Assembly (NCBI GenBank): GCA_946613885.1 | Contig: CAMOGA010000004.1 | Span: 3,205 to 67,204 of the forward strand | Direction of reading: 5' to 3' | Source: an uncultured Pseudomonadota bacterium | GTDB taxonomy: Bacteria; Pseudomonadota; Alphaproteobacteria; Rs-D84 | Length of the DNA: 64,000 bases | Shown here: one piece after another, positions 1-64,000 of the stretch | How the letters are laid out: each line of letters opens with the position of its first letter | Numbering within the stretch: the first letter of the stretch is position 1 | The notes under the pieces: generated by a model | What the model was told of the DNA's origin: nothing | Databases searched by the model: none | Seen by the model: only the letters and a program-made list of their open reading frames with translations | Made by a program: the position numbers and the translations under genes

Positions 1-683
1 TTATATTTTTTGCGTATGTGTTCAACGACCACCCTGCTCCACAAATATGATGACATATAAGATGGTTGAAAAGAACATGTTTTCCCAGAAACAGTATCCG
101 AAAAAGCAACAGATTCTAGCAATTCATTTGCAGTATATATTTTTTCCATTGATTGCATTGATGCAAAATGTTCAGGAACTAATTTTTCATATTCCAACGC
201 ATACCAAGGTATTAATTCTGCAAAACCTTCACCAAACATTTGTGCATAAAAACCAAATTGATTATGTATCAAATGCGCATATTCATGAACCAGATTTATA
301 TGACTGTTAAGTCCAATTTTGCCAGAGGCAATCATTCTGTTTTGACTTGTCCCATAAGCACTGTTAAAACTGTCAAAATCATAAGATGGGACTGGACGAC
401 CACCACCGTTGCGATTCTTATAAGGGTATCGTAATAATTCAGTAAAATTTTCATCTGGGACAATATAAACATAAAATTTTGGTTTTGCATTTGCGGAATA
501 TTTTATATTCAATTTTTTCAATTCCCGAATACATTTTTTATGTTCACCCAACATATAATCATATGTACCGCTATCAAATTTTTTAGCGATGCTTTTTGAC
601 ATACGTGCATAAAAAACACCACCAACAATGACACGCATTTCAGAATTTTTTATATATTCACGCAAAGCATCGTGTGGTTTCAT
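1..683 (-). CDS. Zinc metallopeptidase-like protein (MA clan, HEXXH...EGFAE); C-terminus lies outside the window
   Basis: Absent from the ORF track because there is no stop in the window. Manual minus-strand translation from ATG 683..681 stays open to position 1: MKPHDALREYIKNSEMRVIVGG...NLVHEYAHLIHNQFGFYAQMFGEGFAELIPWY. HEYAH followed by EGFAE about 15 aa later fits a gluzincin pattern. The ATG is 4 nt after the PFOR stop. Confidence 0.6.
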   Translation of the reverse strand, partial: MKPHDALREYIKNSEMRVIVGGVFYARMSKSIAKKFDSGTYDYMLGEHKKCIRELKKLNIKYSANAKPKFYVYIVPDENFTELLRYPYKNRNGGGRPVPSYDFDSFNSAYGTSQNRMIASGKIGLNSHINLVHEYAHLIHNQFGFYAQMFGEGFAELIPWYALEYEKLVPEHFASMQSMEKIYTANELLESVAFSDTVSGKTCSFQPSYMSSYLWSRVVVEHIRKKY

Positions 684-687
684 ATCT

Positions 688-3600
688 TTATCCTTCCCCG
701 TTGTCTTTGTTCTTTTTCACCGTGAAATTTGCAATATGTTGTTTTAATTCCGTTTTATACAAATTGTTTGCCTTGGCTTCGTTGACCAATTTATCAAAAT
801 TCGGATTAATTGAACGCGCCGCTGCAAATCGTGTTTCAGATTTCATAAATTCTTCCAACGGGAACGGCGTATCAATATGTGAATCCAAACTTAATGGATT
901 TGACCCATTTTCAATATTTGCCGGATTAAAACGATACAATGGCCACGCACCAGTATTCACTAAATTAGTTTGATGTTCCACACCATTTTGTAATGCAAAA
1001 CCGTGCGCAATACATGGGGCATACGCCAAAATAATTGATGGGCCATTAAATGCCTCGGCTTCACGGAAAGCACGCACCGCCTGGGCCTGGTTCGCACCAA
1101 TTGCAATTTGTGCGACATATGCGCCAGACATCATTGCAATTAATCCCAAATCTTTCTTGGCATGTTCTTTGCCGCCAATCGCAAATTTCATAGACGCGCC
1201 AAATGGTGTAGATTTAGATTGTTGACCACCTGTGTTTGAATATCCTTCGGTATCTAAAACCAAAATGTTCACATTTTCACCACTGTGTAAAATATGATCG
1301 ACACCACCATATCCAATATCGTATGCCCAACCATCGCCACCAACAATCCACACAGATTTTTCCACAATTGCATCCAATAAAGATTCTGCGTATCTGGCAC
1401 GCGGATTATCTATTTTTGATAATTGATTATGCAAAGAAACCTGAATTTCACGTTGACGCGTTGTATCACGTTCAGCCAGCATATTATCAACGCTTTCAAT
1501 TCCCAATTCAAACAACACAGAACGCAACGCAGCGCGACGCTGATTCAAAGCGATTCGCATTCCCAGACCATATTCTGCATTATCTTCAAATAATGAATTA
1601 GACCACGCCGGTCCGCGACCGTTCGAATCACATGTCCATGGTGTTGTTGGTAAATTTCCACCATAAATAGAAGAACATCCTGTGGCATTTGCAACAACCA
1701 TTTTATCGCCAAATAATTGTGCCATCAAACGAACGTATGGTGTTTCACCACATCCAGCGCACGCCCCAGGAAATTCAAAATAATGTGGCAATAATTCAAC
1801 ATGTTTTGGAATATTCAAATTTAATTTTGATTTATCAAAATCAGGTATCTTTAATGCCGCATCAAATGCATCTTGATTTTTTATACCCTCGTTCATTGGA
1901 ATCATTGTCAATGCACCAACTGGACAATTTTTCATACATAAACCGCATCCCGTGCAATCAGATGGCGATATATTTAATGTGTAAAATAACCCAGCCCCTA
2001 ATTCAGGCGTTTTCATTGGAACAACAGTTATACCGTTTGCACGTGCGCGTTCCATTTCAGATTCGTTCATTACTTTGATTCTGATTGCGCCATGTGGACA
2101 CAGCATTGAACATTTTCCACATTGAATACATTTTGTTAAATCGCATGTCGCAACACGATTTGCAATTGCACGTTTTTCATATTTTGACGTTCCAATTGGA
2201 TATTGCCCTGCCCCAAATGTTCCGTCTAATTTGAAACGAGATACCGGGATTTCATCACCACGACCCGCCGCCATTTCACCCAAAGTTCCAGCGATTTCTG
2301 CCGGGGTATTTAATGTCATTGCCGGGATAAAATCTGGTGCAAATTCAGAAACAGATGATGGTAAATCATATTTTTTCAAATAAGATTCTGCCCTGTCCAC
2401 TGCCAACCAGTTTGCATTAACAACATCCATACCCTTTTTACGATAAGTTTTTTCAATTGCTGCCTTGGCTGCATCTTTGGCTGTATCAGGATTTATCACG
2501 TGCGTTAAATTAAAGAAGTTTAACATTATAAACGTATTAATACGATTTCCCAATCCCAGTTCGTTGGCCGCAGAATTTGCATCTAAAAAGTAAACATTGG
2601 CACGCATACGAATAAGATGTTCTTGAACCGATTTTGGTAAATTAGCAAATGCTTCATCTGGATTTAAAGATGTGTTTATCATGACCGTGCCACCCGCACG
2701 CAAAGCAGAAAAAACATCAAATCTTTGTGCAATCATAAAATTAGATACAGATATAAAATCGGCACTGTCCACCAAATATTCACTGCGTATCGGTTTTTCA
2801 GAAAAACGAATATGTGATTGTGTCACACCGCCTGATTTTTTAGAATCATATACTGCATACGATTGTGGATATAAATCAGAATTTTCCCCGACAATTTTCA
2901 CTATGTTTTTTACCGCCCCAACAGTGCCATCACTGCCAATCCCATACAAAATCGCGGTTTTAACATCTGGATTTTCAATTGTAAATGTTTTATCCACATC
3001 CAAAGACAAATGCGACAAATCATCATCAATACCAACTGTGAAATTATGATGTAAATTGCCACGCATCATATATTCAACAATTGCACGTACATCACGTGGT
3101 TTAAATTCTTTGGACCCCAAACCATAACGCCCACCAAACACAGGTATTTTTGAATCAACGATATTGCGAACATTTTGATACAAGGGTTCACCAATACTGC
3201 CCGCCTCTTTCGTTCTGTCCAAAACAGCAATCTGTTCGACACTTTTTGGCAAAACATTTAAAAATGCATCCACAGGGAAAGGATTAAACAGATGAACACA
3301 AATTAATCCAACGCCAGATGGTAAATAATCCAATGTTTCCGCAATTGTTTCACATGACGAACCCATTGACACAATTACATACTTTGCATTTTTATCACCA
3401 ATATAATCAACCACATTATATTGACGACCTGTTAACACAGCAAATTTATTCATGGTGTCTTGGACAATTTTAGGGATGGCATCATAGGATAAATTTACGG
3501 CCTCGCGCCCTTGGAAATAAACATCTGGATTTTGCGCAGTCCCACGAATTTTTGGATTATCAGGGGTCATACCACGTTCACGATTTTGTTTAACCAAATC

Positions 3601-4185
3601 GTCAGGTATTAATTCACGCAAAACATCGTCATCAATTCGTGTTAATGCTGATTCTTCGTGACTGGTTCTGAAACCATCAAAGAAATGCAAAAACGGGACA
3701 CGCGCACGTAATGTTGCGCTGTGTGCAATTGCCGCCATATCATGTGCCGCCTGGACATTATGGGATGACAACATGGCAAATCCAGTTTGACGAACCGCCA
3801 TAACATCACTGTGGTCGCCAAAAATCGATAAAGCATGTGTTGCCAGTGCACGTGCCGCAACATGCATAACAAAAGGTGTTTGTTCACCGGCAATTTTATA
3901 CATATTTGGTATCATTAACAATAAACCCTGGGATGCGGTAAACGTTGTTGATAAAGCCCCCATTTGTAATGCGCCATGTAATGCCCCGGCAGCACCCGCC
4001 TCTGATTGCATTTCGATTATTTCTGGAACAACACCCCATATATTTTTCTTGTGCTGAAAAGACCATTCGTCTGCCAATTCACCCATGGTAGAACTGGGGG
4101 TAATTGGGTAAATTGCCGCACAATCAACACAACGATACGCAACATCGGCCGCCGCCCAATTTCCATCAACAATCAATTTAGACAT
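688..4185 (-). CDS. nifJ: Pyruvate:ferredoxin (flavodoxin) oxidoreductase, single-chain PFOR
   Basis: Long ORF with two 4Fe-4S motifs (CIQCGKCSMLCP, CTGCGLCMKNCP) and a C-terminal TPP motif (GGDGWAYDIGYGG). The track start at 4200 is TTG. ATG at 4185 (MSKLIVDGN) has a GGGGA Shine-Dalgarno about 9 nt upstream. Confidence 0.95.
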   Translation of the reverse strand: MSKLIVDGNWAAADVAYRCVDCAAIYPITPSSTMGELADEWSFQHKKNIWGVVPEIIEMQSEAGAAGALHGALQMGALSTTFTASQGLLLMIPNMYKIAGEQTPFVMHVAARALATHALSIFGDHSDVMAVRQTGFAMLSSHNVQAAHDMAAIAHSATLRARVPFLHFFDGFRTSHEESALTRIDDDVLRELIPDDLVKQNRERGMTPDNPKIRGTAQNPDVYFQGREAVNLSYDAIPKIVQDTMNKFAVLTGRQYNVVDYIGDKNAKYVIVSMGSSCETIAETLDYLPSGVGLICVHLFNPFPVDAFLNVLPKSVEQIAVLDRTKEAGSIGEPLYQNVRNIVDSKIPVFGGRYGLGSKEFKPRDVRAIVEYMMRGNLHHNFTVGIDDDLSHLSLDVDKTFTIENPDVKTAILYGIGSDGTVGAVKNIVKIVGENSDLYPQSYAVYDSKKSGGVTQSHIRFSEKPIRSEYLVDSADFISVSNFMIAQRFDVFSALRAGGTVMINTSLNPDEAFANLPKSVQEHLIRMRANVYFLDANSAANELGLGNRINTFIMLNFFNLTHVINPDTAKDAAKAAIEKTYRKKGMDVVNANWLAVDRAESYLKKYDLPSSVSEFAPDFIPAMTLNTPAEIAGTLGEMAAGRGDEIPVSRFKLDGTFGAGQYPIGTSKYEKRAIANRVATCDLTKCIQCGKCSMLCPHGAIRIKVMNESEMERARANGITVVPMKTPELGAGLFYTLNISPSDCTGCGLCMKNCPVGALTMIPMNEGIKNQDAFDAALKIPDFDKSKLNLNIPKHVELLPHYFEFPGACAGCGETPYVRLMAQLFGDKMVVANATGCSSIYGGNLPTTPWTCDSNGRGPAWSNSLFEDNAEYGLGMRIALNQRRAALRSVLFELGIESVDNMLAERDTTRQREIQVSLHNQLSKIDNPRARYAESLLDAIVEKSVWIVGGDGWAYDIGYGGVDHILHSGENVNILVLDTEGYSNTGGQQSKSTPFGASMKFAIGGKEHAKKDLGLIAMMSGAYVAQIAIGANQAQAVRAFREAEAFNGPSIILAYAPCIAHGFALQNGVEHQTNLVNTGAWPLYRFNPANIENGSNPLSLDSHIDTPFPLEEFMKSETRFAAARSINPNFDKLVNEAKANNLYKTELKQHIANFTVKKNKDNGEG

Positions 4186-4279
4186 TTTTTTATTCCCCAA
4201 TTTTTTAATATTATTCTGTTCTGTGCGAATACTAGCGCGTTTGTAATTTTAAGGCAAGATGATATTTTTAATAAAAATA

Positions 4280-4307
4280 TTGACAATTATTTATTTTGTG
4301 TTATTAT
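4280..4307 (+). promoter_or_regulatory. Predicted sigma70-type promoter (TTGACA-16-TGtTATTAT) for the ClpP-like gene
   Basis: TTGACA at 4280-4285 and extended -10 TGTTATTAT at 4299-4307, about 30 nt upstream of ATG 4337. Confidence 0.45.
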
Positions 4308-4336
4308 TTTGCATAAATACTCAAAAAGGTGTTATT

Positions 4337-5002
4337 ATGGCAAAAGATTTAGAAAACATTATGGATGGAAACAACGTTTTTTTGTCCACTGAAATAAACC
4401 AAGCATCAACAAACGGTGTAATTGTTCAATTAACCAAATGGGTTAATGCATTACCGATTATAAAACCATCAGAAAATTCTGGTTGGAAAATTTATACACC
4501 ATATGAAACGATACCAAATGATATTCCTGTATTAAATATATGGATTAATTGTTGTGGCGGAAAAACAAATTTAAGACACTCTTTGTCTACATTGTTAAAT
4601 ATTGCTTCTGCACGTGGAACAATCGTAAAAACATATAATTTGCGTCAGGCCAGCAGCAGCGCCAGTATGATTGCAATATCTGGAACACATGGATACAGAT
4701 ATATGGCGCAAAATGCGTTTAATTATATTCATTTTGGAAACAAATCCAGTGAAGTATCACACCAAGACGAAATAGAATACGCAACACGTGATTTGAAAAA
4801 TTTCGGACAAGAATCTTTGGATTTATACCTGAATCGCACAAAATTAACCCGCAAAGAATTAAACAAATACTTCACCACAGAAGGTTCTGGGTATTTAACA
4901 GCAGAACAATGTTTGGACAAGGGATTGTGTGATTGGGTCATAACAAATGATGGTCGTTTTGTTAACAGTGTTTTGGAATTAAAGAATCAAAATCAAAAAT
5001 AA
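4337..5002 (+). CDS. Divergent ClpP/S14-family protease paralog (orphan)
   Basis: LNIWINCCGGKTN...QASSSASMIAISG...NYIHFG aligns with the bona fide ClpP in this window (ISLYINSPGGEVY...GVVASMASVLLAAG...VMIHQP). ATG 4337 follows an AAAGGTG SD. The upstream part of the track ORF overlaps the promoter. Confidence 0.7.
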   Translation: MAKDLENIMDGNNVFLSTEINQASTNGVIVQLTKWVNALPIIKPSENSGWKIYTPYETIPNDIPVLNIWINCCGGKTNLRHSLSTLLNIASARGTIVKTYNLRQASSSASMIAISGTHGYRYMAQNAFNYIHFGNKSSEVSHQDEIEYATRDLKNFGQESLDLYLNRTKLTRKELNKYFTTEGSGYLTAEQCLDKGLCDWVITNDGRFVNSVLELKNQNQK

Positions 5003-5028
5003 AACAGGAAAAATCATGACAAAAGATA

Positions 5029-5052
5029 CAGGGCATAACGCCCTGTTCTTTT
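5029..5052 (+). terminator. Rho-independent terminator after the ClpP-like gene
   Basis: Hairpin CAGGGC-ataac-GCCCTG (5029-5045) followed by a T-rich run. Confidence 0.5.
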
Positions 5053-6501
5053 TTATTTCTTTTTGTTATCTGATTTTTTTTCGTCTTTTGTTTCTTCTTT
5101 CTTTGAATCGTCTGATACTTTTTCCAAATTCTTTTTTCCAACCTTAGACAAAGCACGAACCATATCCATCGCACGTTGCAATTGATAATCACGCGCATCT
5201 TTTTCTTCATCAGTCAAATTCAAATAATCTTCATCGTCTTCTTCTTCATCATCTTTATCAGATTTTTTCGTATCTTTTTTCTTGGTTGCATCTTTTTTCT
5301 TGTCCGAAGCATCATTTTTTAATGAATTGTTAAATGTTGCCTCAGTAAATATAGATTCCTTCTTTTCCAATGTTTTCAATTTACTCTGTAATACCTCTAT
5401 ATCTGGTGTGATGCCTTCATTTTGGATTGAACGACCACTGGGTGTGTAATAACGTGCAATTGTTATATGTATCGCCGATCCATCGCCCAATGCCTTTTGT
5501 TGTTGCACAGAACCCTTGCCAAAACTTTGCGATCCCATAACAATACCACGTCCGTTATCTTGTAATGCGCCCGCCACAATTTCAGATGCAGATGCCGAAC
5601 CATGATTAATCAAAACGACCACCGGTTTACCATTTATCAAATCACCAGGTTTTGCAAACATACGTTCAATATCAGATTTTTCACGTCCACGTGTTGATAC
5701 AATTTCACCACCGTCTAAAAATGCATCAGACACATCGACCGCCGCAGTCAAATATCCACCCGGATTATTGCGTAAATCCAAAACGTAACCTGCAACATTT
5801 TTCTTTTCTAAATCTTTGATTGCATCCTTTAATTCTTTGGATGTTGTCGCACCAAAATCCGAAATTCTTAAATAACCGATTTTTGGTAATTTATCATCAT
5901 CATTTGCAGCATTATCAGATTTTTCGCTGAACTTGACAGATTTGACCTTGATAATTGCACGCTTTAACGTAATATCTTTGGGTTCATCGCCTTCGTGAAC
6001 AATGGTTAATTTTACCTTGGTTCCGGGTTTACCCTTCATTTTTTTAACCGCCTGATTCAGATTCATATCAAAAACCTGTTCCCCGTCAATATGGGTAATA
6101 TAATCACCCGCCTTGATACCCGCCTTTTCCGCAGGGGTATCATCAATGGGCGAAATAACACGTATTGCGCCTTTGTCACTGGTTATCTGGATGCCCAGAC
6201 CACCAAATTCACCGGATGATTTATCGTTAAATTCTTTGAAATCTTCGGACGATAAATAAGAAGAGTGAGGATCCAACGCCGCCAACATACCATTCATGGC
6301 ACCTTCTAGCATCTTTTTTTCATCGGCCTCTTCCACAAATTTTTCACGGGCAATTTCAAATACAGCCGCCAATTTTTTTAATTCATTATAAATTTGTTCG
6401 TCAGTTAAATGAACAACAGGTTCATCTTGCTTGTTTTTTTGTGCACCGTCCGCAATTAATGGGGTTAATAAAACAAAAACAATCAATAACTTTTTTAACA
6501 T
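5053..6501 (-). CDS. ctpA: Carboxy-terminal processing protease (S41) with PDZ domain and long K/D/E-rich tail
   Basis: Signal peptide, PDZ segment (GIKAGDYITHIDG), S41 core (LINHGSASASEIVAGALQD...SFGKGSVQ). Confidence 0.9.
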   Translation of the reverse strand: MLKKLLIVFVLLTPLIADGAQKNKQDEPVVHLTDEQIYNELKKLAAVFEIAREKFVEEADEKKMLEGAMNGMLAALDPHSSYLSSEDFKEFNDKSSGEFGGLGIQITSDKGAIRVISPIDDTPAEKAGIKAGDYITHIDGEQVFDMNLNQAVKKMKGKPGTKVKLTIVHEGDEPKDITLKRAIIKVKSVKFSEKSDNAANDDDKLPKIGYLRISDFGATTSKELKDAIKDLEKKNVAGYVLDLRNNPGGYLTAAVDVSDAFLDGGEIVSTRGREKSDIERMFAKPGDLINGKPVVVLINHGSASASEIVAGALQDNGRGIVMGSQSFGKGSVQQQKALGDGSAIHITIARYYTPSGRSIQNEGITPDIEVLQSKLKTLEKKESIFTEATFNNSLKNDASDKKKDATKKKDTKKSDKDDEEEDDEDYLNLTDEEKDARDYQLQRAMDMVRALSKVGKKNLEKVSDDSKKEETKDEKKSDNKKK

Positions 6502-6530
6502 TTCAAATACCTTTTCTAATCACATGTAAA

Positions 6531-7004
6531 CTAGCTATTTTTTCTGCGTCTGAATTCATCCAAAGACACAACACGTTTATCATCTGGGACAGTTCCCGGT
6601 TTTTCTTCCAATGGCAATTCAATATTTTCTTCCACTTTGGGTGTTGGTGTTGGCTGATTTGGTTGAAAAGACAGCATAAAATCAACCGATGGATCTTTGA
6701 ATTCTACCAATGCAGAAAACGGTACACGTATAAAAAACGGCCGACCATCAAAAGTTAATTGAACGCCAAATTCTTTATCAGATACATTTAAATTATTATA
6801 CGAATATTGCAATACTATCGTCATTAAATCTGGATAACGCATACGCAAAAAATCCGGCAATACTACACCTGGATCGCGCGTCTTAAATGTGATAAAAAAA
6901 CTGGCATCATCACCCAACCCATTGAATTGTGCGTGGATTAATGCCTCTTTTACAACAGATTTCAATGCGTTATCTAACAATTGTTTATAATTTATTTTTG
7001 CCAT
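6531..7004 (-). CDS. sspB: ClpXP adaptor SspB (alphaproteobacterial type)
   Basis: FFITFKTRDPGVVLPDFLRMRYPDLMTIVLQ and VPFSALVEFKDPSVDF resemble my recollection of Caulobacter SspB-alpha (not alignment-checked). The start is 2 nt after the recF stop. Confidence 0.75.
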   Translation of the reverse strand: MAKINYKQLLDNALKSVVKEALIHAQFNGLGDDASFFITFKTRDPGVVLPDFLRMRYPDLMTIVLQYSYNNLNVSDKEFGVQLTFDGRPFFIRVPFSALVEFKDPSVDFMLSFQPNQPTPTPKVEENIELPLEEKPGTVPDDKRVVSLDEFRRRKNS

Positions 7005-7006
7005 GA

Positions 7007-8086
7007 TTAATCTCCGTTCCTTACTATATTACTTATCATCCCATTTTGGCAAGTGACAAATAAAGATTCAGGAATATTTTCAAAAGTTTTTATATCTAAA
7101 CCCGTGGCCCATACCTGAGATTCCAGTTTGTTCAGCGCATCAAACATTTTTTCGCGCGCACCAATATCCAGATGCGAATCTGCCTCGTCCAGCAAGATAA
7201 TTGGACGTGCGCCTGTTTTTATATGTATTAATTTTGCATGTGCCAAAATCAAATCTAATAATACTGATTTTTGCTGGCCAGTAGATGTTATTTGTGCCGG
7301 TAATTTTAACAGTTTATTAAAAACGCCAAAATCAGATTTATGCACACCATCAATGACCATTTTGTCGCCAATTAAATTTCTATTATTTTGTAAATATTCA
7401 AAATATGCGTTTTCCACCATCGTTGCAGATTTTTCCAACAACATATTTTCCAACATACCGTTAACCGATACCGCACCTGTTTCAAAAAAATAATTTATTT
7501 CACCAGCATACCTTATTCGGCCGGCTGCAATTGAAACAGATATTGCCGCAATCTGTTTATCAATCGCATTTAGCCAATTATTATCACCACCGTTTTTTAT
7601 TACCCCACCCCGCTCAGATAACAATTTATTTAAATGTGAAATATGTCCAATGTGCGATGGTTCAAAACTGGTTATCAAATGGTCAAAAAAAGCCCGACGT
7701 TCAGATACACCATCCATAAAAATTCTGTCTTCGCGCGGTGTTAACCAGACAATACGTAAATTTTTTGATAATTCTGACAAAGGAACATTTTCATTATTTA
7801 TTTTTGCACGCCGATTCGAATCCCCACTGTTCATCGATACACATATATCATTTTCATCAGATGTCGTCACAAAAACCGAAAAACCACCATCACCATCAAA
7901 TCGTGCCAATGTTTGAATATCTGCGCCACGCAAACCACGTTCACCAGATAATAAAGATATTGCTTCCAATATCGCAGTTTTACCGGCACCGTTTAATCCG
8001 GTTATAATAATATTTTTCGCCCCATCTATTTTAATTCTGGAAACAGCATGATTGCGGAAATTAGTAAGGGTTATTTGTTCTATCAT
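7007..8086 (-). CDS. recF: DNA replication/repair protein RecF
   Basis: Walker A GLNGAGKT, SMC-like signature and Walker B ILLDEADSHLD. The track ORF (GTG at 8176) reads through the tRNA. ATG at 8086 (MIEQITLTNFRNH) is the plausible start. Confidence 0.9.
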   Translation of the reverse strand: MIEQITLTNFRNHAVSRIKIDGAKNIIITGLNGAGKTAILEAISLLSGERGLRGADIQTLARFDGDGGFSVFVTTSDENDICVSMNSGDSNRRAKINNENVPLSELSKNLRIVWLTPREDRIFMDGVSERRAFFDHLITSFEPSHIGHISHLNKLLSERGGVIKNGGDNNWLNAIDKQIAAISVSIAAGRIRYAGEINYFFETGAVSVNGMLENMLLEKSATMVENAYFEYLQNNRNLIGDKMVIDGVHKSDFGVFNKLLKLPAQITSTGQQKSVLLDLILAHAKLIHIKTGARPIILLDEADSHLDIGAREKMFDALNKLESQVWATGLDIKTFENIPESLFVTCQNGMISNIVRNGD

Positions 8087-8096
8087 TTCAAGTAAT

Positions 8097-8170
8097 TGGA
8101 GGCCAGGGTCGGAATCGAACCGGCATCCAAGGATTTGCAGTCCTCTGCATAACCACTCTGCCACCTGGCC
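8097..8170 (-). tRNA. tRNA-Cys (anticodon GCA)
   Basis: Reverse complement GGCCAGGTGGCAGAGTGGTTATGCAGAGGACTGCAAATCCTTGGATGCCGGTTCGATTCCGACCCTGGCCTCCA. It has a 7-bp acceptor stem, anticodon loop CUGCAAA, T-loop TTCGATT, discriminator U73 and encoded CCA. One C-A mismatch in the T stem. Confidence 0.9.
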
Positions 8171-8184
8171 ACTCACACGGGGGT

Positions 8185-8213
8185 ATATTAAGCAAAAAAA
8201 AAATTAATTGCAA
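8185..8213 (-). promoter_or_regulatory. Predicted promoter of tRNA-Cys (TTGCAA-17-TAATAT) with GC-rich discriminator
   Basis: Minus strand: TTGCAA (8213-8208), 17-nt spacer, TAATAT (8190-8185), then ACCCCCCG before the tRNA 5' end. Confidence 0.4.
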
Positions 8214-8290
8214 CATAAAAATTTCATCCCCCAAACAATGAATTTGTTCCGATGTTTTTTACCCAGCAAAAGGCGTAATCTATAAAAGTT

Positions 8291-9610
8291 ATGAATAAAT
8301 TTTTTATATGTTTTTGTTATATACTGTTTCCCTTATTCGCCGTTGCAAACGACAATTGTGCCAGTTTGCATAAAATCCCAGACAAACAAATGTCTTTGAT
8401 TGATGTTGTTAATATGGGATTGTGTCGTAATCCGCGAACCAGCGCAGCATATGCAGCATTACAATCTGCAAGATATACAAAAAATGCGGCACATTCTTAT
8501 TATTTACCGTCCGTATCTGGGCATGCCGGTGCGAATCGTTCACACACCGAACACGATGATTGGAATTATACTGCATCATTATCTGCATCATATTTGATTT
8601 TTGATTTCGGCAAACGTGAATCTGATTTTGCACAGACACTGGCAACATATCGCGCGGCAGGTTTTGATTACGATGAAACAATTCAAAATTTTATTTATTC
8701 ATTGGTTGGTGCTTATTATGCTCTGTTAAATGCAGATGCAGATGTTGTTGCCGCACAATCTGCTTTAACTGTGGCACAAACTGCAAAAAATACCGCAGAT
8801 AAAAAATATAAATCTGGTGTTGTTGCAAAATCCGATGTGTACAAAGCAGACACCACATTGGCTTCGTCACAATTGGCATTAGAACGTGCAAAAAACAATC
8901 GTAAAATTACTCAGGCAAATTTATTAAACCTGATGTCGTTTTCGGCAGACCAAAATATAAAAATCAAAGACATGCCCGCAACATTTGGTTCAGATGCAGA
9001 AAGTGAAAACATTGATACATTAATAAAAATTGCACGTGAAAAAAGACCAGATTTATTAAAAGCAAAATCACAAACCAATGCCGCATGGCATCGCAGGAAC
9101 AGTGCATTTTTGAAAAATCTGCCATCAATATCTGTTAATGGGGACATTGGCACCACAGATAAAACCGTGGGTGGAATGTTTGATAATATGTCTTTGAAAA
9201 CCAAAGGCAATTTTGGTGTGTCTGTATCCATGCCTATTTTTACTGGTTTTTTAAATTATTATAACGCACGTTCTGCCGGTGCAGATTATGAAAATATGAA
9301 ATATAACGAACAAAACGTATCAAACAATGCGATGATGGACGTATTTACTGCGTATCAAAATTATAAAACAGCACAAACAGTATTAACACAAACCAAAACA
9401 TTATTAAAATCTGCAACGGAAAGTGAACGCGTGACTGCTGGGATGTATCGGGTTGGTCGCGCAACAATGTTAGATTGGCAAACCGCCCAATCTGAATTAG
9501 TGAACGCACAAAAAGAACATAATTCTGCGAAATACGATTTATTTATTAAACGTGCCGCGGTTGCATTGGCTATTGGCGATATAAAAAATGGAATAAAGGA
9601 TAATAAATAA
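8291..9610 (+). CDS. TolC-family outer membrane efflux channel
   Basis: Signal peptide plus two coiled-coil/beta repeats typical of OEP/TolC. Overlaps the next gene by 1 nt. Confidence 0.85.
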   Translation: MNKFFICFCYILFPLFAVANDNCASLHKIPDKQMSLIDVVNMGLCRNPRTSAAYAALQSARYTKNAAHSYYLPSVSGHAGANRSHTEHDDWNYTASLSASYLIFDFGKRESDFAQTLATYRAAGFDYDETIQNFIYSLVGAYYALLNADADVVAAQSALTVAQTAKNTADKKYKSGVVAKSDVYKADTTLASSQLALERAKNNRKITQANLLNLMSFSADQNIKIKDMPATFGSDAESENIDTLIKIAREKRPDLLKAKSQTNAAWHRRNSAFLKNLPSISVNGDIGTTDKTVGGMFDNMSLKTKGNFGVSVSMPIFTGFLNYYNARSAGADYENMKYNEQNVSNNAMMDVFTAYQNYKTAQTVLTQTKTLLKSATESERVTAGMYRVGRATMLDWQTAQSELVNAQKEHNSAKYDLFIKRAAVALAIGDIKNGIKDNK

Positions 9611-10791
9611 TGGAACCTGAAATCAAAAAAACTTCTTTTATTCAAAGATTTTTCGGATGGATATGGCGGCACAAATGGTGGTCTGGATTGATATTATTAA
9701 TATTGATTGGTGGCGGTATTTGGATATATTTTGGAACCAGAACCAAAAGCAAAGATATGTTAACAGTAGATATTGTGCGTGGCGATATTGTTCAAACTGT
9801 CACCGCCACAGGAGAAATACAACCTGTAAACACTATCAATGTTGGGTCACAGGTATCCGGCACAATCGAAGATATTTTTGTTGATTATAATTCCCATGTA
9901 AAGCAAGGCGATTTATTATTAAAAATTGAACCGTCTGTTTTACAATCTACTGTTGACGAGGCCAAGGCATCTTTGGATTCTGCAAAATCAGAATTAAAAT
10001 ATGCGCGCAGTGAATACGAACGAAATCAATCTTTATATAACGATGGGTTTATATCACGTGCTGAAATGGAAAAATCACAAACAATATATGAACAAGCCGC
10101 CCAAGCGGTTAACAAAGCACAATATTCATACGAACGCGCGGTCACTAATCTGGGATACGCAACAATTACTTCACCTGTGGATGGAACGGTTATTTCACGC
10201 AAAGTAGACAAAGGTCAAACCGTTGCCGCATCTTTCCAAACACCGGATTTATTCGAAATTGCCGAAGATTTATCAAAAATGCAAATTGAAACCGCAGTAT
10301 CAGAGGCCGATATTGGTATGATAAAAGAAGGTCTGCCGGTGACATTTACTGTGGATGCATATCCAAACCAAACGTTTCATGGCAATATTCAACAAATCCG
10401 TTTGTCGCCAACAACGGTATCTAATGTGGTCGTTTATACTGTCGTGATTGATGTAGATAACAGCGATTTAAAATTGATGCCAGGTATGACCGCATTTGTG
10501 ACTGTTGTTGTGGCACAGGCAAAAGATACATGGAAAACAAAAAATTCAGGTTTATTATTAAGGTCTTTTAAAAATATATTTCCAGATGCCCCAGAAAATA
10601 TTACGCCAAAAACACACATGGCGATAAAACGCGGTAAAGATATAATTTTTATTCCATATAAACGTGGAATTACAACACCAACAGACACACAAATCATATC
10701 AGACGAAATTCGTGAAAACGATAAAATTGTTGTCGGGTTTTCTGGTCAAACAACAAATAATAAATCAACCATGCGCGGGCCAAGAATGTAA
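9610..10791 (+). CDS. macA: Periplasmic adaptor (HlyD/MacA family membrane fusion protein)
   Basis: N-terminal TM helix, lipoyl/barrel-sandwich motifs (GEIQPVNTINVGSQVSGTI, ITSPVDGTVISR), coiled coil. Confidence 0.85.
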   Translation: MEPEIKKTSFIQRFFGWIWRHKWWSGLILLILIGGGIWIYFGTRTKSKDMLTVDIVRGDIVQTVTATGEIQPVNTINVGSQVSGTIEDIFVDYNSHVKQGDLLLKIEPSVLQSTVDEAKASLDSAKSELKYARSEYERNQSLYNDGFISRAEMEKSQTIYEQAAQAVNKAQYSYERAVTNLGYATITSPVDGTVISRKVDKGQTVAASFQTPDLFEIAEDLSKMQIETAVSEADIGMIKEGLPVTFTVDAYPNQTFHGNIQQIRLSPTTVSNVVVYTVVIDVDNSDLKLMPGMTAFVTVVVAQAKDTWKTKNSGLLLRSFKNIFPDAPENITPKTHMAIKRGKDIIFIPYKRGITTPTDTQIISDEIRENDKIVVGFSGQTTNNKSTMRGPRM

Positions 10792-11538
10792 ATGAAAAAT
10801 CAACCTGACATTATTGTTATGAAAAAAATTAATAAAACGTTTCCATTGGCAATCGGTGGCGAACAACAGGTTTTATTTGATATAAACTTTATAATTAAAT
10901 CGGGCGAATTTGTCGCAATTATGGGGCCGTCTGGGTCTGGAAAATCAACATGTATGAATATTGTTGGGGCCTTGGATTCTGCGACATCTGGGGTTTATGA
11001 ATTATACGGTAAAGATATTACCACGATGTCTGCTGACGATTTGGCAACAGTGCGAAATGAATACATAGGTTTCGTTTTTCAAAATTTTAACCTGCTGTCA
11101 AAACGCACAATTATCGACAATGTTATGTTGCCGTTAATGTATCGTGGATGGGTTATGAACGACAGAATTATGCGTGCACGCGAAATGTTAAAATTGGTTG
11201 GACTAGAAAAATTTGAAACATATTTTCCAACACAATTATCGGGCGGTATGAAACAACGCGTTGCAATTGCACGTGCATTGGCTGGTAATCCTAAATTAAT
11301 TCTGGCGGATGAACCCACTGGGTCACTGGATTCAAAAATGGGGGACGAGATATTAAAATTTTTTGAAAAGTTAAATCATGATTTTGGAATAACTATCATA
11401 ATGATTACACACGAATTTGAAATCGCACAATATGCTAAACGACTAATTCATATCTATGATGGACGTATTACATACGATGGCATCGTTCCAAAAAACGAAG
11501 GTGTATTATTAAAATCAGAACAACGGCATAAAAAATGA
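10792..11538 (+). CDS. macB: MacB/LolD-type ABC ATPase
   Basis: Walker A GPSGSGKST, signature LSGGMKQR, Walker B LILADEPTGSLD. Confidence 0.9.
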   Translation: MKNQPDIIVMKKINKTFPLAIGGEQQVLFDINFIIKSGEFVAIMGPSGSGKSTCMNIVGALDSATSGVYELYGKDITTMSADDLATVRNEYIGFVFQNFNLLSKRTIIDNVMLPLMYRGWVMNDRIMRAREMLKLVGLEKFETYFPTQLSGGMKQRVAIARALAGNPKLILADEPTGSLDSKMGDEILKFFEKLNHDFGITIIMITHEFEIAQYAKRLIHIYDGRITYDGIVPKNEGVLLKSEQRHKK

Positions 11539-12752
11539 CAATCGGGGATATACTAAAAGAATCTTGGATATCAATCAGCGGAAATAAATTACGGTCTTTT
11601 TTGACAGTACTGGGGATTATTATTGGTGTTATGGCGGTTGTAATTATGGTGGCGGTTGGTGAAACAGTTCAAAAATCTATTACTGACCAATTTTCATCAC
11701 TGGGAACGAACACTATTGTTATTCGTGCAGGCGCAGCGCGCAGTGGTGGTGTTCGCACTGGCAATCGCCAAACATTAACGATTACCGATGCAGAACAAAT
11801 AAAAAAATTACCGGATGTTATGGCAATAACCCCAGCGCAAATGGGGTCTGCTCAGGTTATATATGGCAATAAAAATTGGTCAACGATGATGTTGGGGGCA
11901 TATCCTGACTATGCCACAATCCAAGATATTGACATTGAACATGGAACGTTTTTTGATGATACTGCGGTAAAAAATGCCGCGACATATGCCGTCATTGGAC
12001 CAGATACAGCAACAGAATTAGGGTTATCAGAAAATCCAGTTGGTGAAATCATCAGAATACACAATATGCCATTTGTAATTATTGGTGTTATGAAGGCACG
12101 TGGTGATTCTGCGTTTGGTTCCCAGGATGATATGATTATAATTCCTGTGACAACGTTAAAAAAACGATTACAGGGTTCAAAGTTCCCAGATGCAGTCACA
12201 ATGATTGCATTAAAAATTTTTCCAGATGCAGATAATAATGTTGTTATTGAACAAATAACATCCCTGTTGCGACAAAGACACAGAATCAAAGATACCGATG
12301 AAGATGATTTTCAAATCACAGACATGAAACAAATTATGGAGACAATGGATACCGTGACCGGATATTTGAAATTATTATTAATTGCGATTGCTGCGGTATC
12401 GTTATTGGTTGGGTCTATTGGCATTATGAACATGATGTTAACTTCTGTTGCAGAACGCACGCGTGAAATTGGAATACGCAAGGCAATTGGTGCCAGAGAA
12501 CGTGTGATAATCATCCAATTTTTATCAGAATCTGTTATGATATCTTTTATTGGGTCAATGTTGGGGCTGGTTTTAGGTGTTGGATTATCACAGGGTGTTG
12601 GACGTTTTATTTTACATTACGATGTCCCGTTTTCTATATGGCCGGTGATATTATCTGTGGGTGTGGCGATTGTTGTTGGGTTGGCATCTGGGGTTATGCC
12701 TGCAATCAAGGCCGCAAAATTAAACCCAATCGACAGTTTAAGATATGAATAA
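11535..12752 (+). CDS. MacB/FtsX-type ABC permease with periplasmic domain
   Basis: ATGA overlap with the ATPase gene. N-terminal TM helix, periplasmic domain and C-terminal FtsX-like 3-TM bundle (REIGIRKAIGA). Confidence 0.85.
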   Translation: MTIGDILKESWISISGNKLRSFLTVLGIIIGVMAVVIMVAVGETVQKSITDQFSSLGTNTIVIRAGAARSGGVRTGNRQTLTITDAEQIKKLPDVMAITPAQMGSAQVIYGNKNWSTMMLGAYPDYATIQDIDIEHGTFFDDTAVKNAATYAVIGPDTATELGLSENPVGEIIRIHNMPFVIIGVMKARGDSAFGSQDDMIIIPVTTLKKRLQGSKFPDAVTMIALKIFPDADNNVVIEQITSLLRQRHRIKDTDEDDFQITDMKQIMETMDTVTGYLKLLLIAIAAVSLLVGSIGIMNMMLTSVAERTREIGIRKAIGARERVIIIQFLSESVMISFIGSMLGLVLGVGLSQGVGRFILHYDVPFSIWPVILSVGVAIVVGLASGVMPAIKAAKLNPIDSLRYE

Positions 12753-12756
12753 TGAA

Positions 12757-13677
12757 TTAACGGCTTAACTGTTTTTCTACGTTACGAATTTTGCCCATTA
12801 TTTCACGCATAAATTTAACTTTTTCAATATTATTTTGACAAGTCTTTTCACTTTGTGGGTTTACACGTAAATCATCACCTGCCTTGATAAAGCGTTTTAA
12901 TAATACAGTTATTATTCTGTATCTCATGATATTTTGAACCTCTGGATTACGCAATCCAGGCATTTTATATTTTGTTTTATCATGTAATTTTGTATATAAA
13001 TCATATACACTTCTGCAAATTCCCAAATCAGAAATCATCGGCGAGAAAATATCACGGAATATAAAATTATATTTAGCATCAGCAAAATCAATAAATGACA
13101 ATTTGCTGGTTTTTGCATCGTATAAAACATTACCAGAATTTAAATCTGCATGCGACCATGCTTTGCGGGTTGTGTATTCAAAATTGTCAATGTCTGCGAA
13201 TAAATCTGACATATATTTAATTTCGCCCAAATCAAACCATTTTGGCATTTTATGTTCAATTATATTTTCCAAACGAACCGTTTTCAATTCTTCTGTTAAT
13301 TTATGTGTTTCTTCATCGCCCACAGGTTTTAATTCGTTCATATCGACCAAAAAACTAGCAATACTGTTAATTATTTCAACACGTTGACGTTCTGTTAATT
13401 TGGCATACAAATCTTTGGTTAATGGTTCACCTGGTGCACGTTCTTCCAATAATTGATATTCTTCATCTTTGATAAAAATCATACGTGGGACATTATACAC
13501 AGGATTGCCAACAGACCTGATTTCATCAATAACACCCTTGGTTTTATGCTGTTTTTCCAACCATTTGTCTTTCTGTTCAGGCGAAAATTCGGGCAAAGGG
13601 CGTTTCATAACTAAACAATCGCCAAAATTGACGATGTAAGTTTCTTGACCATGTAATTCTTTTATTTCTGTTTTCAT
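12757..13677 (-). CDS. Phosphotransferase (APH/choline-kinase-like) family protein
   Basis: Catalytic loop HADLNSGNVL and metal-binding IDFADA are typical of the APH kinase fold. Confidence 0.6.
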   Translation of the reverse strand: MKTEIKELHGQETYIVNFGDCLVMKRPLPEFSPEQKDKWLEKQHKTKGVIDEIRSVGNPVYNVPRMIFIKDEEYQLLEERAPGEPLTKDLYAKLTERQRVEIINSIASFLVDMNELKPVGDEETHKLTEELKTVRLENIIEHKMPKWFDLGEIKYMSDLFADIDNFEYTTRKAWSHADLNSGNVLYDAKTSKLSFIDFADAKYNFIFRDIFSPMISDLGICRSVYDLYTKLHDKTKYKMPGLRNPEVQNIMRYRIITVLLKRFIKAGDDLRVNPQSEKTCQNNIEKVKFMREIMGKIRNVEKQLSR

Positions 13678-13740
13678 ACTGTATATTATAGACGCATTTT
13701 TCTTTTTGTCAATACATTTATTATATTTTTATTGTTGTAA

Positions 13741-13769
13741 TTGACAATATTATATTTTTGTGCTATAAA
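13741..13769 (+). promoter_or_regulatory. Predicted promoter (TTGACA-17-TGcTATAAA) of the Fic-like gene
   Basis: TTGACA at 13741-13746 and extended -10 at 13761-13769. This placement excludes the track ATG at 13772. Confidence 0.4.
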
Positions 13770-13792
13770 CAATGACACAACAGGGTTTATTT

Positions 13793-14533
13793 ATGACAAG
13801 TCAGAAAAAAATTTCACAAATCGCTCACAAACGCCACAGCAAGGACAAATGTGCGTGTATTGAACATAATAAAAAAGTCATAAATAAATTATTATCTAAA
13901 AACACAACGAAGCGATTAAATAATCTTAATTGGCTGCGACAAAAAATATCTTTTGAAGAATCTAAAAATTTGTTTTATATGCCAAACAATAAACAATCGC
14001 CCTATTTTGATTACAGTTGCACCCGTGGTCTGGGCAATGCATACGATTATATTATTGAACACCACGACATCGAAAAACCACTAAGTTTATCTGATGTGTG
14101 TCAAATTCATTATTTAATATGCAACCAGGCAAACATCCAAATGAACGATTCTTTTATTCGGGCGGGTGTTATTAATCAAACCTCTATCCCGATGGAGATT
14201 GAAAACCAATTAGAAAATATTATTTTTCAATCTACGCATAATGATAAAAAAACCTTCTTTCAGGCATTTGATTTGCATTATCAAATAATACTGTTGCAAC
14301 CATTTGATGATTATAATAAACGTACTGCGCGTATGGTTATGAATTGGTATTTAATAAAAAACGGGTATCATCCAATTGCCTTTACCAAAAAAAACGACAA
14401 AACAAAATACCCAGAATCTTTATTAAAAATGAAACAAAATCATGCGGATTTTTACTATGAATACATGATTCAATCAATGCTGCATACACAAACTGAGATT
14501 ATTAATCAATTACGAGCATTAAAAATTTATTAA
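13793..14533 (+). CDS. Fic/DOC-family protein with degenerate active-site motif
   Basis: LLQPFDDYNKRTARMVMNWYLIKNGYHPIAF matches the Fic core HPFxxGNGRxxR, but with Q for H and YNK for GNG. Confidence 0.6.
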   Translation: MTSQKKISQIAHKRHSKDKCACIEHNKKVINKLLSKNTTKRLNNLNWLRQKISFEESKNLFYMPNNKQSPYFDYSCTRGLGNAYDYIIEHHDIEKPLSLSDVCQIHYLICNQANIQMNDSFIRAGVINQTSIPMEIENQLENIIFQSTHNDKKTFFQAFDLHYQIILLQPFDDYNKRTARMVMNWYLIKNGYHPIAFTKKNDKTKYPESLLKMKQNHADFYYEYMIQSMLHTQTEIINQLRALKIY

Positions 14534-14549
14534 TTTTTTAATTCCGTGA

Positions 14550-14578
14550 TTTACAATTTTTTATTATCTTGGTATGAT
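14550..14578 (+). promoter_or_regulatory. Predicted promoter (TTTACA-17-TATGAT), 8 nt upstream of ATG 14587
   Basis: TTTACA at 14550-14555 and TATGAT at 14573-14578. Confidence 0.4.
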
Positions 14579-14586
14579 AATACAAA

Positions 14587-15672
14587 ATGCGTATGAATAA
14601 ATTTATTTTATTTACAGTTATTTGTGGCATGTGTGTATCGCACGTGTGGGGTGCAAGTAATGAATTAACAAAAATTCAAAACCAAATAAAAAAAACAGAA
14701 CAACAAAATAAACAAATTGAACAAAAATTAAAAAATTCAAATCGTGATGTTGAAAAAACAAAAAAACAGTTGGTAAAAACTGCTGACCGTGTTAATGACT
14801 TGGAAGAACAACGTGGCGTATTAATCAAACACATCGCAGAATTAGATAAACAACGCGATAAAATTAATGCAGATTTAATACAAAATCACGATGCGATTAC
14901 CAATGCAACGGCGGGTATGTTGTTTGTTGCAATGCATCCAAATTTTGATGCAAAAAATATGCATGATTATGTTTTAACAAATACTATATTGGCATCTGCG
15001 GCAAACCAATTTGATGTGCAAATTATGGATGCCACAAAAAAATTACGCGAATTGGACACTATTCATGAACAACGCACGATTGAAAAAGAAAAATTGGACC
15101 GCAGTGCAAAAAAATATTCAAATGAAAAACGCGAATTAGATAAATTGTTAAAAACACGTTCAGCACAAAATCAAAAATTAAAAAACGAACAAATTGAAAT
15201 ACAAAAAAAATTAAAGAAATTGTCTGCTGCTGCAAAAAATATTTCTGAATTGTCTGCGGGTGTCGGTTCGTCTGCGATGTCTGGGGATGCAAAATTTTCA
15301 AAACGAAAATTAAACACACCTGTACGTGGTAAATTGGTTGTACGATATGGTGAAAAAACGGCACTGGGGTTAAAATCAGACGGATGGCGCATACGTGCAC
15401 GCGGTAATGCATTGGTTATGGCACCTGCTGATGGGGTTGTTAAATTTGCTGATTCTTTCCGTGGGTTTGGTCGTGTAATTATTATGTCACATAAAAATGG
15501 GTATAATACTGTTATGACAAACATGGGGTCAATCGAAGCCATGGTCGGTCAGGAAGTATTAGCAGGTGAACCAATTGGACGTATGAACGAAAATAAACCT
15601 GAAATGTATTTAGAGGTCAGACGCGGAAAAAATTCCGTAGATCCGGCAAATTTATTTAACGAACCAAAATAA
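14587..15672 (+). CDS. envC: EnvC-like coiled-coil protein with degenerate LytM (M23) domain
   Basis: Signal peptide, long K/E/Q coiled coil and a C-terminal M23 fold. The HxxxD and HxH metal ligands are replaced (PEMYLEVRRG instead of PHLHFE). Confidence 0.75.
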   Translation: MRMNKFILFTVICGMCVSHVWGASNELTKIQNQIKKTEQQNKQIEQKLKNSNRDVEKTKKQLVKTADRVNDLEEQRGVLIKHIAELDKQRDKINADLIQNHDAITNATAGMLFVAMHPNFDAKNMHDYVLTNTILASAANQFDVQIMDATKKLRELDTIHEQRTIEKEKLDRSAKKYSNEKRELDKLLKTRSAQNQKLKNEQIEIQKKLKKLSAAAKNISELSAGVGSSAMSGDAKFSKRKLNTPVRGKLVVRYGEKTALGLKSDGWRIRARGNALVMAPADGVVKFADSFRGFGRVIIMSHKNGYNTVMTNMGSIEAMVGQEVLAGEPIGRMNENKPEMYLEVRRGKNSVDPANLFNEPK

Positions 15673-15673
15673 A

Positions 15674-16654
15674 TTAAAATTCAAAACGCAACCCAATCAT
15701 TAAATTGGTATATATCATATCTTTAGCAGAAAACCAATCGCGATGCATTGATGCATCAGAATTAACCAATTGCCATGTAATTTTTGGAATATACATTATG
15801 CGCGCCGAAAAATCTAAAAACGTATATTCACTGATTCCATAAGACAATCCCAAATCACCGATTACCGCGATATTTTCAGATGATGGATATTTCGATTTAT
15901 CGGTTGGTGGTTCAAATTGCAAAACACCGTCTTCATCAGGTGTCCCATAATTTTGTAAATCCGAATCCGTAGATAAATCACCATAAATATCCGCCAATTT
16001 TAATGTTGTTTTTGATGTCGCATACCCCAACCCAAAACCAACATACGGAACAATTTGATTCAATGGTTTTTTATACCCTTCGAAAAAATCATAATGCGCC
16101 ATCACAGATATAATATCTGTGGAAATTGTTGATGTTGCGCCACTGCTGGATACATGAACAACCGCATTTCCAATATCACCACCAGTGGTATTCAAATTAC
16201 CCTGAAATAAAGGAATTTGATTATAATCTGTTTCTGCGATATGGTCATAGCCCGCACTTAATCGCCATTGTGGATAATACGGAATTGTAAAACCGATATC
16301 CGCCCCCGCGGTAAATGCAACCTTAGAAAATTTTTCTTTGGCTGGTAATGTAGATAAATCCCCATATCCTGCATTAACATAACCAGTCGGTTCACCAGCC
16401 GCCACCCAAGCCATGGCCGACACAACATCACCTGTTGTTTGGTTTATGTAATAATATCCATACAAATTACCAACATCATTATTCATTTTGGCGTTTGCCA
16501 ATGACAGTCCACCACGCACACCAACAACAAAACGTGTATTATCTTCGTTATAATAACCATCGTTTATGTAATACCCGTCATATTGCCACCCGGCAAACGC
16601 AGGCGTTGCACACAACAACATCATTGTAAAAAATAAAGATTTTTTTAATTTCAT
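15674..16654 (-). CDS. Outer-membrane beta-barrel protein
   Basis: Signal peptide ...TPAFA, alternating aromatic/Gly beta-strand pattern, C-terminal ...GLRFEF ending in Phe. Confidence 0.65.
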   Translation of the reverse strand: MKLKKSLFFTMMLLCATPAFAGWQYDGYYINDGYYNEDNTRFVVGVRGGLSLANAKMNNDVGNLYGYYYINQTTGDVVSAMAWVAAGEPTGYVNAGYGDLSTLPAKEKFSKVAFTAGADIGFTIPYYPQWRLSAGYDHIAETDYNQIPLFQGNLNTTGGDIGNAVVHVSSSGATSTISTDIISVMAHYDFFEGYKKPLNQIVPYVGFGLGYATSKTTLKLADIYGDLSTDSDLQNYGTPDEDGVLQFEPPTDKSKYPSSENIAVIGDLGLSYGISEYTFLDFSARIMYIPKITWQLVNSDASMHRDWFSAKDMIYTNLMIGLRFEF

Positions 16655-16694
16655 CGTGCAATTATTATATCACAAAAAATACATCAAACAAAGA

Positions 16695-16719
16695 ACAAAA
16701 AAATGCCCAAATGGGCATT
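16695..16719 (-). terminator. Rho-independent terminator after the BOF/YgiW gene
   Basis: Minus strand: AATGCCC-attt-GGGCATT followed by T7. Confidence 0.55.
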
Positions 16720-16720
16720 T

Positions 16721-17074
16721 TTATTTAACAATTGAATTAACATCAATTTCTGTGTAATTAGAACCCTTGTCCACGTTGCCATAAACCGTCACAATGTCGT
16801 CAACACGAACAGTGTTTCCGTTCCAAGATTCTTCATCGATTTCCAACATAACTGTTCCAGAACCATCTTCAAATACAAACATATTGTTCCCCATATTTTT
16901 TGTAATACGACCACGCATCACAACCGGTGTATCATCTGGCAAAGACATAACCTCAGTCACGGTCCAAACGGCCGGATGATTGTTTGTGTTGTTATTCATA
17001 TTTTTACCTGGACCTGCAAATGCGCCACAAATTGGCAACACCGCAACCAGTGCCAAAACAGATATTTTTTTCAT
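16721..17074 (-). CDS. ygiW: Periplasmic bacterial OB-fold (BOF, YgiW/YdeI family) protein
   Basis: Signal peptide plus VVMRGRITKNMGNNMFVFEDGSGTVMLEIDEESWNG...EIDVNSI, which resembles my recollection of E. coli YgiW (not alignment-checked). Confidence 0.75.
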   Translation of the reverse strand: MKKISVLALVAVLPICGAFAGPGKNMNNNTNNHPAVWTVTEVMSLPDDTPVVMRGRITKNMGNNMFVFEDGSGTVMLEIDEESWNGNTVRVDDIVTVYGNVDKGSNYTEIDVNSIVK

Positions 17075-17151
17075 GATTTTTCTCCTTTGTGCATTTTGCT
17101 TTCCACGGCAACATTATACCAACGAATCGATATAGAATAACATAGGAACGA

Positions 17152-17176
17152 ATTGAAAAACCGCCCAATTGGGCGG
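17152..17176 (-). terminator. Rho-independent terminator after the 878-aa gene
   Basis: Minus strand: CCGCCC-aatt-GGGCGG followed by TTTTT. Confidence 0.6.
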
Positions 17177-17181
17177 TAAAA

Positions 17182-19818
17182 TTACAACAATTTAACCTTG
17201 GTTGTAGTGGTTTGTGCCTCTTCCCATTCTTTGCAATAATTCTTTTTCGTCTTTTTGCAATTTTGGGTTGTGGTTTCTTTGGTGCATTCACCTGTTGATC
17301 TGTCAAATGTGGTTGACACTTTCATTTTATAATTCCAATTATTAACTTCCGAATTTCCAATAACCCCACCAGAAGCTGCGATAGATGCTGATGCAACGGT
17401 ACCAGCCACAACGGCTGCGCCAGCCACAACCGTCCCTATTGCGGTTTCTGTTCCTACTATAGAACCTATTATTCCTGCCCCAACTGCCGCACCTGTACCA
17501 GCCGTAAACACAGCCGCCACCACGGATGCCGCCGCGATAACCCCTACAGCAATCCATTTACCAACCTCATTGGCTTTCGGTGTTGCGGTATTCGGTAAAG
17601 TACTCCTTTCTGCCCAATCATAACATAATTGTTCTGCGGCATTTTTATTTTGTTCGCCTGCCATTTTAATCTGGTCTTGCATCATACGCGTCATTTCTTC
17701 ATCATATTTTTTGTTGTAATTTTCACGCGCCTTTTTCAATGCCTTGGTTGCAATTCTTTCACGCAAACTGTTTGTTAAATTCGGAAAGCGCGCATTTTCT
17801 TTACCAATCTTACCAAATTTTTTACCATCAAAACCTTCAACCTGACGACCGGTCATACAGTATATAACGTTCGGATCAGATTCAATGGCATGTATTGTGG
17901 TTTCGACACTGTTTTCCAATGCACGAATTTCAACACCATATACTAAATCAGCAATAATATCTTTATCTTCTTTGGCTAATTTATGTCCCGCCTGTTGCAG
18001 TTTTTGCATATATTCATCAACAGTTGTAAATCCATATTCGCCAGTTTTTGGATTTTTCAATGTATATTCAATATCACCCCAATACACAACACCAGACAAT
18101 TTACCCGCCCAACCTTTGCCTTCGGGTTGAGAAACATCTTTTGAAGAAATTCCATCCGCAGATTCACGACAATCCGATGTCCATGTTATTTCGTTACCGG
18201 ATATGCTGTCGTATTTACAAACCTGATATTTGAACGAACGCGAACCCGCCAATTCATCCAATGCGAAATTATTACAATCATCGGTATCACCACAAACCTT
18301 AACTGTTGCCTCGTCCAATGCCTTTTGACATGCAGTGAATAAATCATTATCAATTTGCAATGCGACACCCTGGGCAATTTGCGCGACATAATCACGCACA
18401 CTGTCTTTGTCATAATCGGTCATACATGCGACCAATTTTTCTTCTGGGCACATATTGCCAATTGTTTCTGTATCTAAACCGATGCATTTTGAATAATCTG
18501 CACCACAAATATCGGTCAAACATTCTTTAACCTCGGTCGTACAAGCATCAACACGCATTGCCCCTAAACGCGCGACAACATAATCCCAAATTGCAGGTTC
18601 CATACGTTCACATGGATCAATTTGTACTTTACAGAAAGAACGTGCCATATCCGGTTTTGCCAGACATGCATCCATTGTTGCAACACCTTTGCCCGCAATA
18701 TCATCTTTACACGCCTTTTGAATACATGTTGAAATATCACCCATACATGATTGGCGTTTTTGTGATTCTATATTTTGTTCTGCCAAACGAATTGTTGGTG
18801 CAGATTCACGCAAGAAATCATCCCACACATAATCACGCACCGAAACACATTGATCCAAAACCTTTTCACAAATAAAACGTTTAGAATCTAATCTTTCCAT
18901 TGTAGATGCGGTTATATCGTATTTTTTTATTGTTTCAACCTTGGTACCGGCTGTACTGACGGCACGGTTATTTTGCATATTTTCAGCCGCAATAGTAAAC
19001 ACACATTGCCCCCAATCAGAACCACATGCATCATCACCCATCATACATTTTTTAAATTCAACCATACACGTTCCGCGGTCATATTTGTTTGATTGTGCCA
19101 AAGAATCTTTTAACGCGCCACGCACAGCCGCCTGAGCAGATTTTAATGCCGCGTTGGCTTCTTGTTTTTTCTGGGTTATGCTGTTTGCCAATCCTTTGCA
19201 ATCCGAAGTAATTTGACGCAAATACATCTGTGTTAATAATTTCATATCTTTACTGCAAGAATCAGGAACCTGTTTTTGACATAATTTATTTGCAGAATCA
19301 TATAATGCACGACCAGTTAAATCTGACAGTTCTTCATCATCAAAAGCATCTTCGTCATCATCGTAAATTGAAGACCATTTAACTGTTGTTTTTTCTTTTT
19401 CTTGTGGTTTATTTTTTAATTTCTGAACAGAACCGTCCGCATTATAAACCCTTTCGCCACCACCAAATATAATATCTGCGTTGGCACCCGCCTGAACTTT
19501 TTCAACCTCTTCAGTACTAATACGTTCGGCCTCGGCCAAAGTTTTTCTGATTTCTTCTAAATCAGATTCATATTTTTTGGATTCATCACTGCAAGAACAC
19601 GAACCTCCATTTTCATTATCAACAATACAAAAATTATCCATACATGCATAATATGTATTATAACATTCTTCGTCATAAACCCCGGTTGCCTCTACTCTGG
19701 CCCGAACCTTAGTTCCACCAGTAATTGCGGAAGATTTAGAAGCAGCAAACGAATCGCCTGTTATAGCAAACACACCCAACAAACCGACAAATAAACCAAA
19801 CCTAAAAAAGTGCTTCAT
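17182..19818 (-). CDS. CMD-box cysteine-rich secreted protein, paralog A (878 aa), with C-terminal Gly-zipper hydrophobic region
   Basis: GGAGAGAGAG SD, signal peptide (..DSFA|AS), about 36 Cys, motif CYNTYYACMDNFCIVDNENGGSCSCSD. Colinear with the 894-, 725- and 772-aa ORFs. No family recognised. Confidence 0.85.
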   Translation of the reverse strand: MKHFFRFGLFVGLLGVFAITGDSFAASKSSAITGGTKVRARVEATGVYDEECYNTYYACMDNFCIVDNENGGSCSCSDESKKYESDLEEIRKTLAEAERISTEEVEKVQAGANADIIFGGGERVYNADGSVQKLKNKPQEKEKTTVKWSSIYDDDEDAFDDEELSDLTGRALYDSANKLCQKQVPDSCSKDMKLLTQMYLRQITSDCKGLANSITQKKQEANAALKSAQAAVRGALKDSLAQSNKYDRGTCMVEFKKCMMGDDACGSDWGQCVFTIAAENMQNNRAVSTAGTKVETIKKYDITASTMERLDSKRFICEKVLDQCVSVRDYVWDDFLRESAPTIRLAEQNIESQKRQSCMGDISTCIQKACKDDIAGKGVATMDACLAKPDMARSFCKVQIDPCERMEPAIWDYVVARLGAMRVDACTTEVKECLTDICGADYSKCIGLDTETIGNMCPEEKLVACMTDYDKDSVRDYVAQIAQGVALQIDNDLFTACQKALDEATVKVCGDTDDCNNFALDELAGSRSFKYQVCKYDSISGNEITWTSDCRESADGISSKDVSQPEGKGWAGKLSGVVYWGDIEYTLKNPKTGEYGFTTVDEYMQKLQQAGHKLAKEDKDIIADLVYGVEIRALENSVETTIHAIESDPNVIYCMTGRQVEGFDGKKFGKIGKENARFPNLTNSLRERIATKALKKARENYNKKYDEEMTRMMQDQIKMAGEQNKNAAEQLCYDWAERSTLPNTATPKANEVGKWIAVGVIAAASVVAAVFTAGTGAAVGAGIIGSIVGTETAIGTVVAGAAVVAGTVASASIAASGGVIGNSEVNNWNYKMKVSTTFDRSTGECTKETTTQNCKKTKKNYCKEWEEAQTTTTKVKLL

Positions 19819-19840
19819 CTCTCTCTCCGTGTAAAATGGT

Positions 19841-22018
19841 TTACATATTTATGTCTTCACAAGATTCGATTTGCTGACAAAAATCGGTTTTCCCGCCAGA
19901 TTGATACCCCAACACACCGGCACCAACCGCACCAACAACACCACCAATTGCCGTTCCCCATCCAGCATTTATCATTGTTCCTGCGGATGCGCCTGCGGAC
20001 AAACCACCGGCTGCTGCCTTCAATGCGGCGGTTGATTTTTTCTCGCCACCTTGTTCGCAAACCTGTTGCATACGACACACATGACAATTACGTGTATTTG
20101 GTTCAAACGAAACACTTTTTATATACATGTAATTTGATTTTGAATTCTTTGGTTGTTCTGCTTTGTATGTATTCAAACAAACCTGTTCCGCCTTGCTTAC
20201 ATCAGCTTTGCGTGTTAATTCTGCAATTTTCGTATCTAATTCACGCAAATTACGATTTTCTGCTGACATTTTTGCCAATAATTTTGCGGTATTAAATACA
20301 TTTGTTCCCAAAGAATTTTTTCCTTTCAATTTTTTACCACTGCCACTTTGTGAATCAGCGCATGCCGCAACCGTCTTGTCACGTTCAAATTGTTTGAAAA
20401 ATTCTTCAACAGACGCATCAGAGGCAGCGATTATCTTTGCACGCAAATTCGCAGATTTTGATTCAGTATCAGGCAGTTCTGTTAATTTTTCTACATCGTT
20501 TACAATTGGTAAACACGCCATATCTGTCCCACAAACCTTGCTTAATTGTTCACTAAAATAATTTACACAACCTGTTAACATCTGGTAATCCATTTGCAGA
20601 ATCGCAGATTGCACAATTATATCAAATTGAACTGCATTTTTACACGATGGGAACATACTCTGTGGACACAATGCTACAATTTCATACGATTTTTTACCAA
20701 CACATTCTGGTTTAGTAAAATCAACACCGCATTTATCTTGCAAGCATTTATCAACATCATTTTCACAGAATTTTGTCTGTAAATACCCCAGTTTATCATT
20801 AATTACAGATTGAAACCCAGGAATCATGTCATTACATTCTGTGATAACTGGACATATTCCAGCCGCCACATTAACATTAGTCAAACATTCCGCATTTGTA
20901 GATGTAGAACAACTTTCTTCCAAACAATTTTGAACACGTGCCAAACACGTTCCACGCTTGTTTGTATCTGCGTATTTTGCCGCCTCTGCCAGAACGCTTT
21001 TGGATTCAGCCGCCCAATCTTCGACAACATAATCACGTACCGCCATACACTGATCCAGAATATTATCACACGCATTTGAACGACGTTGCAATAATCCTGC
21101 ATCCAGACAGTTTTCAAAATTTGCACCACAACCACCCTTGTCTGCTATGCACGCACGATATGCCAACAAACATTCGCCACGATTGTATTTGTTTGTTGTG
21201 TCCAACATTTCCAAACGCGCTTTGCGAACCGCAGATTCCGCAATACGTTTATTAGATTCTGCATTTGCCTTTTGTTCTTTCAAATACGCATCATAAGTTT
21301 TGCAATCTTGGGTCACCATACGAGAATATAACAATTCTTCCATTTTTGCCCTATCACCACATGCCGCCAAATCTGGTTTACAATATTTTACCGCCATACC
21401 ATACAAAGAATCGCCAATTTCCACATCTTCATCCAAATCGCCACTATCATCACCAGATAACCAAGACATAAAATCTATACTGGAAATTTTCTGACTGGCC
21501 GGCGCATCATCTTTGAACACCAATCGTGCCTTGGCACCCAATTGTTCACGTTCGACACCTTCGGTAAACAATTTGTCGGCTTCTTCTTGAATTTTTAAAA
21601 CTTCATTAATTTTACTTTTGGCGCGTTCTATATTATCAGAACATGCGCAACGTTCACCCTGGCTTTCATCCAACAAACAAAAATTATCCATACATTCACG
21701 ATACGCATCACGACAATCGTTTGACGATACAACCGCATCATCAGACGCATCAACCATATCATCATCCGAATCGTCTGCAACATCATCATACACAGGCAAT
21801 GCCTGAGCCGCCGCAACAGTGTCGGCAGTAATCATTGCCCCAGCCGAAGTCGAAGTATTTGTATTTGTTTGTATGGCTTTGCCGGCCATACCTGGCATAC
21901 GTGCCGATGTTTGATTATTTCTGCTGACCCCAACGCGAACCTCGCTATCCCCGCGAGATGCCGCAAACGCGACCATTGGAACTAATAAAACCAACGGTAA
22001 AATTTTTATTATTTTCAT
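19841..22018 (-). CDS. CMD-box cysteine-rich secreted protein, paralog B (725 aa), with Gly-zipper near the C-terminus
   Basis: ATG 22018 (MKIIKILPLVLL...) lies 9 nt after an AGAGGGA SD. Contains CRDAYRECMDNFCLLDESQGERCACSD. Stop is 22 nt upstream of the paralog A start, suggesting an operon. Confidence 0.85.
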   Translation of the reverse strand: MKIIKILPLVLLVPMVAFAASRGDSEVRVGVSRNNQTSARMPGMAGKAIQTNTNTSTSAGAMITADTVAAAQALPVYDDVADDSDDDMVDASDDAVVSSNDCRDAYRECMDNFCLLDESQGERCACSDNIERAKSKINEVLKIQEEADKLFTEGVEREQLGAKARLVFKDDAPASQKISSIDFMSWLSGDDSGDLDEDVEIGDSLYGMAVKYCKPDLAACGDRAKMEELLYSRMVTQDCKTYDAYLKEQKANAESNKRIAESAVRKARLEMLDTTNKYNRGECLLAYRACIADKGGCGANFENCLDAGLLQRRSNACDNILDQCMAVRDYVVEDWAAESKSVLAEAAKYADTNKRGTCLARVQNCLEESCSTSTNAECLTNVNVAAGICPVITECNDMIPGFQSVINDKLGYLQTKFCENDVDKCLQDKCGVDFTKPECVGKKSYEIVALCPQSMFPSCKNAVQFDIIVQSAILQMDYQMLTGCVNYFSEQLSKVCGTDMACLPIVNDVEKLTELPDTESKSANLRAKIIAASDASVEEFFKQFERDKTVAACADSQSGSGKKLKGKNSLGTNVFNTAKLLAKMSAENRNLRELDTKIAELTRKADVSKAEQVCLNTYKAEQPKNSKSNYMYIKSVSFEPNTRNCHVCRMQQVCEQGGEKKSTAALKAAAGGLSAGASAGTMINAGWGTAIGGVVGAVGAGVLGYQSGGKTDFCQQIESCEDINM

Positions 22019-22044
22019 ATGAAACATTCCCTCTTTACCGTTTT

Positions 22045-22073
22045 ATTTTATCAAAAAATATGTCTGGTTGCAA
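22045..22073 (-). promoter_or_regulatory. Predicted promoter (TTGCAA-17-TAAAAT) of the paralog B-A operon
   Basis: Minus strand: TTGCAA (22073-22068) and TAAAAT (22050-22045). Confidence 0.4.
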
Positions 22074-22150
22074 GAGACAACGTAAAAAATCCTTGCATTT
22101 TATTTTTTGACTAATATCATTATAAGTAATTGAAAAACAAGGTTATTAAT

Positions 22151-22405
22151 ATGGCAAAAGATGATGTAATTGTTTTTTCTGGTGTTGTTGAAGACAGATT
22201 ACCAAACACTATGTTTCATGTCCGGTTGGAAAACGGTCATGTGATTTTGGCAACTGTTTGTGGTAAAATGCGCAAGGCACGCATCTGGGTCAACGTTGGT
22301 GAAAAGGTTCATGTTGAAATGACACCGTATGATTTAGACAAAGGTCGTATTACATTTGTTGAGCGTAAAAATGCCGGAACCGAAGGCGCACCCAACCATC
22401 AATAA
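22151..22405 (+). CDS. infA: Translation initiation factor IF-1 with a 12-aa C-terminal extension
   Basis: [42 protein letters not shown]...[12 protein letters not shown]. The track start at 22130 is TTG; ATG is at 22151. Confidence 0.95.
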
Positions 22406-22406
22406 A

Positions 22407-22430
22407 CAAACCACATTTTGTGGTTTTTTT
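22407..22430 (+). terminator. Rho-independent terminator after infA
   Basis: AAACCACA-tttt-GTGGTTT followed by a T run. Confidence 0.55.
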
Positions 22431-22490
22431 ATTTTTTTATTCTTGCTTAAAATATTCTGTTTTTGTTATCATTATCTGTGAAAGTAAAGG

Positions 22491-24809
22491 ATGAGAAAAA
22501 TTTGTCTGATTTTAATCGGGCTTGTGTTGTGCATTAATAATGTTAATGCGGCTGTTCGTAATACTAACACACAAAATACAAGACAAATTGTATCCCCAAG
22601 AAATGATGTGAACACAATTGTTCGTGCAACCACGCAAAAACGTACTGTCACACAACGTTCATCTGGCAAAAATCAGAATACATCTGTGCGCGGAACTGCT
22701 AAAAAAACAGTAATTGGTCGTTCTGCAACGCAACCGATTACGTCTGCACGTAATAATATTGCACAACCAACCCGCGTATCACGTGCTGCAACAAATAATA
22801 TAAAAACACGTACATTTGGTGATAATTATAATTCATGTCGCGATGCATACTTTACGTGTATGGATCAATTTTGTGCAAATGTAAATGAAAATTATCGTCG
22901 CTGCGTTTGTTCGTCTAAATTAAAAGATATTCAAAACAAAGAAAAATTATTATCACAAACATCAACCAATCTGCAAAGTTTCGAAGATTTTAATATTGAT
23001 GCGATTTCAAAAACTGCCGCTGAGGTAAAAGCAATGGGTTCTGCAACAGCCGGTGAATCCGCAATAAAAAAAGACACATCTGCCAGTGCAAAAACATTAA
23101 ACAGCGTCAGTAGTGTTTTAAGTGATACAAAAAAACAATCTTTATCAACCGCTGGGAAATTAGATGCGGGTGGCGACATCAAAACAATCTGGGCAACAAC
23201 CGATTTTATTGGTGGTGCAGATATTGCCAATCTGACAGGCGATGCATTATTTAATGCAGTTCATTCACAATGCGCAGAAATGGTTGCTGAATCTTGTGCA
23301 GATTCTAATTTGAAAATGGTATCTTCTGCATATGGAATGTATATTGAAAATGATTGTGCGGTATTAGAAAATAACCTGAATAAAAAAACAACCGCGGCAA
23401 ATGCATCAATACGAACAACGCGTCATAAAATGCAGGACGCACGTTTGGAAAATTATAATGCACACAATTCATTAAATCTGGATGATTGTATTGCACGTGT
23501 TCGTTCAGATATTATCGCGGATACCGCATGTGGTGATGGATATATTCATTGTTTAGATTTTTCCGGTAAATATTTAAATATCACAACAGGTGCACCAATT
23601 TATTCGCCAGATTTTTACCAAATCGAAAATCAAATATCTTTATCTGGTGATGTTTTAAATAACAGTCAAAATTCATCGTTTATTACGATGCTGAACAAAA
23701 AACGGGCATTTGCCAAAAAAGATTTAGATTTATGTGTTGATGATGCAGATTATGTATGGAACGAATTTTTACGTCAGGCATTGGTTGAAATTTATCAGGG
23801 TCAACAAAAACGTGTTCAAAATGTAAAAAATGAATGTTTACAGGTTGTAAATGAATGTTATTTGAATCAATCTGAATCTTTGAAAAATTTTACAGATTCT
23901 TCTTCGCAAATGATATTCGTGCAATCGCTGGAATTATCCGAAGAAATGTGTGCTGAAAAACTGGATACTTGCAGCAACCTGTACGGTGGTGGCCCAGAAG
24001 GGTTAAACACATTAATTGCAACAATGACTGGCATAACAGATTTAACCATAGAACAATCATGTCCTGCGTTATTGGCAACATATGCTCAATCTATATGCAC
24101 CCCACCTGCCAGCGATTCTGCACATGCATATCCATACGGGTGTCGTAAATATGCGCCTGGTGAATCGTATTATGCCCGTAATGAAATATGCAATACAACA
24201 CTTGTAAATCCGTTTTCACGCTCTGATATTTTAACAACACACACAATGTCTTTGGGATATGCAGATTATGCCGGATATTGTGAAGATAAATCATATAATA
24301 AAATATATACCAGTTGTAATGTCGGATATTATTTACATAACACTGAATGTGCAAATTCAGACAGGGTTCTTTATGATTTTTGTTTACTTAACGCAACAGA
24401 ATGTCTTAAATGTCCTGATAATTTAATATGCCCTGGTGGGACAAAGGCGCCTGTTTCGATTGATGATGATTTGTACCAAAATTGCGGACAATATTATGTT
24501 GGCAGTTTATACCAACAATTGGTTATATACGCATTGCAAAATTGCACACGAACAACAAATACATCAAATGTGTTATCAGAATATCTGTTGTCAGAGGTTG
24601 ATAAAGTAGCAACCAGTGTTCGTATGTCTTTGGTATCTGCTTTGTCCAAAGAATGTTCCGATATGAACGGGTTGTGGGTTGATGCAATATGGTCAGATGA
24701 CAACAATGACGGATACCATGATAAAACTGGGGATACATTATTTGGTGATTTCTATGTTGCAACGGGCGCGAATAAATTGTGGGGTTATTGTAAAAATCCA
24801 AACCAATAA
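22491..24809 (+). CDS. CMD-box cysteine-rich secreted protein, paralog C (772 aa), with CxxCP-type C-terminal module
   Basis: Signal peptide (..NNVNA|AV), R/T/N-rich region, CRDAYFTCMDQFCANVNENYRRCVCSS and later family motifs. The C-terminus contains CLKCPDNLICPGG. Confidence 0.85.
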   Translation: MRKICLILIGLVLCINNVNAAVRNTNTQNTRQIVSPRNDVNTIVRATTQKRTVTQRSSGKNQNTSVRGTAKKTVIGRSATQPITSARNNIAQPTRVSRAATNNIKTRTFGDNYNSCRDAYFTCMDQFCANVNENYRRCVCSSKLKDIQNKEKLLSQTSTNLQSFEDFNIDAISKTAAEVKAMGSATAGESAIKKDTSASAKTLNSVSSVLSDTKKQSLSTAGKLDAGGDIKTIWATTDFIGGADIANLTGDALFNAVHSQCAEMVAESCADSNLKMVSSAYGMYIENDCAVLENNLNKKTTAANASIRTTRHKMQDARLENYNAHNSLNLDDCIARVRSDIIADTACGDGYIHCLDFSGKYLNITTGAPIYSPDFYQIENQISLSGDVLNNSQNSSFITMLNKKRAFAKKDLDLCVDDADYVWNEFLRQALVEIYQGQQKRVQNVKNECLQVVNECYLNQSESLKNFTDSSSQMIFVQSLELSEEMCAEKLDTCSNLYGGGPEGLNTLIATMTGITDLTIEQSCPALLATYAQSICTPPASDSAHAYPYGCRKYAPGESYYARNEICNTTLVNPFSRSDILTTHTMSLGYADYAGYCEDKSYNKIYTSCNVGYYLHNTECANSDRVLYDFCLLNATECLKCPDNLICPGGTKAPVSIDDDLYQNCGQYYVGSLYQQLVIYALQNCTRTTNTSNVLSEYLLSEVDKVATSVRMSLVSALSKECSDMNGLWVDAIWSDDNNDGYHDKTGDTLFGDFYVATGANKLWGYCKNPNQ

Positions 24810-24825
24810 AATTAATATGATAAAA

Positions 24826-24852
24826 AAACACCCGCGATTCATCGGGTGTTTT
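24826..24852. terminator. Bidirectional terminator between paralog C and clpX
   Basis: ACACCCG...CGGGTGT hairpin flanked by an A run upstream and a T run downstream. Confidence 0.55.
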
Positions 24853-24862
24853 TTTATTTGTT

Positions 24863-26140
24863 CTATGCCGCCTTTTTGGTTTTTGTTTCTGTTTCTGCAT
24901 ATATTTCCATTGGCGGTTTTTTGCCAGCAACAACCTTGGCATCAATAACGATTTCTTTTAAATCTTTTTTATCGGGCGCATCAAACATAGGTTGCAATAA
25001 AATCTTTTCCAAAATTGAACGCAAACCGCGCGCACCTGTTTTTCTTTCAATTGCTAATTTTGCAATCGCAGATAAACCGTCTTTGGTAATATTCAATTTA
25101 ATATTATCCATTTCTAACATTGCGGCATATTGTTTTACAATCGCATTTTTAGGTTCTGTTAAGATTTTTATTAATGCCGTCTCGTCCAATGGTTGCAAAG
25201 TCGTAACAATTGGCAAACGACCGATTAATTCAGGAATTATTCCAAATTTTACCAAATCACTTGATTGAACATCACTTAATCTGTCACGTTCTTCACGTTC
25301 TGTTTTATCGGATACATCTGCGCCAAAACCGATACCTGCACGTGCATTTGTCCGCGATGCAATAATTTTATTTAATCCGTCAAACGCGCCACCGCATATA
25401 AACAAAATCTTGCTGGTATCTAATTGGACAGTTGATTCGCCTGGGTGTTTACGTCCACCACCCCCCGCAGGAACGTTTGCAATTGTGCCTTCGATTAATT
25501 TCAATAATGCCTGTTGAACACCCTCGCCCGAGACATCACGTGTCAGGGATGGGTTTTCAGATTTACGTGAAATTTTATCAATTTCATCAATATAAATAAT
25601 TCCACGTTGTGCACGTTCTACATCAAAATTTGCATTTTGCAACAAACGTGTTAACACAGATTCTACGTCATCACCGACATATCCGGCCTCGGTCAACGTT
25701 GTTGCGTCAGCAATTGCAAACGGAACATCCAACACACGCGCCAAAGTTTGTGCAAATAATGTTTTACCAGTACCTGTTGAACCAATCATTAAAATATTAG
25801 ATTTTTGAATTTCCACATTTGACGCCAATGATGCACTGTTGCGTTTATAATGGTTATATACCGCAACCGCCAGCGTTCGTTTGGCTTCGTCTTGACCGAT
25901 AACATATTCGTTCAAAAACGCGTAAATCTGGGATGGTGTTGGCAATTCAGATGCATCTTTGGTAATTTGCATTTGTTTGTCATCTGCCATAATATCATTA
26001 CATAAATTTATACATTCGTCACAAATACAAACACCGCGACCGCTGACCAGTTTCTTAACTTCATATACAGATTTACCACAAAAACTGCAAAATTGCTGTT
26101 CTTTTTCTGGTGTGTTATTTTGTGTTTTGTCGTCACTCAT
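24863..26140 (-). CDS. clpX: ATP-dependent Clp protease ATP-binding subunit ClpX
   Basis: Zinc-binding CSFCGK...CICDEC, Walker A GSTGTGKT, Walker [10 protein letters not shown]. The track start at 26158 is TTG; ATG is at 26140. Confidence 0.95.
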
Positions 26141-26158
26141 GTTAAAACCCCGTATCAA

Positions 26159-26740
26159 TTATTTACGTGTTAAAATACCATCAATCAATCCAAATTCTTT
26201 TGCGGCATTGGCATCCATCCAGTTATCACGTTCCATAGCATCAAAGATTTCCTTTTCTTTGTGTCCGGTAAAGTCAGCCATTTTTTGTGTAATCAATTTT
26301 TTTAATCTTTGACCTTCACGCAGGGAAATTTCCATATCTGTAATCATACCCTGGGTTCCGGCAGATGGTTGGTGAATCATCACTGTCGCATCAGGTAATA
26401 CGAAACGTTTACCCTTGGTGCCCGCTGCCAACAGTACAGATGCCATAGAAGCAACAACCCCCATACCAATTGTTGTGATATTTGGTTTAATATATTGCAT
26501 TGTATTCATAATTGCCAAACCGGCATATACTTCACCACCAGGCGAATTGATATACAAAGAAATATCGGCATTTGGATTTTCAGATTCCAAAAATAATAAC
26601 TGGGCAACAATAGTATTTGCCATATTTGTTTCAATTGGTCCAGACACCATAACAATCCTGTCCCGCAACAAGCGTGAATAAATATCAAACGAACGTTCAC
26701 CCTTGGGCGATTCTTCAATAACAATAGGTACCAATGACAT
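26159..26740 (-). CDS. clpP: ATP-dependent Clp protease proteolytic subunit ClpP
   Basis: Canonical YINSPGG, GVVASMASVLLAAG and MIHQP motifs, directly upstream of clpX. Confidence 0.95.
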   Translation of the reverse strand: MSLVPIVIEESPKGERSFDIYSRLLRDRIVMVSGPIETNMANTIVAQLLFLESENPNADISLYINSPGGEVYAGLAIMNTMQYIKPNITTIGMGVVASMASVLLAAGTKGKRFVLPDATVMIHQPSAGTQGMITDMEISLREGQRLKKLITQKMADFTGHKEKEIFDAMERDNWMDANAAKEFGLIDGILTRK

Positions 26741-26827
26741 AATAAAATCCTTTTTTATACTGAATTGTATTTGAATTATAACATGTATTTCCCCGATTCG
26801 CCAATTTTATATACCGATATTACCTTT

Positions 26828-28579
26828 TTATTTCTTGCGTGTTTGGATGCGCCACAACTTACTGTATTCGCCATTTTTATGCAGTAATTGGTTATGTGTG
26901 CCGGTTTCAATAATCTTGCCATTTTTGATTACGACAATCCTATCCATATTTTTAAGTGTCGATAATCTGTGTGCTATTACAAGTGTTGTCTTCCCTTTCA
27001 TGGCATTTGATAATGACTTCTGGATCATTTGTTCGTTTTCTGAATCCAGCGCAGATGTCGCCTCGTCCAACACTAATATCGGGGCATTTTTTAACAATGC
27101 ACGTGCGATAGATACCCGCTGCCGTTGCCCGCCGGATAATTTGATTCCATTATTTCCGACCAAAGTATCATAACCATTTGGTAAATTCATAATAAAATCA
27201 TGGATATTTGCTTTTTTTGCCGCTGCAATAATTTCCGCACGTGTGGCACGTGGTTTTGCATATCGGATATTTTCCATGATTGTACGATTGAACAGTGTTG
27301 TCTCTTGCGGAACAAATGATATATTTTTTAACAAAGAATCTTTTTTAATATCACGTATATCTATTCCGTTTATCAATATCTGACCGTCTTGCACATCATA
27401 CATACGCAATAATAAATTACATATTGTTGTTTTCCCTGCTCCAGACAAACCAACAACCCCAACCTTTTCTGCATTATCAATATGTAAATTAAAATCGCTA
27501 AAAACTTTGTTTTTACCGTATGCAAATGATACATTGTCAAAATCAATTGTTGCTTTTGTTATACGTAAAGTTTTTGCATTTTTTTTATCTTGAATTTGTA
27601 TTGGTACAATCAAATTATTATACGCTTTGGTTACACGGGCAAAATTTGTAGAATATCTGCGCAAAGCATTATTTATTTGCACAAACGAATTATTTATTGA
27701 CATTGATGAAGTCATTACAAATACAGCACTTGAAATCGATAAATTACCATCTTTAACAAAGATAAAACATAGAACCAACATTATTATTCTGGTTAACAAC
27801 CATAATATGTGTGTTGGCAATCCTTGTAATCTATCTAAATAATATGCACGTCTAACTATTTCTATTAATCTTTCACGACCTTTATAGATATACATATTTT
27901 CATATTCTGTATTTGCAAAATATTTAACAGTTAATGCATTATTCAAACTGTCGCTGCGCAAACCGGAATATATTGAACCTTCTTCCATTTCTTCTATTTT
28001 ATTCTCGTTGATTTTTCTTTGTATTGCCCATTCCCATATAACTTTGATAATCCCATAGGTTAATAATATTACCACAAACCATATATTCATTACGAATAAT
28101 GCACCAACTATGAATAAAAAGCCCAGCACAGTTCCAATCATTTGTGTCCAAAAATTTTTCATTAAAAACATAAATTGAGCAGAAATTTCAGTACGCTGTG
28201 ATTCTATTTGTCCGGCAGGATGATCTATAAAAAAAGAAATATCATTTGCATATATTCTTTTATATAATAAATATAATTTATATCGGTTTACAATCTGCAG
28301 TCGCAGCCCATTAATTATGGATACAACCAATTGTAAAATCATACTGAAACACCACATGCTAACCAGCCAAAAAATCAATTTGAATATAATACTATAATTG
28401 GCAGTCAGTGCATTTTCAAAAATTTGCGTTATCCATTTCATTAACAAAGGATCAAATACGATATTTATAGTATGCGCCAACACACCACAGAAAAATATTG
28501 TTCCAAAATACCATGGGAATTTTTTAATAACCAACCAATAAAAACCTCTGACTGTTTTCGGAAAATTATCTTGTTTCAT
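26828..28579 (-). CDS. Fused ABC exporter (6-TM permease + ATPase, MsbA-like type I exporter)
   Basis: N-terminal TM domain, Walker A GLSGAGKTT, signature LSGGQRQR, Walker B LVLDEATSALD. Confidence 0.85.
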   Translation of the reverse strand: MKQDNFPKTVRGFYWLVIKKFPWYFGTIFFCGVLAHTINIVFDPLLMKWITQIFENALTANYSIIFKLIFWLVSMWCFSMILQLVVSIINGLRLQIVNRYKLYLLYKRIYANDISFFIDHPAGQIESQRTEISAQFMFLMKNFWTQMIGTVLGFLFIVGALFVMNIWFVVILLTYGIIKVIWEWAIQRKINENKIEEMEEGSIYSGLRSDSLNNALTVKYFANTEYENMYIYKGRERLIEIVRRAYYLDRLQGLPTHILWLLTRIIMLVLCFIFVKDGNLSISSAVFVMTSSMSINNSFVQINNALRRYSTNFARVTKAYNNLIVPIQIQDKKNAKTLRITKATIDFDNVSFAYGKNKVFSDFNLHIDNAEKVGVVGLSGAGKTTICNLLLRMYDVQDGQILINGIDIRDIKKDSLLKNISFVPQETTLFNRTIMENIRYAKPRATRAEIIAAAKKANIHDFIMNLPNGYDTLVGNNGIKLSGGQRQRVSIARALLKNAPILVLDEATSALDSENEQMIQKSLSNAMKGKTTLVIAHRLSTLKNMDRIVVIKNGKIIETGTHNQLLHKNGEYSKLWRIQTRKK

Positions 28580-28626
28580 ATTTATAGCCTATCCTTGTAA
28601 AAATTCCCTATAATGATTTTGTTCTT

Positions 28627-28655
28627 ATTGTACCATAAAATACATCATGATTCAA
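28627..28655 (-). promoter_or_regulatory. Predicted promoter (TTGAAT-17-TACAAT) of the ABC exporter gene
   Basis: Minus strand: TTGAAT (28655-28650) and TACAAT (28632-28627). Confidence 0.35.
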
Positions 28656-28679
28656 ATGCATACCTGGGGCATATTCTGG

Positions 28680-30068
28680 TTATGTGGCGATATTTATTTC
28701 TGTATCTATCCTGATATTTTTTACAAATGTTTTATCATGCGACACTAATAAAATCGCACCGCTATATTGATTCAGCGCATTTTCCAACACAGATATACTT
28801 TTGATTTCTAAATTATTTGTCGGTTCATCCAAAATTAATAAATCTGGCTGGTTATCACCACCTAGAATCGCCGCTAATGTCGCCTTTAATAATTCGCCCC
28901 CGGATAACATCCCACATTTCTGTAAAGATGCATCACCACGAAAACCGAAATTTGCCGCAATGATATGGGCATCATGTTTAAGACAATCTGCTGTTTCCAT
29001 TATATTTTCAACAACTGTTTTATTTTTATCCAGAATAGATAAATCTTGATTTACATATGCAATTTTGCCGTATGTTTTAACCACACCAGACAAAGGTTTT
29101 AATTCACCACAAATAATTTTTAACAATGTCGATTTTCCAGAACCATTTTTTCCAACCAATCGTACCCTTGATTTACCATACATTGTAAAATCAAAATTTT
29201 GAAATATGATTTTTTTATCATATGAAAAATTCATGTTTTGAATATGTACCAATTCTTTACTGTAAAACGGTTTGTTTGGCACAGGTATTTTTATCATATC
29301 GTTTCGCATCTGTTCAGACAACGATTGTTGAATTGATTTTTGTTCATCCAATTTTTTTTGAATTATAGCACGCTTTTTTGCCTCAGTTTCCTGACTTTTA
29401 CCCTTCAGCGCATTTGCCTCTAATTTACTACGTCTGGAATTAGCAATTTCTTTTTTCTGTTTGGCTTCGTGATGTTGTCGCGTATTTTGTGCAATATTCA
29501 TAGTATTATTCAAACGAATAATTGATTTCTGTGCGTCTATATATTTAGAATATATATTGTCAGATTCAATCTGTTTTTGTGCCGTATAGAAATCATAATT
29601 TCCACCATAGACATATAATCGCCCATTACGCATTTCGATTATCTTATCCATTTGTTGCAACAGTTCTCGGTCATGAGATACAATTATCACACCGTTTTGA
29701 TATGCGTTCAAACGGTTAAAGAATTTTTGTTTTGCATCAACGTCTAAATTATTTGTCGGTTCATCCAATAATAAAATATCTGCCCCAGATTCAAAAGCAC
29801 GCATCAATGCAAACATTTGTTGTTCGCCGCCACTTTTGGAATCTGATACGTTTATTTGATTTAACAGATAAACACTGGCATTTCTGGTGACGTTCCCAGA
29901 ATCAGGCAACAAATCACCAGTCAACAACCGCAATAATGTTGTTTTACCACATCCATTATCACCAATAATTGCCACGTGTTCATTATCATTAAACGCAACA
30001 GAAACACCGTCTAACAAATTGTTATCGTTATATCCAAAAAATACATTTGACAAAGAAATAAAAGCCAT
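28680..30068 (-). CDS. ABC-F family ATPase (two NBDs, no TM domain)
   Basis: Two Walker A sites (GDNGCGKTT, GKNGSGKST), two Walker B sites (LLLDEPTNNLD, LILDEPTNNLE) and a K/E-rich inter-domain linker. Confidence 0.8.
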   Translation of the reverse strand: MAFISLSNVFFGYNDNNLLDGVSVAFNDNEHVAIIGDNGCGKTTLLRLLTGDLLPDSGNVTRNASVYLLNQINVSDSKSGGEQQMFALMRAFESGADILLLDEPTNNLDVDAKQKFFNRLNAYQNGVIIVSHDRELLQQMDKIIEMRNGRLYVYGGNYDFYTAQKQIESDNIYSKYIDAQKSIIRLNNTMNIAQNTRQHHEAKQKKEIANSRRSKLEANALKGKSQETEAKKRAIIQKKLDEQKSIQQSLSEQMRNDMIKIPVPNKPFYSKELVHIQNMNFSYDKKIIFQNFDFTMYGKSRVRLVGKNGSGKSTLLKIICGELKPLSGVVKTYGKIAYVNQDLSILDKNKTVVENIMETADCLKHDAHIIAANFGFRGDASLQKCGMLSGGELLKATLAAILGGDNQPDLLILDEPTNNLEIKSISVLENALNQYSGAILLVSHDKTFVKNIRIDTEINIAT

Positions 30069-30214
30069 AAATAAAACCTTTGCTATTGTAATTAAACTAA
30101 CACATATTTCTATGTGCGATTTATATATAAAATTACAATATTACATGCGCATCGGTTTTATCCTTTTGTTATTGTTTTACGTATTTTGACACAAAAATGT
30201 TATTAAGTCAAGTT

Positions 30215-31381
30215 TCATTTTTCCAGCGCAACTATCCCAGGTAATGATTCACCGGCAATAAAATCTAAAAATGCCCCACCCCCGGTTGAAACATAGGTCA
30301 TATCTTTATGAACATTTATCGCATCCAGACATGCCACTGTGTCGCCACCGCCAATGACAGATTTGATTTGTTTTTCTGTTGTTAAACGCGCCAATTCACG
30401 TGCAAAGGCAAATGAAGATTTTCCCCAAACATCGCCCCATTCCGCCATACCAAATGTTCCATTCCAAATAACTGTTTTGGCATTTTGTAAAACTGTTTTA
30501 TTTCTGGCAATTGTTTTTTCGCCATCATCCATGATTACATCGTCATCATGAATATCATTTACATCACGTTCAATGCGTTTTTCATTTTTATCAAAATTTT
30601 TACCGACACCCTTATCCAACGGTAATAAAAATTCACAATTGTTTTCACGTGCCATATTCATTATTTCAATCGCGACATTTGCCATATCTGGTTCATATAA
30701 AGAATTTCCAACCGGTGCACCATTTGCAAAATTAAAAGTCGTTCCCATTGCACCACCAACGACAACTGTGTCTGCAACCGTCACCAATTTTTTTAATACA
30801 TTTATTTTTGTTGAAACCTTGCTGCCCCCGACAAAAGCAATTAATGGTCGAACCGGATTTTCCAACGCAGATGTTATATTTTCAATTTCCCCCATTAATA
30901 ATTCGCCAGCATATGACGGTAAATATTTTGTTATACCAACAATGGATGCAGCGCTGCGATGCGATACTGCAAATGCATCATTTATATAAATATCAAAACC
31001 GGTTGCCAATTGTTTTGCAAACGCATCATCATTTTTTTCTTCCCCGATATGAAAACGCAAATTTTCCATTAACACGACATCACCGTTTTTCATATCCTGC
31101 AAAAAATCTTTGTTCAAACAATCGTCAATAAATGGGATATTCATATATTCTGCAATCGGGCGCAAAGACAAAGATTCATCACGTTCGCCCTTTGGTCGTC
31201 CAAGATGCGAAATAATAACAACACGCGCACCATTTGAAACCAAATGTTTAATCGTTGGCATGGTTGCATCAATACGAAACGCATCGGTTATTTTGCCATC
31301 TATGATTTGCACATTAAAATCAGTCCGCAATAAAATATATTTGCCACGAACAGAATTATAATCCACAACACGTATTGTCAT
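30215..31381 (-). CDS. pgk: Phosphoglycerate kinase
   Basis: Conserved RxDFNVP-like N-terminus (LRTDFNVQ), ISHLGRPKG, GGGDT and GGGAFLDF motifs. Confidence 0.95.
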   Translation of the reverse strand: MTIRVVDYNSVRGKYILLRTDFNVQIIDGKITDAFRIDATMPTIKHLVSNGARVVIISHLGRPKGERDESLSLRPIAEYMNIPFIDDCLNKDFLQDMKNGDVVLMENLRFHIGEEKNDDAFAKQLATGFDIYINDAFAVSHRSAASIVGITKYLPSYAGELLMGEIENITSALENPVRPLIAFVGGSKVSTKINVLKKLVTVADTVVVGGAMGTTFNFANGAPVGNSLYEPDMANVAIEIMNMARENNCEFLLPLDKGVGKNFDKNEKRIERDVNDIHDDDVIMDDGEKTIARNKTVLQNAKTVIWNGTFGMAEWGDVWGKSSFAFARELARLTTEKQIKSVIGGGDTVACLDAINVHKDMTYVSTGGGAFLDFIAGESLPGIVALEK

Positions 31382-31403
31382 TTCCCTTTCCTTTCATATT
31401 TGT

Positions 31404-31628
31404 TTAATCACCATATTCCCTGCCCATATTATGCAGATTAAATTTTGGATTACCTAAATCTCTGGCAGTGTAAGATCTGCGAACATCAACAATTTTTTCC
31501 AATGCTTCCATTTCTTCAAAACCCAACTTACCCAACCCCAAACCAGTTCTAGGTTTAACAAAATTATTCAGTTTATCCAACATACCACTGTTTATAGATG
31601 GGCAAGTTCTTTTATTGTTTTCTGACAT
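31404..31628 (-). CDS. Hypothetical 74-aa protein (tandem paralog 2)
   Basis: ORF packed between the neighbouring 74-aa ORF (13-nt gap) and pgk (22-nt gap). Shares KIV-x2-R-x-Y-x3-D-x5-F with the adjacent 74-aa ORF. Confidence 0.5.
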   Translation of the reverse strand: MSENNKRTCPSINSGMLDKLNNFVKPRTGLGLGKLGFEEMEALEKIVDVRRSYTARDLGNPKFNLHNMGREYGD

Positions 31629-31641
31629 TTTAAATTCCTTG

Positions 31642-31866
31642 TTATCTTATATGGCTTAAATCTGGTATGAAAGTTTGCGGCACGAAATCAAAAGATGAAT
31701 AAGGACGATGTCTATTTACAATTTTTTGAAATTCTGCAAAAGTTACTTTATCCATACATTCACCACAAGACTTTACAATTGTAATAATGTGATCTTTAAA
31801 GATATCTTTGTTTAAAACATCGCTGTCTTGCCCAATATTATCTTCACGTTTCAATTTTATCGTCAT
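31642..31866 (-). CDS. Hypothetical 74-aa protein (tandem paralog 1)
   Basis: Same length as the downstream ORF and weakly similar in the C-terminal half. 11-nt gap to the upstream gene. Confidence 0.5.
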   Translation of the reverse strand: MTIKLKREDNIGQDSDVLNKDIFKDHIITIVKSCGECMDKVTFAEFQKIVNRHRPYSSFDFVPQTFIPDLSHIR

Positions 31867-31877
31867 GTCATACCTCT

Positions 31878-32543
31878 TTATTTTTCTTTAAATATATTAA
31901 GATTTTTTTGCACAGCATTTGTAATACATTTTAAACCTTTGTCGGCATTTTTTAATTTTTGCGCATCTCTTTCTTTTTGCCAATTGACATGAGCTTTAAT
32001 CATTTCACTGGGTTCAGACGGACGTGTATCATACAGATAAGTATATGTTAAACCAGGATTCATCAAACCAACATTCGTCGTTATTTTTCCATTTTCTATT
32101 CTGTACCAGTTTTGATCCAACCCAAGACCACGTCTGATTCCTGACGCTGCAGTGATGGCGGCGTACGCAGAAGCAGACAAATTAAATTCATACATATTTT
32201 TAGAAGATATACGTTTCCATATACTACCGTACCAGCCACCTATTTTTTTATATTTTTCTCCCCCAATCCAATTCACTTCAAAAATAAAATCACCTATCAT
32301 TTCAGGATGAAATTCTTGGATACCAAACCATCTGCCATATTTTACATCTACTTCTTTTGGTTCTGGAATCATACGAACATCAACATATGCCAAAATATCA
32401 TAATTTTGATTTATAATAATTTTTGAAAACACCGGCCATAATTGATTATACCAATATTCTTTTACCATAATTTCCGTATTTCCATCAGGCAATTGTTTAG
32501 TTGAAACCAAATTAACTGGTAGTTCTTCTTTTTTTTCTGACAT
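31878..32543 (-). CDS. Hypothetical 221-aa cytoplasmic protein
   Basis: ORF starts 2 nt after the rnhB stop. No recognisable motif. Confidence 0.6.
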   Translation of the reverse strand: MSEKKEELPVNLVSTKQLPDGNTEIMVKEYWYNQLWPVFSKIIINQNYDILAYVDVRMIPEPKEVDVKYGRWFGIQEFHPEMIGDFIFEVNWIGGEKYKKIGGWYGSIWKRISSKNMYEFNLSASAYAAITAASGIRRGLGLDQNWYRIENGKITTNVGLMNPGLTYTYLYDTRPSEPSEMIKAHVNWQKERDAQKLKNADKGLKCITNAVQKNLNIFKEK

Positions 32544-32545
32544 TT

Positions 32546-33169
32546 TTATACCTTTTTTTCATCTATAATCTTTTTTACCGGTCCAAACGTCTTTCTATAA
32601 TGTTCATTTATACCATACTTTTCTATCGCTTGCAAGTGTTCAGCGGTTGGATAACCGGCATTTTTTTCCCATGCGTATTCGGGATATTTTTGCGCCAATT
32701 CGTGCATTAAACGGTCACGTGTCACCTTGGCAATAATGGATGCAGATGCAATTGATAGCGATTTTGCATCGCCCTTTACCAGCGCAGTTCCATTTAACCC
32801 GTTTGGCACACGATTTCCATCAATTAAACAATGTTCTGGTGAAATTGATAAATCATCAACTGCACGTTCCATTGCCCGCATAGATGCCCATAAAATATTT
32901 AATTCGTCAATTTCCGCCGGACTGCATTGTCCAACTGCCCAAATAATATCTGGATTATTTGTTATCCAGTCATATGCTATATTACGCTGTTTTTCGCTCA
33001 TTTGTTTTGAATCTGTAATTAACGGCATATCATCAAAATCATATTTCAAAAAAACAACCGCACCAGCAACCACCGGTCCACACAAAGGTCCGCGCCCCGC
33101 CTCATCCACACCGGCAATTATTTTTTTACCACAATTTATTTCAAATGAAAAATCTGGGACACTTCGCAT
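32546..33169 (-). CDS. rnhB: Ribonuclease HII
   Basis: GVDEAGRGPLCGPVVAGAV and DSKQMSEKQR motifs. Confidence 0.9.
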   Translation of the reverse strand: MRSVPDFSFEINCGKKIIAGVDEAGRGPLCGPVVAGAVVFLKYDFDDMPLITDSKQMSEKQRNIAYDWITNNPDIIWAVGQCSPAEIDELNILWASMRAMERAVDDLSISPEHCLIDGNRVPNGLNGTALVKGDAKSLSIASASIIAKVTRDRLMHELAQKYPEYAWEKNAGYPTAEHLQAIEKYGINEHYRKTFGPVKKIIDEKKV

Positions 33170-33171
33170 AA

Positions 33172-34899
33172 CTATATCGATTGTTTATCAAACACGGCGT
33201 TGTATACATATTCGTCTTCGCTGTTATATAATGGCCATTTACCGTCTGCCAATTCAGATAATGCCGTCAATGGTTGATTTAATCGTGCACGATATAACCA
33301 TAAATTAGACATCACGCGTTTAATATAACCGCGTGTTTCATACGCAGGAAAACTTTCAATATATAACAACGGGTCGGTTGTAGAAAAACTTTTTTCAAAT
33401 TTTGCCAAATTTCCAATACCTGCATTATACGCAATTAACATTTTAATAATGTTATTTTGAATCAATGGCTGTTGCAATAAATCTACGATATATTGTTGTC
33501 CCAAAAACATGTTATGTTCTGGATTTGACATATCAATATCAGACATTTTTACAGAATTTTTACGTGCCACTAATTTTGCAGTTCCAGGCATCAATTGCAT
33601 AACACCATTTGCACCGACGTTTGATTTTGCCGTTTGTTTAAAACCGCTTTCCTGTTTAGTAATTGCGAATAACAATGCCCTGTCGATTGACCAACCGCCC
33701 ATTGGTTCCCAATTAGGCAACGGATATTGCGCAGAATAAATAATATCATCATTGATTTCTAAAATTCCCCTGTCGCGCATAACACCAGAAACCAAAATTG
33801 ACACACTGGGCAATCCATATAACGAAGATACTGCATTAACCGCATGCAACATTTTATCTGAAGATTTTGCAGTCACCAGATATTTCAAATATTGTTCTGC
33901 CCTGTCTTTACGTCCAACCTGAATTAACGCCAACGCCTTTTTACCATATTTATCATTACGTAATGTCACAATGTCTTCATCAGAACATTCCTGATCAAAA
34001 AATTCATATTCTGGTGTGTTGCCCAACATAGTCGATGCCAGCGCACCATAAAAAGACATTGGGTGTGACGATGCAATTTTCCAATATTTTTTTGCACTAT
34101 CAGCATCATCATTTATATCTGCACAACGTCCTGCCCAAAAAGCTGCTTCGGTTTTACGGGCATTATTGATTTGTGTCAAATCTAAAATTTGGCTGAAATA
34201 TTTTTGTGCTTCTTTATACTTATTTTCTTTGAAATACAACAAACCCATAGACCATAATCCATATTCAGATTTTGCATCTGCCGCGACAAATCCCCATTTT
34301 TTTGCCAATTCATATTCTGCATTTGTATAATATAAAAATGATAAACGTCCTGCTAAACGTCCATAATCGGCTTCTGATAATTTTGCCTTGAACGATTTGT
34401 CTTCCAGTATGCGACGCGCTGCACGTGACGAGCCAGATCGAATTGCCTTTTTAAATTTATCAATTGTTTTTGTTGTTTTACCTTTATACGTTTTTACAGT
34501 CCATGTTTCAGATTGTGCACTTTCGATATATTCTTTGCCGGTCACAATGTTGGGGGTTGTTGGTTTACGCACAGATGCCTTTTTAATTTTTGCCATTTTT
34601 GCCAGACGTTCTGCACCCGGCATATCATGATATTTATTCATCCAACTTTGTAATTCATTACCACGCGTATGATATGTTTTGGATACATAACGTTGATATA
34701 AAACCTCGTTCATTAAAAATTTATCTGTTAACTTGGTTTCTAATTTTTTTGCTGTTTCGATTTTTTCACGATCTTGCAATATAAAAATTTGTGCATAAAT
34801 CGCCGCATCTTCATCCGAAAAAATATCCACAGATTCTATGCCCCATGAAATTAATGGGTATAAAACCAACATTAAAAAAGCGAATATTTTCTTCATCAT
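33172..34899 (-). CDS. slt: Soluble lytic murein transglycosylase (Slt70-like)
   Basis: Signal peptide from MMKKIFAFLMLV, superhelical repeat region, and an SLT catalytic region ITKQESGF...GANGVMQLMPGTA...YNAG. The track start at 34929 is TTG. ATG 34899 overlaps the nrdR stop by 1 nt. Confidence 0.8.
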   Translation of the reverse strand: MMKKIFAFLMLVLYPLISWGIESVDIFSDEDAAIYAQIFILQDREKIETAKKLETKLTDKFLMNEVLYQRYVSKTYHTRGNELQSWMNKYHDMPGAERLAKMAKIKKASVRKPTTPNIVTGKEYIESAQSETWTVKTYKGKTTKTIDKFKKAIRSGSSRAARRILEDKSFKAKLSEADYGRLAGRLSFLYYTNAEYELAKKWGFVAADAKSEYGLWSMGLLYFKENKYKEAQKYFSQILDLTQINNARKTEAAFWAGRCADINDDADSAKKYWKIASSHPMSFYGALASTMLGNTPEYEFFDQECSDEDIVTLRNDKYGKKALALIQVGRKDRAEQYLKYLVTAKSSDKMLHAVNAVSSLYGLPSVSILVSGVMRDRGILEINDDIIYSAQYPLPNWEPMGGWSIDRALLFAITKQESGFKQTAKSNVGANGVMQLMPGTAKLVARKNSVKMSDIDMSNPEHNMFLGQQYIVDLLQQPLIQNNIIKMLIAYNAGIGNLAKFEKSFSTTDPLLYIESFPAYETRGYIKRVMSNLWLYRARLNQPLTALSELADGKWPLYNSEDEYVYNAVFDKQSI

Positions 34900-35399
34900 C
34901 AAAACAAAGTCGTTTTTGGTAATTCGCAAACGATTGCATCTTCGTCTGCCTCTGGTATTTGATTAATAATTTTTTTGAAATCAGACACACGTGAAAATTT
35001 ACGATACACAGAAACAAAACGTATAAATGCAATTGGATCTAAATTCAATAATGAATCAGACACCATTTGTCCAACCTGGGCACTGGTGACCGTGTCATCT
35101 GCACTTTCTGTTTCCAGACGACGTTGAATCGATGCAACCAAACGGTCGATTTGATCATCGTGTACATCACGATTGCGACATGCCAATTTTATTGAACGAA
35201 ATAATTTTTCACGATCAAAGGGTTCTGTTTTTCCACTGTTTTTACGAACAGTCAAATCACGCATTTGAACGCGTTCAACCGTTGTGAATTTTGCACCACA
35301 TTGATTACACACACGGCGGCGACGAATAATCGCATCACCGCTGTCCGGGCGAGAATCAGCCACACGACTGTCAGTAGAATTACAGTAAGGACATCTCAT
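34899..35399 (-). CDS. nrdR: Transcriptional repressor NrdR
   Basis: MRCPYCNSTDSRVADSR...CNQCGAKFTTVE zinc ribbon followed by an ATP-cone. Confidence 0.95.
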   Translation of the reverse strand: MRCPYCNSTDSRVADSRPDSGDAIIRRRRVCNQCGAKFTTVERVQMRDLTVRKNSGKTEPFDREKLFRSIKLACRNRDVHDDQIDRLVASIQRRLETESADDTVTSAQVGQMVSDSLLNLDPIAFIRFVSVYRKFSRVSDFKKIINQIPEADEDAIVCELPKTTLF

Positions 35400-35453
35400 A
35401 ATTAACAAGGTTAGAAAAAAATCATCAACAAGTAAAGAAGAATTTCAAGCATA

Positions 35454-35481
35454 TTGACAAAGTAAAATCATGTGTTATTAT
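35454..35481 (+). promoter_or_regulatory. Predicted promoter (TTGACA-16-TGtTATTAT)
   Basis: TTGACA at 35454-35459 and TGTTATTAT at 35473-35481. It overlaps the track ATG at 35470. Confidence 0.4.
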
Positions 35482-35490
35482 CTGCATATT

Positions 35491-36138
35491 ATGAGATGTT
35501 ATTACGATATTAAATACCCTTATTTGCAATATTCTTATACGGATACAGACGGTGATTATATTATGTTTTCTGTCCCGCCAGCAATGTTAGCACATAAATA
35601 TTACACTGTATTTAATAAACAACCTGAATCTTTTTTTGATTGTGGTGCCGCAATTGGTATGATTGTTCAACTGGCATTGGATTACGGTATGGATGCACGT
35701 GGAATTGATATAAAAAGATATCCACCGCAACATCAATCTTTTCCTTGGATGAAACATATGGGCAAATTTTATGCTGTACCACATGCAAAACTGCAAGATT
35801 TGTTTGATTCCGGTCGCATAGAAATCAAATCTGTATTGGATTGTGAACCTGTAAAATCAGACATTGCATATTGCAATGGCACGTTAACTTATTTTGATGA
35901 ACAAACATTACCAAATGTATTATCAAAATTTCAAAATGTTAAAATGTTATGCGCAATTCATAACACAACCGAAGATGTTAATGCCGCCAAAGAATTGGGC
36001 GAAAAACTGGGGACTTGCAACGAACCCAGAACAATAAAACCTAATAAATGGTGGATTAAGACATTTAATAAAAATGGATTTAACGCCGAATATGATTACA
36101 CATTGCGCACTTTTATTGCGATTCCGCGTCAAAGATAG
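35491..36138 (+). CDS. Putative class I SAM-dependent methyltransferase-like protein (start uncertain: 35491 or 35563)
   Basis: FDCGAAIGMIVQLALDYGMDARGIDI resembles methyltransferase motif I/post-I. The rest is not recognised. Confidence 0.45.
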   Translation: MRCYYDIKYPYLQYSYTDTDGDYIMFSVPPAMLAHKYYTVFNKQPESFFDCGAAIGMIVQLALDYGMDARGIDIKRYPPQHQSFPWMKHMGKFYAVPHAKLQDLFDSGRIEIKSVLDCEPVKSDIAYCNGTLTYFDEQTLPNVLSKFQNVKMLCAIHNTTEDVNAAKELGEKLGTCNEPRTIKPNKWWIKTFNKNGFNAEYDYTLRTFIAIPRQR

Positions 36139-36293
36139 TTTTTTATTTCGAAAAATTTTCTAAAAAATAACTTTTTTAAAAAAATCAAGTGTTTTTTTTG
36201 CAAACCGATTCGCTGGATGCTTTTTTTGGGTGCCAAAATATGGTAAAATATACCCAAGATATGGCTCAAAGCCAGGGGAGAAAAAAACAAAAA

Positions 36294-37394
36294 ATGCAAA
36301 AATATCTGAATCAGATTTTGTGCGGTGATTGTATCGAAATTATGCGCAATATTCCGACTGCTTCTGTGGATGCTGTTTTTGCAGATTCACCTTATAATTT
36401 ACAACTGGGTGCAAAAACATTATACAGACCCGAAGACCAAACGGCTGCGCGTGCTGTCCGGGACAGCTGGGATGCGTTTGAATCAAATGCACAATATGAT
36501 GAATTTACTCGCGATTGGATACGGGAGTGCAAACGTATATTAAAACCAGATGGCGCAATGTGGGTTATCGGTTCATATCATAACATTTTTCGCGTTGGTG
36601 CAATTTTACAAGACATGGGATTTTGGATTCTGAACGATATTGTTTGGGTAAAAACTAACCCTATGCCAAATTTCCGTGGAACACGTTTTACAAATGCCCA
36701 CGAAACATTGATTTGGGCAACACCAACAAAAACAGGTAAATATACATTTAATTATGAAACCATGAAAAAATTAAATGGTGGTAAACAAATGCGTTCCGAT
36801 TGGGATATAAATATATGTCTGGGCGAAGAACGCGTTAAAGACAGCGATGGCAAAAGTTTACATAACACACAGAAACCAATGGATTTATTACGCCGTGTGA
36901 TTTTGGCTTCGACAAAACCAGGCGATATAATATTGGATCCATTTGTTGGTTCTGGAACAACCGCGGCAACAGCAAAAGAATTAGGACGGCAATTCATCGG
37001 GATTGATCGTGAAGAATCTTATGTAAATGCCGCCCGTGAACGTGTTGCAAAAATCCAACCAATTGATTTATCTGATATTGAAGTCAGCAAACCAAAACGT
37101 GATGAGATTAAGGTTGCGTTCCGCGAATTAATCGATGCAGGATTGTTGTATGTCGGACAAACCTTGGTTGGTCCACGTGGGGATCGTGTGATGATTACAC
37201 ACGATGGACAATTGATACACACATTGTATGGCAAGGCATCAATTCATGTTATGGCGGCACGCATTCAACACAGCGTCAGTTTTAATGGCTGGGATTATTG
37301 GTCGGCTGAAAAGAAAGACGGTAAATTGGTTCCAATTGATGAATTACGTAAATATGTCCGCAATATCAAATCAAATATGAAACAGGCCGCATAA
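36294..37394 (+). CDS. ccrM: CcrM-type N6-adenine DNA methyltransferase (GANTC-specific family)
   Basis: Appears colinear with Caulobacter CcrM as I recall it (not alignment-checked): GDCIEIM, WVIGSYHNIFRVG, FWILNDIVW, NPMPNFRGTRF, DPFVGSGTT. ATG 36294 follows an AGGGGAG SD. The track start is GTG. Confidence 0.9.
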   Translation: MQKYLNQILCGDCIEIMRNIPTASVDAVFADSPYNLQLGAKTLYRPEDQTAARAVRDSWDAFESNAQYDEFTRDWIRECKRILKPDGAMWVIGSYHNIFRVGAILQDMGFWILNDIVWVKTNPMPNFRGTRFTNAHETLIWATPTKTGKYTFNYETMKKLNGGKQMRSDWDINICLGEERVKDSDGKSLHNTQKPMDLLRRVILASTKPGDIILDPFVGSGTTAATAKELGRQFIGIDREESYVNAARERVAKIQPIDLSDIEVSKPKRDEIKVAFRELIDAGLLYVGQTLVGPRGDRVMITHDGQLIHTLYGKASIHVMAARIQHSVSFNGWDYWSAEKKDGKLVPIDELRKYVRNIKSNMKQAA

Positions 37395-37410
37395 TAAAAA
37401 TAATAAAAAA

Positions 37411-37436
37411 AAAACACCGATTTTCATCGGTGTTTT
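37411..37436. terminator. Bidirectional terminator between ccrM and paralog D
   Basis: AAAACACCGA-tttc-TCGGTGTTTT hairpin with A/T runs on both sides. Confidence 0.55.
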
Positions 37437-37454
37437 CTTTATCTTGAAACGTGT

Positions 37455-39611
37455 TTATTCTATGCCATGTGATTGAGCCACGGCAGTATTTACTATACAT
37501 ATACTGCCCGACACAACACATGCAGATTGAACCAATTCGTATGTATTGCCCTGAATCAAATTAATTTGAACATTTGGACAATCATTCAAACGATTGTTAA
37601 ATTGACTGCATGCCTGTTGCCAAGATGCCATATCTGATACCGCAGATGTTGGCGACACAGTTTCCGGCAAACGCAAGTTCCATTTTACATAGAAATCTTT
37701 TAAAGAATCAATTGTGTGTGTTTTGCCCAATGCAACACTGTTCAAACCATCACCAACACGACAAGTAATGTTGCTGCGTTCAACCAAGGCGGTGATTCCT
37801 GTAACAATTCCACCGACACCGGCACCTGTTGCACCACCAACCAATGCACCCTTGGCGATTTCTGCGCCTTTGTTTGCATCTTTAACAACATCTTGTTTAA
37901 TATTCAATGAAGACAATAATTTTTGTAATTCATTGATTTGATATTGTATTTGGGCAACCGTCAAACAGTTATTATTATGTGAACACAATATTCCCGAATT
38001 GCCAGCCATATATGTTTGCACCTGTAAAGGAACGAACATACATTGTCTGTTAAATGTTTCAACACTTGATTGTGTTGTTCCAGCAGGTGCGCCACATTGT
38101 ATACTTTGACCAATCACCAATGTATTTCCGTCTTGAGACAAAACAATATTCCCACCAACAACTGTTTTGGTATCACCGCCGATTTTTGAAGAAATCGAAT
38201 TAGATATCTGCACATTTTGTTGGTTAGACAAACATTGTTTTACTAAACTGTCGTATAAAACAACTTTTTCTTCCAATTGGTGCAAATCACGACAATGGTC
38301 TTCATCCATTTCGTTAAAATTATATCCATCTGAGAATATTGGTGTTCCTGTAAATGTTTTTACATCACCGTTGCCAGAAAACATGACATTTTTATATGCA
38401 TAACTCTTTAACACACCTGCCTGACCAGATGCATATATCTTAGCACCCAATTCTTTACGGTATTTTTCATCTGTGCATGGATCATTTTTCGCATCAACAG
38501 AATCTAAATATGCCTGATGTTTTTCATTATAATTATGCGCACCAACGCCCGCGCCAATTGCAGTTCCCAATGCCGTACCACCACCAACAGCAACAACCGC
38601 TGTCGTTTTTGTTTTGTTCATCAATGAAAAATCAAACAAATCTTTGTTGCAAGTAAACGAAGAACCCGCACGTTGCCATACTTCGGCCGGATTATCATTA
38701 CCAACAGCCCCGAACAACCAACTGTTTTTAATCAATTCGTCTTTGTTATACGCAGCAACACGAACCAGACATTCTGCATTGCACCCATCCCAACGGGCAT
38801 AATGACCGCGATTACCACTGTATCCGACAGTATTTACGACATCACCTTGTGGATTATCTTTAGACAACATTCCTGCCCGTGCACCATTATATGCACCGAC
38901 ACGATTATTGTATTCTGAATTCACAGCATTTACATCTGAAACCGCAGCAAACGAAGAACCATACGTATTACGATCCAGCAACAAACATGTGTTTTCAGCC
39001 TGATTTGGTGTCAATCCAGTTTTTCTTAACACAAAATTATAATATTGTGGTTGAATAACTCTGGAATTAAAATCCAACCATACATCCGAAGATTGTGCAT
39101 AAACATTACGACAATCAACACGCACCTCTGCAATACATCTTTCAATTTCTGCCTGACACAAATGCATACCGTTCATAACAGAATTTCGAATATCGTCATT
39201 ACAGAACAAATCATTTATTCCGCCCGGCAAAGCCCCAGTATTAATACATTGCAATATGCTGTCCATACACATTTTTATTGTGTACGCAGAATTTCTTACC
39301 CCACCATCTGGGCATTCTGGATCTGGGTCTGGATCCGGGTTTGGATCTGGGTCTGGATCAGGTGTTGGTGTTGGAACGACATGTGGCATACCTGCCTCGA
39401 CCGGTGCAGTGACAACATGAACCGCCGGATTGCCGATTGTATTCAACCCAACCGTTGGTATAGTTGGCATACGCGCAGACATGGTTGAACGCCCACTTTG
39501 TGAATTTTGATTTCCACGTGGATCATCGCGCCCAGCCGCAAACGCAGCACCAAAAACAGCCAATGTGGCAATACTAACCACTGATTTTCCAAATAAATTC
39601 AATACTTTCAT
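37455..39611 (-). CDS. Cysteine-containing secreted/membrane protein, divergent paralog D (718 aa), with (PD)n linker and two Gly-zipper segments
   Basis: AGGGGA SD and signal peptide MKVLNLFGKSVVSIATLAVFGAAFA|A. The SARMP motif is shared with paralog B. The CMD-like box is AYTIKMCMDSILQC. Confidence 0.8.
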   Translation of the reverse strand: MKVLNLFGKSVVSIATLAVFGAAFAAGRDDPRGNQNSQSGRSTMSARMPTIPTVGLNTIGNPAVHVVTAPVEAGMPHVVPTPTPDPDPDPNPDPDPDPECPDGGVRNSAYTIKMCMDSILQCINTGALPGGINDLFCNDDIRNSVMNGMHLCQAEIERCIAEVRVDCRNVYAQSSDVWLDFNSRVIQPQYYNFVLRKTGLTPNQAENTCLLLDRNTYGSSFAAVSDVNAVNSEYNNRVGAYNGARAGMLSKDNPQGDVVNTVGYSGNRGHYARWDGCNAECLVRVAAYNKDELIKNSWLFGAVGNDNPAEVWQRAGSSFTCNKDLFDFSLMNKTKTTAVVAVGGGTALGTAIGAGVGAHNYNEKHQAYLDSVDAKNDPCTDEKYRKELGAKIYASGQAGVLKSYAYKNVMFSGNGDVKTFTGTPIFSDGYNFNEMDEDHCRDLHQLEEKVVLYDSLVKQCLSNQQNVQISNSISSKIGGDTKTVVGGNIVLSQDGNTLVIGQSIQCGAPAGTTQSSVETFNRQCMFVPLQVQTYMAGNSGILCSHNNNCLTVAQIQYQINELQKLLSSLNIKQDVVKDANKGAEIAKGALVGGATGAGVGGIVTGITALVERSNITCRVGDGLNSVALGKTHTIDSLKDFYVKWNLRLPETVSPTSAVSDMASWQQACSQFNNRLNDCPNVQINLIQGNTYELVQSACVVSGSICIVNTAVAQSHGIE
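39315..39374 (-). repeat. In-frame (Pro-Asp)n / PTPT coding microsatellite
   Basis: ggatctgggtctggatccgggtttggatctgggtctggatca encodes PTPTPDPDPDPNPDPDPDPE. Confidence 0.8.
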
Positions 39612-39699
39612 GATATTTCCCCTAGATTCCTGTAAGAACATTATATCATATAATTGACATAATAAAAAGTTTTTTTGTAAATTATTTTTTATAAAAATA

Positions 39700-39727
39700 T
39701 TGACAAATTATATCGATTGTCTATAAT
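39700..39727 (+). promoter_or_regulatory. Consensus promoter TTGACA-16-TATAAT ending 6 nt before ATG 39734 (leaderless mRNA predicted)
   Basis: TTGACA at 39700-39705 and TATAAT at 39722-39727. No room for an SD. Confidence 0.5.
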
Positions 39728-39733
39728 ATAAGT

Positions 39734-40690
39734 ATGAATAAGGTTTTAGAATTTTTTAAATCAAAAATAATTATTGTCAAATGGACAATATGGTATTTTT
39801 TTGTATTGTGGTTAATTTTGAAATATATATTCAAATTTGATATGTTTTCTTATCATTATTGGTGGACATTTTTTCATGCAACATTACACGGATTTGCCGG
39901 ATTAACATTTGGTTTATTGATGTATGGCGCAATACCGGTTTATATAGCAACAACCGTCATCACATATCGTAAAAAAGAATTTATAGTCAAAATTCCTGGA
40001 TGGGATAAATTTGTTGATTTTATAAAAAAAATATTTACAACAAAACCTGTTGAGGTATCAGAACCAGAACCCGAATCCGAAGAACAAGAACAAAATCAAG
40101 AACCAGAATTTCCACCCGAATTACCACCTGAATTACGTATTCCATTTATGCGTGCAAAAAAACATCTGTCTTTAAATGGGGCGGTATCCGTGTATAACCA
40201 ACAACCAACCGCCACACAAAAACAAATCGAATCGGTTCCAAACAATACCCCAGAACCACAAATACCAATTCCAACTGATTTTGACATTGGTGATGAAATT
40301 GCCGACATTCACGATTCGATTCCAACATTTACAGACATTAATTTTGACACACCAATTGCAACCGAAAAAGAATTAGAAAACAACACAACAAAATATTTAA
40401 ACACGCATAATATTGAATTTGAAACGTATCGTAATTTTGTTGCAACGGAAAAATATTTAATATACGAACACAGCGATAATGATTTTTGGATTATGGATGG
40501 TGATTCTTGGTTTGCATCTGGAAAACAAATTGATTCACCAATACAAGAATTAATTGATATCGCAAAACAAAATAATTTAACACCGGTAATTTATTTACAA
40601 TCAACCAATATAATGGATTTAGATACCACAATCGCAAACTTTGAATCTATGGGCATCAAAGTAATTAAAGATTTGAGTGAATTAGATTAA
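39734..40690 (+). CDS. Membrane protein (3 N-terminal TM helices, acidic PE-rich linker, C-terminal globular domain), unknown function
   Basis: Hydrophobic N-terminus, EPEPESEEQEQNQEPEFPPELPPEL linker. Located between paralogs D and E. Confidence 0.6.
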   Translation: MNKVLEFFKSKIIIVKWTIWYFFVLWLILKYIFKFDMFSYHYWWTFFHATLHGFAGLTFGLLMYGAIPVYIATTVITYRKKEFIVKIPGWDKFVDFIKKIFTTKPVEVSEPEPESEEQEQNQEPEFPPELPPELRIPFMRAKKHLSLNGAVSVYNQQPTATQKQIESVPNNTPEPQIPIPTDFDIGDEIADIHDSIPTFTDINFDTPIATEKELENNTTKYLNTHNIEFETYRNFVATEKYLIYEHSDNDFWIMDGDSWFASGKQIDSPIQELIDIAKQNNLTPVIYLQSTNIMDLDTTIANFESMGIKVIKDLSELD

Positions 40691-40714
40691 AAAACCGCCC
40701 GTTTGGGCGGTTTT
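40691..40714. terminator. Bidirectional terminator
   Basis: AAAACCGCCC-gttt-GGGCGGTTTT. Confidence 0.6.
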
Positions 40715-40716
40715 AA

Positions 40717-43401
40717 TTAATGTGATTTTCCCATTTGGACGGTTTCTGTATTCAGCACAGTTCCTTCATCAAATTGATCACAATAGCCACCACCTATTCT
40801 GTGTTTAAAATTGGTACAATTATATTTAGTGGTCGTAATCGTACAAACATTTGTTGCAGAATCATACGTTGCAATAGTATCTGTCAATTGTTTAATTTTT
40901 CTGCATGCCAAATGTTTAAGGGTATAATTATCATCCGCATCCTTGCCACAACCAGTCTTTGTTTCTAATTTAGTACCATTCCAAATACGATAACTTGTTC
41001 TGTGACTGTCTTCTGCTGTATATTTATCACAACTCTTTTGATTTTCTTCATCTTTATCAACTTCATTATCGGCATAAATCATTTCGGCAATTTGATTATC
41101 CAAATCTGCTATTTGTTGTGTATATTTACTGGTTAATTCAGCATTTTTTTCTGATAACCTATTTAATAAACTGTCTGCAATAACACTGCGGTATGAATCC
41201 GTCAGATTCGGGAAACGTGCTTTGCCTGCTTCTTTACTTCCGAAATTTTTTGTACTATCAAAGCCCTGCACTTTACGCCCTTCTGTACAATAAATAACCT
41301 TAGGATCTGTGTTAATTGATGCCATTATACGATTTAATGCATTATCCAAAATTGGCGATACTTTATCATCACCAGAAAACTTCACTTCTCTGCGACCGTT
41401 GTTATCTTCTGTGTAATCGTACGATACTTTATATATATCTGGTGTCCCAACCAGAGTCGCCTGATAGTTTCCAGATTTTAAATCATTGGTGGTCATCATT
41501 GCCAAACCAGATTTACAGTCATTTCCTGGTTTACCATTTGGACAAATCTGAACACTGATATCACGTTCCAAAGGCGACAAATCAAATGTTGCAGCATCAC
41601 AAGTTTCTGTATCACCACAAATTTTTACCATGGCTTCGTTTGCCGCATTTTGACATGCGGTTGCCAGTGCATTATCAATTTGTATTGCCAATCCCTGGGC
41701 GATTTGTGCAACATATTCTTTAACCGTTTCTTCATTATATTTCGGTTTACCATTTTCATCTGCACTCATACATGCTGTCAATTTTTGATATGGACATATA
41801 TCACCAATTGAGTCAGTATCCAAACCGATACAGCCCGAATAATCATCGCCACAACGTTCGGTCAAACATGCCTTGACTTCTGTTGTACATGCATCAACCT
41901 TCATTGCACCCAATATCGCCAATAATCCGTTCCACAAAGTTGATTTTGTTGGGTTATTATAATCCCCACCGGTGGCTTCCAAACATGGTTCCAATTGAAC
42001 CTTGCATAACGATTTGTATGTTTCTGGATTGGATAAACACATATCGTATGAATCACTGTCCCCAAAATTGGATTTACATGCATTTTGGAAACATTTTGCA
42101 AGTGTTGGTATACAATTCGAACGTAAATTTTGTTCAGCAATTAATTCTGCAGATTTTATCGCAGGTGCCGCATTACGTAAAAATCCGTTCCATACTGCAT
42201 CATTTTTGTTTGAATTAACACACTGTTTTGTGATACGTTCGCAAATCATTTTCTTTGCCAATAATTGTTCCATTGTTGATGCAGCCAATGTTATATCTGC
42301 ACCACCACGTGAACCCTTGATTTTAGATTGCTTTGCAACACTGCCTTTCTTGTTATTTTTTACATTTTCATTGGCCGCCAATGTCACACATCCTGTATAA
42401 TCATCACCACATTCTGCGGTTGTTTTCATACATTCAGTAAATGCAATCACACATTCACCAGTTGTTGCATATTTATTCTGATTTTTATATTCATCCAATG
42501 CTGCATCACGTAATGCCTTTTGTGCAGTTTGTAATTTTTGTTGACTTTGACTTCTTTGCGCCTTTAAACTGTTTTCATACGCGATACAATCAGATTTAAT
42601 TTTTTGCGCATAAACCAATGATAACATTGAACCATAACTTTTGCATTGCGCAGGAATCTGGGCAGAACATATTTTTACTGTTTCGTTATATAATGCCGTT
42701 CCTTTCTTATCCATCAAAGATTGTTGGGCAGATTGCGCATCAAAAATATCATCATCTAAATCAGAAAACACATTATTATCGAATATAGACAAATCTAATG
42801 TACGCGCCCGCTTTTTATTTTCTTCGGTCTGTTTGTTGGCATTTGCAGCCTGTTCGCCAGCCATTTGGGCACGTTTCATAATTTCCGCCTCGGCTTCGCC
42901 CATTTGAATACGTTCGACACCTTCGGTTGCCATGATATATGATTGTTCATCCAGTTTTACAATTTCTTCCAGAACTTTATCTAATTCAGTAATTTTATCA
43001 TTACATTGACAACGACCGCCGGTTGCATTGTCTAACATACAAAACGCATCCATACATCCATAAAAAGCATTTTGACATTCTTCTGGCACCGCAGTATTTT
43101 CGGTTGCCACTGCAACCTTGGTTCCTGTATTTATGACCTTTTGCGTGGCACCCGCACGTGCCGCCTGAACACCAGGTTTTACCGCCGTCTGTTTTTTGCC
43201 AGCCCGTGCAGAAACATTTCCATTATTTACAACCTGTTGACGTTTACCTGCGCGTGCATTATTTACATTTACTGTTTCTGATGTATCATTGTTCACCGTA
43301 TTAACAGCATTATTACGTCCACGTTGGGCAACCGCCGCATTTGCAGTAAAATCCGCCACACAAAGCGATAAAAACAATGCAAAAAACATATATTTGCGCA
43401 T
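40717..43401 (-). CDS. CMD-box cysteine-rich secreted protein, paralog E (894 aa)
   Basis: AAGGAG SD, signal peptide (..FTANA|AV), three ARAG repeats, CQNAFYGCMDAFCMLDNATGGRCQCND. Long identical blocks with paralog A (MKVDACTTEVKACLTERCGDDYSGCIGLDTDSIGDICP). Confidence 0.85.
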   Translation of the reverse strand: MRKYMFFALFLSLCVADFTANAAVAQRGRNNAVNTVNNDTSETVNVNNARAGKRQQVVNNGNVSARAGKKQTAVKPGVQAARAGATQKVINTGTKVAVATENTAVPEECQNAFYGCMDAFCMLDNATGGRCQCNDKITELDKVLEEIVKLDEQSYIMATEGVERIQMGEAEAEIMKRAQMAGEQAANANKQTEENKKRARTLDLSIFDNNVFSDLDDDIFDAQSAQQSLMDKKGTALYNETVKICSAQIPAQCKSYGSMLSLVYAQKIKSDCIAYENSLKAQRSQSQQKLQTAQKALRDAALDEYKNQNKYATTGECVIAFTECMKTTAECGDDYTGCVTLAANENVKNNKKGSVAKQSKIKGSRGGADITLAASTMEQLLAKKMICERITKQCVNSNKNDAVWNGFLRNAAPAIKSAELIAEQNLRSNCIPTLAKCFQNACKSNFGDSDSYDMCLSNPETYKSLCKVQLEPCLEATGGDYNNPTKSTLWNGLLAILGAMKVDACTTEVKACLTERCGDDYSGCIGLDTDSIGDICPYQKLTACMSADENGKPKYNEETVKEYVAQIAQGLAIQIDNALATACQNAANEAMVKICGDTETCDAATFDLSPLERDISVQICPNGKPGNDCKSGLAMMTTNDLKSGNYQATLVGTPDIYKVSYDYTEDNNGRREVKFSGDDKVSPILDNALNRIMASINTDPKVIYCTEGRKVQGFDSTKNFGSKEAGKARFPNLTDSYRSVIADSLLNRLSEKNAELTSKYTQQIADLDNQIAEMIYADNEVDKDEENQKSCDKYTAEDSHRTSYRIWNGTKLETKTGCGKDADDNYTLKHLACRKIKQLTDTIATYDSATNVCTITTTKYNCTNFKHRIGGGYCDQFDEGTVLNTETVQMGKSH

Positions 43402-43427
43402 AAAAATCTCCTTAATCCTTTCATTTT

Positions 43428-43456
43428 ATTTTATCATAAAAACACCCACCCTGCAA
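43428..43456 (-). promoter_or_regulatory. Predicted promoter (TTGCAG-17-TAAAAT) of paralog E
   Basis: Minus strand: TTGCAG (43456-43451) and TAAAAT (43433-43428). Confidence 0.4.
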
Positions 43457-43470
43457 ATTAAATATCATAA

Positions 43471-43492
43471 AAAAATCGCCCAATCGGGCGAT
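43471..43492 (-). terminator. Rho-independent terminator after rplQ
   Basis: Minus strand: ATCGCCC-gatt-GGGCGAT followed by T7. Confidence 0.6.
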
Positions 43493-43513
43493 TTTAATAA
43501 CACTAATTTATTT

Positions 43514-44071
43514 TTATTTACCAGTTGCACGACGTTTAACTGCAACAGTTTTTTTCGCACCAGTTGCCTTTGGCGCAGCCGCTTTCTTTTCTGCTGCAAC
43601 CTTGGTTGTTTTTGGTGCTTTTGGTGCTTTGACCGCTTTTTCTTCTGTGGCTACTGGTTCTGTTGTTTCTGCTGCCACTGTTTTTGGTGCAGATTTTTTT
43701 GCACTTTCATCTCTGTCCACCAATTCAATAATTGCCATTGGTGCCGCATCACCGTAACGGAAACCCGCCTTTAATACGCGTGTATAACCGCCAGGACGTT
43801 TTGCATAACGTGGTCCCAAAACTGTGAATAATTTTTTCACTGCCTTGTCAGAACTGTTACCCAATTCAGATGCTGTTAAACGGCGATTTGCAACAGTGTC
43901 AACCTTAGCACGGGTAATCAATTTTTCGACAACCCTGCGTAAATCTTTTGCCTTAGGCAATGTTGTTTTAATTTGTTCACGTTCAATTAAATTTTTCGCC
44001 AAACCAATAAACAAGGCCTTGCGAGCGTTTGTATCGCGATTAAAAGTGCGACCTGCTTTCATATGTCTCAT
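43514..44071 (-). CDS. rplQ: 50S ribosomal protein L17 with A/K/P-rich C-terminal extension
   Basis: [20 protein letters not shown]...GGYTRVLK core, then a tail of about 60 aa. Confidence 0.95.
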
Positions 44072-44095
44072 TGATTACTCCTTTTGTTGTTTCTG

Positions 44096-44152
44096 CCCTG
44101 GGATACCCAGGGATTTTTGAGACCCCGCAACCTGGGTTTCCCCAGAATTGCG
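44096..44152 (-). other. Two GC-rich stem-loops in the rpoA-rplQ spacer
   Basis: CCGCAA..CTGGG-gaaa-CCCAG..TTGCGG and CCCTGGG-tat-CCCAGGG (read on the minus strand). Neither is followed by a T tract. Confidence 0.35.
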
Positions 44153-44166
44153 GATTTGTTTATTTA

Positions 44167-45195
44167 TTATTTATACGGATCTTCGTATTTTTTTGCCAAT
44201 TCAGCAATGTTTTCTGGTGGCCATCCTGGAACTTCCATTCCTAATGACAATCCCATTGCTTCCAATTGTGCCTTAATCTCGTTCAAAGATTTGCGTCCAA
44301 AGTTCGGTGTTTTCAACATATCGTTTTCGGTTTTTTGAACCAATTCACCCAACCAATTAATACGATCATTCTTTAAACAATTTGTTGCACGAACAGACAA
44401 TTCTAATTCGTCAACATGTTTCAATAATTTTGGATCAAATGGTAAAACATCTTTGGATTTTTCATCGTCATCACCAGATGTAATTTGTGTCGGATCTTCA
44501 AAGTTAATGAATACGTTCAATTGATCTGTCAAAATACGCGCAGCAAACGCAATTGCATCTTCTGGGGTGACAGAACCATTTGTTTTAACCGTCAATTCCA
44601 ATTTGTCGTAATCTGTTGATTGACCAACACGGGTTTGTGAAACGTTTGATGCAACGTTCAAAATTGGCGAATAAATTGAATCAACTGGGATTGTTCCCAA
44701 TGGTAAATTTGCCGCATTAACAGTTGCAGGAACATACCCACGACCAGATGCCAATGTGATTTCCATATCCAACACTGCGCCATTATCCAAAGTGCAAATT
44801 TCTGCATCTTTGTTCATAACTTCGACATTGCCAGATGTTTCAATCATGCCTGCCGTCACAACCGCTGGGCCTTTGACTTTTATTGTCGCCTTGTGTTGAC
44901 CTTCGGTTAACGCTTTGAAATAAACACCTTTTAAATTCAAAATAATATCTGTGACATCTTCGCGAACGCCGGCTAAACTGCTGAATTCATGCTGAACACC
45001 ATCAATTTTAACATAGATTGGTGCGCATCCCTGCAAAGAAGACAACAACACACGACGCAAAGCCGTTCCCAACGTCAAACCAAAACCCTTTTCCAAAGGT
45101 TCTGCGATTAATGTTGCGATATTTGGGTTATTTTCATCGACTTTGATATTCAATTTTTTTGGCTTAATCAAAGTCATCCAGTTTTTTTCAATCAT
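44167..45195 (-). CDS. rpoA: DNA-directed RNA polymerase alpha subunit
   Basis: Canonical N-terminal domain ([22 protein letters not shown]) and C-terminal domain ([13 protein letters not shown]). Confidence 0.95.
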
Positions 45196-45261
45196 TTTTT
45201 ACTCCATCGGGCTTAGTTTATTATTTTCACCAGATTTACACACAACCGTGTGTGTTCGGAA

Positions 45262-45290
45262 ATTCTATAATAATTTTTTTGAATTGTCAA
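45262..45290 (-). promoter_or_regulatory. Predicted dedicated promoter of rpoA-rplQ (TTGACA-17-TAGAAT)
   Basis: Minus strand: TTGACA (45290-45285) and TAGAAT (45267-45262), followed by an ACACACA-cggt-TGTGTGT hairpin (45255-45238) in the leader. Confidence 0.45.
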
Positions 45291-45295
45291 TTATT

Positions 45296-46339
45296 TTAAT
45301 TATTTTCTGATACGTTTTTGACAACACGCGTATTAATTCTGCCAACGGTTAAAACAGACGGTATTTCTATATTACTGCCGTTTCCAAACGACAATTTTAT
45401 TGACACTGCCTTACAATCATCGGCTTTTGTTTTCCCGGTCCCATTTGTCGTTGTTCCCGATGGACATGAGATACAAGACGATGCACCAGTACCTGAGAAA
45501 GTTCCAATTGGGCATATATAATCATTATTATCAACACTGTTGGGTTTGCAACTATTATTTCTATTACTCCCAGTCATCCCAGTGTTTGGACAATAATATC
45601 CTGCAAGACACGAAACACATGATTCAGCGCCAGCCCATGAACATGTGCCAACAGAACAGGCAATTGACATCCCATTTCCAGAACAATATGACCCCGCAGG
45701 ACATTGTTCACAAACACCATTTAACATATAATGTCCCGTATTGCACGCAATACAATCATTATGTTCAGCATTTGCAAAATTACCGGTTGCACACGTTTGG
45801 CACACATTGTTATTGTCATAATATTCTGTTAATCCATCACATACCACACATTGTGTATGGTCTGAATTCGAATACGGTGTTTCACCATCACATTGTGTAC
45901 ATTGCACCGCACCAGCATCGGATATTTCGGCACCCTGACAAGAATTTATATTGCCATCACCATTACAATACGACCCCGCAGGACATTGTTCACAAACACC
46001 ATTTAACATATAATGCCCCGCATTGCATGCAACACAACCGTTATGATTTGTATTTGCAAATTTTCCAGATTCACACGTTTGACACACATTGTTGTTATCA
46101 TGATATTTTGTTAATCCATCACATGCCACACATTGTGTATATGTTGAATCTGAATATGGTGCATCATCTGGACACAGTTGCGGTGCGTTTGTGCCGTCAC
46201 ATGAATACCCACCGGGACATGTTTCGCAAACACCGCCATTATCATATTCACCCACATCACATGCAAATACACCATATATACCACCAACGGATACACATAC
46301 AAACATTATCCCAGACAAAAAACATTTCCATAAATGCAT
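45296..46339 (-). CDS. Secreted CxxC-repeat protein (347 aa, 38 Cys, 12 CxxC motifs)
   Basis: N-terminal hydrophobic signal/anchor, then repeated C-x2-C-x-[AG]-G-x-Y modules. Own promoter and SD. Confidence 0.8.
   Translation of the reverse strand: MHLWKCFLSGIMFVCVSVGGIYGVFACDVGEYDNGGVCETCPGGYSCDGTNAPQLCPDDAPYSDSTYTQCVACDGLTKYHDNNNVCQTCESGKFANTNHNGCVACNAGHYMLNGVCEQCPAGSYCNGDGNINSCQGAEISDAGAVQCTQCDGETPYSNSDHTQCVVCDGLTEYYDNNNVCQTCATGNFANAEHNDCIACNTGHYMLNGVCEQCPAGSYCSGNGMSIACSVGTCSWAGAESCVSCLAGYYCPNTGMTGSNRNNSCKPNSVDNNDYICPIGTFSGTGASSCISCPSGTTTNGTGKTKADDCKAVSIKLSFGNGSNIEIPSVLTVGRINTRVVKNVSENN
45653..46174 (-). repeat. Tandem duplication with 282-bp (94-aa) period inside the 347-aa gene
   Basis: ccccgcaggacattgttcacaaacaccatttaacatataatg occurs at 45692 and again at 45974. 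At the protein level, CPDDAPYSDSTYTQCVAC... parallels CDGETPYSNSDHTQCVVC... Confidence 0.8.
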
Positions 46340-46372
46340 GGATAAATCGCCTTTCCTAATATCTCAGGAAAT

Positions 46373-46401
46373 ATCATAGCAATATAAAAAAAATCATGCA
46401 A
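46373..46401 (-). promoter_or_regulatory. Predicted promoter (TTGCAT-17-TGcTATGAT) of the 347-aa gene
   Basis: Minus strand: TTGCAT (46401-46396) and TATGAT (46378-46373). Confidence 0.4.
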
Positions 46402-46410
46402 CAAAAAACA

Positions 46411-48069
46411 TCAAAGTTCAGATGCCTCAAACAATGTCTTGCGGATACCGGCGTTCGTTTTAACCGCATCGGCACAGTGTTTTGCACACGCAGTTTCACA
46501 AAACGGTAAAGCCACAGGATTCACCATTACCCACTTCTGGGTAGGTTTGATTTTGCAGCCATTAATGGTAAAATCTGCCCCGCTTGAAGAACAAGAACAC
46601 TTTTTATCATTACAACTGGCACTGCCTGTTAAAATTCCACCATGATAAGTGACAGACCATGTATTGCCACTAGAAGTGGCCATAACTCCGGACAAAGCGA
46701 GTGCCCTGTCACACCCCCTCCCGACATAAGCATTTGATGCATCGCGTGACTTATTCGTATTTACTGCAATCTTTGCACATTTCCCGTTCACCACATTGTA
46801 CCCATGTTTACAGTCTGTGGCACGACAAGACCAATCTATACGACCATTATTATTAGCACATTCACATTGTGCTTTGGACACAGATTCATCTAGGCGATAC
46901 CCATAACTGGATTGGCAATATAAGAACCTGTTATCGTCACAATCCACATCTATTTTTGCCCCCAAATCAAAGGTTTCGTAATCATCACCAAAAAAATGAC
47001 TGCATACATCTTTTGTTGACCCTTCTTTTACACAATTCGTATCCTCCTGTTGTATCCAGCCATCTTTACAGTGAGAGATATAACAGACCCACCCCACAGG
47101 GGTACACTTGCAATATCCGTCCCCGAAACCAGATGTATCATATAATATTGCTAACCCTGTACAATCTGTATCATCTGTAAAACAATTAAAATCTATGCGT
47201 TCGTCCTTCTTATATTCTTTGCCCTTGAATATACATTGGTCGGTATTATGGTTATTATTTGCCGATGTTTTTTTATTTTCTGATGTCTTTTTATTTTCTG
47301 ATGTCTTTTTTACGCATTTTGTTTTGTCTGATGATGGGGTATAAGGTTTGGCACATGCTGTCACCTCACATTTTTCACCGTGTTTTACCGCACGTATAAC
47401 ATTTTCATCCGTTTTCTGCGCATCTGCGGTGCAATCGGTTTCAGTATCAACAACATTTAATTCACAATGTTGTTTATCTGAGGTTGGTTGATACCCGGTA
47501 TCGCATTCTATGATTTCACATGTTTCGCCGTTCTTGGTCGCTTTTGTGACATTTTCATCTTTCGCCTTTGCTTCATCCGTACAATCCGTTGTATCTGTGG
47601 GCTGAACAGTCGTTGGTTGCTGCGGTTGTGTCACAGTTATTACAACACACGCCCCATTTTGATACACTTTGCCTGTTTCATTACATGTGCAAGTGCTATT
47701 ATTATATGTTCCACCTGCCCGTTCACATTGTTCACGTAGTATTTGTTCCGCCGCAGCCAGACGTTTTTGTTCTTCTAATTTTTTTATATTTTCTTGGGTA
47801 TCTGATATTTGTTTGTCTGTTTTTTCTATCTTTTTATCATAATCTTTTTGCGTGTTTGACAATGCAATATTACCGGCAACACCGACCGCAGTTAATCCCA
47901 ATGTTGATATACCAGCAATTTTCCATCCATTTATATTACCACTGCATTTTTCCAATTCAGCCATCTTTTGTTGTTTTTCCGCAACCAATTGATTATAACG
48001 CGCACTGGCCCCAAATACGTATGTTGGGATGATTGCCATCATTAATGAAATTAATATGCATTTCTTCAT
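46411..48069 (-). CDS. Cysteine-rich secreted/membrane-anchored protein (552 aa) with coiled coil and internal repeats
   Basis: Signal peptide ending ..VFGA|SAR, Gly-rich hydrophobic helix (WKIAGISTLGLTAVGVAGNIAL), coiled coil, then a Cys-rich region. Confidence 0.8.
   Translation of the reverse strand: MKKCILISLMMAIIPTYVFGASARYNQLVAEKQQKMAELEKCSGNINGWKIAGISTLGLTAVGVAGNIALSNTQKDYDKKIEKTDKQISDTQENIKKLEEQKRLAAAEQILREQCERAGGTYNNSTCTCNETGKVYQNGACVVITVTQPQQPTTVQPTDTTDCTDEAKAKDENVTKATKNGETCEIIECDTGYQPTSDKQHCELNVVDTETDCTADAQKTDENVIRAVKHGEKCEVTACAKPYTPSSDKTKCVKKTSENKKTSENKKTSANNNHNTDQCIFKGKEYKKDERIDFNCFTDDTDCTGLAILYDTSGFGDGYCKCTPVGWVCYISHCKDGWIQQEDTNCVKEGSTKDVCSHFFGDDYETFDLGAKIDVDCDDNRFLYCQSSYGYRLDESVSKAQCECANNNGRIDWSCRATDCKHGYNVVNGKCAKIAVNTNKSRDASNAYVGRGCDRALALSGVMATSSGNTWSVTYHGGILTGSASCNDKKCSCSSSGADFTINGCKIKPTQKWVMVNPVALPFCETACAKHCADAVKTNAGIRKTLFEASEL
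47262..47318 (-). repeat. Three 18-bp tandem repeats encoding (KKTSEN)3
   Basis: tgatgtctttttattttc is repeated; the protein reads KKTSENKKTSENKKTSAN. Confidence 0.8.
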
Positions 48070-48090
48070 TTGGGAATTCCTTACCGCGCT

Positions 48091-48099
48091 ATTATATCA
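48091..48099 (-). promoter_or_regulatory. Extended -10 element (TGATATAAT) upstream of the 552-aa gene
   Basis: Minus-strand TGATATAAT, weak -35, AAGGA SD 9 nt before the ATG. Confidence 0.35.
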
Positions 48100-48129
48100 G
48101 ATTTTACATACTGAAAAAAGGAATAAATT

Positions 48130-48161
48130 AAAAAAAAATGGGTTGCCCTGTTGGCAACCCA
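48130..48161 (-). terminator. Strong rho-independent terminator immediately after rpsK
   Basis: Minus strand: TGGGTTGCC-aacag-GGCAACCCA (9-bp GC-rich stem) followed by T9. Confidence 0.7.
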
Positions 48162-48181
48162 AATAAATAATACACAAATTA

Positions 48182-48565
48182 TTATACGCGACGTACTTTC
48201 TTTGGACGGCACCCGTTGTGTGGAATACGTGTTGTATCTGTGATTGATTGAATTACCAATCCGGCATTTGCCAAACCACGTACTGCTGATTCACGACCTT
48301 GACCAATTCCGCGCATTAAAACATCAACTGTTTGCATTCCCATTTCAGCGACTTTTTTACCAACTGCATCTGCAACAACTGTCGCGGCATATGGTGTTGA
48401 TTTTTTTGCACCCTTGAAATTATTAGCCCCTGCGGTTGCCCATGTTAATACGGCGCCCGTTTGGTCTGTGATTGTGATACGTGTATTGTTATTAGTTGCA
48501 ACCACATGCGCAATTCCATGTGATACTTTTTTAACAACTTTCTTTTTTGATTTTGTAATTGCCAT
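48182..48565 (-). CDS. rpsK: 30S ribosomal protein S11
   Basis: Conserved sequence (ATAGANNFKGAKKSTPYAA...IPHNGCRPKK) and operon position. Confidence 0.95.
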   Translation of the reverse strand: MAITKSKKKVVKKVSHGIAHVVATNNNTRITITDQTGAVLTWATAGANNFKGAKKSTPYAATVVADAVGKKVAEMGMQTVDVLMRGIGQGRESAVRGLANAGLVIQSITDTTRIPHNGCRPKKVRRV

Positions 48566-48624
48566 TTATTTTTCCTTTTAGATGTCTTCAATTAACTATC
48601 GTGTTAATCTCTACCCAATTAATT

Positions 48625-49002
48625 TTATTTACCCTTGGTCGCAGAACCCGCAACAACAACGCGTTTACCCTTACGAGTACGGGCGTTAGTTTGTGTACGT
48701 TGACCACGAACTGGCAAACGGTTACGATGACGAACACCGCGATAAGTTTTTAAATCTTGCAAACGTTTAATATTCATTGCAACTTCGCGACGAACATCAC
48801 CTTCTACTTTGAAGTTTTGTTCAATATAATTTGAAATTTTGATAACATCTTCGTCTGTCAAATCTTTTGCGCGCAGACCGTCTTTCAATTTTAACGCAGA
48901 ACAAATCTGTGCAGATTTTGCCGGCCCAATACCATGAATGTATTGCAACGCAATTTCAATGCGTTTTTCGGACGGGATGTTAACACCTGCTATACGTGCC
49001 AT
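48625..49002 (-). CDS. rpsM: 30S ribosomal protein S13
   Basis: [26 protein letters not shown]... Confidence 0.95.
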
Positions 49003-49169
49003 CTTTTATTTTCCTTTTTTCTTGCTTGTCATCCTTAACATTGGTCAAAGATGATATCTGTTTATACGAATGTTTCCATTCAACCCTGCACCCAAAATCC
49101 ACACGTTTTTTGAATGCATCTCGATTTTTATTTGGTAAATATAAAAAACCAAATAAAAATCAAATCTTG

Positions 49170-50486
49170 TTAACCGCGAAAACGGCCTTTCTTGGTTGCG
49201 TGATTTACAACGCCAGTGTATTGTTTTTCAACCAAATAAGATTTTATCTGATTCATCGTATCCAATACCACACCGGCCACGATTAAAACACTGGTTCCGC
49301 CAATTATTACCGGCATACCACCACGTGTGTTCAATATAATCGGTAAAACACACACAACAATCAAATACACAACACCAATTGCCGTCACATGAGATACAAC
49401 ATCATCTAAATAATGCATTGTTTGTTCACCTGGACGAACACCCGGTATATAACCACCCATGTTTTTCAAATTAGTACTGGTTTCTTCACTGTTGAAAACG
49501 ACAGCTGTTTGGAAATAAGCAAAGAACGCGATTAATACCGTATACAATATCATATAAGACCATGTTCCATACGTAAAGAATCCCAATATGTTTTGTACAA
49601 CCAAATTTTCGCTTTGCACAAAACGTTGTATGAATGCCGGCAACATCATAATAGATGCAGCAAACACAGGTCCCATAACACCAGACATGTTCACCTTAAT
49701 CGGTAAATAAGAAACGTTAGTATTCATAACACCGTTTGCCATTGCCTGACGCGGATATAAAATTTGAATACGACGTTGTGCCTGTTCCATAAAGGCAATC
49801 AATGCGATAATACCAACCACAAATCCCAGAACCAACGCAATCATTGCAGGTGACATTTGACCAACACCCGCCAATGAAAATAATTTTGCAATTCCACCTG
49901 GAACTTCTGCGATAATACCGGCAAAAATCAACAACGAAGCACCCTGTCCTATGCCACGTGCGGTAATCTGTTCAGCCAACCACATTACGAACACAGTTCC
50001 GCCAACCAACGCGACAATTGCAGACAATTCAAATGCAAATCCAGGATTTGCAACCGCCGCTATACCGTTCACAGGTGCCATTGATTCCAAACTGCGAACA
50101 ATAGCCCATCCCTGAACGACAGCCAACAATACCGCCAAATAACGTGTATATTGGTTGATTTTAATACGACCAGATTCGCCTTCTTTGCGTAAATCCATCA
50201 AAGATTTACTGGTTGCGGTTAATAATTGAATAACGATAGACGCAGAAATGTATGGGAAAATATTCAATGCCAAAACCGACATACGAGACAAAGATCCACC
50301 AGAAAACATATCGAACATGCCCATCATACCATTATCGCCATTAAATAAATGCAAAACCGCACTGGCATTAACGCCCGGCAACGGTATAAAAGAACCAATA
50401 CGATACACAATCAACGCACCCAATGCAAACATAATGCGTTTTTGTAAATCTGTTGGATTCTTGAATATATTTTTCCAGAATTTCAT
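49170..50486 (-). CDS. secY: Preprotein translocase subunit SecY
   Basis: 10-TM protein in the canonical position after rplO. Confidence 0.95.
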   Translation of the reverse strand: MKFWKNIFKNPTDLQKRIMFALGALIVYRIGSFIPLPGVNASAVLHLFNGDNGMMGMFDMFSGGSLSRMSVLALNIFPYISASIVIQLLTATSKSLMDLRKEGESGRIKINQYTRYLAVLLAVVQGWAIVRSLESMAPVNGIAAVANPGFAFELSAIVALVGGTVFVMWLAEQITARGIGQGASLLIFAGIIAEVPGGIAKLFSLAGVGQMSPAMIALVLGFVVGIIALIAFMEQAQRRIQILYPRQAMANGVMNTNVSYLPIKVNMSGVMGPVFAASIMMLPAFIQRFVQSENLVVQNILGFFTYGTWSYMILYTVLIAFFAYFQTAVVFNSEETSTNLKNMGGYIPGVRPGEQTMHYLDDVVSHVTAIGVVYLIVVCVLPIILNTRGGMPVIIGGTSVLIVAGVVLDTMNQIKSYLVEKQYTGVVNHATKKGRFRG

Positions 50487-50506
50487 GCGAATATCTTTTT
50501 ATTTAA

Positions 50507-50965
50507 TTATTTAGATTTGATTGTTCCGCCTGCTTTGACGATTGCTGCCTCAGCCGATTTAGACCATTTATCCGCAACAATATTCACCGCAGATTTAATT
50601 TCACCTTTGGCCAAAATTTTTAAACCATCTAATCTGCGGTTCAAAATTTTTGCATTTATCAAAGAATCCAAATTGATTTCTTTGGCTGCATCAATTTTGC
50701 CAGACGCGATAAATTTTTCAATATCGCCCAAATTGATAGTCACATATTCTTTATGGAAAGGATTATTAAAACCAAATTTTGGAAAACGACGTAAAATTGG
50801 CATTTGTCCACCCTGGAACGTTGCCTGTTTACGAGAACCTGCACGAGCTTTTTGACCCTTGGTTCCACGGCCGGCTGTTTTACCATAACCAGATGCCATA
50901 CCACGACCAACACGTTTCACATCTTTACGTGCACCAAAATTATCCATCAGAGCATTTAATTTCAT
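50507..50965 (-). CDS. rplO: 50S ribosomal protein L15
   Basis: GRGMASGYGKTAGRGTKGQKAR motif. Confidence 0.95.
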   Translation of the reverse strand: MKLNALMDNFGARKDVKRVGRGMASGYGKTAGRGTKGQKARAGSRKQATFQGGQMPILRRFPKFGFNNPFHKEYVTINLGDIEKFIASGKIDAAKEINLDSLINAKILNRRLDGLKILAKGEIKSAVNIVADKWSKSAEAAIVKAGGTIKSK

Positions 50966-51049
50966 TTCTTTTTCCTTTTTGTCCTAGGGACTACATCAAT
51001 ATAGTCCGTTTCGCATATAATACAAGATTATACACTCGGTTAATTTTAA

Positions 51050-51610
51050 TTATTTTGATTCTTCTTCAACTGGTGTTTCTAATTTTTTACCATCACGACC
51101 AGCGATGATTTCTGCCACCGTTTTACCACGACGCGCAGCCACTGTTTTTGGAGAATTCATTTTTTCAAATGCCAAAAATGCCGCACGAATCATGTTGTTT
51201 GGATTGTTAGAACCCTGGGATTTAACCACAACGTCTTGAACACCCAAACATTCAAATACAGCACGCAACGCACCACCAGCGATAATACCAGTACCTGGAA
51301 CAGCACTGCGGACAACCAATTTGCTGGCGCCATATTTTGCAGAACTGTCATGGTGCAATGTACGACCTTCTTTTAACGGAACGCGAATCATTTTTGCCTT
51401 GGCTGCTTTTGTTGCTTTCTGAACAGCAGATTGAACTTCCAATGCTTTACCTTTGCCAAATCCAACCATACCTGATTTGTCCCCAACAACAACCAACGCT
51501 GAAAAAGACATATTACGTCCGCCCTTCACTGTTTTTGAAACGCGGTTGATAGAAACTAATTTGTCTACCAAATTATCAGATTGTAATTTTTTATCATCAA
51601 AACGTGCCAT
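51050..51610 (-). CDS. rpsE: 30S ribosomal protein S5
   Basis: [12 protein letters not shown] motif. ATG 51610 (MARFDD) is preceded by a GGAG SD. The alternative start is 51625. Confidence 0.93.
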
Positions 51611-51628
51611 TGTTTTACGCTCCATTTA

Positions 51629-51985
51629 TTAAATTTTCATACCGTTTGCGCGCATAGAATCGCCCAAAGCTTTCACACGACCATGATATAAATAACGACC
51701 ACGATCGAAATAATAATTGTCTTTAATACCTGCCTTGGCCATACGTTCTGCAAAAATTTTGCCAACCATTTCAGCCCCAGCGATATTCCAGCCCTGACCT
51801 TTGAAATCTTTTTCTTTTGAAGATGCCGCACACAATGTGTGTCCTTTGACATCATCAATGGCCTGGATTTCAATGTGACGATCCGAACGGAATACTGACA
51901 AACGAATCTTGCCAGGATTCTTTCTTTTCAATGCGCCGCGATTTGCCAACGCACGTCTTTCTTCAGAAGATAAATGTCTTAACAT
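51629..51985 (-). CDS. rplR: 50S ribosomal protein L18
   Basis: Conserved sequence and operon order. Confidence 0.95.
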
Positions 51986-52033
51986 TTTATTTTTCCTTTG
52001 TTCATCTCCCGTAACAGCGGGATATTATTTTAA

Positions 52034-52585
52034 TTATTTCTTTTTGCCTTCTTTACGACGGACATATTCGTCTTTATAGAAGATACCTTTACCTTTGTAT
52101 GGGTCTGCTTTGCGGATTTTGTGGATTTTATCAGCAAATTGTCCCAACAAATTTTTATCAGTTCCAGAAATTGTAAATTCTGTTGGTGTTTCACCCATCG
52201 TAACGGTCAAACCAGCCGGTATTTCCATAACAACATCATGAGAAAAACCAACAACCAATGTAAAGATATTACCTTTTACAGATGCTTTGTAACCAACACC
52301 CTTCATATACATTGCCTTAGAAAAACCTTCGGACACACCCTGAACAGCCGCCTTGATATTGCGGGTCATTGTTCCCCACATTGCGCGGGATGTTTTTTCT
52401 TCGGCATCTTTTGGTGTCACAACAACATGACCGTTTTCAATTTTTATATCAACCAAATTGGCATTTTTAGTATCCAAAGATACATGTATTTCACCCTTTG
52501 GCCCTTTGACCACCACGGCGTTATCCGTCAATTCAACCGATACGCCATTTTTAATTTCTACTGGATATTTTCCTGCACGAGACAT
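52034..52585 (-). CDS. rplF: 50S ribosomal protein L6
   Basis: MSRAGKYPVEIKNGVSVEL... and operon order. Confidence 0.95.
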   Translation of the reverse strand: MSRAGKYPVEIKNGVSVELTDNAVVVKGPKGEIHVSLDTKNANLVDIKIENGHVVVTPKDAEEKTSRAMWGTMTRNIKAAVQGVSEGFSKAMYMKGVGYKASVKGNIFTLVVGFSHDVVMEIPAGLTVTMGETPTEFTISGTDKNLLGQFADKIHKIRKADPYKGKGIFYKDEYVRRKEGKKK

Positions 52586-52601
52586 AACGATTTCCTTTTA
52601 A

Positions 52602-53000
52602 TTAGATAACTTTACATAAAACTTCACCGCCGACATTCATCAAGCGCGCCTTGTGATCGGTCATAACGCCATTTGGTGTAGACACAATTGCAATTCCTAA
52701 TCCGTTCAAAACACGTGGCATTTTTGCACAAGATGCATACACACGACGTCCTGGTTTAGAAACTGTCTTAATTTCTTGGATTGCACCATTACCGTTCACA
52801 TATTTTAATTCAATAACCAAATTGGTGCGTTTATCATCAATTTGTTCTTGACGAAAATCAGTTATAAAACCTTCGTCTTTCAAAACATTCAACACCGCAA
52901 CACGCAATTTGCTGTTTGGAACGGTGACGAATTCTTTACCTGCATTTTGACCATTGCGGATGCGGGTAATCATATCTCCGATTGGATGTGATAATGACAT
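52602..53000 (-). CDS. rpsH: 30S ribosomal protein S8
   Basis: DMITRIRNGQNA motif. Confidence 0.95.
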   Translation of the reverse strand: MSLSHPIGDMITRIRNGQNAGKEFVTVPNSKLRVAVLNVLKDEGFITDFRQEQIDDKRTNLVIELKYVNGNGAIQEIKTVSKPGRRVYASCAKMPRVLNGLGIAIVSTPNGVMTDHKARLMNVGGEVLCKVI

Positions 53001-53073
53001 ATTTTACTCCTTAGGTTGCAAGAATTTCTTCCTGCGCTTGGGCTGCATTGTCCACAGCCTGCCTTGTTAATTT

Positions 53074-53376
53074 TTACCAGCTGGATTTACGTACACCTGG
53101 TAATTTACCTTCTGACGCCATTGTGCGAACCTGTTGGCGGCACAAACCGAACAAACGGAAAAATCCGCGTGCACGACCTGTGACAGAACAACGATTGCGT
53201 AAACGCGTTTTGCTTGAATTACGTGGCAATTTTGCCATTTTTTTCATAGCATCCATACGTTCTTCTGGTGTCGCAGTACGAGACATCTTTGCTTTCAATT
53301 CAGCACGTTTATGTGCATATCTTTTCACTTTTTTTGCACGTGCTTCATTTTTATTTATCAATGCTAATTTAGCCAT
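53074..53376 (-). CDS. rpsN: 30S ribosomal protein S14 (long form)
   Basis: [21 protein letters not shown]... ending in W. Confidence 0.95.
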
Positions 53377-53394
53377 CTTATTTTCCTTAGTTAA

Positions 53395-53940
53395 TTATTT
53401 CAAAACCAATGGCAGGCCGATTTTTGTCAGCAATGCACGGGCTTCATCATCTGTTTTTGCTGTTGTCACAATGACGATATCCATACCACGGATAGCATCA
53501 ATTTTATCAACAGAAATTTCTGGGAATATCAAATGTTCTTTGATACCGAACGCATAATTTCCACGACCATCAAATTTAGATTTGGACAATCCACGGAAAT
53601 CTTTCACACGTGGCAATGCTACTGTGATTAATTTATCCAAGAAATCATACATTCTTTTGCCACGCAAAGTCACTTTGGTTCCAATCGCTTGACCTTCACG
53701 TAAACGATATGTAGCAATAGATTTCTTTGCATGTGTGATGATTGATTTTTGTGCAGCAATCGCTGTCAAATCAGCGGCCGCGCTGTCCAATTTCTTTTTG
53801 TCAGAAACCGCTTCGCCGACACCCATGTTCAAAACGATTTTGGTCAATTTTGGCACAGCGAACGTATTTTTGTACCCGAATTCTTTAATCAATTCAGGAA
53901 CAATATTTTTTTCATAAATTTCACGCAATCTGCTTTGCAT
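53395..53940 (-). CDS. rplE: 50S ribosomal protein L5
   Basis: Conserved sequence and operon order. Confidence 0.95.
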
Positions 53941-53988
53941 TTTTGTTACCTTTTCGTTATCGATTCCGTAACAGCGGAATCATTTGGT

Positions 53989-54291
53989 TTAGATTTGTGT
54001 TCCAGATTTTTTTGAAACGCGAACTTTTTTGTCGCCTTCCATTTTGTATCCGACACGTGTTGGTTTTTTTGTTTTTGGATCAACCAACGCAACATTAGAT
54101 ACATGGATTGGAGCTTCGCGATCAACGATGTGACCTGGTTGTTCTTGTGTTGGTTTAATGTGCCATTTATGACGATTGACACCTTCGACCACTACACGGG
54201 ATTCACTTGGGCGTGCCTGTAATACTTTACCTTTGACGCCTTTGTATTTTCCCGAAATTACTACGACTTCATCGCCTTTCTTAATTTTCAT
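53989..54291 (-). CDS. rplX: 50S ribosomal protein L24
   Basis: [21 protein letters not shown] motif. Confidence 0.95.
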
Positions 54292-54318
54292 TTTTACGCC
54301 TTTTTGTTGTCAAAAGTA

Positions 54319-54693
54319 TTATATTACCTCTGGTGCCAAAGACACAATTTTCTGAACGTCGTATTTACGACGAACTTCACGTGCAATTGGGCCAAAAATA
54401 CGTGTTCCGATTGGTTCAAAGTTGTTTTTGTTAATCAAAACAACCGCATTATCATCAAAACGGATGATTGAACCATCAGGACGTTTAATTGGGAATTTTG
54501 TTCTGACGATAATAGCACGTTGAACAGTACCCTTTTGAACCTTGCCACGTGGAATGGCATCTTTGATTGCGACAACAATTTTGTCGCCAACTGTTGCATA
54601 ACGACGATGAGAACCGCCCAATACCTTGATGCACATTGCTTTACGTGCACCGGAATTATCTGCAACTGTCATAACTGTTTCATTTTGTATCAT
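54319..54693 (-). CDS. rplN: 50S ribosomal protein L14
   Basis: [33 protein letters not shown]. The track start is an upstream GTG. Confidence 0.95.
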
Positions 54694-54806
54694 AACTTTT
54701 TCCTTAATCCTGCAAGCGAGGCAATCCCCCACTGCTTTGTTATCGGGTTTCGACTGATTTGGGTAATCTCTGCACCCAAATCCTCAAAAAACCCACCCGG
54801 TTTTAT

Positions 54807-55073
54807 TTAGTCAACATTAACAGAATTGTCTTTGCTGACACCAACACGACCCTTTACAACCCAAGATTTTGTCTTGGAAATCGGACGGTGTTCTTCAATA
54901 GCAACGATTTCACCAACCTTATATTCGTTGTTTTCATCGTGTGCCTTGTATTTTTTGTTCTGCTTAACGAACTTACCATACAACGGATGACGGAAACGGC
55001 GTTCTACTTCTACAACCACAGTTTTGTCATTTGCTGTACTTTTCACAGTTCCTTGCAGTATACGTCTTGGCAT
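54807..55073 (-). CDS. rpsQ: 30S ribosomal protein S17
   Basis: Conserved sequence and operon order. Confidence 0.95.
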
Positions 55074-55139
55074 AACTTTGTCCTTTTTTGTTTTCGACCT
55101 ATGATTTTACACTAAAAAAATCAAAAGTCAAAGATTTAG

Positions 55140-55343
55140 TTATTTATCTGCATTCAACTTGGTCTTTACACGTGCAATTTCACGACGAGTTTTGCGCACA
55201 ACATGTGTTTTTTGCAATTGACCCGCAGCCAGTTGAAAACGTTGATTCATTTGTTCTTTTTTCAAATCAACCAATTTGCTCTGCGACGCTTCGCGTGTCA
55301 AAGCTTCCTTGTCGGCTGTTTTATTTACTTTCTTTTCTGCCAT
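55140..55343 (-). CDS. rpmC: 50S ribosomal protein L29
   Basis: Size, composition and position between rplP and rpsQ. Confidence 0.9.
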   Translation of the reverse strand: MAEKKVNKTADKEALTREASQSKLVDLKKEQMNQRFQLAAGQLQKTHVVRKTRREIARVKTKLNADK

Positions 55344-55367
55344 ATTTTCTAACCTTTTGCACTTGTA

Positions 55368-55781
55368 TTAGTTTACTTTGCGTTCTACGATTTTTGTTTT
55401 AACTGGCAATTTTGCAGCCGCCAACGCGAATGCTTCATATGCGACTTCTGGTTTTACACCATCTAATTCGAACATGATACGACCCGGTTTTACACGGCAA
55501 ATCCAGTATTCTACGGCACCTTTACCTTTACCCATACGAACACCACCAGGTTTCGTTGTCACTGGAACATCTGGGAATATACGAATCCATAATTTTCCCA
55601 TACGTCTCATATGACGAGTAATGGCACGACGTGCGGCCTCAATCTGACGTGCAGTCACACGTTCAGGAGACATAGCTTTTAATCCAAACGAACCAAATGC
55701 CAATTCACTGCCACCTTTGGCGACCCCGTGAATACGACCTTTGTGCTGTTTGCGAAATTTTGTTTTATTTGGCATTAACAT
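55368..55781 (-). CDS. rplP: 50S ribosomal protein L16
   Basis: [16 protein letters not shown]... Confidence 0.95.
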
Positions 55782-55803
55782 GATTAAAACCTTTACATTT
55801 TAA

Positions 55804-56505
55804 TTATTTGCTTTTCTTTTCGCTGCTGCCGGCATATTCAGTCGGACGCGCCATTTCAGACGCCAGCTTTTCTTTATTTACAACATCACCAGTGTAAATC
55901 CAAACTTTTACGCCGATAACACCGTATGTTGTTTTGGCCTGAATTGCTGCATAATCAATATCTGCACGCAATGTATGCAAAGGAATACGTCCTTCACGGA
56001 TTTGTTCGCTGCGCGCGATTTCAGCACCGTTTAAACGACCAGAACACATCACTTTGATACCCTGGGCACCAGCTTTCTGTGCGTTCTGTACGGCCTTTTT
56101 CATAGCGCGTTTGAACGAAACACGGCCTTCGATTTGTTGTGCGATATTTTGAGCAACCAATTGCGCATTTAAATCTGGACGGCGAACTTCATAGATGTTA
56201 ACAACAACTTGATCGTTCTTGACCAATTTTTTAATATCGTTGCGCAATGTTTCAATATCTGCACCGTTTTTACCAATAATCATACCCGGACGAGAAGTGT
56301 GGATTGTGACCACAACCTTTTTTGCAAAACGTTCGATGACGATTTTGGCTAATCCTGCTTTCTTTAATTTCTTTTCAACGAATTTACGGATTTTCACATC
56401 TTCTGCCAGTAAATTTGCATAATCTTTTTTACCAGCAATCCATCTGGAATCTGTAATTTTGTTAATAAATTCGCGTAATGAAATCGGTGATACTTTTTGT
56501 CCCAT
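55804..56505 (-). CDS. rpsC: 30S ribosomal protein S3
   Basis: [11 protein letters not shown]... KH domain. Confidence 0.95.
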
Positions 56506-56520
56506 TTTTTCACTCCACTT

Positions 56521-56916
56521 TTATTTTGTTACTTTTTTAGTTTTTTTCTTTTCAGGAGCCGCCCCACTTTCCAAAACAATTGTCAGATTAGAAAATGGTT
56601 TCAAAATTGGACGCGCACTTCCACGAGGTCCCGGCATAATACGTTTCATCGTCAATGCTTTGCCACACCAAATTTCTTTGATGAACAATGTATCCACTGG
56701 CAGATTTTTATTATGTTCTGCATTTGCAACAGCGGATAACAACGTTTTCAAAACTTCGTCAGAAACACGTTTCTTAGAAAATTTCAAAACGTCAACAGCA
56801 CGATCAACAGGCAAACCGCGAACCATATCACAAACCAGATTTAATTTCTGGTGGCTGATGCGAATCATTTTATTGAACGCACGCACTTGATTGTCTTTTA
56901 TTCCATATCTTGTCAT
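56521..56916 (-). CDS. rplV: 50S ribosomal protein L22
   Basis: Conserved sequence and operon order. Confidence 0.95.
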   Translation of the reverse strand: MTRYGIKDNQVRAFNKMIRISHQKLNLVCDMVRGLPVDRAVDVLKFSKKRVSDEVLKTLLSAVANAEHNKNLPVDTLFIKEIWCGKALTMKRIMPGPRGSARPILKPFSNLTIVLESGAAPEKKKTKKVTK

Positions 56917-56928
56917 GTTTATCCTACC

Positions 56929-57207
56929 TTATTTTGCTGCTGCTTTCTTGTTTGCGGCATGACCTTTGAACGTACGAGTTGGCGCAAATTCACCCAATTT
57001 ATGACCAATCATATCTTCTACGATTGATACAGGGATAAATTTATTACCATTGTGAACTTCAAATGTCAAACCAACCATTGGTGGCACAATTGTGCTGCCA
57101 CGAGACCATGTTTTAATTGGTTTATGATCATCTTTTTCAATCGCCACCGCTACCTTTTTCAAGATAGATGGGTGAACATAAGGACCTTTCCATACTGAAC
57201 GAGACAT
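56929..57207 (-). CDS. rpsS: 30S ribosomal protein S19
   Basis: [11 protein letters not shown]... Confidence 0.95.
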
Positions 57208-57221
57208 TTTACACTCCTATA

Positions 57222-58055
57222 TTATTTCTTCTTTGCCAAATGTCTGCTGCGGATAATCATCTTTGCAGTACGTTTATTGCTACGCGTACGATATCCCTTG
57301 GCTGGAATACCTGTGCGGGATACAGGTTCATGTCCTTTGGAATGACCATTACCACCACCCATTGGGTGATCATTAGGGTTCATTGCCATACCACGTGTAG
57401 ATGGGCGAATTCCCAACCAACGTGCACGACCCGCTTTACCCAAATTGACATTACGTTGTTCAGGGTTAGAAACACTGCCAACTGTTGCCAAACATTCAGA
57501 ATGAACTTTGCGCAACTCACCGCTGTTCATTTTTATTTGAGCATATGCACCATCTTTACCCATCAATTGGGCATAACAACCAGCACTGCGCGCCAATTGA
57601 CCGCCAGCACCTGGTTTCAATTCTACATTATGCACAATCGTACCGATTGGCATGTTTTTCAAAGGCATGGTGTTACCTGGTTTAATATCTTCACGTGTAC
57701 CAGAAATAACTGTGTCGCCTGGTTTCAAATCACGTGGTGCCAAGATGTAAGAACGAACACCATCTTTGTATTCAATCAATGCAATAAATGCCGTACGATT
57801 TGGATCATATTCCAAACGAACGACTGTTGCAGGAATATCTTTTTTCTTACGATCAAAATCAATCAAACGATATTTACGTTTGTGTCCCCCACCCTGGTGT
57901 GGAACAGTGACATGACCAAAATTATTACGTCCACCTTTGGACTTTAAACCAACAGTTAATGATTTTTCAGGTGCACCTTTGTGCAATTCACTGTGGTCTA
58001 TCAATGTTAAACCACGTGTTCCTGGGGTTGTTGGCTTGTAATGTTTTAATGCCAT
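57222..58055 (-). CDS. rplB: 50S ribosomal protein L2
   Basis: [15 protein letters not shown]... Confidence 0.95.
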
Positions 58056-58128
58056 TTTGTTTTTACCTTTGTTTATGTTTTGACACTAACATCCGCGAAA
58101 ACGGGTTCTCTGCCAAAACGTTTCGTTT

Positions 58129-58455
58129 TTATATACCCGCTGACAAATCCAATTTTGCATCTGCCGGCAAAGATACATATGCCTTTTTAACACTGCGTTG
58201 TGTTCCAGTGCTGCGACCACGGAAAGTTTTTGTTTTACCCTTGGTGACAACAACATTTACCTTGGTTGGTTTGACACCAAACAAAATTTCCACTGCCTTT
58301 GCAACATCTTCTTTGGTTGCAGACATTGCAATTTCAAACACAACACCATTACTTTCGGATAACTTTGCAGCTTTTTCCGAAATGATTGGACGACGCAATA
58401 CATCATAAGTATTCGCCGAAGCAACTAATTTCTTTTCTGTTTTCTTTTCTGCCAT
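58129..58455 (-). CDS. rplW: 50S ribosomal protein L23
   Basis: Conserved sequence and operon order. Confidence 0.93.
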   Translation of the reverse strand: MAEKKTEKKLVASANTYDVLRRPIISEKAAKLSESNGVVFEIAMSATKEDVAKAVEILFGVKPTKVNVVVTKGKTKTFRGRSTGTQRSVKKAYVSLPADAKLDLSAGI

Positions 58456-58473
58456 ATCTTCAAACCTTTAATG

Positions 58474-59094
58474 TTAAGCCAATCTTGCTTCTACTGCTTT
58501 AACAGCATCTGCTGTCAAAACTAATTTTTCGTGTTTCAAGATATCCAAAACATTTAAACCAATTGTTGGCAATACGTCAACATTGATAATATTCGCAGCA
58601 GATTTCTTGAAGTTTTCATCAACTTTGTCTGCACCAACAAACAACGCAGATGCAATATTCATCTTTTTCAATTGTTTTGCCAGTGTGCTGGTTTTTATCG
58701 CGTTCATTTTTTCGTTATCAATAACAATTAATGTGCCATCTTTAACCTTGGACGACAAAGCCATTTTTAAACCCAACGAACGGATTTTCTTTGGTAAATC
58801 GATACCATGATCGCGAACAACAGGTCCATGAACAACACCACCGCCACGCATATGAACATTATATCTTTCACCTTGACGTGCGTTTCCTGTTTTCTTTTGT
58901 TTGAATGCTTTTCTGCCACTGCCCGCGACATCAGAAACTGTTTTCACAGCATGTGTTCCTGCGCGCGCATTTGCACGTTGCCATGTAACAACACGGTGCA
59001 AAATATCAGCACGTGGTTCAATCCCAAAAATGGAATCTTGCAATTCTATTTTGCCGACTGATTTACCATCTAAATTTAAAATTTCTACTTGCAT
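58474..59094 (-). CDS. rplD: 50S ribosomal protein L4
   Basis: Conserved sequence. ATG 59094 follows an AAGGTGA SD. The track start at 59103 is GTG. Confidence 0.93.
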   Translation of the reverse strand: MQVEILNLDGKSVGKIELQDSIFGIEPRADILHRVVTWQRANARAGTHAVKTVSDVAGSGRKAFKQKKTGNARQGERYNVHMRGGGVVHGPVVRDHGIDLPKKIRSLGLKMALSSKVKDGTLIVIDNEKMNAIKTSTLAKQLKKMNIASALFVGADKVDENFKKSAANIINVDVLPTIGLNVLDILKHEKLVLTADAVKAVEARLA

Positions 59095-59117
59095 TTTATT
59101 CACCTTTTATTGTGTCA

Positions 59118-59840
59118 TTACGCTTGTTCAGATTCATTGTTGTTTTCTTCTGCAACAGGTGTTTCTGTGGCTGCGACAAATGTTGGCACAGGCATTTTAT
59201 CCTGAACTTTCTTTACTGCATCGCTAACCAAAACAAATGTACCGTTGCTGCCAGGAACTGCGCCTTCAACAAAAATAAGATTATCGTTCAAATCTGTTCC
59301 AAAAACTTTCAAGTTCTGGACAGTTACGGTTTCGTTACCCATTTGACCGGACATCTTTTTACCTTTTAAAACACGACCTGGCCATTCGCGCATTCCAGTA
59401 CCACCGATGGAACGATGCGCCTTTAATACACCGTGAGTTGCTTCTTTTCCGCCAAAATTATGACGTTTCATTGCACCCTGAAAACCTTTACCTTTGCTGG
59501 TTGCCTGAACATCGACATATTGACCGGCAATAAAATGTGCGGCAGACAACTGTGTTCCAACTGGAATCACACAATCATCAGAAACACGGAATTCCACAAC
59601 CTTGCGATAAGGTTTTACACCCGCCTTTTCTGCTGCTTTTGCCTGGGGCTTTGCAACATGTTTTGCCTTTGCTTCGCGCAAACCCAAAATGTTTGCAACA
59701 TAACCATTTTTTTCCATTGTACGATTTCCAATAACAGCACAATCCCCAACAGATAAAACTGTTACTGCATGGGCAACACCACCTTCATCATAAAGACGTG
59801 TCATCCCTATTTTTGTTGTAATTAATCCGCTACGTTTCAT
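59118..59840 (-). CDS. rplC: 50S ribosomal protein L3
   Basis: GLITTKIGMTRLYDE... and operon order. Confidence 0.95.
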   Translation of the reverse strand: MKRSGLITTKIGMTRLYDEGGVAHAVTVLSVGDCAVIGNRTMEKNGYVANILGLREAKAKHVAKPQAKAAEKAGVKPYRKVVEFRVSDDCVIPVGTQLSAAHFIAGQYVDVQATSKGKGFQGAMKRHNFGGKEATHGVLKAHRSIGGTGMREWPGRVLKGKKMSGQMGNETVTVQNLKVFGTDLNDNLIFVEGAVPGSNGTFVLVSDAVKKVQDKMPVPTFVAATETPVAEENNNESEQA

Positions 59841-59895
59841 TTTTTTGCCTTTTTGTCATTGGTTAATGGATATGTATCCACCAACATATACATTT

Positions 59896-60207
59896 TTATA
59901 ATTTAATTTTTACATCAACACCAGATGCCAAATCCAACTTCATCAATGCATCAACTGTCTGAGGGGTTGGATTAACAATATCGACAACCGCTTTATGATT
60001 GCGGATTTCGAATTGTTCACGTGATTTTTTATCAACGTGTGGTGAACGGTTCACTGTAAACTTTTTAATCAAAGTTGGCAAGCGAACGGGTCCAACGACA
60101 TCCGCGCCTGTGCGCTTTGCTGTTTTGACTATTTCTTCTACTGATTCCATCAAGACCCTGTGGTCGAACGCTATCAATTTGATGCGAATCTTAGATGCTG
60201 GTACCAT
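59896..60207 (-). CDS. rpsJ: 30S ribosomal protein S10
   Basis: [13 protein letters not shown]... Confidence 0.95.
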
Positions 60208-60235
60208 TGTTCGTTTTCCCTTATTTTTAAGTTGA

Positions 60236-60270
60236 TTTGTGGGTCAAAGGATAAACCTTTAACCCACAAA
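60236..60270 (-). other. Long near-perfect hairpin in the tuf-rpsJ spacer (candidate tuf terminator/S10 leader structure)
   Basis: TTTGTGGGT-c-AAAGG-ataaa-CCTTT-a-ACCCACAAA. No T tract on the coding (minus) strand. Confidence 0.35.
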
Positions 60271-60279
60271 TTGCAACAA

Positions 60280-61467
60280 TTATTTAACAATTTTTGATAC
60301 AACACCTGCACCAACTGTGCGTCCGCCTTCACGGATAGCAAAGCGGCGACCTTCGCTCATAGCAATAGGTGCAATCAATTGCACGCTGATACGAACGTTA
60401 TCACCTGGCAAGACCATTTCTTTGTCTGCTGGCAAAGTAATTGTACCTGTTACGTCTGTTGTGCTGAAATAGAATTGTGGACGATAGTTAGAGAAGAACG
60501 CTGTATGACGGCCACCTTCTTCTTTCGTCAAAATATACACTTCAGCTTCAAATTCTGTGTGTGGTGTAATAGAACCTGGTTTGCAGATAATTTGACCACG
60601 TTCCACATCTTCTTTCTTGGTTCCACGCAACAACAAACCAACGTTATCACCGGCTTCACCTTGATCCAACAATTTACGGAACATTTCAACGCCTGTGACA
60701 GTTGTTTTTTGTGTTGGTTTCAAACCAACGATTTCACATTCATCACCAACCTTGATAACACCAGATTCAACACGACCTGTGACCACTGTACCACGACCTG
60801 TGATAGAGAACACGTCTTCAATTGGCATCAAGAAAGGTTTATCAATTGGACGATCCGGCATTGGGATGTATGAATCACATGCTGCCAATAATGCATCAAT
60901 AGATTCTTTGCCCAAACCATCTTTCTTTTCTTCCAATGCAGAAATCGCAGAACCACGGATGATTGGTGCGTTGTCGCCATCGAAATCATTTGCAGACAAC
61001 AATTCACGAATTTCCATTTCAACCAATTCCAACAATTCTGGATCGTTTGCCAAATCGCATTTGTTCAAATAAACAACGATTTTTGGAATACCCACTTGAC
61101 GTGCCAACAAAATGTGTTCACGTGTTTGAGGCATTGGACCATCAGTTGCAGCAACCACCAAAATAGCACCGTCCATCTGCGCAGCACCGGTAATCATGTT
61201 TTTAACATAGTCCGCGTGTCCTGGGCAGTCAACGTGAGCATAGTGACGATTTGCTGTTTCATATTCAACGTGCGCAGTATTAATTGTTATACCACGTGCT
61301 TTTTCTTCTGGGGCGTTATCAATTTGATCAACACCTTTTTGTGCGTCAATACCGACGCCATAGTAATGAACGATTGCCGCTGTCAATGTTGTTTTACCGT
61401 GGTCAACGTGACCAATTGTACCAATATTGACGTGTGGTTTTGTTCTTACATACTTTTCTTTTGCCAT
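60280..61467 (-). CDS. tuf: Elongation factor Tu
   Basis: [28 protein letters not shown]... Confidence 0.97.
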
Positions 61468-61509
61468 AGTTTTCTCCTTAGGCTTTGGTTGTTAATTTAC
61501 AAACTGTTT

Positions 61510-63591
61510 TTACTTTGTCATTTTCTTTATTACTTCGTCAGCAACATTTTGTGGCACTTCGTCATAATGCGACAATTCCATATATGGATTTGCACGACCC
61601 TGAGACAAAGAACGTAATGTTTTGACGTATCCGAACAAATTCGCCAGTGGAACAAACGCAGTAATTAACTGGCTGCCGAATCTGGTTTCGATACCGCTGA
61701 TTTGTCCGCGACGACTGTTCAAATCGCCAATAATGTCACCGACGTATTCTTCCGGTGTGTTAACCGAAAGTTTCATAATCGGTTCCAATAATTTTGGTGC
61801 CGCTTTCTTCATCGCTTCGCGGAAGCAAGCACGCGCCGCAATTTCAAAGCATAACACATTAGAGTCAACTTCGTGATATTTACCATCTACCAATGTGGCC
61901 TTGAAATCTACTGTTGGATAGCCAATCAAAACACCTGTTTGTTGTGCTATCTTCAAACCTTTTTCTACACCTGGGATGTATTCTTTTGGAATTGCACCAC
62001 CAACAATTTTGTTTTCAAATTCATAACCAGAACCTGGTTCCAATGGTTCAAATTGGATTTTAACCTGAGCGTACTGACCGGAACCACCAGATTGTTTTTT
62101 ATGTGTATATTCTTCCAAGACAGGTTTGCGGAATGTTTCACGATATGCAATACGTGGTTCACCAACGTTCACATCTACTTTGAATTCACGCAATAATCTG
62201 TCAATCAAAATATCCAAATGCAATTCACCAACCCCAGACAAAATTGTTTGGCCAGATTCTTGATCCACAGAAACACGGAACGAAGGATCTTCTTTGGCCA
62301 ATGCCTGTAAACCCAATGACATTTTTTCAATGTCTGCCTTGGTCTTTGGTTCAACTGCAATAGAAATAACAGGTTCTGGAACATGGATAGATTCCAAAAT
62401 GATTGGATTGTTTTCATCACACAATGTATCACCAGTGATTGTTTCTTTCATACCAACCAACGTGATAATATCACCAGCGGATGCTTCTTTGATTTCTTCA
62501 CGTGCATTTGCATGCATCAACAACATACGACCAACACGTTCGCGTTTATCACGATTCGAATTATAGATATAAGAACCAGATTGCAATTTACCAGAATAAA
62601 TACGGATAAACATCAAGTTTCCAACAAATGGGTCATTAGCAATCTTAAATGCCAAAGCACTGAATGGTTCTTTCGCATCAGGATGACGTTCTGCCTCGGT
62701 TTTACCGTCCATCTTGGTTCCTTTAATTGCAGGAATATCTAATGGTGATGGCAAATAATCTACGATTGCATCCAACAATGGTTGAACACCTTTGTTTTTG
62801 AACGCAGTTCCACACAACACAGGAACAAAGTTTTGTGCGATTGTCCCTTTGCGAATCAATTTTTTAATTGTCGCAGTGTCTGGGATTTTGCCTTCCATGT
62901 ATTCTTCCATGATGGCATCATCCAATGTCACAACTTCTTCAATTAATTTATTGTGCAATTCTTCTGCTTTTTCTTTCAAATCAGCAGGAATTTCTTCGAT
63001 TTTTGGATGAGAACCATTTTCGTCTTCCCAAATAATGCCCTTCATTTCAACGACATCAACAACACCGACAAAGTCTTGTTCTTCACCAATTGGGAAATTA
63101 ACAACCAATGGATTTGCACCCAAACGTTCACGAATCATATCAACACAACGGAAGAAGTTTGCACCTGTTCTGTCCATTTTGTTGATAAAGCAAATACGTG
63201 GAACATTGTAACGATCCGCCTGACGCCACACTGTTTCAGATTGTGGTTGCACACCATTCACAGATTCAAACACAGCAACCGCACCGTCCAAAACACGCAA
63301 AGAACGTTCTACTTCCATAGTAAAGTCCACGTGTCCCGGTGTATCAATCAAATTAATACGATGATCACGCCAAAAGCATGTTGTTGCCGCAGACGTAATT
63401 GTAATACCACGTTCTTGTTCTTGAACCATCCAGTCCATTGTTGCAGCACCATCGTGCACTTCACCAATTTTATATGTTTTTCCGGTATAAAACAAAATAC
63501 GTTCAGACGTTGTTGTTTTTCCAGCGTCAATATGGGCCATAATCCCAATATTGCGGTACATATCCAAAGATGCGGTTTTTCCAACTGACAT
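61510..63591 (-). CDS. fusA: Elongation factor G
   Basis: [23 protein letters not shown] and the rest of the EF-G architecture. Confidence 0.97.
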
Positions 63592-63614
63592 TGTATCTTT
63601 CCTTATTCTTTATA

Positions 63615-64000
63615 TTACCAACGGAAATGAGCAAATGCTTTATTCGCTTCTGCCATTCTGTGTGTGTCTAATTTCTTTTTAAATGCGCCACCAGTACCAT
63701 TTAAAGCATCACGCATTTCACCAAACAATCTGTCAACCATAGAACGTTCGCCACGTTTACGCGCAAACATAACCAACCAACGCAAAGCCAATGTTTGTTG
63801 ACGTTCTGCACGAACTTCGACAGGAACCTGATATGTTGCACCACCAACACGACGACCCTTGACTTCCACAGACGGTTTTAATGCGTCGACCGCTTCTAAA
63901 AATAATGTTAATTCATCTTTGTCTTTGGTGATAGTTTTTAATTTATCCATTGCACCATAAACGATGTTTTCAGCAACTTCTTTTTTACCATCCCACATAA
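63615..64000 (-). CDS. rpsG: 30S ribosomal protein S7 (N-terminus outside the window)
   Basis: C-terminal S7 sequence (...[14 protein letters not shown]...AFAHFRW). The ORF is open to the window edge. Confidence 0.93.

Follow-up and report, generated by a model that had tools for sequence, protein, structure and literature searches.

A split alpha operon with a variable slot for predicted exported proteins between rpsK and rpoA in Candidatus Enterousia

Introduction

The supercluster of ribosomal-protein and RNA-polymerase genes is among the most conserved gene arrangements of bacteria, and its alpha operon reads rpsM-rpsK-rpsD-rpoA-rplQ in Escherichia coli and rpsM-rpsK-rpoA-rplQ in alphaproteobacteria, with ribosomal protein S4 regulating at the rpsM leader. 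In the stretch of DNA analysed here (the window, 64,000 nucleotides), two genes for cysteine-rich proteins lie between rpsK and rpoA, which raises the question of whether they broke an intact operon or came to occupy a junction that was already open. The window derives from Candidatus Enterousia (order Rs-D84), a gut alphaproteobacterium with a reduced genome of less than 1 Mb (PMC12306168), and the related rpoA loci used for comparison belong to Enterousia or to alphaproteobacterial gut metagenome-assembled genomes (MAGs).

Organization of the rpsK-rpoA region

The genes of the region lie on the minus strand of the window:

48625-49002 (-): rpsM
48182-48565 (-): rpsK, ribosomal protein S11 (Pfam Ribosomal_S11, 3.6e-38), last gene of the upstream unit
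46411-48069 (-): C552, open reading frame (ORF) of 552 aa with 38 Cys (6.9%)
47255-47312 (-): 18-nt tandem repeat in C552, 3.2 copies, encoding a KKTSEN repeat
45296-46339 (-): C347, ORF of 347 aa with 38 Cys (11%)
44167-45195 (-): rpoA (Pfam RNA_pol_A_bac, RNA_pol_L and alpha-CTD)
43514-44071 (-): rplQ (L17), with a Lys/Ala/Pro-rich C-terminal tail
43495-43472 (-): terminator-like site 3' of rplQ

The gap between rpsK and rpoA (45196-48181) measures 2,986 bp and holds two intact ORFs on the same strand, in agreement with an initial annotation that had placed 552-aa and 347-aa Cys-rich genes in about 3 kb at this position. A plus-strand ORF of 319 aa (45400-46359) was discounted as the shadow that the many Cys codons of C347 cast on the opposite strand. 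At the start of rpsM, an Alpha_RBS-like element (RF00140; 48970-49059) matched the model over its full length with 33 bits, below the gathering score of 38 (E 1.5e-4).

The following putative transcription and translation signals accompany these genes:

48161-48130 (-): intrinsic terminator-like site, TGGGTTGCC-AACAG-GGCAACCCA and then T9; 9-bp stem, 5-nt loop
48099-48091 (-): predicted C552 promoter, extended -10 TGaTATAAT, read from the sequence
48082-48078 (-): Shine-Dalgarno sequence (SD) of C552, AAGGA
46401-46373 (-): predicted C347 promoter, TTGCAT-17-(TGc)TATGAT with TG extension, read from the sequence
45290-45262 (-): predicted rpoA promoter, TTGACA-17-TAGAAT, 11/12 sigma-70 match

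The hairpin after rpsK starts 20 nt past the stop codon, contains six GC pairs in its stem and combines the GC-rich stem-loop and U-tract 3' of a stop codon that characterize an intrinsic (Rho-independent) terminator. It was the top terminator match in a scan of 8.2 kb, as the sequence 5' of rpoA, the -35 of which begins 6 nt past the C347 stop codon, was the best promoter match, so that both elements named in the initial annotation were recovered. The promoter-like sequences that it had assigned to each inserted gene, one an extended -10 and the other sigma-70-like, are likewise present, and each gene has an SD; the C552 element is kept in the same-species locus L081, and the same TGCTATGAT element lies upstream of C347-type genes in L002 and L004. 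Since promoter-like sites in the scan were not enriched overall (34 against 27.5 +/- 5.6 in shuffles), a single sequence is weak evidence for the rpoA promoter, and it is the comparative data that carry the case. Termination at the rpsK hairpin and activity of the rpoA promoter are both predicted from sequence.

Conservation of the boundaries across related species

In the outgroups (L076-L080), rpsK and rpoA lie 24-43 bp apart, no hairpin with a T-run was found at the 3' end of rpsK, and no rpoA promoter is present at the equivalent position. Among the 43 colinear ingroup species the gap extends from 134 to 9,715 bp (median 1,680), and interspecies DNA homology ends exactly at the rpsK stop codon and restarts at the rpoA leader, the intervening DNA being unrelated. 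The two boundary elements, the terminator-like hairpin and the rpoA promoter, recur over approximately 75 related species. A strict scan detected a hairpin and T-run at the equivalent place 3' of rpsK in 44 of 56 loci; inspection by eye added a larger-loop hairpin followed by a T-run in L012, L047 and L051, and a hairpin without a clear T-run is found in L017 and L022. Terminator-like hairpins thus occur at almost every ingroup locus, with their position kept and their sequences unrelated. At the other boundary, TTGAC[T/A]-17-TAnAAT occupies a constant position, -95 to -104 relative to the rpoA ATG, in some 73 of 76 ingroup loci, which constitutes a -35/-10 pair with a 17-bp spacer at a position conserved among relatives.

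Of the 55 informative species, nine lack rpsK within 10 kb and another three carry it at a relocated position, so that rpoA-rplQ is detached from rpsM-rpsK in 12, and the detached units retain the same promoter and leader. Moreover, the terminator-like hairpin, rpoA promoter and leader are all present in two cargo-free loci, L046 (gap 134 bp) and L065 (gap 109 bp), which indicates that the split predates the present cargo. Given that the boundary elements recur even in cargo-free species and that 12 of 55 species have the halves detached, the split appears ancestral and not caused by the cargo, contrary to the initial annotation, in which the two genes split the operon. Because L046 and L065 could be secondary losses, the order of split first and cargo later rests on parsimony and on the universal boundary elements rather than on a dated tree. 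That annotation had named, as grounds against itself, an insertion that was universal in the clade and already annotated, and this applies in part: the split is indeed clade-wide, whereas the cargo was found only in L081, of the same species, and is annotated no further than 'hypothetical'.

The 158 ORFs found in the gaps fall into approximately 80 clusters, mostly singletons, and eight of ten sampled cluster representatives had no credible Pfam match. Tandem expansion of paralogues (L083) and inverted cargo genes were observed as well. The gap is a hypervariable slot, occupied mostly by orphan proteins that are predicted to be exported.

Predicted transcription units and the rpoA leader

The conserved hairpin and promoter, together with the species in which over 10 kb or a rearrangement separates the two halves, support the proposed uncoupling of rpoA-rplQ from rpsM-rpsK, and rpoA-rplQ very probably forms an independent transcription unit. 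The initial proposal of at least three transcription units overstated the insulation: the 8.2-kb scan detected no terminator-like site between C552, C347 and the rpoA promoter, so that transcripts from the cargo promoters should continue into rpoA-rplQ. Nested units are thus more probable than insulated ones.

Between the predicted promoter and rpoA, the leader contains two structured elements:

45238-45255 (-): hairpin P1, stem ACACACA/UGUGUGU, where the rpoA mRNA is predicted to begin
45206-45235 (-): element P2, in which a short stem closes the invariant 16-nt loop GAAAAUAAUAAACUAA (45228-45213)
45205-45202 (-): SD GGAG, adjoined or overlapped by the P2 3' strand

P1 begins a few nucleotides past the -10 of the promoter, and a hairpin of at least 5 bp is found here in 56 of 57 distinct leaders despite their unrelated sequences (median z -3.1). 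The P2 loop is invariant across 76 aligned leaders, and its three closing pairs are paired in all 63 distinct sequences, with C-G/U-G/U-A and G-C/G-U/A-U/U-A variation. P2 occurs as a single copy per locus, always upstream of rpoA. The Rfam 15 covariance models gave no match to the leader (45196-45262) at E <= 5, and the Rfam library searched contains no rpoA-specific leader. Occurrence of the motif outside the clade was considered and rejected: of the 120 stretches that an exact-pattern search of metagenome contigs yielded, flanking GGY/RCC pairs were found only in those before Enterousia-like rpoA (>=80% identity, 12-19 nt downstream), the rest being chance A/T-rich matches without rpoA. A coding role of the invariant block was also rejected, whether as a mini-ORF of its own, (M)-V/A-K-I/M-I-N-stop, or as part of a longer rpoA N-terminus: synonymous positions are invariant, no SD lies upstream, several species lack the start codon, and the block stands out of frame with the ATG, at a distance not divisible by three. 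The leader is described here as a conserved, unannotated candidate cis-regulatory RNA.

Proteins encoded in the gap

Both proteins begin with a charged and then hydrophobic segment that forms a helix in the AlphaFold2 models, from which we infer export. C347 is a rod of cysteine-rich repeats of the ephrin-receptor/TNFR type and is predicted to be exported. Its own Pfam match to Ephrin_rec_like (PF07699) is marginal (23.7 bits against a cut-off of 23.1), and homologues in the same slot score 51-57 bits; compared with the PDB, the family profile matched Mst1 mastigoneme (1.2e-50) and ELAPOR1 (2e-16). The model (pLDDT 78, above 90 across residues 100-220) has an elongated beta-hairpin, disulfide-ladder fold, the disulfide bonds being predicted, and its Foldseek matches were 8wa2 (E 1.6e-8, probability 1.0), 9vqm (2e-4) and then TNFR family members. 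The repeats follow the pattern CxxC...GxY, and the gene contains an internal duplication of approximately 280 bp. Homologues of C347 also occupy the rpsK-rpoA gap in L002-L007, L086 and L087.

C552 is a member of a clade-specific family in which the N-terminal module is conserved and the C-terminus varies. The module (residues 1 to about 110) comprises the signal-like helix, an invariant Cys42, a hydrophobic segment, AGISTLGLTAVGVAGN, of Gly and small residues, and a coiled coil, and it is followed by variable domains that are predicted to be disulfide-rich. The 113 homologues are all unnamed or 'hypothetical', and nearly all are alike only over residues 1-100. Mean pLDDT of the AlphaFold2 model is 70, exceeding 93 in two tandem domains of approximately 50 aa. 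Searches of Pfam, NCBIfam, PHROGs, the PDB by sequence profile and Foldseek returned nothing significant for C552, the best non-significant results being fibronectin type I modules (E 0.5) and coiled-coil noise. Export of C552 is suggested by its N-terminus; if a second hydrophobic segment (residues 49-70) were membrane-spanning, the Cys-rich part would be cytoplasmic, at odds with an exported disulfide-rich domain. Members of the family occur in the same slot in L052, as three tandem paralogues in L083, and elsewhere in L082 and L085, and the gene is itself a mosaic, as its 5' 555 nt match a paralogue from a different locus at 95.9% identity and homology stops thereafter.

The independent assembly and sample represented by L081 has the same two-gene layout at 95% nucleotide identity, with one 18-nt repeat unit fewer in C552. 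Between the two strains dN/dS reaches 0.69 for C552 and 0.32 for C347, compared with 0-0.06 in neighbouring genes, and all cysteines are kept (38/38 in each protein). The raised values could reflect relaxed rather than diversifying selection, and fast change on a fixed cysteine scaffold would fit proteins that are secreted or displayed at the cell surface and encounter a host, a partner organism or phage.

Origin of the split and alternative explanations

The preferred explanation, to which we assign a probability of about 0.72, is an ancestral split by a terminator and an rpoA promoter, with the gap then becoming a permissive slot for exported-protein genes. In an ancestor of the Enterousia clade, the alpha operon would have been cut between rpsK and rpoA, an intrinsic terminator would have come to end rpsM-rpsK, and rpoA-rplQ would have acquired a structured leader along with a strong sigma-70 promoter of its own. 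The non-essential DNA left between the terminator and this promoter could then have turned into a slot in which lineage-specific, mostly orphan genes for exported proteins were gained, expanded, inverted and lost. The C347-type gene also occurs in the nearest sister species, and the C552-family gene, mosaic with paralogues elsewhere, would be a later addition with an export or anchor role for its conserved N-terminal module. Transcription of the cargo probably continues into rpoA-rplQ, where it would supplement what the dedicated promoter delivers.

A more elaborate and rather doubtful reading is that the gap is a dedicated slot for fast-evolving, recombining surface proteins whose transcription feeds rpoA-rplQ, and that the leader, an RNA of a kind not described before, autogenously controls rpoA-rplQ translation; as part of the same doubtful proposal, a protein encoded in this unit, such as L17 with its basic tail, would bind the invariant loop.

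It is improbable that the operon still works as one functional unit, with the rpsK hairpin acting as an attenuator, processing site or stabilising 3' structure, and rpoA expressed mainly by read-through past a promoter that, in this joint scenario, is weak or unused. Intrinsic terminators are often leaky, which together with the uninterrupted path from cargo to rpoA would favour such an arrangement, as would the near-outgroups L062 and L079, in which a long hairpin without U-tract and the leader occur with no clear rpoA promoter. Yet rpoA-rplQ retains promoter and leader where it is detached from rpsK; the hexamers, spacer and ATG distance of the promoter are conserved while its flanks are not and the DNA upstream is non-homologous; and P1 sits exactly where a 5'-terminal stabilising hairpin would be expected.

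Still less probable is a scenario in which two foreign genes, acquired recently through horizontal transfer or on a mobile element, broke an intact operon and brought terminator and promoters with them. The tight junction of the outgroups and the confinement of the two genes to one of the species sampled are in keeping with such an event. It is largely refuted by the boundary elements, which are genus-wide and present even in the cargo-free L046 and L065, and sister species carry C347-type genes in the same slot. A mobile-element or genomic-island origin was rejected, as no recombinase, transposase, integrase or phage family (Pfam, PHROG), flanking repeat or tRNA was found at the cargo, and its GC content (0.40), GC3 (0.25-0.32) and RSCU correlation (0.74-0.82) are all within the range of neighbouring genes.

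Mis-assembly, chimerism or non-coding ORFs, which a MAG contig and two genes that are orphans in Pfam and NCBIfam save for one marginal match might suggest, can be practically dismissed in view of the identical layout in the independent L081, comparable layouts across dozens of MAGs that come from separate studies, ORFs intact between strains with dN/dS below 1 and every Cys conserved, and confidently modelled AlphaFold2 domains.

Significance and comparison with known systems

The ancestral-split reading implies that a whole genus with genomes below 1 Mb opened the supercluster at one point for fast-changing, predicted exported proteins, including a cysteine-rich stalk of eukaryotic type. Established principles are not overturned; rather, the loci provide a natural series for the splitting of an essential operon, from tight junction to hairpin and leader, terminator and promoter, cargo and, finally, physical separation. 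The cargo offers candidates for proteins that interact with a host or partner in this uncultured gut lineage, which is probably a dependent one, and the leader is a new and testable cis-regulatory RNA candidate for rpoA.

C347 resembles the Mst1, ELAPOR1 and TNFR ectodomains (PF07699, PF23091) in family-profile match, predicted fold and repeat pattern, but it is bacterial, short (347 aa) and without a transmembrane or kinase part. It differs from Giardia variant surface proteins (VSP) in that it did not match PF03302 at E <= 0.1 and that its C-terminus (...VVKNVSENN) contains no hydrophobic helix and no anchor, where that type has a transmembrane helix with a CRGKA tail. Stabilising hairpins of the ompA type occur at mRNA 5' termini, and autoregulatory leaders of ribosomal-protein genes occlude the SD; the rpoA leader is similar to these in having P1 at the predicted 5' end and the 3' strand of P2 at the SD, and dissimilar in matching no Rfam family.

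Chromosomal hotspots of integration and variability also occur between conserved core genes, and the Enterousia slot shares with them fixed core flanks, unrelated accessory content, tandem paralogues and inversions. In contrast to such hotspots, its location is within the supercluster of ribosomal-protein and RNA-polymerase genes in a genome of less than 1 Mb, it has no recombinase, tRNA or repeat boundaries, and it contains cargo of native composition that would consist almost entirely of exported orphan proteins. Compared with the canonical alpha operon, gene order and strand are alike and a candidate Alpha_RBS-like element, scoring below the gathering threshold, stands at the rpsM start, whereas Enterousia has a predicted terminator past rpsK, a conserved promoter and leader before rpoA and 0.1-10 kb of variable genes in between, with the two halves unlinked in some species.

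Architecture of the locus

On the minus strand the genes follow the order rplO, secY, rpsM, rpsK, C552, C347, rpoA, rplQ and C894, in which C552 and C347 are cysteine-rich open reading frames (ORFs) and C894 is a cysteine-containing ORF of 894 aa. The features listed by the initial annotation, namely the rpsK-rpoA gap (2,986 bp), both ORFs and the terminator-like and promoter-like sites, are all real and were found in the window.

Features from rpsM to rplQ
48625-49002, minus, rpsM
48182-48565, minus, rpsK
48161-48130, minus, terminator-like site TGGGTTGCC-AACAG-GGCAACCCA plus T9, best terminator match in an 8.2-kb scan
48099-48091, minus, extended -10 TGaTATAAT upstream of the C552 gene, read from the sequence
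46411-48069, minus, C552 ORF, 552 aa
46401-46373, minus, TTGCAT-17-(TGc)TATGAT upstream of the C347 gene, read from the sequence
45296-46339, minus, C347 ORF, 347 aa
45290-45262, minus, rpoA promoter-like site TTGACA-17-TAGAAT, best promoter match in the 8.2-kb scan
45255-45238, minus, rpoA leader element P1
45235-45206, minus, rpoA leader element P2 (loop 45228-45213)
45205-45202, minus, Shine-Dalgarno-type site (SD) of rpoA
44167-45195, minus, rpoA
43514-44071, minus, rplQ

In many bacteria adk, infA and/or rpmJ usually sit between secY and rpsM; here secY leads directly to rpsM across a 167-bp spacer (49003-49169) from which all three are absent. The rpoA-rplQ spacer (44072-44166, minus) contains two stable hairpins that lack U-tracts (CCGCAA..CTGGG-GAAA-CCCAG..TTGCGG and CCCTGGG-TAT-CCCAGGG), and these two genes are themselves 2.8-4.7 kb apart at the related loci L058, L077 and L078. 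L17, typically roughly 130-140 aa long, reaches 185 aa, including a Lys/Ala/Pro-rich, histone-H1-like C-terminal tail of ~60 aa (3' part of rplQ, 43514-43700).

The split is a property of the clade

A search of the rpoA protein against one genome per species yielded 80 loci (top identity 94%), labelled as Candidatus Enterousia or uncultured gut Alphaproteobacteria. In the order Rs-D84, to which Enterousia belongs, genomes are mostly below 1 Mb and encode neither the TCA cycle nor respiratory chains (PMC12306168). The spacing between rpsK and rpoA is 24-43 bp in four distant outgroups (L076, L077, L078 and L080), which is the classical arrangement, and 134-9,715 bp (median 1,680 bp) in 43 colinear ingroup species. 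In nine species rpsK is absent within 10 kb upstream of rpoA, and in three (L068, L069, L071) the secY-rpsM-rpsK block is inverted and located downstream. Physical separation of rpoA-rplQ from rpsM-rpsK in 12 of 55 informative species indicates that the former can function without the latter upstream. Between-species nucleotide homology to the window is lost past the stop codon of rpsK (48181/48182) and restarts at 45232-45241 (45279 for L006), the intervening DNA being species-specific throughout.

Both edges of this variable region are marked by conserved elements. Within 5-60 nt past rpsK, a GC-rich hairpin with a T-run behind it is present at almost all ingroup loci, of constant design but differing sequence; a strict scan detected it in 44 of 56 loci and missed five ingroup loci, among which inspection by eye revealed a larger-loop hairpin and T-run in L012, L047 and L051, and a hairpin lacking a clear T-run in L017 and L022. 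No hairpin plus T-run follows rpsK in the outgroups of the same comparison. Promoter-like sites in the window's 8.2-kb scan were not enriched over shuffles (34 versus 27.5 +/- 5.6), so that one sequence alone is insufficient for a promoter claim; across the ingroup, TTGAC[T/A]-17-TAnAAT is found 95-104 nt before the rpoA ATG in about 73 of 76 loci. At the cargo-free loci L046 and L065 (gaps of 134 and 109 bp, respectively) the terminator adjoins the promoter with no gene between, and the split is therefore ancestral to the genus and not due, as initially proposed, to the two genes of the window. The C552 and C347 genes currently occupy a hypervariable slot. Comparison of the junction in relatives recovered the split clade-wide, but the exact two-gene layout in L081 alone, which is the same species assembled independently.

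Transcription and the rpoA leader

An Alpha_RBS (RF00140) match over the rpsM start (48970-49059, minus) is full-length but sub-threshold (33 bits versus 38; E 1.5e-4), and points to a possible leader of the S4 type, in an alphaproteobacterium with rpsD outside this cluster. The rpsM-rpsK unit would probably start at this leader and end at the T9 terminator, with the C552 and C347 genes each transcribed from their own predicted promoter. The proposal of separate transcription units holds as regards the split, but the units are probably uninsulated on the rpoA side. The rpoA promoter -35 begins 6 nt past the C347 stop, no terminator-like site separates the cargo genes from this promoter in the 8.2-kb scan of the window, and the next one follows rplQ (43495-43472); the units are thus probably nested, with three predicted promoters feeding rpoA-rplQ. 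In some other species, e.g. at L013, L051, L052 and L057, a terminator directly precedes the rpoA promoter.

Two unannotated leader elements lie downstream of the -10 at every ingroup locus. P1 is a 5' hairpin of unrelated sequences and conserved structure (at least 5 bp in 56 of 57 distinct leaders; median energy -9.9 kcal/mol, median z -3.1). P2, GGY-GAAAAURAUAAACUAA-RCY, is a 3-5 bp stem closing a 16-nt loop that is invariant across 76 aligned leaders; its three closing pairs form in all 63 distinct sequences despite variation (C-G/U-G/U-A and G-C/G-U/A-U/U-A), and its 3' strand adjoins or overlaps the SD. The motif occurs once per locus, always upstream of rpoA, at L001-L075, L079, L081 and others, including the near-outgroups L057, L058, L061, L062, L065 and L079, and is absent from L076-L078 and L080 among the loci examined. 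It has no match in Rfam, and in a metagenome scan the P2 flanking pairs occurred only in matches with an Enterousia-like rpoA downstream. Judged from these sequence comparisons, the leader is most likely a protein-bound translational operator, though the conserved motif may instead be a DNA-level site.

Cargo of the gap

The 158 ORFs (100 aa or longer) collected from this gap at related loci form about 80 BLAST clusters, mostly singletons; of ten cluster representatives sampled, eight lacked a credible Pfam hit and one belonged to the alpha/beta hydrolases. A small secreted family with the motif PVRVKTHTEVIDHYQVYQPV (about 105-140 aa, C-terminal CxxC) occupies this gap in 32 species, oriented either way, e.g. 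L015:9381-9791(-), L059:6708-7028(+) and about 30 other loci; it has no match in Pfam or NCBIfam and is absent from the window. C347-type genes are found in the gap of the nearest relatives (L002-L007, L086, L087), and C552-family genes in that of L052, in that of L083 (three paralogues in tandem, part of an island of six genes and 7.5 kb), and outside the slot in L082 and L085.

In C347, CxxC...GxY repeats follow a hydrophobic N-terminus, and the gene carries an internal duplication of ~280 bp. The protein scores just over the Pfam Ephrin_rec_like threshold, which same-slot homologues clearly exceed; its family profile matches the Chlamydomonas mastigoneme protein Mst1 (1.2e-50) and ELAPOR1 (2e-16), and its AlphaFold2 model (pLDDT 78) resembles Mst1/ELAPOR1 structures and TNFR ectodomains. 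C347 is a eukaryote-type cysteine-rich stalk.

Nearly all of the 113 C552 homologues, none of them named, match residues 1-100 only. This module comprises a signal-like helix, a helix ending at the invariant Cys42, a hydrophobic, nearly invariant stretch of small residues (AGISTLGLTAVGVAGN) and a coiled coil, and is followed by a variable, Cys-rich C-terminal part. AlphaFold2 predicts two confident tandem domains of ~50 aa each; a Foldseek search of the model against the PDB gave no match. The 5' 555 nt (48069-47515) share 95.9% identity with a paralogue from another genomic location (L082:6001-6565), adjoining an OmpA-family gene, and homology then stops abruptly. This mosaic pattern indicates that family members have recombined or undergone gene conversion. 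An 18-nt tandem repeat (47255-47312, 3.2 copies) encodes KKTSEN units, of which L081 has one fewer, suggesting slippage-type length variation.

Four paralogues of a large signal-bearing family (728-894 aa, 4-5% Cys), without match in Pfam or NCBIfam, lie at 40717-43401, 17182-19818, 19841-22027 and 22491-24809; the copy after rplQ keeps its position in most related species (35-54% identity).

Between the window and L081 (95% nucleotide identity over 5.5 kb), dN/dS is 0.69 for C552, 0.32 for C347, 0.32 for C894 and 0-0.06 for secY, rpsK, rpoA and rplQ; the ORFs are intact and 38 of 38 cysteines are kept in C552 and in C347. Recent foreign insertion is not supported as the origin of the cargo, since GC, GC3 and codon usage equal those of neighbouring genes and no flanking repeats, tRNA, recombinase or phage families were found around it.

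The locus is a variation on known themes, namely the fission of operons, variability hotspots and cysteine-rich proteins of the cell surface, and its rpoA leader represents a testable new RNA-leader candidate.

Follow-up and report, generated by a model that had tools for sequence, protein, structure and literature searches.

A length-variable family of cysteine-rich, predicted exported module proteins encoded between rpsK and rpoA in a clade of Candidatus Enterousia

The slot between rpsK and rpoA

In the window, i.e. the whole 64-kb stretch of DNA that was analysed, the interval bounded upstream by rpsK (S11; 48182-48565, minus strand) and downstream by rpoA (44167-45195, minus strand) forms a slot that carries two genes on the same strand. 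The first, X552 (46411-48069), encodes a protein of 552 aa with a signal peptide and 6.9% cysteine and lies immediately 5' of the second, X347 (45296-46339, from the ORF list), which encodes a cysteine-rich protein of 347 aa. Public data contain a protein identical to X347, encoded on a contig of 91.9 kb. An ORF of 319 aa on the opposite strand (45400-46359, plus) was rejected as a mirror-image artefact, and the minus strand is regarded as coding because the strand of X347 is favoured by dN/dS, by the signal peptide and by conservation alike.

No terminator was predicted between X552 and X347, and the two genes are probably co-transcribed. Directly 3' of rpsK, an intrinsic-terminator-like hairpin followed by a T-run is predicted (48139-48161, minus; 9-bp stem with 6 GC pairs, T9). 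An extended -10-like element, TGaTATAAT (48091-48099, minus), which was read from the sequence and not reported by the consensus scan, lies about 20 nt 5' of the X552 ribosome-binding site and is a candidate promoter for the X552-X347 pair. The best promoter match in the region is a sigma-70-like TTGACA-17-TAGAAT (45262-45290, minus; 11/12 matches in the consensus scan) located in the gap that separates rpoA from the stop codon of X347. An Rfam search over the 64-kb window returned tRNA-Cys only and no leader RNA. Neither flanking direct or inverted repeats nor an adjacent tRNA was found at the slot in this window, which ruled out a mobile-element origin of the slot here.

X347 begins with a predicted Sec-type signal peptide (aa 1-26; 46262-46339, minus; read from the sequence) consisting of MHLWK, a hydrophobic core and VFA/C, and all X347 orthologues possess an equivalent N-terminal hydrophobic stretch. 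Although the VFA-C of X347 itself could suggest a bacterial lipoprotein, the cysteine at position +1 is not conserved; the first cysteine falls 1 to 12 residues past the predicted cleavage region in the orthologues (AYA/C, VYA/AGSDNC, SYA/VPQ...), and this varying distance makes a lipobox unlikely, so that the assignment was discarded. At the other end lies a C-terminal tail (aa 309-347; 45299-45415, minus) that is kept in orthologues otherwise only 28-45% identical, with the pattern C-K-x-[IV]-x-[IV]-K-L-x-F-G...[IL]-P-x-x-L-x-x-G-[RK]-I-N-T-R-V-V-K-N. The tail contains no transmembrane segment and matches nothing in Pfam or NCBIfam; its polar terminus (…GRINTRVVKNVSENN) is devoid of any hydrophobic segment.

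Candidatus Enterousia and the order Rs-D84 (Alphaproteobacteria) are widespread in the guts of ruminants, horses, birds, humans and termites, and have genomes of less than 1 Mb without glycolytic steps, a TCA cycle or respiration; they probably depend on a partner, and Ca. Enterousia is an anaerobe in which the respiratory chain is absent (PMC12306168). Secreted cysteine-rich proteins to which no function is assigned make up about a fifth of the 64-kb window, and X347 is the sole one among them with an assignable fold. No NCBIfam model was found for X347, X552, X894 (a further secreted cysteine-rich protein of the window) or their orthologues.

Domain type and predicted fold

A recount bore out the 38 cysteines (11.0% of 347 aa) and 12 CxxC motifs given in the preliminary description of this DNA. 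Shuffled X347 sequences contained 4.0 +/- 1.8 CxxC motifs and reached 12 in 0/20,000 shuffles; after removal of one copy of the internal repeat described below, 7 motifs remained against 2.4 expected, a number reached in 91/20,000 shuffles. The repeated C-x2-C-x-[AG]-G-x-[YF]-type contexts noted earlier were likewise recovered, with nine motifs fitting C-x2-C-x-[AGSTD]-G-x-[YFSTH]. The motifs follow a regular CxxC-x10-13-CxxC spacing, and the mature protein contains an even number of cysteines (36).

These repeats had been likened to ephrin-receptor-like/GCC2-GCC3 domains, furin-like repeats and protist variant surface proteins (VSPs), of which the first resemblance held. X347 matches Ephrin_rec_like (PF07699), the Pfam family formerly named GCC2_GCC3, with 23.7 bits (E=4.3e-5), a margin of only 0.6 bits over the gathering cut-off of 23.1. 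Orthologues from the same slot score 51.4, 57.0, 55.2, 38.8, 27.1, 26.9 and 26.7 bits, whereas a few other family members stay under the cut-off (P0006, 19.0 bits) or give no match (L010, L012 and L018). A profile built from the X347 family matches ELAPOR1 at 1e-6 and Chlamydomonas MST1 (8tx1_A), whose annotation names an Ephrin_rec_like domain, at E=1.4e-27; HMMER flags the MST1 alignments for high compositional bias. No furin-like or growth-factor-receptor cysteine-rich family occurs among the Pfam matches of X347 at E<=1, and neither X347 nor its orthologues match VSP (PF03302) at that threshold, a weak VSP match being confined to the mollusc homologue P0013. The TNF receptor-type family PF00020 gave no match to X347, and PF23091 gave 25.6 bits, below its cut-off of 33.2, which one orthologue, P0005, reaches (33.5 vs 33.2).

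The AlphaFold2 model of X347 (mean pLDDT 77) consists of short beta-hairpins throughout, and a second run with an alignment restricted to closer family members again produced beta-hairpins only (pLDDT 75), with pLDDT values for the second repeat copy of 88-97 up to aa 210, dropping to 77-85 by aa 240. The signal-peptide region is modelled as disordered (pLDDT about 45), and aa 311-347, in the tail, are at pLDDT 37-60 in both runs. Foldseek placed MST1 chains first (E=2e-10 to 1e-6, probability 1.0), with low TM-scores of 0.3-0.37, as expected for long rods; ELAPOR1 (1e-3) and the TNF receptors 4-1BB, DR6 and CD40 (about 1e-2) formed a second tier. ELAPOR1 and the cysteine-rich domains of TNF receptors (PF23091, PF00020) are thus second-tier matches in both sequence and fold; X347 differs from both in that the Pfam cut-offs are missed and nothing points to a role as a ligand-binding receptor.

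The cysteine-rich 'SD' tandem of MST1 (PDB 8tx1, 8wa2 and 9b4h) is the best structural representative of Ephrin_rec_like arrays, and the region matched by X347 is a disulfide ladder with rungs about 11 Å apart that stiffens the filament (PMC10602792). Both proteins contain tandem CxxC beta-hairpin modules, MST1 being extracellular and X347 predicted to be exported. Unlike MST1-type arrays, X347 is a bacterial protein of 347 aa composed of modules alone plus its own conserved C-terminal tail, and unlike other Ephrin_rec_like systems it is without Ig domains, polyproline helix, transmembrane segment or kinase. X347 may accordingly be pictured as a series of Ephrin_rec_like/TNFR-like tandem CxxC beta-hairpins set between a Sec signal peptide and a family-specific tail of ~40 aa. 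By analogy with the MST1 ladder, stacking of these hairpins should yield a slender and rigid rod, held together by disulfides or possibly by metal ions. The earlier remark that such modules are uncommon in bacteria is reasonable, the named homologues elsewhere being almost all eukaryotic. Literature searches on bacterial Ephrin_rec_like/GCC2_GCC3 proteins and on '6BHPP' (PF27023, a faint precomputed match in orthologues) returned nothing relevant.

Variation of the slot family and the tandem duplication

The most unusual aspect of the locus, absent from the preliminary description, is the hypervariable slot itself, which lies within a gene cluster that ranks among the most conserved of bacteria and is occupied by modules that are otherwise mostly eukaryotic. 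X347 homologues at 32-39% identity are all encoded directly upstream of rpoA-rplQ. In a tree of rpoA, 13/13 long CxxC slot genes fall within one clade of 16 leaves; on two further leaves of this clade the gene is a mini version (about 90 aa), and in the sixteenth (L009) the contig ends inside the slot. Outgroup genomes lack the slot gene and have only 28-130 bp between rpsK and rpoA. Lengths in the family extend from about 90 to 964 aa, all members examined combining a signal peptide with CxxC modules in varying number, and most of them conserve the C-terminal tail. Between X347 and its strain orthologue in L085, dN/dS is 0.32, whereas rpoA, rpsK and rpsM show dN = 0 at comparable dS; for X552, whose L085 orthologue measures 543 aa, dN/dS is 0.74. 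The X347 gene is real, and its domain type, signal peptide, synteny, length variation and faster evolution are established. The family probably diversifies mainly via gain and loss of modules, of which the X347 duplication is an example, and point substitutions also build up quickly. The slot may be used as a marker locus for strain typing.

The duplication comprises two tandem units of 94 aa with a period of 282 nt, copy 1 covering aa 56-149 (45893-46174, minus; 10 cysteines in five CxxC hairpin sub-modules) and copy 2 aa 150-243 (45611-45892, minus). The preliminary description had reported this unit together with long identical stretches at 45692 and 45974 and had considered the expansion recent. 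The unit and the stretches stood, the longest identical run being of 44 nt (45690-45733 and 45972-46015), but the recent date did not: near-identity that includes synonymous sites was not seen. DNA identity is 84% in the core (45672-45884 vs 45954-46166) and 74% over the full units, whose protein identity is 65%, and 49/94 codons differ (15 synonymous and 34 non-synonymous changes). The dS between copies is 0.44 for the core and 0.56 for the full unit, three to four times the X347 dS of 0.14 measured between two strains sharing the duplication. The copies are too diverged for Tandem Repeats Finder, which made no call for the 282-nt repeat, whereas find_repeats detected it. The duplication predates the strain split, and it arose within this lineage, since one and the same P0003 and P0004 segment is the best match of both copies. 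Interstrain identity is 90.4% for copy 1 and 98.9% for copy 2, copy 1 evolving faster.

Three independent assemblies contain the two-copy form, on contigs 91.9 kb, 125 kb and 3.4 kb long, with protein identities of 92-96% that vary with the alignment. The one-copy forms (253 aa) are limited to contigs 919 and 1584 bp long, with coverage of 1.5x and 2.2x where the contig name gives it. The junctions of the one-copy forms coincide with the longest identical runs between copies, so that these forms are likelier collapsed assemblies, or else real deletion alleles. It is therefore highly implausible that the duplication or the entire ORF represents an assembly artefact or a decaying pseudogene, as the existence of one-copy versions and the silence of Tandem Repeats Finder might suggest, given also that 26% of nucleotides differ between copies, which speaks against simple assembler stutter, and that the frame is intact under the dN/dS given above. 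Among JGI metagenome contigs, no match was found to a 29-nt stretch common to both copies, and a protein-based scan detected no relative.

Function, cysteine chemistry and origin

Repeat-number-variable surface proteins and adhesins, and the 'eukaryote-like' proteins of host-dependent bacteria, provide the general class to which X347 can be compared. X347 resembles repeat-variable bacterial surface proteins in its tandem modules behind a signal peptide, in copy-number change where stretches are identical, in a dN above that of housekeeping neighbours and in belonging to an organism dependent on a host or partner. It differs from known proteins of this kind in a module type for which no bacterial characterisation was found in the literature, in the absence of a known anchor and in its unusual location within the rpsM-rpsK-rpoA-rplQ cluster. 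Together, X347 is most likely, with a rough probability of 0.6, a real Ca. Enterousia gene for an exported module rod belonging to a length-variable slot family and serving a surface, adhesion or protective-coat role, whose surface location, cysteine chemistry and adhesion or coat function we infer. The length of the rod and its surface residues would be tuned to the partner cell, to the host, or to immune or phage pressure. X347 and its fellow cysteine-rich proteins are concrete candidates for molecules that contact the partner or host; should X347 prove to be merely one more repeat protein, the claims of a recent duplication and of a host-derived transfer would still have been corrected.

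That second claim, a recent acquisition from a host, is contradicted by composition and synteny. X347 has a GC content of 39.8% and a GC3 of 25.1%, matching its neighbouring genes (38-43% and 26-36%), and it occupies the same slot across the species of the 16-leaf clade; with flanking repeats and an adjacent tRNA also absent, a recently transferred gene was rejected. The origin of the modules is a separate matter: the surface-rod explanation is compatible with an ancient transfer from a eukaryote, such as a protist partner in the gut, to the bacterium, with later domestication and amplification in the slot. X347 would then be a 'eukaryote-like protein' for interaction with a eukaryotic host. 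Such a transfer is a tentative possibility, somewhat on the doubtful side. The named homologues outside the clade come almost exclusively from eukaryotes, including Triparma, Cyanophora, Eimeria, Cystoisospora, the fornicate Kipferlia, molluscs, fish and others, and the slot gene is missing from the outgroup genomes. One homologue of 1288 aa shares its contig with the eukaryotic genes CCT, Rab-GDI and CBF, in an assembly whose ENA accession is numerically near those of two Enterousia contigs, and another is encoded on a eukaryotic-type contig of 2.2 Mb. However, no eukaryotic sister group emerges, E-values being about 1e-45 inside the clade and levelling off outside it on a broad plateau (1e-20 to 1e-30), and the same modules occur in other bacteria (a Fibrobacteria MAG, and a bacterial contig with IalB and RlmN). 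The native base composition likewise argues against transfer, and the brevity and compositional bias of cysteine-rich repeats preclude a reliable phylogeny. X347 offers a tractable case for studying the emergence of Ephrin_rec_like modules or their passage from one domain of life to another.

With regard to localisation, the window encodes TolC, HlyD and MacB as well as SLT and M23 enzymes, which indicates a diderm host with peptidoglycan. X347 lacks a lipobox, a transmembrane segment and any match to Pfam or NCBIfam models of secretion or sorting domains, and retention in the periplasm is therefore possible. On this basis X347 could be a structural protein of the periplasm or envelope, one of many cysteine-rich envelope cross-linkers in place of an exposed adhesin, for which the chlamydial cysteine-rich outer-membrane complex provides a functional comparison; the five other secreted cysteine-rich ORFs of the window without a Pfam domain (X552 and four X894-family paralogues) would fit such a system, as would a Sec signal with no sorting domain. 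This is considered unlikely, since structural proteins of that kind are usually conserved whereas the slot family varies from about 90 to 964 aa between species and evolves much faster than its neighbours, and since the presence of peptidoglycan-processing enzymes means that a cell-wall substitute is not obviously needed.

The cysteines of X347 may be paired or may hold metal. Disulfides are a tentative assignment, since Ca. Enterousia lives anaerobically and has no respiratory chain for the re-oxidation of DsbB, and since no Dsb gene is present in the 64-kb window, a stretch that covers only part of the genome. The CxxC pairs could thus act as metal ligands (Zn/Fe knuckles) or as a thiol redox buffer, making X347 a metal-stabilised rod or a scavenger of metal or oxygen in the anaerobic gut. 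The spacing of the CxxC pairs is also that of zinc ribbons, one X347 orthologue has a weak match to Zn_ribbon_RanBP (E=0.044), and metal binding by CxxC motifs has been reported for Giardia VSPs. Disulfides nonetheless remain the better fit, and a metal or thiol role quite improbable, since the top sequence and fold matches are disulfide-laddered extracellular domains and the cysteines of the mature protein are even in number. X347 is in this respect a tractable case for studying how cysteine-rich proteins fold in an anaerobe.

A more far-reaching version of the surface-rod explanation would make the slot a dedicated contingency locus, with its own promoter and read-through into rpoA, that encodes a eukaryote-derived, protease-resistant CxxC rod. 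The rod would serve the cell as its principal exposed antigen or organelle of attachment in contact with a eukaryotic or bacterial partner, and recombination at identical module stretches, as in the one-copy and two-copy alleles and in the span of about 90 to 964 aa between species, would change rod length and surface within populations. Such a locus, a decidedly speculative and improbable proposition, would if true be a bacterial counterpart to the variant surface proteins of protists. X347 differs from Giardia VSPs in having no PF03302 match, no C-terminal membrane anchor and no CRGKA tail, the latter being a feature of Giardia VSPs, and in being, as far as visible, a single gene at a fixed locus with no large switching family. 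The likeness between the two lies in their CxxC richness, export, variable length and fast evolution in an anaerobic gut microbe.

Composition and fold of the cysteine-rich protein

The cysteine-rich protein X347 (347 aa; 45296-46339, minus strand, in the ORF list) contains 38 Cys residues (11.0%) and 12 CxxC motifs, against 4.0 ± 1.8 in same-composition shuffles, none of which attained 12 in 20,000 trials; with one repeat copy removed, seven motifs remain versus 2.4 expected, a number attained by 91 of 20,000 shuffles. Nine of the motifs lie in the context C-x2-C-x-[AGSTD]-G-x-[YFSTH], the mature protein carries 36 Cys with a regular C-x2-C-x10-14 spacing, and TGT is strongly preferred as Cys codon (32/38). 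A repeat search recovered a direct repeat of 282-nt spacing with a 213-nt core 84% identical, which is absent from the Tandem Repeats Finder output. It corresponds to two tandem 94-aa units, copy 1 (45893-46174 (-), aa 56-149) and copy 2 (45611-45892 (-), aa 150-243), sharing 65% protein and 74% DNA identity, and their longest identical run of 44 nt (45690-45733/45972-46015) coincides with the repeat positions of the preliminary description. The Cys-rich CxxC ORF with a 282-nt tandem duplication reported there is therefore correct, its counts and repeat having been recovered. A 319-aa His-/Gln-rich ORF antisense to X347 (45400-46359 (+)) was rejected as a mirror-image artefact of the Cys/Gly codon periodicity.

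The N-terminus of X347 is a Sec signal peptide (MHLWK, a hydrophobic core and VFA/C). This signal is kept in orthologues but the position of the first Cys is not, making a lipoprotein unlikely. In Pfam, X347 matches Ephrin_rec_like (PF07699), which we take to be the family earlier named GCC2_GCC3, with 23.7 bits at a cut-off of 23.1, and same-locus orthologues score 27-57 bits; TNFR_ELAPOR1_6th scored under its Pfam cut-off. A profile of the X347 family matched the cysteine-rich tandem of the Chlamydomonas mastigoneme protein MST1 (E=1.4e-27, with high compositional bias) and ELAPOR1 (about 1e-6). AlphaFold2 models (pLDDT 77, or 75 with a second alignment; above 85-90 over about aa 100-230) contain short β-hairpins only, and a Foldseek search of the PDB placed MST1 chains first (2e-10, probability 1.0), followed by ELAPOR1, TNF receptors and the EphA4 ectodomain. 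Together, these matches bear out the ephrin-receptor-like/GCC2_GCC3 resemblance first suggested from the sequence, and with profile and fold evidence in agreement, the convergent evolution raised as one explanation is unlikely. The furin-like and protist VSP resemblances suggested alongside were not recovered, as X347 has no Pfam match to VSP, furin-like or TNFR_c6 families. X347 presents a known module, eukaryotic for the most part, in a new bacterial architecture. A ~40-aa tail after the last Cys (C-K-x-I-x-I-K-L-x-F-G…I-P-x-x-L-x-x-G-R-I-N-T-R-V-V-K-N) is common to most family members examined, some proteins encoded between rpsK and rpoA having no recognisable version of it; in X347 it lacks a transmembrane segment, matches nothing in Pfam or NCBIfam and is modelled only at low confidence (pLDDT 37-60 over aa 311-347 in both models). 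It may serve in anchoring, sorting or partner binding.

The slot between rpsK and rpoA

X347 lies within the rpsM-rpsK-rpoA-rplQ cluster of a little-understood gut lineage, in a hypervariable slot of an unusual kind. Gene order in the window is rpsM, rpsK, X552 (552 aa, 46411-48069 (-)), X347, rpoA, rplQ and X894, a secreted protein. The homologues P0003, P0005 and P0007 (32-39% identity) all lie directly upstream of rpoA-rplQ, followed by a ~900-aa ORF. For species-representative loci with placeable rpsK and rpoA, the spacing of the two genes runs from 28-130 bp in the most distant genomes up to 4.3 kb. In a neighbour-joining rpoA tree, all CxxC-rich slot genes fall within one 16-leaf clade, in which thirteen leaves carry long versions of 251, 317, 329, 347 (twice), 359 (twice), 488, 569, 613, 749, 760 and 964 aa (329 aa being the value for the 374-aa P0007 when only ATG starts were called), two carry ~90-aa versions retaining one module and a tail-like end, and in the sixteenth the contig stops inside the slot. 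The leaves are not all independent, as the window and the second strain L085, and likewise L002 and L003, represent the same or closely related taxa. The most parsimonious reading is that the slot gene was acquired once, at the base of the clade, and that modules have since been gained and lost extensively.

Outside the clade (loci L005-L084), the rpsK-rpoA distance is still highly variable (28 bp-4.3 kb), the interval holding unrelated ORFs such as a set of three (about 106, 660 and 245 aa) in L063, L067-L070 and L079 or a set of five in L058. L072, L073 and L075 have an inverted rpsM-rpsK pair downstream of rpoA. Across Enterousia, the 3' end of this ribosomal-protein cluster appears to act generally as a hot spot for gene insertion.

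A strong terminator-like hairpin is predicted directly after rpsK (48161-48139 (-)), a TGaTATAAT element was read by eye before X552 on the minus strand, and TTGACA-17-TAGAAT, the highest-ranking promoter-like site of this region, precedes rpoA (45290-45262 (-)). A terminator is predicted after rplQ, and the promoter/terminator scan of the region gave none in the X552-X347 spacer or behind X347. This arrangement suggests that the X552-X347 pair probably has its own promoter, with read-through into rpoA. A perfect short hairpin, ACACACAC-GG-TTGTGTGT (45238-45257 (-)), lies between the TTGACA-17-TAGAAT site and the ribosome-binding site of rpoA; no Rfam family matches it, and it could be a 5'-UTR regulatory structure. 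The 71-nt X552-X347 spacer contains two tandem occurrences of a 19-nt unit, AAAAATCATAGCAACAAAAA, at 46369-46408.

Age and origin of the modules

Between the two copies in X347, 49 of 94 codons differ, 15 of them synonymously, and the dS values are 0.44 (core) and 0.56 (whole unit). The same two copies are present in L085 (125-kb contig, 93.8% DNA identity), and dS of X347 between the strains is 0.14. With the orthologues P0003 and P0004 (39% identity) as reference, both copies best match one single segment at 46-55% identity, less than the 65% they share with each other. The duplication therefore arose inside this lineage and well before the strain split; contrary to its earlier description, it is not recent. 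Between strains, copy 1 (90.4% identity) has changed more than copy 2 (98.9%). Three assemblies have the two-copy form, the contigs measuring 91.9 kb, 125 kb and 3.4 kb. Two one-copy forms (253 aa) come from short contigs (919 and 1584 bp), with coverage of 1.5x and 2.2x where the contig name states one; their junctions differ (gene nt 200-215 in one, nt 325-381 in the other) and both sit within the longest identical runs, a pattern compatible with genuine deletion alleles made by recombination as well as with collapse during assembly.

Against L085, X347 shows a dN/dS of 0.32 (29 synonymous, 36 non-synonymous differences) and X894 one of 0.33, whereas rpoA, rpsK and rpsM have no amino-acid changes and rplQ has one; X347 is thus functional and evolves far faster than its neighbours. 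Its GC (39.8%) and GC3 (25.1%) are like those of neighbouring genes and neither repeats nor tRNA flank the slot in the window, so that recent transfer, one form of the host-derived origin proposed earlier, is not supported.

An exhaustive HMMER search gave 1852 cluster representatives at E<=1e-3, many of them giant proteins of 2000-8000 aa. Named relatives outside the clade are almost all eukaryotic, including Triparma, Cyanophora, Eimeria, Cystoisospora and Kipferlia as well as a brown alga, molluscs, an annelid, a fish and a bird. E-values are at most 1e-45 within the clade and then level off at 1e-20 to 1e-30 over a wide range of matches, no eukaryotic group among them being an evident sister. 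An old eukaryotic origin of the modules is plausible. On a compact eukaryotic contig (GC 39%; CCT, Rab-GDI, CBF and aldolase genes), L089:5422-9288 encodes an Ephrin_rec_like protein of 1288 aa that ends in a membrane anchor at its C-terminus. The assembly of this contig, ERZ27277089, is numerically close in accession to the Enterousia-yielding ERZ27257205 and ERZ27316343; the source of the contig may be a gut protist of the same habitat, a conceivable partner or donor. Another relative lies on a 2.2-Mb contig with transposon and reverse-transcriptase genes, and a bacterial one occurs in a Fibrobacteria MAG. L092:3169-5416 carries two adjacent Ephrin_rec_like-type genes on a bacterial contig with RlmN, IalB, NUDIX and U32-peptidase genes; P0011 from this locus (439 aa, 11.8% Cys) has three nearly identical ~96-aa tandem units, and its expansion looks much more recent than that in the window.

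Lifestyle, proposed role and other secreted proteins

The rpoA next to X347 falls into a cluster (90% identity) named 'Alphaproteobacteria bacterium', and its relatives at 82-94% identity are species-representative MAGs of Candidatus Enterousia or other Alphaproteobacteria from goat, yak, buffalo, sheep, deer, horse, chicken, human (Hadza) and termite guts. Enterousia is placed in order Rs-D84, with genomes of 0.75-1.0 Mb, no TCA cycle or respiratory chain and an incomplete glycolysis, and a partner-dependent lifestyle was suggested (PMC12306168; PMC11257099). Genes in the window for PFOR, for export by TolC/HlyD/MacB and for the peptidoglycan enzymes SLT and M23 mark the organism as an anaerobic diderm with a cell wall.

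In MST1, the cysteine-rich region is a spiral ladder of disulfides ~11 Å apart, which is proposed to make an extracellular filament stiff (PMC10602792). X347 would be a Sec-exported, stiff rod of stacked hairpins; at MST1 spacing, 18 disulfides would give a rod of ~20 nm, each 94-aa unit contributing ~5 nm, and rod surface and length would vary between species and possibly within populations. Given the suggested partner dependence, attachment or a protective protease-resistant coat is the most likely role. Alternatively, X347 may cross-link the envelope in the periplasm, or may be a metal or redox protein, its Cys possibly binding metal instead of forming disulfides in an anaerobe that has no respiratory chain.

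X552 has a signal peptide, 6.9% Cys, a coiled-coil-like N-terminal part, two ~55-aa units (CT[DA][ED]A…DENV…K[NH]GE[TK]CE…C) and a threefold KKTSEN repeat, with no significant Pfam match. Apart from a partial match of 36% in L056, this second slot gene turned up only in the window's species, with 543 aa in L085, and its dN/dS against L085 (0.74) is the highest of the region. The X894 family comprises four secreted paralogues of about 730-890 aa and 4-5% Cys (40717-43401 (-), 17182-19818 (-), 19841-22027 (-) and 22491-24809 (+)), related to X894 with phmmer E-values of 2e-121, 2e-32 and 2e-25 and without Pfam or NCBIfam match; an X894 orthologue lies behind rplQ in most Enterousia loci and upstream of rpoA instead in some genomes. 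Counting X552 and X347 as well, the secreted Cys-rich ORFs occupy ~12.5 kb, or 20% of the window. The only tRNA gene of the 64 kb is a tRNA-Cys (GCA; 8097-8170 (-)), its presence in a segment rich in Cys codons being probably a coincidence. Two further ORFs, of 728 aa (37455-39641 (-)) and 318 aa (39734-40690 (+)), have no Pfam or NCBIfam match, and their order behind the X894 orthologue is conserved in L001, L002, L004 and L085.
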